This document shows positions 1 to 34,306 of a DNA stretch of 34,306 bases, piece by piece (the stretch's first letter is position 1; every line of letters begins with the position of its first letter). The stretch comes from a bacterium (GTDB taxonomy: Bacteria > SAR324 > NAC60-12). The stretch is from contig CBDDTI010000073.1 in assembly GCA_965233585.1 (NCBI GenBank), positions 1 to 34,306 of the forward strand, given 5' to 3'. The notes beneath the pieces are model-generated. The model worked only from the letters and a program-made list of their open reading frames with translations. It had not been told where the DNA came from and ran no database searches. Both the position numbers and the translations under genes were made by a program.

Positions 1-709
1 ACATAGAACTTAATGGATGTTGAAACATGTTCTTTTCAGTGAGTTTTTTTTTTTGAACATTCCATATTCTATCTACTCCAGGATGACTATATACATTTAT
101 CTAATGTTTCATTGTGTGACTGCAATTCTTTTTCGCTGGGGTGTGTTCAATCCTCGCAACAACGACACCCTACCAAAGTCTTCTCCCCGTCATTTCACTA
201 TGAAATACATATGGGTGTTCTTCAAAAATTGGGGTATATACCCCTTATTGCGCTCTTATCCTCATTTAATGAAGACCAATCATTTGGATACTACATGATT
301 CCAAATGCTGTTGTTTTTTTATTATATGAGGAAACCCAATTTGATGAGTCCAAAAGCATCTAAAACCTAAGACGCCATGGATGACCATGGGTGACCATCC
401 TATATTGTGTGGTCCTCAAGTTATGACGGGATCCCATCAGGTGTGTGTCACCACTGCGACGGAATACGTTGCGTTGCCGAGTCGACAGGCCCGAATCTGT
501 GTGGATCATAATGGATCTAAATGGCCATATTTTGGTCATATCCTGCATTTATATCTAATCTAAATGGCCATATATATAATTATATAATTGTATAATTATA
601 TATATATGTACAGTGTATATATATATATACAGTATATATATATAATCCATATATTGGGGTATGCCCTAGTTACTGAGTTTCTTTATGTTTCTTTTATAAC
701 TAGTTCCAG

Positions 710-4616
<3,907 letters not shown>

Positions 4617-5952
4617 TGAGGTTCGGACTAGGCCCTACCACCTGGTTTGATGGGGATTATGGAAAGCTATGGACATGGACTACTCGTATGGAAACCAATA
4701 TCAACCAACCAACAGGTCCAGTAATGTCCAGTATGTTTCTGATGCTGTCTATTGTTTCTACCACACTCCGCTTGGTGTAAGAACGAGAAGCAAGCCAAGA
4801 TCTGGTGTCTTAATTGTCCAAGTCTCACTGCAAGATATCTCATCCTCAAGTCAAGGGTGAGCTGTGGCAATGCAGAGTTGTTCCGGCCTCGTTTGTGCTG
4901 AATTTCATAGTGCGGCCTCATAATATTATGTTTGTTGCGGTGACATGTTTACCAAAGCAACCCGATAGCTTCGCATCCAGGACCCCAAAATGAACAGATC
5001 CACTACCACACCTGGGTTTTCCAGTCAAGGCAGTGAACCACCAAAGAATGGCAGGGAAGATTAACACGCCTACATTCAGAAGGCCTGCTATCACGTGGCG
5101 CTTGAGCTGTTGCATGAAGGGGAATGACGTTTGATACTTGGGATTTCCACGGTCAGCTCCAAAAATATTAGGCTTTGTTTGCGAATTATGTGGGAAAACC
5201 ATGGAAAAGCTCTAAATCCAGCGGCTTATCATCAGTTTCCCATAGTTTCCCTATGAAACAGTGCCATTTTGAGGGCTACCATGGCCCGCTTGAGGTGGAT
5301 CCGTCGAATGTCCAGTGCCGAGTCAAGTTGCGGAAGAAAAATGAAGCTGCCAGCGACCACGTTGGGGAAACATGGTATACATGTAGGATTTCAGTTTGCT
5401 TACCTCCATCCGTTGAAACACGACAAAGAAGAACAATTCGGGACCCTAAAACCAATTGCACCTGCGAACTTACCGGCAAACAAAACAGCGCCTATCCACT
5501 GACGCCAAGTTCCCGAAACCAATCAACCTGACTCCGTTACCTCAGATGAGCATCCGACAATATTATCGTCTGAACAATCAAGTAGAGGGCTGCCTTGAAC
5601 TTTGCCTGTCTGCACGAACCTTCACAATCGATAAGGGAAGACTACCCAACACCGATGCTGCTAGATTCCATCAAGTTCCTAGAACAATTTGCAGTAATTA
5701 ATAGTAATTGTATATACAGATACATAGTAGATTGATATAGATTGTCTATTCTATTTCTGCTGGAACGCAAGCTTATTGTTTGGGCAATTCAAGCACCATT
5801 CTCACCGATACCCCAAGCTATGCTAAGCGATACCCAATTTTGCCGTCTTTATCATCGGCCAAGACCTTGCCCCACATGTACTACTGGCACAACTACTTCT
5901 GCTTTAACTAATTTCTCATCCTCCTGCAACAACAACACCAACCAAAAAGAAT

Positions 5953-6265
5953 AGTAAGGAAGGAAGGAATTAAGCAAGCAAGGAAGTAAGCAAGGAAGTA
6001 AGGAAGGAAGTAAAGAACAAAGGAACTAAGTAACAGAGCAACTAAGTGACTACGTAGGTGAGTCAGTCAGTTCATCAGTTAGTCAGTTCATCAGTTAGTC
6101 AGTTTGTCAGTTTGTCAGCTAGTCAGTCAGTCACTCACTCAGTCAGTCAGTGTTTGTTTGTTCGTTCGTTTGTTGGTTTGTTTTTGTTTGTTTGGTTGGT
6201 TTGTTTGGTTTGTTTGGTTTGTTTGTGTGCTTGTGTGTTATTTACTTAGTTAGTTACTTACGTAG
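5953..6265. repeat. Compound tetranucleotide microsatellite (AAGG/AAGC/AAGT, then AGTC, then GTTT)
   Basis: Visible tandem units. Confidence 0.9.
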
Positions 6266-6520
6266 TTACGACCCTATGTTAAATTCAAATTCCAAGGGTT
6301 CTGCAGGGCAGCCAGTGGGAACACCATTAAAGACACACATCAAACATCTCGAGTTCAGATGCAAGAGGCCTGGCATAGATGGCGCAACCGACTATGAAAA
6401 AGGGCAAGCCCTTTTGAGGTGTCAAATTTCCCAAAAGTCGCCGCCATCTATACGAGCACGTTCGAATTGGACAGAGCCATACTTTTTCAAACCGGTGTAG
6501 TTGTTCAGTTTCTTAGTTAG

Positions 6521-7264
6521 TTCCCCACCTGCCAGGTGAGGGTTGTTAGATTTTATGTCAGTTGCTTGCTCCTCCTCCTCCTCTCCTCGTCTCCTCTCCT
6601 CGTCTCCTCTCCTCGTCTCCTCTCCTCCTGCTCCCTGCCGGACCTCAACCACGACCATCACCGCCCAGTGTTCCCTGCCGGACCTCAACCGCGAGTATCC
6701 ACGCCCAGTGTTCCCTGCCGGACCTCAACCACGACCATCCCCGCCCAGTGTTCCCTGCCGGACCTCAACCACGACCATCCACGCCCAGTGTTCCCTGCCG
6801 GACCTCAACCGCGAGTATCCACGCCAAGTGTTCCCTGCCGGACCTCATGTAGGAAGATAAAATGTCAGATAGAGTGCCAGAAGATTTGCCAGGTAGAATG
6901 CCAGAAAATATGCCAGAAGATATGCCAGATAGATATGCCAGAAGATATTCCAGAAGATATGCCAGATAGAATGCCAGATAGAATGCCAGATAGAATGCCA
7001 GAAGATATGTCAGAATATATGCCAGAAGATATGCCAGATAGAATGCCAGATAGAATGCCAGAAGATATGTCAGATAGAATGCCAGAAGATATGCCAGATA
7101 GAATGCCAGAAGATTTGCCAGATAGAATGCCAGAAGATATGCCAGAAGATATGCCAGATAGAATGCCAAATACAATGTCAGAAGATATGTCAGATAGAAT
7201 GCCAGAAGATGTGCCAGTAAGAACATGTATAAATGTCATGGTGGGGATCACACGAAGTAAAGTA
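6521..7264 (+). mobile_element. Non-autonomous Helitron2/Helentron-like element, copy 1
   Basis: Starts TTCCCCACCTGCCAGGTGAGGG (hairpin CACCTG-C-CAGGTG) and ends GTCATGGTGGGGATCACACGAAGTAAAGTA. TCCCCACC/GGTGGGGA form asymmetric inverted repeats. Interior: CCT-rich tract, about five 40-bp units (6633-6847) and a 12-bp ATGCCAGAAGAT/ATGCCAGATAGA array. The same ends occur at 11490-12359 and 17191-18073. The repeat family is certain; the superfamily is inferred. Confidence 0.75.
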
Positions 7265-8105
7265 TTTAGTTAGTTAGTTAGTTAATTTGTTTGTTTGTTT
7301 GTTTGCTTGTTTGTTTGTTTGTTTGTCTGTGTGTGTTTGTTTGTTTGTTTGCCTGCTTGCTTGTTTGTTTGTTTGATTGTTTGTTTGTTTGTGTGTGTGT
7401 TTGTATGTTTGTTGGTTGGTTTGTTGGTTGGTTTGTTTGCGTTTTTTGTGCTTGCTTGTTTTTTGCTTGCTTGTTTTTTGCTTGCTTGTGTCTTTGTTAG
7501 TTCCTAGTAACCTAGTTTGTTTAATAGTTAGTTCAATAGTTTGTTTGTAAGTTTGTTACTTAATTAGAAAGTAAGCAATTAAGAAAGTAAGCAAGCAAGC
7601 AAGTACGAAAGTAAGTAAGAGTAAGTAAGAGTAAGTAAGCGTTTAACTAAGTAAGCAAGCAAGCAAGTAAGTAAGTAAGTAAGAAAGTAAGTAAGTAGGA
7701 GAGTAAGAGTAAGTAAGAGTAAGTAAGAATAAGTAAGAGTAAGTAAGAGTAAGTAAGAGTAAGTAAGAGTAAGTAAGAGTAAGTAAGAGTAAGTAAGAGT
7801 AAGTAAGAGTAAGTACGAGTAAGTAAGAGTAAGTAAGAGTAAGTAAGAGTCAGTAAGAGTGAGTAAGAGTGAGTAAGAGTGAGTAAGAGTGAGTAAGAGT
7901 GAGTAAGAGTGAGTAAGAGTGAGTGAATGAGTGAGTGAGTGAGCAAGCAAGCAAGTAAGTAAGTAGGAGCAGCAGGAACAGGAGCAGGAGCAGGAGTAGG
8001 AGTAGGAGCAGCAGTAGCAGTGGCAGCAGCAGTAGAAAGCAGAAGGAGAAGTAGAAGTAGAAGTGGAGGTAGAGGTAGAAGTCGAGGTAATAGCATTAGA
8101 AGTAG
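7265..8105. repeat. Compound microsatellite: (GTTT/GCTT)n, (AAGT/AAGC)n, 10-bp (AAGTAAGAGT)n grading to (GAGTAAGAGT)n, then (GCAGGA/GTAGAA)n
   Basis: Visible tandem units; they explain the ORFs at 7291-8199. Confidence 0.95.
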
Positions 8106-8937
8106 TGAAGCGAAAATATCCACAACCGATTGGGGACGACCTAGTTTTGCTTGTGGCATTTACGAGGAACATCGAGGAACATAAAATATCGTCGGCCATT
8201 CATACAATGTTAGTTTGTACGGTGCGTCGTGTCGCACGCTATAGTCAAATGCGTTGGAATACAATTTTTGTTTGCCTTCCCATGCCGTGAAACACAAACT
8301 CAGAGATTCCCGTAGGCTCCGATCCCATTTGAGATGCCATGAGCCACGAAAGGCACAGCCAGAACCACTGGCTCCGGAAGCTGCACCCAAATCTTCGAAA
8401 CGACGCTGAGAGTTGCCTGAATAAAATGTTTCGATCCGCCCACAAATTACTTTAAAATAGGCTATACAGAAAAAAATCACAAGAATCCAACAGTCTATCG
8501 TGTATCACCCCTTTTACACGCGCTAATGCGAAGTCGTGACGAACTCAAGCGATGTACAGTGCGGACGCAACGCGGCACTCGCGCTGAGGCCTGAGGGCCC
8601 TTGAATTTCACTGGCACGACAGGCGAATGATACGACAAACCACAACAGCGTCAACGATATTTCTGGCCGGCGTCATAGCTGATTTATATAGATTTATTTA
8701 TATGTTATAAATGTGTTTGTTGGGTTGGCAGCAGGCCGTGGAAGCGTGCTGAATTTTTGTTATTGCTGTTGCTAATGTTGTTATCCTTGTCCTTGTTTGC
8801 TTGTTTGTCACTGTTTTGTTGTAGTTGCGCTGTTGTTTTGTCGTTGTAGCTGTATTTGCTTTACTTGCGGATGCTTTGTTGATGTTTGGTTGTGTGTGTG
8901 TGTGTTTCTCTTGCAGGTGTGTTTGATTGATTTGTTC

Positions 8938-9402
8938 TTCCCCACCTGCCATGTGAGGGCATCTAGATTTTGACAACACATCCCGCACCCTTCCTTCCCT
9001 ATCCTTCCCCTTCTTTTCCCTTCCCATTGTCCTTCCCTTTTCCTTTTTGCTCTTAATTTTACTTGTCCCTTTCCCTTTCCATTCCTCTTTCCTTTTCCTT
9101 TCCCTCTTTCTTTTTGCCTTTACTTTCCTTTTTTACTTTTTTTTGCTTTTCCTTTTTCCTTTTTCCTTTTTGCTAGTCCTTTTCCTTTTCCTTTTCCTCT
9201 CCGCTTCCCCTTCCCCTTCCCTTCCCTCTCCCTCTCTCCTCCCTCTCTCCTCCCTCTCTCCTCCCTCTCTCCCTCTCTCCTCCCTCTCTCCTCCCTCTCT
9301 CCTCCCTCTCTCCTCCCTCTCTCTCCGTCTCCCCCTCTCTCCCTCTCCCTCTCCCTCTCCCCCTCCTCAAAAAAAATGATAAAAGGGGACTCCTGGGGAG
9401 TA
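8938..9402 (+). mobile_element. Diverged relative of the Helitron2-like family with a polypyrimidine interior
   Basis: The 5' end TTCCCCACCTGCCATGTGAGGGCATCTAGATTTT matches the family 5' end. The interior is (TTTTCC)n/(CCCTCTCT)n. The candidate 3' end is GGGG followed by the hairpin ACTCC-TGG-GGAGT (9389-9401). Confidence 0.5.
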
Positions 9403-9608
9403 TATCTTGGTATGTTGGTAGTTTTGTTTTTATGTTGCTGTTTAGCATCCTATCACTGTTTTTGATGTTTTTCCTGTGGGGGATTCTGGTGTTAATTTAT
9501 CAAAAAAAAGTCACGCTGACCCTCTTTTGTTTTTGTTTTTCTGTTTGTCTTCTGGGTTGTTGATTAGTTCATAATATTTTTTGTTAAGATATTATGAATT
9601 AATCAGGT

Positions 9609-10134
9609 TTATTTTGAAGTTTCTCTTTGCTCTCTTAAATATTCCTCATATTGTTCTTCATACATTTTATCGTGTTCTTCTCTCGTTTTTGGCGACCATA
9701 TATCATAAGGGTCGTGCATATGTTCATGTCCGTCGCTTTCATTCTCCTCATTCTTTATCTCCTGCATCATTTTTCTAATTTTATCCATACCATGTTCTTT
9801 GTCGTATCCTTCCATTACATTTCTAACTTTTTGAAAGCTATGTGTCTTTCAATCTCTTCGTCAGTCATCTTTCTAAACTGTTCTTTATATTGTTCATCAT
9901 ATGTGTTTTTTCTTCTTCTTCATTTCTACTATACATAAATGTTTTCATCCGTTTCTTTTCCATTTCTATATGTTTGTTTTCCATGTGTTGAAATTTAATC
10001 TGTTTATTTCCACATTTCCCACCCACATTTACGACGGTTTTAAGTATGTATCCCCAGTAGAGTTTGTCATATTTGCTTTTGTTCAAGTTAATCACATCAA
10101 CCATAATACGACATCCACACTCAAATTCCGTCAT
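9609..10134 (-). pseudogene. Frameshifted small acidic/charged protein gene, probably part of the viral element; function unknown
   Basis: Two consecutive minus-strand ORFs (10134-9865, 9815-9609) with protein-like E/K/M-rich composition and AT-rich codons, transcribed divergently from the integrase across a gap of about 100 bp. Confidence 0.5.
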
Positions 10135-10237
10135 CTGATTTACTCTTGATATACTAAGGCACTAAGGCGTCTTTTTTTCAAGTATATTTTTTACACTGTT
10201 GATAAATTAAAAAATAAAAATAATAAAATTAACTATA

Positions 10238-11017
10238 ATGGCAAGAAGGTTAACAAAAGAACAAATTATCAGCAACACTTACTACGATGTTGAAAGTGGC
10301 TTCGGAAGTATTCAAGAAACCTTTAAGAAAGAAAGAACATAAAACCAACAAAATCCAGAAATAAGTCTAGATGATGTTCAACACATTATGACAAAACAAC
10401 CAAACAAACAAATGAATGCCTATAGAGGTTCTAATTCTTTCACAGCCCCGTTCGCCCGTTATGAGTATCAAATAGATATAATTGATATAATGGTTATGGC
10501 GCCACTTTCCAAAGAATCAGAGGTAAAAATAACACCAACCAAAAAAGAACCAAAATATGCATTAGTAGTCATTGATATTTTCAGCAAATACGCTGATGTT
10601 TTACCAATGAAAGAAAACAATTCGGAGAGCGTATTAGAAGCATTGAACCAAGCATTTAAAAAGATTGGTTTTCCAATGTCCATTTATTCAGACAATGACG
10701 TGCGTTCCAATCAGTCGTTAGGAAGTTGTTTGATGACGAAGGCATACAACACATCGTCACGCAGACCCACGCAAATGTAGCGGAAAGGTTTATAAAAACA
10801 ATGAAAAATATAATGCACGAGAGGCTCAGGTTTAATAAAGCAGGTTGGACATCAATGCTGACACCAGCACTGAACAAATACAATTCCACCAAGCACTCAT
10901 CAACGAAGATGTCAACAAAACAAGCACACAAGGACGAGAACAATAGCACTGTGAGGGTAAGTTTAACATTAAGAGAAAACAACCGAAGAAAGTATCCAAC
11001 CATACGAGAAGGTGATA
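10238..11017 (+). pseudogene. rve-family (Polinton/Maverick-type) DDE integrase, frameshifted and 3'-truncated
   Basis: MARRLTKEQIISNTYYDVESGFGS...YEYQIDIID...YALVVIDIFSKYADVLPMK...PMSIYSDND [frameshift near 10700] AFQS...THANVAERFIKTMK...LNKYNSTKHSSTKM: the D, D, E core and the YN..xHSS motif of c-integrases. Stop/frameshift near 10340. Confidence 0.9.
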
Positions 11018-11161
11018 ATCGCTTCTAAGAAGTATCGCGAGTTTGAAGTTCAGAGTTTATCAGAAGCCTTTTACTTTTTGCGTGGCACACTTCATTTCAT
11101 GATTGCACACCAGAACTCAGTGAATATGTCATACCGCCAATTTAGAAAAAACAAATATGTA
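11018..11161 (+). pseudogene. Probable Polinton-like virus major capsid protein fragment, part 1
   Basis: IASKKYREFEVQSLSEAFYFLRGTLHFMIAHQNSVNMSYRQFRKNKYV continues in frame at 12923 after removing the TIR element. It resembles the second jelly-roll pattern (K.YP...S..E.FY.L...Y...KF.IG..FE) as recalled for PLV capsids. Confidence 0.55.
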
Positions 11162-12920
11162 CAGGCAGATGTTGAAGGCGGTACCGGTGGTATAAAATAG
11201 AGCTGTTCCCTTGTAGAAAACATTCAGGTGAAGGCGGTACCTTTAGCACTTAGTATGCGTTTCACAGACATTGGATTAAGCATGCCAGACCTTGGATCAT
11301 CTACTAACGCTAGCGTTAAGTCGTATCAGCTCGTAAAAGTCGTATCGGGAGGCCGTGCGCCTGGAAAAAGTTCAAATTTGGCATCACCACAACTTTTAGT
11401 AATTGAACGATTTCATTGTTTTGGGGCCGTGCGCCAGGAAACAATTAAATTTTTGTATGGCGTTGATTTTTAAAACTTATATTTGATCATTCCCCACCTG
11501 CCAGGTGAGGGTTGTTAGATTTTATGTCAGTTGCCTGCTCCTCCTCTCCTCTCATCTCCTCTCCTCCTCTCCTCCTCCTGCTCAACCGCGACCCTCGACC
11601 ACAGTGGTCTCTGTCGGACCTCAACCACGACCATCCTTCTCAGTGTTCCCTGCCGGACCTCAACCACGACCATCACCGCCAGTGTTCCCTGCCGGACCTC
11701 AACCACGACCATCACCGCCAGTGTTCCCTGCCGGACCTCAACCGCGGGTATCCCCGCCCAGTGTTCCCTGCCGGACCTCAACCACGACCATCCACGCCCA
11801 GTGTTCCCTGCCGGACCTCAACCGCGAGTATTCATGCCAAGTGTTCCCTGCCGGACCTCAACCGCGAATATCCACGCCAAAAGATATGCCACATAGAGTG
11901 CCAGAAGATATGCCAGATAGAATGTTAGAAGATATGCCAGATAGAAGGCCAGAAGGTATGCCAGATAGAATGTCAGCTAGAATGCCAGAAGATATGCCAG
12001 ATAAAGTGCCAGAATGTTTGCCAGATAGAATGCCAGCAGATTTGCCAGATAATATGCCAGAAGATATGCTAGATAGAATGCCAGATGGAATGCCAGAAGA
12101 TTTGCCAGATAATATGCCAGAAGATATGCCAGATGGAATGCCAGAAGATATGCCAGAACATATGCCAGAAGATATGCCAGAAGATATGCCAGAACATCTG
12201 CCAGAAGATATGCCAGAACATCTGCCAGAAGATATGCCAGGTAGAATGCCAGATAGAATGCCAGATCGAATGCCAGAAAATATGTCAGATAGAATGCCAG
12301 AAGATTTGCCAGTAACAAAATGTATAAATGTCATGGTGGGGATCACACGAAGTAAACTATTTTTTTCAATGGGGCAAACGCTGGTTGCTGCTTGCTTGCT
12401 GCTTGCCTGCTGCTGGCTGCTGCTTGCTGCTGCTTGCTGCTGCTTGCTGCTGCTTGCCTGCTGCTTGCTGCTGCTGTTTCTTGCCTGCTTCTTGTGTGCT
12501 GGTCCAGCACAATTTTTGATATGGAACCTTTCTGTCCAAACCTGACTTTTGAATCCGGAGTTCCAGTGCGAATTAAAACACACTGTTCATGAGATTCTGG
12601 CAGGAGTAGTCTTGAGAAGCGGAGTTCACATGGGGATTTGCTCAAGTGGTTTGGGCAGGTCTGAAGCATCAGTAAAAGCCAGCGTTCCATGGGAACGGCG
12701 AGTCATCAACCAAATATGTTTAATAGTTTGGGTACCGGCGTTCCATTGGAAAGATGTTTCCGGAAATGGGTGTTTTCAAGTCTACAAACCGTAAGCGTTA
12801 AAGCGTTTTCATTGGGTTTCATAGTCCATGCCCTGCCTTTCCTGACTTAGCCGTGACCACGGCGTTCCATGCAGGAACGCATATTCTAGCACCACCGGTC
12901 CTGCCTTCAACGTTCTCCTG
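11162..12920. mobile_element. Non-autonomous TIR DNA transposon (Tc1/mariner-like ends) with a nested Helitron2-like element
   Basis: Left end CAGGCAGATGTTGAAGGCGGTACCGGTGGT versus reverse complement of the right end CAGGAGAACGTTGAAGGCAGGACCGGTGGT (24/30). TA is duplicated at 11160-11161 and 12921-12922, and excision restores a reading frame. Subterminal repeats GAAGGCGGTACC, GGCCGTGCGCC and GCGTTCCA are present. Confidence 0.85.
11490..12359 (+). mobile_element. Non-autonomous Helitron2/Helentron-like element, copy 2
   Basis: Same 5' end (TTCCCCACCTGCCAGGTGAGGGTTGTTAGATTTTATGTCAG) and 3' end (GTCATGGTGGGGATCACACGAAGTAAACTA) as copy 1; 39-40-bp and 12-bp arrays; followed by a T run. Confidence 0.75.
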
Positions 12921-12922
12921 TA

Positions 12923-13093
12923 ATTGTTTTTCGCTTTGAAAACATGCAAGAAATTAATTTTATCGGCACTTTTGAAGCAAAAGGAACTGAAGGAAACTTA
13001 GCTTAAATTGAACAAATCCAAGAAACGTTTGTTAATTTAGTCCTTGAGAATGTCCTTGAATTAACTGAAAGCGGGGCGACATTTTATGATTCA
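12923..13093 (+). pseudogene. Probable major capsid protein C-terminus, part 2
   Basis: IVFRFENMQEINFIGTFEAKGTEGNLA*IEQIQETFVNLVLENVLELTESGATFYD, in frame with 11018-11161, with one internal TAA at 13004. The terminal beta-strand pattern (FV.L..E.VLEL...G...YD) is typical of double jelly-roll capsid C-termini. Not in the ORF track. Confidence 0.55.
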
Positions 13094-13443
13094 AATATGT
13101 GTTTAATTACTATTTGATCAATTTTCCAAGCCTTTAAAAAACCAAACAAAGCAAAACTACAGAAAACAGATGAGCAAACTTGAGGGGAAACCATCTAGGA
13201 CGGGCACGCACAAGCATCAGGAGGCAAGGTATATGAAATTGTTAAAAGAAAAACAGGATGAGAGAGAAACCAGAGACAAACTACTCGCAATAAGAAATGC
13301 CAGTGAATTATAGTAATGAAATCCGAAGGGACAACCTCACACATAATAGTCTAGAGCACCTACCGCATCAAATAAATAAATGTAAAATTGGTTCTACATA
13401 ATTTTTTACTATAGCAACAACAGTGATAATTAATGTGAACAAG

Positions 13444-14594
13444 ATGTCAAAAGATGGTTTAAAAAGAAAAACCTACCTATGTTGAAATTATATGAAATTA
13501 TCGGAAGGCTTGATGACAATGAGAGGGAAAAATACCAAATAGGGATGATTTTTTTCAAACGTAACCCTGAAGGATCATTTTTTGATGGGTCAGATGCCAT
13601 GGAACAATTTAGGGAAGAACGGGGAAAATTATTATTAAGACAAATGCTAGATGTTTTTGTAAGGCAAAATGCAAGAACAGCAGGGTTTCACACTGAAAGC
13701 ATGCAACAAATACCCACAACATCATCAACAATAGCACAGCCAACTCAACCCATGGATGTAGATGCAGAATTTACACAGCAGGCTACACCGGCAATACCAA
13801 GTTCATCAACAACTCAAGCATCTCAACTCAATGCTGAACTGACACAAAGAGCAAATACAGCAACCAAAGGAGAGAAGAAACAGAAATGAACCACATAGGA
13901 GAAGTGTTCAAACAAACCAAACCCACAATAACTGAGAAAATACATCACATAAACCCACCAGGAAGTTTTTTCCCATAAAACATGAAAGTTACAACATAGC
14001 AACTGATGATGAACCAATGCCACCAGTTCCAAAAGCAAAACTTAAAGCAGAGGCATCACCATTTTCAAGTTCTCACGCATTTCCCGTTATAAAAGTCATG
14101 GATGCAAGTTGCAAGTAGCAGTTCTAAAAGAGCCTCACTTGAAACAACAGTAGAACCAAGAGGTAAAGCAGGGAAACCTAAGATGTTCAAAGAAGGAACC
14201 GACAGAATGAATGCAGACAAGAGGAACGGAGGTAGTCTTGAAGACGAACTTAAAGTGAGAAAGAAACGTAACAAAAGGAAAATTGAGTTCGAAATAGGAG
14301 GAGGGGAAACTGACGATGAAATTGATGAACCAAAAGCCATTAGGAAAAAACAATGCAAAAACCAGTAGGTCCAAACACCATAGGAGTGCAAAGGTTAAAG
14401 AGGAACTTGTTAATGCCAACAACAACAACAAAATGATTTCAAAACAGCAGTGTGACATGTTTGACCGTGTTTGTTACGTATGGCTCAAATCGAAAGGCGG
14501 GGAAAAGATGAAAAAACAAATGTTGAAGCAAACGCGGGTTACTTACAAAGCGAATTTGTTTCAGAAATTGAAGGATGAATATAAGAAACAATGA
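13444..14594 (+). pseudogene. Multiply frameshifted low-complexity (Q/T/S then K/E-rich) protein gene of the viral element; function unknown
   Basis: Chain of same-strand ORFs (13479-13889, 14102-14368, 14316-14594) starting near ATG 13444 (MSKDGLKRK...); the stop overlaps a perfect hairpin. Confidence 0.55.
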
Positions 14595-14610
14595 GTTGTT
14601 TCGAACAACT
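14594..14610 (+). terminator. Perfect hairpin at the gene end (candidate 3'-end signal)
   Basis: AGTTGTT-TCG-AACAACT overlapping the TGA at 14592-14594. Confidence 0.3.
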
Positions 14611-14627
14611 GAGTGATTTTTAAAAAT

Positions 14628-14995
14628 TATGATTTGCGGAGTGCGTTGGTGTCTTTATTTGCTATTTTTGTAAAATCCAGAAATTATTTCTTGCAAAGGT
14701 AGAAACCATTTGCTAAATTCAAGAAACTATTTGCGAAATACTAGAATTTTTTGGCAAAATACCAGAAACTATTTGCAAAATACAAAAAACTATTTGCCAA
14801 ATTCTGGAAAACATTTGCTAAAAACTAGAAACGATCTGCCAAATTCTGGAAACCATGTGATAAATACTATAAACCATTTGTTAAATACTAGAAACCATTT
14901 GCTAAAGAAGTGGTATATGTAGAAACCCTTTTTCAAACAAAGTAGAAAATGCTGAAACCATTTGCTGAATCATGTTGATTTTCGAGAAACCATTA
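14628..14995 (+). repeat. Conserved head plus 21-bp tandem array (AGAAACYATTTGCNAAATACT-like); candidate inner part of an element terminal repeat
   Basis: The head ATGATTTGCGGAGTGCGTTGGTGTCTTT is followed by about 12 degenerate GAAACTATTT/GAAACCATTT units. An inverted homolog lies at 16300-16525. Confidence 0.7.
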
Positions 14996-15631
14996 CTTGA
15001 ATCAAAGGGGTAACATTTGCAAGTAAAAATTGTTATTGAAAATGTTGTCAGGGCAAACCTGGTCAATCTTGGAACACGCATTCGCCAATGGTAGTTTGTG
15101 GTGAGAAAAAACTAATTAATGTCCTTACCGCACATGCCAGTTTAATAGTACTAGAGCCTCCTTCACCCATGGCTCGCCACACTGAAACTGTTGACGCTTG
15201 AAACTTGAAAACATCTAGAATCCAATGGGGGGTACTATCGCGCCATACCAATTGCAATGCTGTTTCAATCCAGGAAAGGGTGTATCAAACAGCAACATAA
15301 ACACATTCGTTGTCCCAATGCAGTTTTTGCAAAATGCACCATACAACGCCATGAATACTTCCACACGCGATACCCACAAGCTGTGGGATACAAAAAAAAT
15401 TGTTCCCCAAACAAAACCATGTGGCTGATAGCCTTTGCGGGTGAGTTGGGGGATGTTGTTGGCAGGCCTTTGCCACATGGCATTTTAGACACTTCAGAAG
15501 ACCCCAAAAGTCCGGACTGGTGTGTGCCTGAATCTTTCTCTATTTGTCAAGGTCTGTCGGGGGGAGCCTGGGGGGGCGTCCGGTTTCGTGGGGAGCCTAC
15601 CGGCTTAACCCTGCTAAGATGTAAATATGAA

Positions 15632-15800
15632 AGGAAACTATTTCTTAAATCCTGGAAACTATTTTCTGCATCTTGGAAACTATTTTTTAAATCCCCGATT
15701 TTTTCTTAAATCCTGGAAACTATTTCTTACATCCTAGAAAATATTTTTTAAACCATACAAAACTATTTCTTTACCTGGGCCCCAAACCCAGAAACCATTT
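15632..15800 (+). repeat. 21-bp tandem array (GGAAACTATTTCTTAAATCCT) preceded by a G-rich tract at 15551-15600
   Basis: Visible units with the same GAAACTATTT core as the flanking arrays. Confidence 0.75.
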
Positions 15801-16299
15801 ACAAAACAAGGATTGCTTTTACCAAACCCAACCATTGGACAAGGATAGCAGTCAATCACTTGAAGTCCAGAGATTGCCCCAGACAAGTGAGCCATGCTCT
15901 CACCGAGAGAAAGGGGCTGCCAGGCTGTTGGCGCAGGCATTCTTCATTTTGTTTCGTTCTATGTTCGTTTGTTCCTTGACTCCTCATTTCAGAATCAGTC
16001 ACTGTTTCGTTCTTATTTATCAGTCTGTACAGAGTTTCAATATATCATAATGTGTCTTGATTTGTCAATCTAAGTTTTGTTCATCTTTAATTATTGGCGT
16101 ATTGTCTTGTTTGATGATTTAAGGCAGAGCAAGGGTATCACAGAAACCGTTTCACGCTACTTGCTAGGGAATAGTCCGAAACCGTTTCAAACTGTTTTTA
16201 ACCAATCCCTAGAAGGCCTAACTTGCATTACTTCTTTAGGTTTTAATTATATATAATTTATTGGATATTTTTCACAAATTGCATAGATTTAGATTTATT

Positions 16300-16525
16300 T
16301 TGGAATTAGTTTCTGTAAATTGGGATCGTTTAAAAAATAGTTTCTGCAAATTGGGTTGGTTTAAGAAATAGTTTCCGTAAATTGGGTTTGTGTAAGAAAT
16401 GGTTTCAAATAGTTTCCCAGCTTAGGGTTGGTTTAGGAAATAGTTTCTGTAAATTGTGGGTTTTTTTTTTTAGAAATAGCTTCTGGTTTCCACAAAAAGA
16501 GGCCAAGGCACTCCCCAAATCATGC
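16300..16525 (-). repeat. Conserved head plus roughly 30-bp tandem array with the GAAACTATTT core, inverted relative to 14628-14995
   Basis: The minus strand reads ATGATTTGGGGAGTGCCTTGGCCTCTTT, then units such as AGAAACTATTTCTTAAACCAACCCAATTTAC. Confidence 0.7.
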
Positions 16526-16621
16526 TGAGATTTTCAAGATGCAATGAGTTGTCCAAGAACCTGCATTTTTCAGGAAATTGGCATTAATTAATTAATCTCA
16601 GTATTAATTAACTTATTTTTT

Positions 16622-19600
16622 TCAAGCACTTATTGAATAATGTCCGTATGGCACGCTGTCAGTATCGTTCAACCAATACCTTTTATTATCACAACTGCTC
16701 AGTCCTACTTTGTTTGCTGTGTCAGGAGGTTTTTGCTTTTGATGGCTTTGAAATTTACATTCTTGGGTATGTGCTCGTGTAAGGTGGTTTCATAGTTTTT
16801 CATATCTAAGTTTTGTTACCTTTTAGTTTTGGAATTCCCTTTGTTTTCTTTTCTGCTTCCTTTTCCTTGAAATTTTTTCGACAATACATTTTCAGGCCTC
16901 AACGTTATGAATTTAGTTGTGATTTAACCGCCCATTTCGTTCTTAAATTTACACTGATTGTTTTTATTATAGCCGCTAAAATCCACATACTCATTAATTT
17001 CCTTTCAGTTTTCTCAAATGTTTTCCGTAAATGTTTGTATAACATATTTGTCCGGTGATCCTGATGTCGTCCTTACATTTTTTCTTAAAACATCATAGTG
17101 GACACTACACATATGCACATTTGAAGGGTTTAGTAGTGACATACGTAAAAAAAAAAAAATGGTTTGTTGAGTTTCAATTTCGTTTTTTTTTTCCCCACCT
17201 GCCAGGTGAGGGTAGTTAGATTTTATCAGAGCTGTTGTCCTCCGCCTCCTCCTCCGCCGTCTCCTCCTCCAGTTTCTCCTCGACCATGTCTGCATCAACT
17301 TCCACCTCCACTTCCGCCTTGCCAACTCTTCGCCAAGCTCTTCGCCAACTTCCCAGCTCAGTGCGCACTGCTGGACCTCAACCTGGGACCTTCCCAGCTC
17401 AGTGCGCACCGTTGGACCTCAACCTGGGACCTTCCCAGCTCAGTGCGCACCGCTGGACCTCAACCTGGGGCCTTCCCAGCTCAGTGCGCACCGCTGGACC
17501 TCAACCTGGGACCTTCCTAGCTCAGTGCACACCGCTGGACCTCAACCTGGGACCTGCTGAGCTCAGTGCGCACCGCTGGACCTCAACGGCCAGATAGAAT
17601 GCCAGAAGATATGCCAGATAGAACGCCCGATAGAATGTCAGAAAGAATGCCAGAAGATATGCCAGATAAAGTGCCAGAATGTTTGTCAGATAGATGGCCA
17701 GAAGATATGCCAGATAGAATGCCAGAAGGTATGCCAGATAGAATGCCAGAAGGTATGCCAGATAAAGTGCCAGAATGTTTGCCAGAACATATGCCAGAAG
17801 ATTTGTCGGAGAGAATGCCAGATAGAATGCCAGAAGATATGCCAGAAAATATGCCAGATAGAGTGCCAGAAGATACGGCAGAACATATTGCAGAAGATAT
17901 GCCAGGTAGAATGCCAGAAAATATGCCAGGTAGAATGCCAGAAGATATGCCAGATAGAATGCCAGAAAATCCGCCAGATAAAATGCCAGAAAATATGACA
18001 GATAGAATGCCAGAAGATTTGCCAGTAACAAAACGTATAGATGTCATGGTGGGGATAACTCGAAGTAAAGTAATAGTTTTTCAACTCCTGACAGTTCTTC
18101 GTTGATGATATGACATCCCGTGTAATTAGAATTGTTAATGCATTTTGGTATTTTATTTTGTGTTGCTAATAATCCAAAATCAATGTGGTTGCTGACGTTC
18201 TCGTTCGTTTTACCATAGCATTTTTCATCAGTTTCAACATATCTCTGTTTAAATTTGGCCCCTTTATGGACTTTTGTTAGTGTCATGTCTTTCGTTAAAT
18301 AAAACTGTAGAATTTGATGTGAACCACATCATTTGTTTTGAATTGTTGGTTTAATATGAGTTTTGGTTGCTTCTTGTCCCTTGTTTCTTTTCCAATCATT
18401 ATTATAATGTATGTATAAATCCCTCTGGTGTTTTGATACAATGTTTTTGTTCAACCTTCATGTTTTTTGGAACTAACGGATAATCTGACTGTTCGTCGTG
18501 TATCTCCTTTTTGGGTATTCAAATTCAATTTCAAATATGTATGCGTTGTCATCGTTTTCGTTCCAGTCCATTATTTTTTTTCTGTTAACCTGTTTTTTTA
18601 TCCACTTCAATTTTCGTATTGGTAGTTTCATTGACATCGCCAGTCCGTAAAGTTTATTCGCGTCCAAGTAGTTGATATAATTAGACCGTTTGCTTTCATC
18701 ATAGTCGTCCATCATCGCCTCCGCTTCCTTATGACTGACCTGACACATCCCACCCCTGAAACCCTTCTCTATCATCTCATACATGTTTTTATCACTTAAG
18801 GGGCCTATTTCAATCCCAGTTTTCAACAACATAGCGTCCCAAGCAAAGTTAGGCAATGTAAAGTAATGCGCGGGTTCTAAACCGTAGTATTCCAAACATA
18901 AGCCTCCAAAATTTTCAGAAGCATCAGTGAGCAACAAAACACCGGTTCTCAAATACAAATCGTGATACTGTCCGAGGTTTCTTTTCCCGAAGTGCTTCCA
19001 TATTTTAAGTGTTTTTTCATACTCATCATCTTCAATATGATGTTCGGTGAGATTGCTGTAAAAGGGTTCTTTCGGTGATACAGTGCAGTTGTTTTCCCCT
19101 GAATTTATCAAAGGCACCTTCATCAGTCAGTAAATCTAAATTCTCGCCATTACTCGCATATGGTTTTTTCTGACTAAACTTGATTTTTCCCAGTTTTCCT
19201 TTATGTTTCCTTTTTCACATTTACTCAATTCAACCCGTTTGTCCGAAGAAAATGATAAGAAAGAAAAACCGTCCTTGAAACAAAAATGTTTAAAAGCAAA
19301 GGTGATATTTTTTTCGTCGTTCAACGCTATTACATCATTTCTATTTCATTTCTACCGTTCTGCGATACTTCATTCGCCCTCTCAATGATTAAATGACCGT
19401 CTTAGTTTTGTAGATTATGAGGGAAGACTGGGTCTTTGTAATAGCGCATTGAAAATTGTAAATTACAATCGTCGTGGGCGCACCCCCTGTATTCACATGT
19501 AAAGTGGCAGTGGTCGCGAACGTTGTTGTCGCCTTTTTGAAACTCATTACCACATATAAAGCATGTAGTGACGGTTTTAAAGCCTCTCCAGTCATCAGCC

Positions 19601-21139
19601 CTGATAATGATTTCTTTATTTTTTCATTTTGTTCATAATCTTATAGTTTTTTACTTCAACCGTTTTTTTGGACGAATACATCCATACAATATTCGCCACT
19701 GTATAGGAAAGGCTCATTGGAATTATCAATGGAATTATCAACATGAATCATAAAACTGCAGGGTCTGTGATGTTGGTAGCGGTCGGTTTTAAGTTCTTTC
19801 GTGCTGACCGTTCCTGGTTTGGTTGTTAAGCATGCAAAGTCAGCATATATCACCAATGGAGGTTTTAACTTTTTGTAACCGTTCTTGAAAACCATAATTT
19901 GTGTTTTCTTTTGGCATTTTTATCTGTTGCCCTTCCACTGCCATACATCCCGAAACTTTTCGGTGTGTTGGTTTAAAAGTTGTTGTGATTGAAAGCCACG
20001 ACTGCAATGAAAGCAATGATACTTCTTTATTTTTTTGGTTTGGTTTCCCATCAACTTGTCATAATTTTTGATAAACACACCATGGTAGTCGTCTCCGTGA
20101 AACTTGAAGGCTTACTTGATGAGTTGTTTTTAGTGTTTTAGTTTTTCCACATAATAGGATTGACTGTTTATTTTCTTCGGGGTTCGGAAAATAAACATTA
20201 ATTTAATTGCAATTTTGCCTTCGTTGTTTTTTTCAAAGGTGTCTATATCAACATTGGGTGTTAGAACATTTACATTGTTCCAGTTAAGTTCATCATTCAA
20301 TTTTTTATAGTTATATAATCTGTTTGGATTGTCTTTCATAGTCTTTGCATATACCACATTGGACGGAATACTTGAAACATTGGTTGTCTTCGTTTTGAAT
20401 TTTGATACACGCCTTTTTGTCTGAAACCAATTTGGTAATGGAATGAATTTGCCCCCACGAGTTGGACTGAATTTGTCCATGTTGAATTGCAATGTATCAA
20501 TTTGGGTTATTACTAAACCGCTCTTTGATAATTCCATCTTACCCATTTGAAATTCAATATCTGTTGCTATTTGGGTTGAAACATTTGTGATTTCTTCTTC
20601 GTTGGTTATTTCGTATCTCCTGTTTTTTACTGTGTGTCTTACCTCTTCGTTGGTCTTGATGCTTTTGAAGGTGTTGAAGGTTTTTAAACATTACTTTCAT
20701 ACCCTTGTTCTGTCGTCGTAGATACTCTTTCATTTTGAAGTCTTGATGTTTAAGATATTGTAATGCCTTGATGCCTCTGACCCTGATGTTGCTGATGGCA
20801 TTAGAAGTTGTGTAGTTCTTGAAGGCAGATTGTTCGTCTGTAACGGTTGTTTTGTAGCGTTTTTGTATTCCTGTAAGTGTTTTTTGTTCTTGTCTAAATT
20901 TACCAATCTAAGACCTTTCTGTTCTTTCAGTTCGTATTTCTTGTGTTCAATGGTTTGTTTCACTTTGTTGAATTTGTTTGCAAGTCTCTGTGTGATGGGT
21001 TTGTTCCTATCAAAATTGTAGGTCTTGTCTCCTACCTTCAGCTTCTTGAATTTTCTTCCATTCTGTTTAACGATTTCCCCCTCTTTGGAGGTTGACAGAC
21101 AATCTACAGTAAAACAATCTTCTGTGAGCCTTCCATCAT
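16622..21139 (-). pseudogene. Protein-primed family B DNA polymerase (Polinton/Maverick type), full length but heavily frameshifted and interrupted by the 17191-18073 insertion
   Basis: Collinear motifs: GGKFIPLPNW..CIKIQNEDNQCFKYS; YHCFHC; ExoI PPLVIYADFA; CFIC..VRDHCHFTCEYRGCAHDDCNL; ExoII HNLQNYDGH; ExoIII LGQYHDLYLRTGVLLLTD; PAHYFTLPNFAWDAML; GFRGG; motif A YLDANKLYGLAMSMKLP; YGKTNEN. After the insertion: KLNKP..MS..HYDVL, KFKNEMGG, and C-terminal KVGLSSCDNKRYWLNDTDSVPYGHY ending at TGA 16622-16624. Motif C (YxDTDS) is not recognisable. Confidence 0.92.
17191..18073 (+). mobile_element. Non-autonomous Helitron2/Helentron-like element, copy 3 (different subfamily) inserted in pPolB
   Basis: Same termini (3' GTCATGGTGGGGATAACTCGAAGTAAAGTAA); a 41-bp array TTCCCAGCTCAGTGCGCACCGCTGGACCTCAACCTGGGACC plus the 12-bp array. 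Removal rejoins pPolB GVEKL|KTKLKLNKP at a T run with no distinct target duplication. Confidence 0.8.
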
Positions 21140-21437
21140 ATTATAGCCTATATGATTATACGTATTATTATTAGTTGGTGCTTTTTTAAGTAGATTTAGT
21201 GATGGATTTTGGGGTTGAGGATGTTGAGACTGAAGTCGTTGTTGATTGGGTTGAGTTTCAGCATTCATTCTACTCTTTCACCTTGTATCCCCTGCCATAT
21301 ACTCCCCAATATATAATGTAATATTTTTTAAGTTGTTTTTGGGGTTTTGGTTTGCTGGTGGATTTTTTTGTGATTGGGGTTGGAGTTCAACCCATAAACA
21401 TTTTTGATAAAATTTATCACGATTTTTTCCGATTTGT

Positions 21438-21765
21438 TCAGCAATTGTCTTTCTGGTTCATGCACCTGTTCGTTTGGCGATGCTTTGATAGGTTGGATTT
21501 GCTTGATATTGTCCGTCCGCAGTTGGGGCAGATGTAAGGGGTTTTGAGTTTTTTTGATAATGGTTTCTAAAGTAGTTGGGGTCTAAGGGTTTCTTGTTAT
21601 ATGTTCCGTCGGGTTGCCTGCCTGTGGATTTTGTGTGGGTTGGTGAGTTGTGGATGTTGTCGGATTGGCGCAGTGTTTCCACCAATTGGTTGAAAAGGTC
21701 TTCGTCTATTTCTTGCCTAAGTCCGTCTATAAACATGTAGCAGGCCACACTTTCTCTTAATTCTA
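21438..21765 (-). pseudogene. Small zinc-finger protein gene (C-x2-C-x12-H-x5-C), frameshifted, 5' end cut by a repeat
   Basis: ...GRQPDGTYNKKPLDPNYFRNHYQK [frameshift in an A run near 21550] LKTPYICPNCGRTISSKSNLSKHRQTNRCMNQKDNC*; co-oriented with and upstream of pPolB. Confidence 0.7.
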
Positions 21766-21960
21766 GAAGATATGCCAGATAGAATGTCAGAAGATATGCC
21801 AGTCATATAGAATGTCAAAAGATATGCCAGCCGTCGTCGTTGTCGTCGTCGCTTGAACCAAAACGGCTATATAGTATTTTTATATTAGGGCAAATGGCAC
21901 GGTAATAAGTCTGCCTTTGTCAAACCCCCCTCGCTCCTCTTTTACCGTGCCACCCCCTTT
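21765..21960 (+). repeat. Short 12-bp ATGCCAGA-type array remnant, (GTC)n and an 11-bp inverted repeat; probable end of another interspersed element
   Basis: AGAAGATATGCCAGATAGAATGTC units at 21765-21830; TGGCACGGTAA (21895-21905) and TTACCGTGCCA (21942-21952). Confidence 0.55.
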
Positions 21961-22110
21961 TATCTGATGTAAAATTTGTATATAATTTATGTATCACGTA
22001 TGTATATATATATATATTTGTTTATTTATGGATGGATGGATGGATTGGTGGAATGACGCGTGGATGAAAGGATAAGTCATGAACCTGCATCAAACATATA
22101 TATATATATA

Positions 22111-22682
22111 ATGTCAAGTTAGGATTAATAATCCCCGCGGTATTAATCAACCCCCTCTGCCCAATTTTTTTGGTAATTTAAAAAAAGGTGGTCCCCCAGG
22201 ATTAATAAACCCCCCGATTAAAAAAACACCAGTGCTGAAATAATTTTTTTATCCAACAATTTTTATTTCCAATTCTATTTATTTCCAATTTGTTTTTACC
22301 TTTTTTTAAATCATCATCGTTATACTTAAGGTTTAAGTTGATCATTGAAAAATTCAAAAAATGACTATTCCCCAAATGATCGATTTCTAATTAAAATCTT
22401 TATAAAAATCATCAGTTTGGATAGCTCCCAAAGGGTACCCCCCATGAGCCCATGTCCCCCACTAATAATAACCATGGTTTGCCCCTGATTAATCAACCAC
22501 CTTTCTGATCCATGAGATTTTAACAAATCCAATAGAATTCTATTAAGATCTAATTGACGTAAGCCATATCCAAATTTTTATGGTTCAGAGTTGCTTATAT
22601 TATTAAGGGGTGGTCGAGAAACTAGCCAGAAGGTACCCCCCTACCTACCAGGGGCGGGGGTTGATTAGTCCGATGTTGGCAT
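22111..22682. mobile_element. MITE of about 570 bp inserted in (TA)n
   Basis: Left ATGTCAAGTTAGGATTAATAATCCCCGC versus reverse-complemented right ATGCCAACATCGGACTAATCAACCCCCGC; TA on both sides; internal repeats of ATTAATNAACCCCC at about 22142, 22201 and 22488. Confidence 0.7.
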
Positions 22683-23345
22683 TATATATATGTATATTTT
22701 TTTAAAAAATTAGACATAGATATAATTTAAAAAAATAAGCATATGTATATATATATATACATTACATTCCTAAAAAGGTTCCAGATTGTTGCACGCTATG
22801 GTTAAAGAGGTTGCCAAACGTCAGTCTCTGAAGACTGCTGGACAAGGTCAAAGCTTCAACGCTTTGAGGTTGATGTTTCTTATCAAAAAATGAGGTTATA
22901 ACTCAAAATGAGGGGAATTGAAGTTTATGCCTGATGTTTTTTCCTGCCCATCTCCTGAAAGAGCTTCGCGTTGGTGTCTTTTAAAACCTGTCGCAAGAGA
23001 GCGAGCTGGTGATTGTCAAAGGAATCACAGTGAAAGATCTGAAAGACTGTCGCTCAAAAACTGTTTTTTTTCACCTATTCGGCGAACTGATGTTTTTGAA
23101 GTGTGAAACCATAGACATTACCCTATCCATATTTGGTCTCCCGATACTCCTACATGGGGATGCTCAGTCCCGAAACTGGGGATTGGGAATGGTCAATCCC
23201 AAAAACTGGGGATGGTCAATATTGAAACTGAGCATTGTGGATTTCTTAATTTGATTTTGAGGATTGGCAAGGTTTATCAGAACAACCCCTTTGGACACAT
23301 CCAACTCTGCCACAATTTGGCCAAGGTACTAAACAACTACCTCAA

Positions 23346-23975
23346 TTACATAATAGCACGTCGTGCTTCCTGTCCATTTGAACTTTCAGCATCTTCACTC
23401 TCAATTGACCGACGAAGTCTTGCCCGATACTGTCCAAGCGAGCGAAGTTCTTCAGCAAAATCATCATTGTTGAAGGTGAAGGACGATGTATCACTAGTGT
23501 TGTGATACTGTTTTCCATACCCCAAGGCAACGGTCTCAAGAAGTTCCTTCTTCGCCAAGTTGAGATGAGAGATTGCTGTGTGAATGTCCGCCATCTCTTT
23601 GAACATCACGTATGCCATTTGGATGATGCGGTCTTCGGTGTATCCACCCGAACGACGTTTGAAGATGGAAGAGAGAAACTGAGTTGGTCATCATTCATTG
23701 TCTCCAAAATGTCCTTGAAAGAGATCTTACCCGAAGTAATCTTCCGTTTGGCATCGCGGACTTTTTCAAGCATTGGGTCAATGAAGGTAGAAAGATTGGC
23801 AGGGCAAGGTCCAGTGGCATCCTCAAAATCGCTTTCATTGAAATGCCTCGACTTGATTTTGCTAATGGCGTTTTTCAAGATAGCATCCAACTTCTCATTC
23901 TCCTTCAGATATCCCTTGACGACACGCTTCACCTTGTCTCAACGGACGCTTGACGAGCGAAAGAGAATAACTTGA
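23346..23975 (-). pseudogene. Intronless uncharacterised helical protein gene, frameshifted
   Basis: Overlapping ORFs 23932-23606 and 23618-23346 join by a frameshift (GYTEDRIIQMAYVMFKEM...); protein-like composition; ends ARRAIM*. Confidence 0.55.
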
Positions 23976-24012
23976 TGCACAAAATGGTTTTTCCCAATTG
24001 ATACTTCAATCG

Positions 24013-24258
24013 GTGCATCTTCTGTGGAATGAACAACGCTCAACGTTGAAACTCAAAACGACTGACAACTCAGCGATGGGTTCTTTCTGCAAAATATCTG
24101 AACTGAATGACGGGCGCTTTTCCAGATAATGTTTCACTTAGTGCATCAACTGTGGAATGACAAACGCTCAATGTTGGAAATAAGAAAAGACTGACATCTC
24201 AGTAATGGATTTCTTCCTGCATCATGTCTGGGTCTGAACTGATTGAGTGACGCTTTTG
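24013..24258. repeat. Two diverged direct repeats of about 110-120 bp
   Basis: GTGCATC..CTGTGGAATGA..AACGCTCAA.GTTG...GACTGACA.CTCAG..ATGG...TCTGAACTGA at 24013-24121 and 24141-24258. Confidence 0.8.
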
Positions 24259-24377
24259 TTATGACCATCGGGCGACAGTGCAGTCTGTGAGATGCATCTC
24301 ACCAGCAATGTTCCAACGCAGGTGTCCAAGAACTCTGTTCAAACGACCGTGAAAAATTGTTGGAGATGAACATATGT

Positions 24378-25132
24378 CTATAGAGTTTTCTTTACCTTGG
24401 TGTCCTGCGTCCTTGCCGTAATATCTATGTTCAACCGTTGCTCAGTTTCCTCCAGAAATTCCAAGCGCGGCTCAGAAGTGTCCTCTTGCTCGGTGTTGCA
24501 ATCATCAAGGTTCTGAAGCTAGGTCGCATACTCATTGGCGGAGAAAGCATCAATCTGCTCGGTGTCCTTCATTTTCAACTCAGGCCCTTTCAAGGTAGGA
24601 CGGGCGTTGTCCTTCGTGAAAGTCTTTTGACAATGCCCTTCAAGAATTCATCCTTTGCCTTCTTGGAGGATTTCTGAAGTCCCTCCCAATCAGGATGAAG
24701 CATCCCAACCTCATTGCGCAACTCAGCGATAGTGGAAGTGCCAGTCATTTCCACAATCTCCACAACATCATCAGAACTCCGAAAGGAGGCCGTGATTTCA
24801 ACCATCTTGGAGCGCTCCGCCTTGATGTCAGCAGACTTCTTGGCATTGCGTTCCTTGGCACGTTCCTTTGCATTTGCCTCACTGACCTCCTTCTTCAACT
24901 TGATATGCAGAGCTTTCAAGGTTGCAAGTTTGGAGGCAGTCATAATCAATTCACCTTGGAGATTATCAACCACTGCCTTCACATCCGCAAAGGTCATCGT
25001 CTGGATAACATCAATGAAGTCCTTTCCCACCTCCACACGTTTGTAGTCAATCTTTGGAAACTTGTCCTTCTTATTCTTCTGGACAGTCGGTGCCGAAGTG
25101 GTAGATGAAGCAGGGGCAGAGTAACCAGACAT
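24378..25132 (-). pseudogene. Intronless coiled-coil protein with a possible ubiquitin-like domain and an acidic tail; frameshift and internal stop
   Basis: MSGYSAPASSTTS...KEVSEANAKERAKERNAKK...VEITASFRSSDDVVEIVEMTGTSTIAELRNEV... [frameshift near 24625] FTKDNARPTLKGPELKMKDTEQIDAF...; the strand-strand-helix pattern is reminiscent of a beta-grasp fold. Confidence 0.5.
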
Positions 25133-25699
25133 TGCTCGCACAAATCGCTTTGAAAATTAAGGCAAACAAGTAGTGCCAAGCGGTCTTGAAAAGAAAATCC
25201 ATGTGCATCAAGTGATATATTCATCTATCTTTCCATCTGAAGTCAAGTCTGAACAATCGTCTCACATACACCATTGAAGCCGGAAATGAGAAGCGCAACA
25301 ACCCGCCACATTGCACACTGGCACAGCACTGCTAAACAAGTCGGGTCGGGACTACCATCTTTTGGATGAACACGTTGTTCCCGTGGCATGGGGCGAACCG
25401 GTTGAAAAGGGTTGGAAATGAAGAATGATACAAGATGTGAGAAACGAAGAAGAGAAACCAAAAGAACAATACGAAAGTGATGATAGTAAAATTCATACAA
25501 CAGAAGAAAACAACCGCAACAAATCCTTTCCTCATTGAAACCAAATCATACCAAATCCATTGAACATGTTTGATAAATTGCCCCCCAGAACCCCCACACA
25601 CAAAAACATCAAAGACAGTGATAAAACATTTGCGCCCAACCTAAAAACGAAAGAACCAACATACTAACCTATACCCCCCAGGAGCCTCCGTTTGTCATT

Positions 25700-25915
25700 T
25701 TTTCCCCCTCCCTCTCTCCCTCTCTCCCTCTCTCCCTCTCTCCCTCTCTCCCTCTCTGCCTCCCTCCCTCTCTCCCTCTCTCCCTCTCTCCCTCTCTCCC
25801 TCTCTCCCTCTCTCCCTCTCTCCCTCTCTGCCTCTCTCCCTTCCTCTTCCTCTTCCCTCTTCCTCTTCCGCGTCCTCTTCCTTTTCCGTTTCTTTCCTTG
25901 TTTCCTTCTTTCCTT
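25700..25915. repeat. Polypyrimidine (CCCTCTCT)n tract
   Basis: Visible tandem units; they explain the ERGREG ORFs. Confidence 0.9.
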
Positions 25916-27994
25916 CGGCACCTCACCTCGTTCCCAAAATTTTGCCAGCAGATCACCGCCGGAACCTACTACACGGCTGTTCTCTCGCAAGGTTGCCGGC
26001 TCGCCGGAGCTGAACGGTTTTTCCGGGACTCCGACCCGAATAGTACCTTTCTCATCCCACCCAACGGTATAACAGGATATGTGTCGTACAAAATGTTTCA
26101 AAAGAAGTCGCGATAAATTCTGTTTAATTTCATTTAGTGTATATATATATATATATATATCCATCTTTATATACACAGATGTCTTTATTTGCATAATCTG
26201 CATATATAATAAACATATAAATAACATATATATATATAATTGTGTATATGCAAAAATTTCTTTATTTGCATATTATGTATCTATATGATTATAACATGTT
26301 TTTATGATTATTTATTTGATTATTTCTTTACATTATTATCACTATTGTTTTTATCATTATTATTAACCCACTCTTCATTCGGTTAAAACGCCACCAAATG
26401 AAAAAAAAGGATTGGTGTTGCACTTCCCGTTTTTATGATTGAGCACACTTGGATTCTTAATTCTCGTAATTGAAAATGCACAAATTCAAACAAGATGCGC
26501 GGTACATGATTTTTTTGACAACATTGCGCGCCCAGTATATAGCCCGTTCAATGAACAGGAGGCACTGGGCATTCATGGCCTCTCTTGGCCAGGTTTGTGG
26601 CTCGAAAACTTCAATCACCAGCATTAGGGCATATTAGGGCAATTGTTTTGGTTTAGTGGCGATTTGGCTGTGTTTGTTTGATGGTGGTTTGCTGGGGGGG
26701 TTCAGTGCTGGATGGTTGGATTGTAGTGGTTTGTTTTTGGATTGGTGGTGTTTTGGATGATATTTTGGTGGTGGTGGGTTCGCTTTTATGATGGTAGTTG
26801 AAACAATTTTTAAACAAACCATGTCGTTTATTCCCATGGTGATTTTTTTGCCAAAATGTGAAAGCATATAATATTCTGACCAAGGAGTGTTTTTAACAAT
26901 GCAAAACCATGTCTTTTAATGATTGACATCGAATTTAGTCACTGCTGCATGGCAAGGGTCACGGCAGCAGTGCGATGTTTACCCCTGACTGCGGCCATTG
27001 GTCTCCTCATGTTTCCTCATGTTCTTGATGGTTGTCCTAGTAAGCTTACATGTGCTGAAATAACCCGTAACATTTACGTTTGTGTACGTCTACGGGCAAA
27101 AAACATCCAAACATTATTTAACAATGAAAACATATTTTAAATTACAGTAGAACTGGTAAACGACGGGCGTATGATCCCTTTGGTGCGCTTCCGTTGGGTG
27201 ATGGCTTTCCCACACCTGCACCCATTTTGGCCGGCAATTTTTCTAAAGCATCGTATTTTTAATAATTTTATTGTGGAAAATGTTTTGGTTGGAACACATG
27301 CCATGCTAGTGCCTTTCCCCGGGTCAGCCGCAAAAAACAATTACATCCGTTCCGCGCGGCCCTGTTCCGGAACGTTTGCCGCCTGAGCACTAGGAAACAA
27401 TAGGAAACACGTTCGACCCTGGTAAAAAAAAAACATGCGTCAATGATCAGCCAAAAAGGACTTTCCAATGTTCGTTCCACTGTGAAAATGAATTGCCCAT
27501 TGGGTCCTACCGGTTGGGCATAAATGTCAGGTTACTTGATTTGGTGCGCTTCAAGTTTGCAACCGCAGCCATCTTGATTTTCAAGTTTTCAAGCATTTGA
27601 AATCAGCGCAACAACCCGCCAATAGTCAAAACATGTCAAAACAACCCACACACTGTGTGCCGCCAACGTGAAACCATGTAACAATGGTTTGATTTTTGGT
27701 GGCATCAATGCAGTCAAAAATTGTTCTTCCAAATTTCATGATATTGTCGAACAGTGCTTAGAGCAAATGCATTGTTTTTATGTTTTTGGTATAGTTCAAC
27801 AGTCATTTTCACAACATGCAAACGAAAAATGCCAAAGAGCATCCGGCACATTGCATACATTGCATGCCTGAAACCGCCAGGGTGGATTTGGCAAACATGT
27901 GTTTTTGTTTGCATGGAGCGAAACCAGAAACAATTAGTTTGCATATTTGTTTAGCAAAATGAACGATGCCAGCCACATTACTTTCCATTCGCCA

Positions 27995-30401
27995 GACTGA
28001 CCTGACACATCCCACCCCTGAAACCCTTCTCTATCATCTCATACATGTTTTTATCACTTAAGGGGCCTATTTCAATCCCAGTTTTCAACAACATAGCGTC
28101 CCAAGCAAAGTTAGGCAATGTAAAGTAATGCGCGGGTTCTAAACCGTAGTATTCCAAACATAAGCCTCCAAAATTTTCAGAAGCATCAGTGAGCAACAAA
28201 ACACCGGTTCTCAAATACAAATCGTGATACTGTCCGAGGTTTCTTTTCCCGAAGTGCTTCCATATTTTAAGTGTTTTTTCATACTCATCATCTTCAATAT
28301 GATGTTCGGTGAGATTGCTGTAAAAGGGTTCTTTCGGTGATACAGTGCAGTTGTTTTCCCCTGAATTTATCAAAGGCACCTTCATCAGTCAGTAAATCTA
28401 AATTCTCGCCATTACTCGCATATGGTTTTTTCTGACTAAACTTGATTTTTCCCAGTTTTCCTTTATGTTTCCTTTTTCACATTTACTCAATTCAACCCGT
28501 TTGTCCGAAGAAAATGATAAGAAAGAAAAACCGTCCTTGAAACAAAAATGTTTAAAAGCAAAGGTGATATTTTTTTCGTCGTTCAACGCTATTACATCAT
28601 TTCTATTTCATTTCTACCGTTCTGCGATACTTCATTCGCCCTCTCAATGATTAAATGACCGTCTTAGTTTTGTAGATTATGAGGGAAGACTGGGTCTTTG
28701 TAATAGCGCATTGAAAATTGTAAATTACAATCGTCGTGGGCGCACCCCCTGTATTCACATGTAAAGTGGCAGTGGTCGCGAACGTTGTTGTCGCCTTTTT
28801 GAAACTCATTACCACATATAAAGCATGTAGTGACGGTTTTAAAGCCTCTCCAGTCATCAGCCCTGATAATGATTTCTTTATTTTTTCATTTTGTTCATAA
28901 TCTTATAGTTTTTTACTTCAACCGTTTTTTTGGACGAATACATCCATACAATATTCGCCACTGTATAGGAAAGGCTCATTGGAATTATCAATGGAATTAT
29001 CAACATGAATCATAAAACTGCAGGGTCTGTGATGTTGGTAGCGGTCGGTTTTAAGTTCTTTCGTGCTGACCGTTCCTGGTTTGGTTGTTAAGCATGCAAA
29101 GTCAGCATATATCACCAATGGAGGTTTTAACTTTTTGTAACCGTTCTTGAAAACCATAATTTGTGTTTTCTTTTAGCATTTTTATCTGTTGCCCTTCCAC
29201 TGCCATACATCCCGAAACTTTTCGGTGTGTTGGTTAAAAAGTTGTTGTGATTGAAAGCCACGACTGCAATGAAAGCAATGATACTTCTTTATTTTTTTGG
29301 TTTGGTTTCCCATCAACTTGTCATAATTTTTGATAAACACACCATGGTAGTCGTCTCCGTGAAACTTGAAGGCTTACTTGATGAGTTGTTTTTAGTGTTT
29401 TAGTTTTTCCACATAATAGGATTGACTGTTTATTTTCTTCGGGGTTCGGAAAATAAACATTAATTTAATTGCAATTTTGCCTTCGTTGTTTTTTTCAAAG
29501 GTGTCTATATCAACATTGGGTGTTAGAACATTTACATTGTTCCAGTTAAGTTCATCATTCAATTTTTTATAGTTATATAATCTGTTTGGATTGTCTTTCA
29601 TAGTCTTTGCATATACCACATTGGACGGAATACTTGAAACATTGGTTGTCTTCGTTTTGAATTTTGATACACGCCTTTTTGTCTGAAACCAATTTGGTAA
29701 TGGAATGAATTTGCCCCCACGAGTTGGACTGAATTTGTCCATGTTGAATTGCAATGTATCAATTTGGGTTATTACTAAACCGCTCTTTGATAATTCCATC
29801 TTACCCATTTGAAATTCAATATCTGTTGCTATTTGGGTTGAAACATTTGTGATTTCTTCTTCGTTGGTTATTTCGTATCTCCTGTTTTTTACTGTGTGTC
29901 TTACCTCTTCGTTGGTCTTGATGCTTTTGAAGGTGTTGAAGGTTTTTAAACATTACTTTCATACCCTTGTTCTGTCGTCGTAGATATTCTTTCATTTTGA
30001 AGTCTTGATGTTTAAGATATTGTAATGCCTTGATGCCTCTGACCCTGATGTTGCTGATGGCATTAGAAGTTGTGTAGTTCTTGAAGGCAGATTGTTCGTC
30101 TGTAACGGTTGTTTTGTAGCGTTTTTGTATTCCTGTAAGTGTTTTTTGTTCTTGTCTAAATTTACCAATCTAAGACCTTTCTGTTCTTTCAGTTCGTATT
30201 TCTTGTGTTCAATGGTTTGTTTCACTTTGTTGAATTTGTTTGCAAGTCTCTGTGTGATGGGTTTGTTCCTATCAAAATTGTAGGTCTTGTCTCCTACCTT
30301 CAGCTTCTTGAATTTTCTTCCATTCTGTTTAACGATTTCCCCCTCTTTGGAGGTTGACAGACAATCTACAGTAAAACAATCTTCTGTGAGCCTTCCATCA
30401 T
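27995..30401 (-). pseudogene. Duplicated 5' portion of the pPolB pseudogene, truncated just after GFRGGMCQVS
   Basis: Same motifs and the same lesions as 18733-21139. Confidence 0.9.
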
Positions 30402-30699
30402 ATTATAGCCTATATTATTATACGTATTATTATTAGTTGGTGCTTTTTTAAGTAGATTTAGTGATGGATTTTGGGGTTGAGGATGTTGAGACTGAAGTCG
30501 TTGTTGATTGGGTTGAGTTTCAGCATTCATTCTACTCTTTCACCTTGTATCCCCTGCCATATACTCCCCAATATATAATGTAATATTTTTTAAGTTGTTT
30601 TTGGGGTTTTGGTTTGCTGGTGGATTTTTTTGTGATTGGGGTTGGAGTTCAACCCATAAACATTTTTGATAAAATTTATCACGATTTTTTCCGATTTGT

Positions 30700-31027
30700 T
30701 CAGCAATTGTCTTTCTGGTTCATGCACCTGTTCGTTTGGCGATGCTTTGATAGGTTGGATTTGCTTGATATTGTCCGTCCGCAGTTGGGGCAGATGTAAG
30801 GGGTTTTGAGTTTTTTTGATAATGGTTTCTAAAGTAGTTGGGGTCTAAGGGTTTCTTGTTATATGTTCCGTCGGGTTGCCTGCCTGTGGATTTTGTGTGG
30901 GTTGGTGAGTTGTGGATGTTGTCGGATTGGCGCAGTGTTTCCACCAATTGGTTGAAAAGGTCTTCGTCTATTTCTTGCCTAAGTCCGTCTATAAACATGT
31001 AGCAGGCCACACTTTCTCTTAATTCTA
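30700..31027 (-). pseudogene. Duplicated zinc-finger gene
   Basis: Copy of 21438-21765. Confidence 0.7.
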
Positions 31028-31370
31028 GAAGATATGCCAGATAGAATGTCAGAAGATATGCCAGTCATATAGAATGTCAAAAGATATGCCAGCCGTCGTC
31101 GTTGTCGTCGTCGCTTGAACCAAAACGGCTATATAGTATTTTTATATTAGGGCAAATGGCACGGTAATAAGTCTGCCTTTGTCAAACCCCCCTCGCTCCT
31201 CTTTTACCGTGCCACCCCCTTTTATCTGATGTAAAATTTGTATATAATTTATGTATCACGTATGTATATATATATATATTTGTTTATTTATGGATGGATG
31301 GATGGATTGGTGGAATGACGCGTGGATGAAAGGATAAGTCATGAACCTGCATCAAACATATATATATATA

Positions 31371-31941
31371 ATGTCAAGTTAGGATTAATAATCCCCGCGG
31401 TATTAATCAACCCCCTCTGCCCAATTTGTTTGGTAATTTAAAAAAAGGTGGTCCCCCAGGATTAATAAACCCCCCGATTAAAAAAACACCAGTGCTGAAA
31501 TAATTTTTTTATCCAACAATTTTTATTTCCAATTCTATTTATTTCCAATTTGTTTTTACCTTTTTTTAATCATCATCGTTATACTTAAGGTTTAAGTTGA
31601 TCATTGAAAAATTCAAAAAATGACTATTCCCCAAATGATCGATTTCTAATTAAAATCTTTATAAAAATCATCAGTTTGGATAGCTCCCAAAGGGTACCCC
31701 CCATGAGCCCATGTCCCCCACTAATAATAACCATGGTTTGCCCCTGATTAATCAACCACCTTTCTGATCCATGAGATTTTAACAAATCCAATAGAATTCT
31801 ATTAAGATCTAATTGACGTAAGCCATATCCAAATTTTTATGGTTCAGAGTTGCTTATATTATTAAGGGGTGGTCGAGAAACTAGCCAGAAGGTACCCCCC
31901 TACCTACCAGGGGCGGGGGTTGATTAGTCCGATGTTGGCAT
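31371..31941. mobile_element. Duplicated MITE
   Basis: Copy of 22111-22682. Confidence 0.7.
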
Positions 31942-32602
31942 TATATATATGTATATTTTTTTAAAAAATTAGACATAGATATAATTTAAAAAAATAAGCA
32001 TATGTATATATATATACATTACATTCCTAAAAAGGTTCCAGATTGTTGCACGCTCTGGTTAAAGAGGTTGCCAAACGTCAGTCTCTGAAGACTGCTGGAC
32101 AAGGTCAAAGCTTCAACGCTTTGAGGTTGATGTTTCTTATCAAAAAATGAGGTTATAACTCAAAATGAGGGGAATTGAAGTTTATGCCTGATGTTTTTTC
32201 CTGCCCATCTCCTGAAAGAGCTTCGCGTTGGTGTCTTTTAAAACCTGTCGCAAGAGAGCGAGCTGGTGATTGTCAAAGGAATCACAGTGAAAGATCTGAA
32301 AGACTGTCGCTCAAAAACTGTTTTTTTTCACCTATTCGGCGAACTGATGTTTTTGAAGTGTGAAACCATAGACATTACCCTATCCATATTTGGTCTCCCG
32401 ATACTCCTACATGGGGATGCTCAGTCCCGAAACTGGGGATTGGGAATGGTCAATCCCAAAAACTGGGGATGGTCAATATTGAAACTGAGCATTGTGGATT
32501 TCTTAATTTGATTTTGAGGATTGGCAAGGTTTATCAGAACAACCCCTTTGGACACATCCAACTCTGCCACAATTTGGCCAAGGTACTAAACAACTACCTC
32601 AA

Positions 32603-33234
32603 TTACATAATAGCACGTCGTGCTTTCCTGTCCATTTGAACTTTCAGCATCTTCACTCTCAATTGACCGACGAAGTCTTGCCCGATACTGTCCAAGCGAG
32701 CGAAGTTCTTCAGCAAAATCATCATTGTTGAAGGTGAAGGACGATGTATCACTAGTGTTGTGATACTGTTTTCCATACCCCAAGGCAAACGGTCTCAAGA
32801 AGTTCCTTCTTCGCCAAGTTGAGATGAGAGATTGCTGTGTGAATGTCCGCCATCTCTTTGAACATCACGTATGCCATTTGGATGATGCGGTCTTCGGTGT
32901 ATCCACCCGAACGACGTTTGAAGATGGAAGAGAGAAACTGAGTTGGTCATCATTCATTGTCTCCAAAATGTCCTTGAAAGAGATCTTACCCGAAGTAATC
33001 TTCCGTTTGGCATCGCGGACTTTTTCAAGCATTGGGTCAATGAAGGTAGAAAGATTGGCAGGGCAAGGTCCAGTGGCATCCTCAAAATCGCTTTCATTGA
33101 AATGCCTCGACTTGATTTTGCTAATGGCGTTTTTCAAGATAGCATCCAACTTCTCATTCTCCTTCAGATATCCCTTGACGACACGCTTCACCTTGTCTCA
33201 ACGGACGCTTGACGAGCGAAAGAGAATAACTTGA
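32603..33234 (-). pseudogene. Duplicated uncharacterised gene with two extra 1-bp insertions
   Basis: Copy of 23346-23975, with an extra T near 32625 and an extra A near 32788. Confidence 0.5.
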
Positions 33235-33636
33235 TGCACAAAATGGTTTTTCCCAATTGATACTTCAATCGGTGCATCTTCTGTGGAATGAACAACGCTC
33301 AACGTTGAAACTCAAAACGACTGACAACTCAGCGATGGGTTCTTTCTGCAAAATATCTGAACTGAATGACGGGCGCTTTTCCAGATAATGTTTCACTTAG
33401 TGCATCAACTGTGGAATGACAAACGCTCAATGTTGGAAATAAGAAAAGACTGACATCTCAGTAATGGATTTCTTCCTGCATCATGTCTGGGTCTGAACTG
33501 ATTGAGTGACGCTTTTGTTATGACCATCGGGCGACAGTGCAGTCTGTGAGATGCATCTCACCAGCAATGTTCCAACGCAGGTGTCCAAGAACTCTGTTCA
33601 AACGACCGTGAAAAATTGTTGGAGATGAACATATGT

Positions 33637-34306
33637 CTATAGAGTTTTCTTTACCTTGGTGTCCTGCGTCCTTGCCGTAATATCTATGTTCAACCGTTGC
33701 TCAGTTTCCTCCAGAAATTCCAAGCGCGGCTCAGAAGTGTCCTCTTGCTCGGTGTTGCAATCATCAAGGTTCTGAAGCTAGGTCGCATACTCATTGGCGG
33801 AGAAAGCATCAATCTGCTCGGTGTCCTTCATTTTCAACTCAGGCCCTTTCAAGGTAGGACGGGCGTTGTCCTTCGTGAAAGTCTTTTGACAATGCCCTTC
33901 AAGAATTCATCCTTTGCCTTCTTGGAGGATTTCTGAAGTCCCTCCCAATCAGGATGAAGCATCCCAACCTCATTGCGCAACTCAGCGATAGTGGAAGTGC
34001 CAGTCATTTCCACAATCTCCACAACATCATCAGAACTCCGAAAGGAGGCCGTGATTTCAACCATCTTGGAGCGCTCCGCCTTGATGTCAGCAGACTTCTT
34101 GGCATTGCGTTCCTTGGCACGTTCCTTTGCATTTGCCTCACTGACCTCCTTCTTCAACTTGATATGCAGAGCTTTCAAGGTTGCAAGTTTGGAGGCAGTC
34201 ATAATCAATTCACCTTGGAGATTATCAACCACTGCCTTCACATCCGCAAAGGTCATCGTCTGGATAACATCAATGAAGTCCTTTCCCACCTCCACACGTT
34301 TGTAGT
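33637..34306 (-). pseudogene. Duplicated coiled-coil/ubiquitin-like gene, 5' end outside the window
   Basis: Copy of 24378-25047. Confidence 0.5.

Follow-up and report, generated by a model that had tools for sequence, protein, structure and literature searches.

The analysed stretch of DNA (34,306 nucleotides; hereafter, the window) very probably carries a Polinton/Maverick-like virus as a dead endogenous copy, spanning positions 9371 to 25703 (16.3 kb) of a eukaryotic contig. The initial annotation had described a fossil endogenous Polinton-like virus, with an rve-type integrase, a protein-primed family-B DNA polymerase (pPolB), and a double jelly-roll (DJR) capsid remnant beneath nested insertions. 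This description is supported, while the limits given for it (9609 to 21765) were too narrow, as the terminal inverted repeats (TIRs) set the ends (Table 1). That these genes belong together in one element was seen in fuller copies, namely the metagenome locus L083 and contigs C581, C322, and C657 of the same assembly. The window copy itself is unable to make any of its proteins.

Table 1. Features of the element and its surroundings (positions in the window)
Position	Strand	Feature	Evidence
9187..9368		Left flank, a CT-rich microsatellite	Found by repeat finders and read directly
9371..9500	+	Left TIR	Matches the reverse complement of 25583-25703; also the ends of C657, C581, and L083
9711..10158	-	Small conserved ORF beside the integrase	tblastn, 53-63% identity: C581 5521-5994, C657 13855-14379, L083 467-973
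10238..11016	+	Integrase pseudogene (rve type) covering residues ~2-261 of ~316	Pfam rve
11018..11161	+	First part (a) of the major capsid remnant, residues ~402-451	74% identical to the 514-aa protein of C155 (tblastn)
11162..12921		Compound nested insertion, a non-autonomous TIR element	Inverted ends of ~30 bp, each flanked by TA; breaks the capsid frame
11491..12357	+	Satellite-bearing element copy inside the nested insertion	Termini and 39-41-bp and 24-bp arrays as in 6529-7265 and 17194-18076
12920..13090	+	Second part (b) of the major capsid remnant, residues ~449-524	48% identical to the capsid C-terminus of C424/C155 (tblastn); one stop
13122..13386	+	Remnant of the small ORF trailing the capsid in C424/C155	tblastn, 49-75%, two frames: C424 17431-17757, C155 12436-12759
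13392..14591	+	p403 pseudogene, low-complexity S/T/Q/K/E-rich protein	50-67% identical to C155 372-aa and C424 403-aa ORFs
14592..16627		Spacer with 21-bp and 31-bp tandem arrays	TRF
16628..17193	-	pPolB C-terminal part, motif C region to end	tblastn to C657 and L083: 47-58% in long pieces, 76-82% in the last ~30 residues
17194..18076	+	Nested satellite-bearing element within the polymerase	Family of 6529-7265; T-rich flanks; polymerase frame resumes on each side
18077..19889	-	pPolB palm motifs A and B, and exonuclease domain carrying an Endonuclease_7-like zinc motif	Alignment to relatives
19920..20111	-	C2H2-like motif inside the polymerase ORF	Aligns with residues 378-426 of the 1285-aa ORF of L083 at 59% identity
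20031..21328	-	Polymerase N-terminal domain, ~430 residues	45-47% identity to C657 29472-30782
21441..21748	-	Small conserved ORF upstream of the polymerase	49-65% identity: C657 30854-31207, C581 22373-22702, L083 17734-18042
21749..25582		Right arm of the element	Between the small ORF and the right TIR; L083 right arm similar, 3.8 kb
25583..25703	-	Right TIR	Shares homology with the C657, C581, and L083 ends
27995..34306		Tandem segmental duplicate of 18733-25047 (period 9262 bp)	Truncated by the contig end; 6317 columns aligned at 99.79% identity

Ends and small ORFs

The two TIR arms are about 130 bp each and are identical at 110 of 161 aligned bases (68%). The ends of the window element, C657, C581, and L083 all begin with an A-run followed by TG. 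TIR divergence was dropped as an age estimate, as the arms are 59-63% alike even in the intact-looking C581 and C657. Since both flanks are CT-rich microsatellite of the same type, which resumes on the plus strand directly past the right end (25708-25860, TRF), a target site duplication of 5-6 bp is indistinguishable from the repeat.

The lone Pfam match of the small ORF beside the integrase lies below the cut-off (Phage_RB18_ORF43, E = 1.9e-4, 21.7 bits against 27). At E<=1, the spacer resembles none of the relatives at the protein level. The right arm has no similarity to relatives, and none of its ten ORFs reached a Pfam cut-off (search at E<=0.01), the two sub-cut-off matches being NABP (E = 0.0015) and She9_MDM33 (E = 0.0065). 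No Pfam match at or above the cut-off was found in the window flanks, and an Rfam search of the window gave zero matches.

Integrase and polymerase

The integrase reported by the initial annotation is present with its DDE positions preserved, as a pseudogene with one stop, one frame change (at 10699), and the last ~55 residues gone. Its match to Pfam rve (E = 3.5e-7, 30.9 bits) is slightly under the cut-off of 32.6 bits, while the intact integrase of L083, which is 75-78% identical and the closest, clears it with 38.9 bits. The identity is 59-60% for C657 and 37-38% for C155 and C424. When the C657 relative was searched against the PDB, all six matches were retroviral integrases (E = 0.05-0.3).

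The polymerase pseudogene (16628-21328, minus strand) contains 17 stops and five frame changes over six collinear pieces. In L083, one ORF of 1285 aa matches it collinearly (residues ~1-1288). None of the four read-through pieces of the polymerase reached Pfam DNA_pol_B_2 at E<=1. The gene is nevertheless a protein-primed family-B polymerase by homology to intact copies: the window sequence shares ~55% identity with the C657 ORF. This ORF in turn shares ~61% with P0040 and P0031, both of which match PF03175 across the whole profile (E = 2.9e-13 and 1e-11). The Atlas clusters closest to the polymerase carry PF03175/PF02945 at 0.95-0.98 and are arthropod-rich. PDB sequence searches with the intact polymerase and with a 14-sequence profile found no polymerase.

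The pPolB motif series had been called complete. This is true of the positions, but five of the seven motifs are mutated or lost. In the exonuclease domain, ExoI has E to A, ExoII has Y to a stop, and ExoIII has D to G. In the polymerase domain, motif A is kept, motif B is partly deleted, motif C has changed from YTDTDS to TSGSPD, and KxY is lost. A separate zinc-finger gene had also been proposed. However, both zinc motifs lie inside the polymerase ORF: the C2H2-like one, whose Pfam matches are all sub-cut-off, and an Endonuclease_7-like CxxC/HCH motif at 19402-19623 (E = 1e-5) between ExoI and ExoII. The N-terminal domain likewise lies within one ORF in L083 and in public homologues of ~1250 aa.

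Capsid remnant and missing genes

The capsid fragment is real yet small. Only the last quarter of the gene remains (residues ~402-514 of a 514-aa protein), split by the nested transposon. The remnant belongs to a DJR protein, a fold shown on the predicted model of the intact C155 relative (pLDDT 60, pTM 0.66). Foldseek matched this model to DJR capsids in BFVD (best E = 2.3e-17; 128 matches at E<=0.001) and, in the PDB, to PBCV-1 Vp54 (E = 3.8e-15) as well as SGIV, Sputnik, and D13. An IMG/VR search returned no relative of the capsid. The p403 pseudogene has four stops and two frame changes, with 70-74% nucleotide identity to relatives; its 616 homologues are without names.

In agreement with the initial annotation, an A32/FtsK-type packaging ATPase is absent from the window. 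In the relatives, a Pox_A32 ATPase was found in C581 (E = 4e-11), C657 (E = 2e-11), C155 (E = 4e-5), and, by similarity, L083, and its position is within the segment deleted from the window copy. In the scanned ORFs of C581, C657, C155, and L083, Pfam models gave zero matches for a penton and none at E<=0.01 for an adenain/Ulp1-like cysteine protease, remote forms of which could escape such models. Penton candidates in L083 are ORFs of 285-289 aa.

A parent type for the window element

L083 is a nearly intact, TIR-bounded relative of ~21 kb and appears to be the parent type of the window element, seen nearly whole. Its genes run in the order small ORF (-), rve integrase (+), methylase fragment, and A32-like packaging ATPase. 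These are followed by a fibre protein carrying an S74 chaperone domain, additional ORFs, a DJR capsid (+), p403 (+), and a single pPolB of ~1285 residues (-). By collinearity with L083 on both sides, the junction 11016/11018 is best explained as a single deletion of ~9.4 kb within one element.

The initial annotation had suspected a mosaic. Indeed, the integrase and polymerase are nearest to pPolB-type elements, whereas the capsid-side genes are nearest to the helicase-type C155 and C424, but this pairing is not peculiar to this copy. Is the junction instead a join of a pPolB-type and a helicase-type element, making the copy a unique in-situ chimaera? Among the 60 Polinton-bearing contigs of the assembly, the window alone pairs an A-type polymerase and integrase with a B-type capsid and p403; moreover, its capsid-side genes are 50-74% identical to those of C155/C424, and there is no A-type capsid match at E<=1. 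This reading is very unlikely, however, given that a B-type capsid is paired with an A-type polymerase in four (L083, L082, L054, and L085) of the 28 public loci of at least 6 kb, that the integrase, capsid, p403, and polymerase of L083 have the order and orientation of the window, that the closest integrase is that of L083 rather than that of C657, and that one deletion suffices for the junction. With the same pairing in those four loci, and with the gene order and integrase of L083, the mosaic is a lineage trait, an exchange of modules at the lineage level.

It is still more improbable that the contig arose as an artefact of assembly or represents a free virus genome. The source is a metagenome-type bin rich in foreign DNA, and a tandem duplicate of 99.8% identity reaching the contig end could be a mis-join. 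Nevertheless, the two nested repeat families are present on seven other contigs too, microsatellite lies on both flanks, every gene has stops, and at least half of the words sampled from the stretch recur in each of 14 runs. Two metatranscriptome runs share 0.49 and 0.30 of the sampled words, which is not taken as evidence of expression.

Insertion, decay, and duplication

The nested insertions had been placed at 11162-12920 and 17191-18073, which is correct to within a few bases. The satellite-bearing family has copies on seven other contigs. A Pfam search with 25 ORFs of contigs sharing the nested repeat family gave nothing useful. The hexamer GTGAGG is located near the 5′ end of one nested family; this and passages of PMC11957031 prompted the idea that the nested elements could be introners.

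The history of the copy shows in its sequence. It was inserted into a CT-rich microsatellite, and a segment of ~9.4 kb, from integrase residue ~255 to capsid residue ~402, is gone. The copy took in at least two nested non-autonomous elements, and stops and frame changes gathered in every gene. The right part was duplicated in tandem later, both copies carrying the same defects. By analogy, in the life cycle of the family, the polymerase would copy a linear genome from its inverted ends, the integrase would place this genome in the DNA of the host, and a particle would be built from the capsid, ATPase, and fibre genes.

Host

The contig has been mis-binned into a bacterial genome assembly, and its host is eukaryotic. 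The assembly is filed as a prokaryote (92% complete, 2% contaminated) but holds about 7 Mb of eukaryotic DNA: 662 of its 747 contigs have less than 45% long-ORF cover, and microsatellites also indicate a eukaryotic context. Polinton-like genes are carried by 60 of the 747 contigs. Such eukaryotic contigs in a prokaryote-filed genome can mislead surveys of bacterial gene content.

The host is probably a Symbiodiniaceae-like dinoflagellate from a coral-associated sample. A dinoflagellate host, as guessed initially, is plausible and favoured, but zero dinoflagellate markers were found and the same assembly holds animal DNA. DinoSL, PCP, and light-harvesting protein (LHC) each gave zero matches in the assembly; since the bin contains no more than a few Mb of eukaryotic sequence, the absence of these markers is weak evidence. 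The animal DNA, probably from coral, is indicated by 38 7tm_1 matches over the cut-off and 13 Peptidase_A17 matches. It is possible, though somewhat unlikely, that the host of the same element is the coral animal and that the element is one of many coral polintoviruses. The stretch is present in coral metagenomes and four coded organisms (nine studies), and the assembly has the 7tm_1 and BEL/Pao peptidase matches above as well as a Penelope-like RT with GIY-YIG. The contig GC (0.40) matches that of animal-labelled contigs, the Atlas clusters nearest to the polymerase are arthropod-rich, one A17 contig shares the composition cluster of these elements, and elements with PolB and rve are counted by the thousand in Scleractinia in passages of PMC11131425.

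On the other hand, none of the ten contigs of these lineages has a 7tm_1 or A17 match. Among the 60 Polinton-bearing contigs they have the lowest CpG o/e (0.47-0.72). The distribution of CpG o/e among low-coding contigs is not cleanly bimodal. By composition, nine of the ten are grouped separately from the 48 other Polinton contigs, which do sit with animal markers (the cluster includes 0 of 20 7tm_1, 1 of 12 A17, and 0 of 48 other Polinton contigs). Non-element flanks of these lineages have 45-48% GC against 39% in animal-labelled contigs; the window flanks themselves are short and dominated by microsatellite in the tetranucleotide comparison with animal-labelled contigs. Furthermore, the capsid homologues bearing organism names, six among the 120 matches listed, are all Symbiodinium kawagutii models (~70%). 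These results favour the dinoflagellate.

Relation to known elements

Polinton-like fossils of this type have already been described at scale in dinoflagellates and stony corals, and the window is an ordinary example. Dinoflagellate elements with pPolB or a helicase, rve, GIY-YIG, ATPase, and MCP are described in passages of PMC11957031 (Gozashti et al. 2025) and PMC10120064 (Bellas et al. 2023). Counting features seen in the window copy or its relatives, the likeness to these Maverick-Polinton-like EVEs extends to a length of 15-30 kb, TIRs, the rve integrase, the MCP, a pPolB or helicase protein, the packaging ATPase, the GIY-YIG endonuclease, the methyltransferase, a GC content below that of the flanks, and secondary insertions of small transposons. 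Unlike them, the window copy is derived by deletion and retains no intact gene.

In stony corals, hundreds to thousands of polintoviruses are described in passages of veae039 (Virus Evol 2024, PMC11131425), which share PolB, rve, MCP, often TIRs, and the habitat. About 50 other contigs of the assembly carry such elements beside animal markers, but the relatives of the window polymerase on them are 25-50% identical at the best segment, and their CpG and k-mer make-up differs. Animal Mavericks and adintovirus-type pPolBs share the Endonuclease_7-like zinc motif between ExoI and ExoII and the PF03175 and PF02945 Atlas clusters. In contrast to these elements, no adenain-like protease was found by Pfam in the scanned relatives, and the adintovirus capsid is alike at the fold level only (BFVD entry, E = 1.4e-11, rank 16). 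The helicase-type C155 and C424 have the nearest capsid C-terminus, small ORF, and p403, and carry an rve integrase, an A32-like ATPase, GIY-YIG, and a methylase fragment. Unlike the window element, they replicate with a 1354-aa SF1 helicase-domain protein without pPolB, and their integrase is the distant one described above.

As one more decayed copy beside catalogues of thousands, the window matters little alone. Together with the public loci, however, the assembly provides a clean natural case of one capsid module with either a pPolB or a helicase replicon, which bears on how Polintons and Polinton-like viruses swap modules. It is conceivable, but unlikely, that one B-type DJR capsid-p403 module circulates within the reef holobiont on two unrelated backbones, the window being a fossil of the pPolB recombinant lineage. 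The backbones would be, with the same doubt, pPolB with one integrase type and the SF1-helicase protein with another. If these backbones, or the ~50 more distant Polinton contigs that accompany animal markers, come from different symbiotic partners, the fossils would record an exchange of virus modules between coral and dinoflagellate.

Nature of the contig

The window, which is the complete contig C73, belongs to an assembly filed as a prokaryote genome, which comprises 747 contigs (12.0 Mb) and scores as 92.5% complete and 2.1% contaminated by marker genes. Five large contigs (2.9 Mb) look bacterial, with a long-ORF cover of 79-87%, and this cover is below 45% in 662 contigs (7.26 Mb). The window itself has 40% GC and many microsatellites and satellites. 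Binning placed this eukaryotic DNA with a bacterium. About 7 Mb of the assembly consists of low-coding eukaryotic contigs. One of its k-mer clusters, cluster 1, contains five contigs (176.5 kb in total, 40% GC) that are nearly CpG-free (median o/e 0.04).

Extent and genes of the element

Pfam was searched with 18 stop-to-stop ORFs of the span initially proposed for the virus, stops in defective window genes were bridged with X, and intact natural relatives served for comparison. The features are collected in the table.

Features of the decayed element and its surroundings in the window
Feature	Position	Strand	Remark
Satellite-bearing copy	6529-7265		stand-alone
Satellite-bearing family, solo 5′ end	near 8940
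Whole element	9371-25703		16.3 kb
Left inverted end	9371-9605
Integrase	10238-11016		tblastn with ORFs of the C581/C657 relatives
rve match	10343-10780		E 3.5e-7, 30.9 bits (Pfam cut-off 32.6)
Capsid piece a	11018-11167		74% to residues 402-451 of the C155/C424-type 514-aa ORF
Inserted element	11162-12921		1.76 kb; ~30-bp inverted ends; TA at each side
Satellite-bearing copy	11491-12357		inside the 1.76-kb element
Capsid piece b	12920-13090		48% to residues 449-524 of the C155/C424-type capsid ORF
Next two genes of the C155/C424-type element	13122-13386; 13392-14591
Related 21-bp tandem arrays	14700-14906; 15633-15771
Polymerase	16628-17205; 18047-21328	minus	tblastn with ORFs of the C581/C657 relatives
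Satellite-bearing copy	17194-18076		within the polymerase
Endonuclease_7 match	19402-19623		E 1.1e-5 (Pfam)
C2H2 matches	19920-20111		all sub-threshold (Pfam)
Right arm	21749-25582
Right inverted end	25583-25706		reversed
Tandem duplicate	27995-34306		repeats 18733-25047

It was found that the inverted ends of the pPolB-type relatives on two other contigs of the assembly, C657 and C581, have counterparts in the window. Both window arms start with an A-run followed by TG, are identical at 110 of 161 positions, and are matched by the right end of L083, an almost intact relative at a public metagenome locus. The two inverted ends give the element its extent, and the borders of the initial annotation (9609-21765) were too narrow on both sides. 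A CT-rich microsatellite on the plus strand lies directly outside both ends; the same repeat on the two outer sides indicates an insertion into this microsatellite. Pfam searches of ORFs and comparison with relatives revealed no recognisable content in the right arm.

The integrase is present and pseudogenised, as had been read from the sequence: in addition to the rve match, the three DDE positions are kept in the alignment with intact 313-aa relatives, and the gene has one stop, one frame change at 10699, and an end about 55 residues early. The fuller relatives within the assembly are C581 and C657 (C322 is the C581 locus, 99.4% over 24.1 kb). These two elements are collinear and 85-90% identical apart from a capsid/methylase/ATPase block of about 6 kb that is inverted between them (C581:9181-15231 versus C657:17600-23722). 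At 38.9 bits the L083 integrase clears the rve cut-off, and it shares 75-78% identity with that of the window, against 59-60% for C657.

Six collinear pieces are left of the polymerase; they alternate in frame and contain 17 stops, and small conserved ORFs flank the homologous region on both sides. DNA_pol_B_2 was found neither among the 18 ORFs nor in any of four polymerase pieces read through with X. For the intact C657 polymerase ORF, 7982 of the 8000 scored candidates are homologues at E<=1e-5, and among the 120 matches listed, 21 have PF03175 and 12 have PF02945. Two public homologues, P0040 and P0031, match DNA_pol_B_2 over the full profile (E 2.9e-13 and 1e-11), and the nearest Atlas clusters also carry PF03175 and PF02945. 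The pPolB motif series had been called complete; every motif position is indeed represented in the alignment, but motif A alone is kept. The Endonuclease_7-like motif sits between ExoI and ExoII. What had been taken for a separate zinc-finger gene corresponds to residues 378-426 of the L083 polymerase, which is one 1285-aa ORF.

The two capsid pieces resemble an ORF of helicase-type elements found on contigs C155 and C424. The intact 514-aa protein was folded with 27 natural relatives (pLDDT 60, pTM 0.66), and the top Foldseek matches of the model are double jelly-roll capsids only. The best match in BFVD has an E of 2.3e-17, and 128 entries there match at E<=0.001; in the PDB, PBCV-1 Vp54 (E 3.8e-15) is followed by SGIV, Sputnik, and vaccinia D13. 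The Atlas neighbours of the protein are viral capsid clusters. The ORF matches and this fold bear out the proposed capsid, of which the window retains just the last quarter of the gene. Its 403-aa neighbour (p403) is a low-complexity protein. Between the latter gene and the polymerase end, the two 21-bp arrays surround a GC-richer 0.7-kb piece, which may be a further insertion.

Nested insertions and tandem duplicate

Genes do lie under nested insertions, as the initial annotation had it: the 1.76-kb element splits the capsid remnant, and a satellite-bearing copy interrupts the polymerase. The satellite-bearing family is non-coding: its short inverted ends enclose 39-41-bp and 24-bp arrays, GTGAGG lies near the 5′ end, and TAG is at the 3′ end. 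It is present on seven other contigs of the assembly. One contig that carries it is C615 (CpG o/e 0.39), in which positions 3000-26000 form a unidirectional tandem array with a period of about 7.7 kb and ORFs of 200-260 aa; six of these ORFs gave no Pfam match above the cut-off.

The tandem duplicate reaches the contig end, has a period of 9262 bp, and shares the defects of the first copy at 99.79% identity. A similar partial tandem duplicate was found in C581, where 16093-26804 recurs at 41210-55876. At both loci a downstream repeat of the element's right part shows 97-99.8% identity; it begins within the polymerase in the window and, in C581, about 1.7 kb ahead of the polymerase 3′ end. Three origins come into consideration for these repeats: a genuine segmental duplication, a by-product generated by the element, and faulty assembly.

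Parent type and pairing of modules

The C155/C424 element lacks pPolB. Besides rve, it carries two GIY-YIG genes, a methylase fragment, an A32-like ATPase, and a 1354-aa protein with an SF1 helicase domain. C155:4000-25300 is nearly intact, including the double jelly-roll capsid, and C424 is of the same type. I used the capsid alignment to scan metagenome contigs in public data, which yielded 99 relatives (80 kept), and counted module pairing over the 28 loci that span 6 kb or more. The capsid of this type occurs with the helicase protein at ten loci, eight of which also have the helicase-type integrase, and with the pPolB-type polymerase at four (L082, L083, L054, and L085); no locus has both partners and 14 have neither. 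Thus, the mosaic noticed in the window is a real pairing, but it is a lineage trait shared with those four loci rather than a peculiarity of this copy.

In L083, the plus-strand integrase is followed by a methylase fragment, an ATPase-like ORF, a fibre of 745 aa that carries an S74 chaperone domain, the capsid (plus), a p403-like gene (plus), the polymerase (minus), and the right TIR. Given this gene order and the closer integrase, the window copy is an L083-type element from which a deletion removed about 9.4 kb, running from integrase residue ~255 to capsid residue ~402.

Host

The assembly contains animal markers, namely 38 matches over the cut-off to rhodopsin-type GPCRs (7tm_1) and 13 to BEL/Pao (A17) peptidases, as well as other animal-type repeats. 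Is the host a coral animal? Polinton-like polymerases, integrases, or helicases are matched by 60 of the 747 contigs (e.g. C212, C328, C523, C193, and C93). About 50 of the 60 represent distant lineages, with polymerases 25-50% identical (best segment) to that of C657, the nearest intact relative of the window polymerase within the assembly. Five of these distant contigs also bear animal markers, and some that do so have a CpG o/e near 1. Neither 7tm_1 nor A17 is matched on any of the ten contigs that bear the window's lineages; a coral animal seems the less likely host.

A dinoflagellate, as first proposed, is the probable host. Symbiodiniaceae have strong genome-wide CpG methylation and 44-50% GC, and invertebrate repeats are mostly unmethylated. 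Among the 60, the window-lineage contigs rank lowest in CpG o/e, occupying all ten bottom places (0.47-0.72), and the flanks of their elements have 45-48% GC. Nine of the ten fall into one k-mer cluster, which includes none of the 20 clustered 7tm_1 contigs, one of 12 A17 contigs, and none of 48 other Polinton contigs. Six Symbiodinium kawagutii models (~70%) are the only organism-named entries among the 120 capsid homologues listed. Spliced leader, PCP, and LHC were not found in the assembly, which speaks against a dinoflagellate. Coral metagenomes contain the stretch, as do four coded organisms (nine studies in all). The coral metatranscriptome runs X15 and X16 contain the sampled words of 9371-17190 at shares of 0.49 and 0.30, which fits transcription and carry-over DNA alike.

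Comparison with published elements

Elements of this kind are on record. Bellas et al. 2023 (PMC10120064) describe thousands in dinoflagellates: these have TIRs and rve plus either pPolB or a helicase protein, and their MCPs form a 'Dino group' of their own. For Symbiodinium and Polarella proviruses, Gozashti et al. 2025 (PMC11957031) report rve, GIY-YIG, ATPase, and MCP together with either pPolB or helicase; a quarter of them contain small inserted transposons, and intron-generating transposons are reported inside dinoflagellate proviruses, a class to which the satellite-bearing family of the window might belong. Another study (PMC11131425) lists PolB and rve elements in Scleractinia by hundreds to thousands. 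The window element is a dead copy of an already described element type.

Follow-up and report, generated by a model that had tools for sequence, protein, structure and literature searches.

From the point of view of gene content, the closest described counterparts of the viral remnant treated here are the polinton-like viruses (PLVs) with a Tlr1-like helicase, which include Tlr1 of Tetrahymena and the PLVs of Bigelowiella natans (Krupovic, Yutin and Koonin 2016, PMC5499653). In the sections of that paper drawn on here, the fusion of a polymerase domain to an SF1 helicase is given as a signature of PLVs, Tlr1 and transpovirons, the polymerase domain of the described fusions being inactivated. 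These viruses, whose hosts in that account are protists, combine a double jelly-roll capsid protein with a protein whose N-terminal domain resembles a protein-primed polymerase and whose C-terminal part is an SF1 helicase, with stand-alone GIY-YIG nucleases and with an A32-like ATPase, and Tlr1 also possesses an integrase. Another example is OmPLV of Oxyrrhis marina (PMC12721341), for which the consulted part of the description reports endogenised, fragmenting copies that show gene decay and behave like transposable elements, together with GIY-YIG nucleases, an A32 ATPase and a fusion protein made of an SF1 helicase and a protein-primed PolB; its helicase is N-terminal, its integrase is a tyrosine recombinase and its G+C content is about 25%. 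Finally, the portion of a coral survey used here describes capsid-encoding elements that are numerous, paralogous and partly decayed in the genomes of corals, most of them with PolB and a retroviral-type integrase and a few with helicases (Stephens, Faghihi and Moniruzzaman 2024, PMC11131425). By that same portion, the survey retained a region only if it measured 10-50 kb and encoded an ATPase as well as capsid and penton proteins, so that a 1.8-kb fragment such as the one presented below would be excluded. PLVs with the polymerase-helicase fusion are linked to protists in the published descriptions examined, within the parts of them consulted. Decayed endogenous virus fragments of this kind are common and already catalogued in corals and protists, and the present locus is one more of them.

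The window, that is, the whole stretch of 34,306 nucleotides that was analysed, holds at positions 11018-13090 what we take, with a probability of roughly 0.88, to be the non-functional 3' remnant (codons 401-513) of a double jelly-roll capsid gene of an endogenous PLV, split by a transposon. The coordinates of the features are collected in Table 1. An earlier reading made from the letters and their open reading frames (hereafter, the sequence-only reading) had proposed that a TA-flanked element of 1.76 kb interrupts a frame which, once the element and one TA are removed, becomes a continuous peptide of about 105 residues with one stop. The element is present and its ends are imperfectly inverted, the joined frame is continuous, and its stop lies at 13004-13006. 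Compared with P0001, an intact protein of 513 residues, the left piece is identical at 35/48 positions (BLASTP, E 4e-22), and the right piece, with its stop read as X, is identical in 31 of 65 columns (E 3e-16), its alignment being broken by a single gap of nine residues. The two pieces abut exactly at residues 448|449, on which DNA alignments to both close paralogues agree, and a tblastn search with P0001 against the whole 12-Mb assembly recovers them with E values of 8e-15 and 5e-09. By these alignments, the homology of both pieces to P0001 is far beyond chance.

It had further been suggested to look for uninterrupted genomic copies and to ask whether homologues of the two halves are ever contiguous. 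In the same assembly, contigs C424 and C155 each carry an intact copy of 513 residues (tblastn), the halves are contiguous in both, and in 110 of the best 120 database homologues listed 96-100% of the protein is covered. More distant copies, three of 466 residues and 26% identity, lie on C581, C322 and C657, the window itself containing only the fragment described here (tblastn).

The fragment bears clear marks of decay. Its left frame stays open over 10973-11161; that on the right runs uninterrupted from 12923 to 13003 and, after the stop, again to 13090 and beyond. Of the 513 codons only the final 113 survive, which amounts to about the latter half of the C-terminal jelly roll, the 5' part being truncated at the junction with an integrase gene; in the predicted structure of P0001, residues 401-513 bear the last strands of the second roll. 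Apart from the in-frame stop, the right piece has suffered a deletion of nine codons (27 bases) and, with a sense codon at 13091-13093, has lost its terminal stop. Base differences between the window copy and the C424 gene fall at codon positions 1 and 2 in 47 of 102 cases, as against 44 of 184 when the intact genes of C424 and C155 are compared with each other. The capsid homology proposed by the sequence-only reading stands, but what lies in the window is a fragmentary pseudogene within a rearranged and decayed element, rather than a hidden functional gene.

Immediately upstream lies a decayed integrase gene, which aligns with the 313-aa ORFs of C581 and C657 at 59-60% identity in two frames, with a frameshift near 10699, as far as residue 254, at position 11016, where its 3' end is cut off (tblastn); its match to Pfam rve (E 3.5e-07, 30.9 bits) is below the cut-off of 32.6. 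At most 1-3 bases at 11016/11017 are common to both families. The reading of the first half as the integrase C-terminal domain in another frame was rejected, because homology to the integrase runs out at residue 254 of 313 and homology to the capsid begins with the very next base. Downstream, the small ORF found next after the capsid gene on C155 and C424 has left a remnant with 49-53% identity over 59 residues and 75% over 24 (tblastn), and the gene after it, for a low-complexity protein, is recognizable at 47-67% identity in three frames (tblastn) and at 71-74% over about 1.05-1.13 kb (blastn). A further 21 ORFs of the window gave no Pfam match at E ≤ 0.001, and a search of window positions 9000-32000 gave no inverted repeats of at least 60 bases.

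Table 1. Features of the window around the capsid-gene remnant
Feature	Position	Strand	Basis or remark
Decayed integrase gene, C581/C657/C322-type element	10238-11016	+	tblastn; residues 1-254 of 313
Breakpoint between truncated integrase and truncated capsid gene	11016-11017		DNA alignments: one homology ends, the other begins
Capsid gene remnant, left piece (codons 401-448 of 513)	11018-11161	+	BLASTP, tblastn
Left TA of presumed 2-bp target-site duplication	11160-11161		Sequence; frame continuous only with one TA removed
Non-autonomous element with terminal inverted repeats, 1759 bp, non-coding	11162-12920		Tandem repeats fill the interior; without transposase
Left terminal inverted repeat	11162-11191	+	24/30 bases complementary to 12891-12920
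Inner repeat module, about 870 bp, nested or captured	11487-12355		blastn, shared alignment ends, Tandem Repeats Finder
Right terminal inverted repeat	12891-12920	-	Pairs with 11162-11191 (imperfect, 30 bp)
Right TA of presumed target-site duplication	12921-12922		Sequence
Capsid gene remnant, right piece (codons 449-513)	12923-13090	+	BLASTP, DNA alignment, translation
Small-ORF remnant (107/108 aa; follows capsid gene in C155, C424)	13122-13386	+	tblastn
Frameshifted remnant of 365/401-aa low-complexity protein gene, C155/C424-type element	13494-14591	+	tblastn, blastn

The family to which the fragment belongs comprises, at E ≤ 0.001, 374 homologues and, for clusters of 50% identity, 1291 representatives, and includes hundreds of near-identical members on long contigs. 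Pfam returned no family for P0001 and no significant match among 51 family members, the only capsid-type match being DJR-like_dom in 1/51 (E 0.022). PHROGs, as well as the PDB searched by sequence with the single protein and with a 51-row profile, gave nothing for P0001, and IMG/VR viral contigs yielded no relative of it, none of nine pattern matches to the single-protein query being confirmed. Since none of these searches by sequence identifies the protein as a capsid, the call rests on the predicted fold; full-length homologues folding otherwise than as a jelly roll would, by the sequence-only reading, have spoken against it. The AlphaFold2 model of P0001 (pLDDT 78, pTM 0.83) shows two consecutive eight-stranded jelly rolls in one chain. 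Foldseek matches it to PBCV-1 Vp54 at E 2.3e-17, the top PDB matches being PBCV-1, iridovirus, Sputnik, faustovirus, ASFV p72 and D13, and VIA-align superimposes model range 16-513 on the PBCV-1 capsid protein with Z 26.2 and an rmsd of 3.1 Å over 347 residues; among the VIA-align matches listed, 50/50 are double jelly-roll capsid proteins or D13-type scaffold proteins. Judged on this model, the assignment of the 513-aa protein as a double jelly-roll major capsid protein of the PRD1-adenovirus lineage is supported. The capsid genes of C424 and C155 differ at 184 bases, 140 of them at third codon positions, and at 26 of 513 residues, a pattern that indicates selection on a working capsid.

The type of virus was judged from the elements, roughly 20 kb in size, that bear the intact capsid gene. 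Protein P0271 of C155 (1349 aa) has an SF1 helicase (PF01443) at residues 929-1056, whereas the model of its residues 250-900 (pLDDT 85) resembles polymerases, 9/9 Foldseek matches at E ≤ 0.001 being phi29 polymerase chains (E 2e-07 to 2e-06) and Atlas features pointing to DNA_pol_B_2 (score 0.91). This fusion is absent from the window. Around the intact copies there are also stand-alone GIY-YIG nuclease ORFs and an rve-like integrase ORF, the Pfam rve matches of the integrases ranging from E 3.5e-07 to 1e-06 (29.3-30.9 bits against a cut-off of 32.6). A 227-aa ORF of C581 matches Pox_A32 (Pfam, E 4e-11); C155 has an A32-like ATPase homologue at 22033-22706, 40-42% identical to that ORF and in two pieces, not one ORF, and none was seen in the examined part of C424 or in the window. 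Among the Pfam matches of the ORFs scanned (17 on C424, 17 on C155, 15 on C581/C657) there was no protease family such as an adenain/Ulp1-like protease, and the N-terminus of the P0271 model gave weak matches to the OTU-type fold (Foldseek, E about 0.1), a protease type other than adenain/Ulp1. Several neighbouring ORFs have no Pfam match, neither a penton protein nor the ends of the elements were recognized, and the only long inverted pair of C155 lies in two GIY-YIG paralogues. Since these genes, like the double jelly-roll capsid, are shared with the Tlr1-like-helicase PLVs, as are the order of the domains in the fusion and, with Tlr1, an integrase, the PLV reading is supported, the basis being the gene content of the paralogous loci and not a phylogeny of the capsid. 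The proposal that the joined peptide comes from the C-terminal jelly-roll of a PLV major capsid protein is borne out to this extent, by the predicted fold of the homologues and by the genes around its intact paralogues. Compared with the Tlr1-like-helicase PLVs, the window copy differs as a mere tail of 113 codons, and its probable host is an animal rather than a protist. OmPLV is alike in its fragmenting, endogenised copies and in its fusion, nucleases and ATPase, and unlike in that the elements considered here have the polymerase-like part at the N-terminus and an rve-like integrase.

The element that splits the remnant begins with CAGG and ends with CCTG. A 21-base core of its terminal repeat has exactly two occurrences in the window, one on each strand, at the two ends, and two or more matches were seen in 0/100 shuffles. 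The capsid frame is continuous only after excision of the element and exactly one TA. At the corresponding site both paralogues read TG, not TA, so the empty site with a single TA is deduced from the frame. Insertion at TA with duplication of the TA is the signature of transposases of the Tc1/mariner superfamily, and the flanking TA and the inverted repeats, the two features on which the call is made, suggest an element mobilized by that superfamily; the CAGG start may resemble pogo/Tigger ends. None of the seven ORFs inside or overlapping the element matches Pfam at E ≤ 0.01. With miniature inverted-repeat elements of Tc1/mariner type it shares the TA on both sides, the short terminal inverted repeats, the lack of a transposase and a raised depth over most of its arms, the summed contig word depth there exceeding the depth of the flanks by a factor of about 5 to 1000 in most bins in four runs, except for one right-arm bin at or below flank level. 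It departs from them in that no autonomous partner and no second copy of its ends was found in the 12-Mb assembly (blastn; 30-base search with up to 6 mismatches) and in its length, which is long for the type because a tandem-repeat module of about 870 bp sits inside. This module is built of arrays with 39-41 and 12/24-base units (Tandem Repeats Finder), and further copies of it lie in the window at 6520-7270 and 17188-18074 and on other contigs (blastn). Depth gaps are present within the repeat-rich interior of the element.

Several other explanations of the locus deserve to be weighed. An exact return to frame once the element and one TA are taken out would also be expected if the gene were alive and the element an intron of the 'introner' type, a working capsid still being made, and transposons that generate introns and travel with DNA viruses are a subject of PMC11957031. 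However, the truncation contradicts this idea, as the first 400 codons are absent and a truncated integrase stands in their place; moreover, the right piece has its in-frame stop, its nine-codon deletion and no terminal stop, and the 3' end of the element lacks AG, reading CCTG|TA, which leaves the intron with next to no probability. Only marginally more credit is due to a chimera of repeated families joined during metagenome assembly, for which one could invoke the mixed bin, the richness of the region in repeats and a near-identical duplication within the window at a spacing of 9.26 kb. Against it, the same junctions recur in independent public data: contigs of 438-441 bases cover 10749-11186/11189 in 4/4 runs from four studies with 0-2 differences, and contigs over the right insertion end (12886-13400) are present in 4/4 runs with 0-4 differences. 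The left insertion end is bridged in public contigs by only 25-28 bases, below the 31-base rule. The recurrence of the junction in four public runs argues that it is not an artefact of assembly, and nothing but the 1-3 bases mentioned above is common to the two families there. One RNA-labelled run, X9, contains the locus at low depth; because DNA can occur in such libraries, no claim of transcription is drawn from it. An insertion of a giant virus (Nucleocytoviricota) as the source of the capsid family, instead of a PLV, is improbable too, if somewhat less so. The ranking of structural matches would fit it, PBCV-1 being followed by faustovirus (Z 24.4) and ASFV (23.3), ahead of Sputnik (18.3), mavirus (17.1) and PRD1 (16.0), as would the matches in BFVD, most of them to giant-virus proteins and the others to virophage, adintovirus and Tetraselmis virus S1 proteins. 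Nevertheless, identity to all solved capsids is 6-11% (VIA-align), so the fold rank does not show lineage, whereas the compact set of integrase, polymerase-helicase, GIY-YIG nucleases and A32-like ATPase homologue around the intact copies speaks for a PLV, and no other giant-virus hallmark was present among the ORFs scanned.

A further alternative concerns the host. Although placed in a bacterial assembly, the contig is mis-binned eukaryotic DNA, its bin of origin being mixed, and the host is probably a stony coral, as judged from run labels and composition. Were it instead a protist of the coral holobiont, such as a dinoflagellate, the remnant would be that of a protist endogenous virus, which we consider rather unlikely. 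This possibility draws on Skav-prefix proteins (Symbiodiniaceae genome project gene models), some of them 68-72% identical to the capsid protein and others 36-71% identical to the polymerase-helicase, and on the thousands of such capsid genes in dinoflagellate genomes reported in the consulted part of PMC10120064. The exact locus, on the other hand, is found in runs under at least five organism codes and in 'coral metagenome' runs of several studies, a point of likeness to the coral polintoviruses and PLV relatives (PMC11131425). In addition, a scan of the 12-Mb assembly for the 21-base dinoflagellate spliced-leader motif, allowing up to 2 mismatches, gave no match, which is weak evidence. Contig G+C content is 0.34-0.46, with a median of 0.39, a value that we take to fit stony corals better than Symbiodiniaceae.

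With a capsid remnant of an endogenous PLV as the preferred reading, the following history may be proposed. The source would have been a PLV with a Tlr1-like polymerase-helicase fusion, of the type that is intact on C424 and C155. A short virus-derived piece with the capsid tail, the small ORF and the gene after it, about 1.8 kb long if the insertion is left out of account, would then have been fused, through illegitimate recombination or a deletion, to the truncated integrase gene of a second type of element, related to the first. Later, the non-autonomous inverted-repeat element presumably entered a TA between codons 448 and 449, with duplication of the TA, and the decay of the fragment would have continued. 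The order of these events is our inference.

As for the intact relatives on C424 and C155, it is possible, though doubtful, that they belong to a recently active lineage of PLVs with the Tlr1-like fusion that resides in the genome of an animal, namely a stony coral. If so, a lineage resident in animals and possibly able to form particles would widen the host range of fusion-bearing PLVs, and the fragment in the window would be a fossil of past activity, including recombination with a second, related type of element. At the level of method, a frame missing from ORF lists proved recoverable by removal of a transposon, and the recovered frame is the tail of a viral capsid gene, which validates the approach. 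The locus can serve as a marker, in that it would record the recombination of two related element types and a subsequent transposon insertion, and it points to the intact copies on other contigs, which are better objects of study. It also flags the 'bacterial' assembly as mostly eukaryotic DNA by length.

The reading frame which the sequence-only reading had found split by a TA-flanked 1.76-kb block is indeed one frame, continuing only after removal of the block and one TA. Contigs C424 and C155 of the same assembly carry intact paralogous ORFs, whose 513-aa products (P0001 and P0002, respectively) are 95% identical. When the two window pieces are aligned to P0001 separately and unjoined, the left one matches residues 401-448 (35/48 identical, E 4e-22) and the right one, with its stop written as X, aligns to residues 449-513 (31 identities in 65 columns, one 9-residue gap, E 3e-16). 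The block therefore lies exactly between codons 448 and 449, and the two halves adjoin in the full-length homologue, as had been expected of them.

Features of the window and of related contigs
Feature	Contig	Position	Strand	Remark
Left frame, open	window	10973-11161		
Right frame, open	window	12923-13003		
In-frame stop	window	13004-13006		frame open again thereafter
Block	window	11162-12920		1759 bp; starts CAGG, ends CCTG
Flanking TA	window	11160-11161; 12921-12922		
107-aa ORF remnant	window	13122-13386		
365/401-aa gene remnant	window	13494-14591		three frames
Repeat module	window	6520-7270; 11487-12355; 17188-18074		~850-880 bp
Direct duplication	window	18733-22544; 27995-31803		9.26-kb spacing
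513-aa ORF (P0001)	C424	15029-16570		intact
GIY-YIG cassette	C424	16620-17273		after capsid gene
513-aa ORF (P0002)	C155	13575-15116	minus	intact
GIY-YIG cassette	C155	13136-13504		after capsid gene
247-aa protein	C155			near capsid gene; serine-hydrolase-like SHSLGS motif, by eye only
GIY-YIG ORF; 107-aa ORF	C155			near capsid gene
365-aa low-complexity protein	C155			near capsid gene
1349-aa protein	C155	6730-10779	minus	
Another GIY-YIG ORF, then 306-aa rve-like integrase	C155			after 1349-aa protein
Homologues of C581-type Pox_A32-type ATPase, methylase, fibre-chaperone-domain protein	C155			further on
Second element type	C581	5500-22700		type also on C657, C322

Sequence searches with the 513-aa family gave no significant Pfam match (a "DJR-like" domain appeared in 1 of 51 members, at E 0.022), no match in PHROGs and no relevant match in the PDB, and the family itself is large: one library yields 374 homologues at E <= 0.001, and a second 1291 cluster representatives. 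An alignment of 51 rows gave an AlphaFold2 model (mean pLDDT 78.0, pTM 0.83) that consists of two beta-sandwich halves. The top Foldseek match in the PDB is the major capsid protein of PBCV-1 (E 2.3e-17, TM 0.54/0.64), ahead of iridovirus, Sputnik, EhV, faustovirus, ASFV p72 and vaccinia D13. VIA-align superposes 347 residues on PBCV-1 at 3.1 Å rmsd (Z 26.2, model range 16-513) and gives Z of 18.3 for Sputnik, 17.1 for mavirus, 16.0 for PRD1 P3 and 12.8 for adenovirus hexon; the 50 matches listed are all double jelly-roll capsid or D13-type scaffold proteins. Matches in BFVD are to proteins of giant viruses, virophages, adintoviruses and Tetraselmis virus S1. From these structure matches, the 513-aa protein, as modelled, is a double jelly-roll major capsid protein. 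In the second roll, residues 401-513 supply the final strands and one long helix, which upholds the earlier assignment of the window fragment to a C-terminal capsid jelly roll.

The intact copies also speak to the type of virus. The 1349-aa protein on C155 carries an SF1 helicase (PF01443, residues 929-1056) and ends in a cysteine-rich tail, and long contigs encode many homologues of 1200-1400 aa. Residues 250-900 were modelled with a pLDDT of 85, and Foldseek finds nine matches at E <= 0.001, every one a chain of phi29 DNA polymerase (E 2e-07 to 2e-06), with other family B polymerases appearing only from E 0.01 upwards; an Atlas feature search, which serves as a lead only, suggests DNA_pol_B_2 (score 0.91). 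Weak matches to OTU-type protease folds (E ~0.1) lie near the beginning of the modelled region. Passages of PMC5499653, and also of PMC12721341, describe the fusion of an N-terminal polymerase domain to an SF1 helicase, together with stand-alone GIY-YIG nucleases, as the signature of polinton-like viruses (PLVs), Tlr1 and transpovirons. This gene content of the C155 locus, with the fusion and the nucleases both present, supports a PLV-type capsid family, as the sequence-only reading had proposed; thus the observation is confirmed and its capsid/PLV interpretation supported. Over their whole length, the C424 and C155 capsid genes differ at 184 bases (28/16/140 by codon position), and because 140 of these fall at third positions, the comparison indicates that the intact genes are under purifying selection and would hence belong to recently active elements. 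GIY-YIG paralogues, four in each of the two elements, look like homing-endonuclease spread within them. Taken together, these intact copies are a more interesting lead than the window fragment.

The window copy is a dead fragment, embedded in remains of a second, related element type. The capsid protein of that type has 466 aa and shares only 26% identity with P0001; further genes code for a Pox_A32 ATPase, a fragment of a methylase, a protein bearing a Peptidase_S74 (fibre chaperone) domain, an integrase of 313 aa and an 863-aa protein whose match to endonuclease VII is sub-threshold. A second, partial copy of the element seems to be present on C581 at 42900-51700. In the window, capsid homology starts at 11018 and homology to the integrase (of C581, C657 and C322) ends one base upstream, at residue 254, so that a single breakpoint, at which they share no more than 1-3 bases, truncates both genes. 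Downstream, C155/C424-type homology covers the two gene remnants listed in the table and then ends, and from 16628 C581-type genes lie on the opposite strand; the interior of one virus type has therefore given way to about 1.8 kb of a different type. The cassette of ~800 bases carrying GIY-YIG, which follows the capsid gene in both intact copies, is absent from the window copy, where only 29 bases separate 13093 from 13122. Besides the in-frame stop, the capsid tail has a 27-base deletion and lacks its terminal stop, and its 102 base differences from C424 (26/21/55 by codon position) show a pattern of relaxed constraint. The first letter of the stop, at 13004, differs in three of four public runs (X4, X6 and X9, not X1), which makes the stop polymorphic between individuals or closely related species.

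As to a possible assembly artefact, of the 24 runs listed, 20 (belonging to 11 studies) contain the stretch 10700-13400. The junctions were checked in four runs from four studies, each of which holds a contig of 438-441 bases over 10749-11186/11189 (0-2 differences) bridging the integrase-capsid junction, and another over 12886-13400 crossing the right insertion end by 35 bases; at the left end, the public contigs reach 25-28 insertion bases, below the 31-base rule for bridging. Elsewhere in the window, the copies of the direct duplication are 91-100% identical in the reported blocks and cover several C581-type viral genes; they may stem from a genuine segmental duplication or from the assembly process.

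The nominally prokaryotic assembly (12 Mb in 747 contigs) is mostly eukaryotic by length: at rounded ORF cover, 3.09 Mb lie in contigs at 0.8-1.0 (including those of 1.07, 0.83 and 0.62 Mb) and 6.58 Mb at 0.0-0.3, with a uniform G+C of ~0.39 across high- and low-cover contigs. The window, which makes up all of contig C73 and has 77 stop-to-stop frames of at least 100 aa, the longest of 352 aa and repeat-derived, is eukaryotic DNA mis-binned by composition. The marker-based contamination figure of 2.09% gives no sign of the eukaryotic share. Several runs with the locus are labelled coral metagenome, and the dinoflagellate spliced-leader motif has no match in the assembly; the host is most likely a stony coral, and the locus is treated as an animal provirus. 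A protist of the coral holobiont is a less likely host, favoured by Skav-prefixed proteins (P0055, P0100, P0103 and others; by source name from a Symbiodiniaceae genome project) that are 68-72% identical to the capsid protein. Others, P0294 and P0324, are 36-71% identical to the polymerase-helicase, and many of the Skav gene models exceed the viral ORF in length (722-762 aa), as though gene prediction had fused neighbours. It may be that a sister lineage within this virus group resides in the symbiont; otherwise, the scaffolds concerned need a second look.

According to passages of PMC11131425, endogenous polintoviruses number in the hundreds to thousands in stony coral genomes, which also contain some PLV relatives; passages of PMC10120064 report tens of thousands of PLV-type capsid genes in protist genomes, some split by other mobile elements, and passages of PMC12721341 fragmenting PLVs with helicase-polymerase fusions in Oxyrrhis. 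The tail of a capsid gene, interrupted by a small transposon, is typical content of such endogenous-virus graveyards, and of a kind already known.

The terminal 30 bases of the block are inverted repeats (24/30 positions matched), whose 21-base core occurs in the window only at the two block ends, one per strand (at least two matches in 0 of 100 shuffles). No genes were found inside, none of the seven ORFs within or overlapping the block having a Pfam match; its long "ORFs" are translated tandem arrays (39-41 and 12/24-base units) and a TGC-rich run. With its flanking TA, short inverted ends and lack of a transposase, the block fits a non-autonomous element of the Tc1/mariner superfamily, and its CAGG start may resemble pogo/Tigger ends. 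Since the summed contig depth over its arms is mostly ~5 to 1000x that of the flanks (four runs; one right-arm bin at or below flank level), as rough a measure as contig word depths are, the block appears to belong to a multi-copy family in the host. Its middle, from about 11487 to 12355, forms a repeat module in its own right, with conserved ends and an interior of arrays of 39-41 and 12/24-base units, present also on C108, C501, C615, C524, C422 and C451 and reaching contig word depths of 10^5 to 10^6 in public runs. The third window copy of the module coincides with an 841-base gap (17206-18046) between two tblastn pieces of a homologue of a 414-aa viral ORF of C581.
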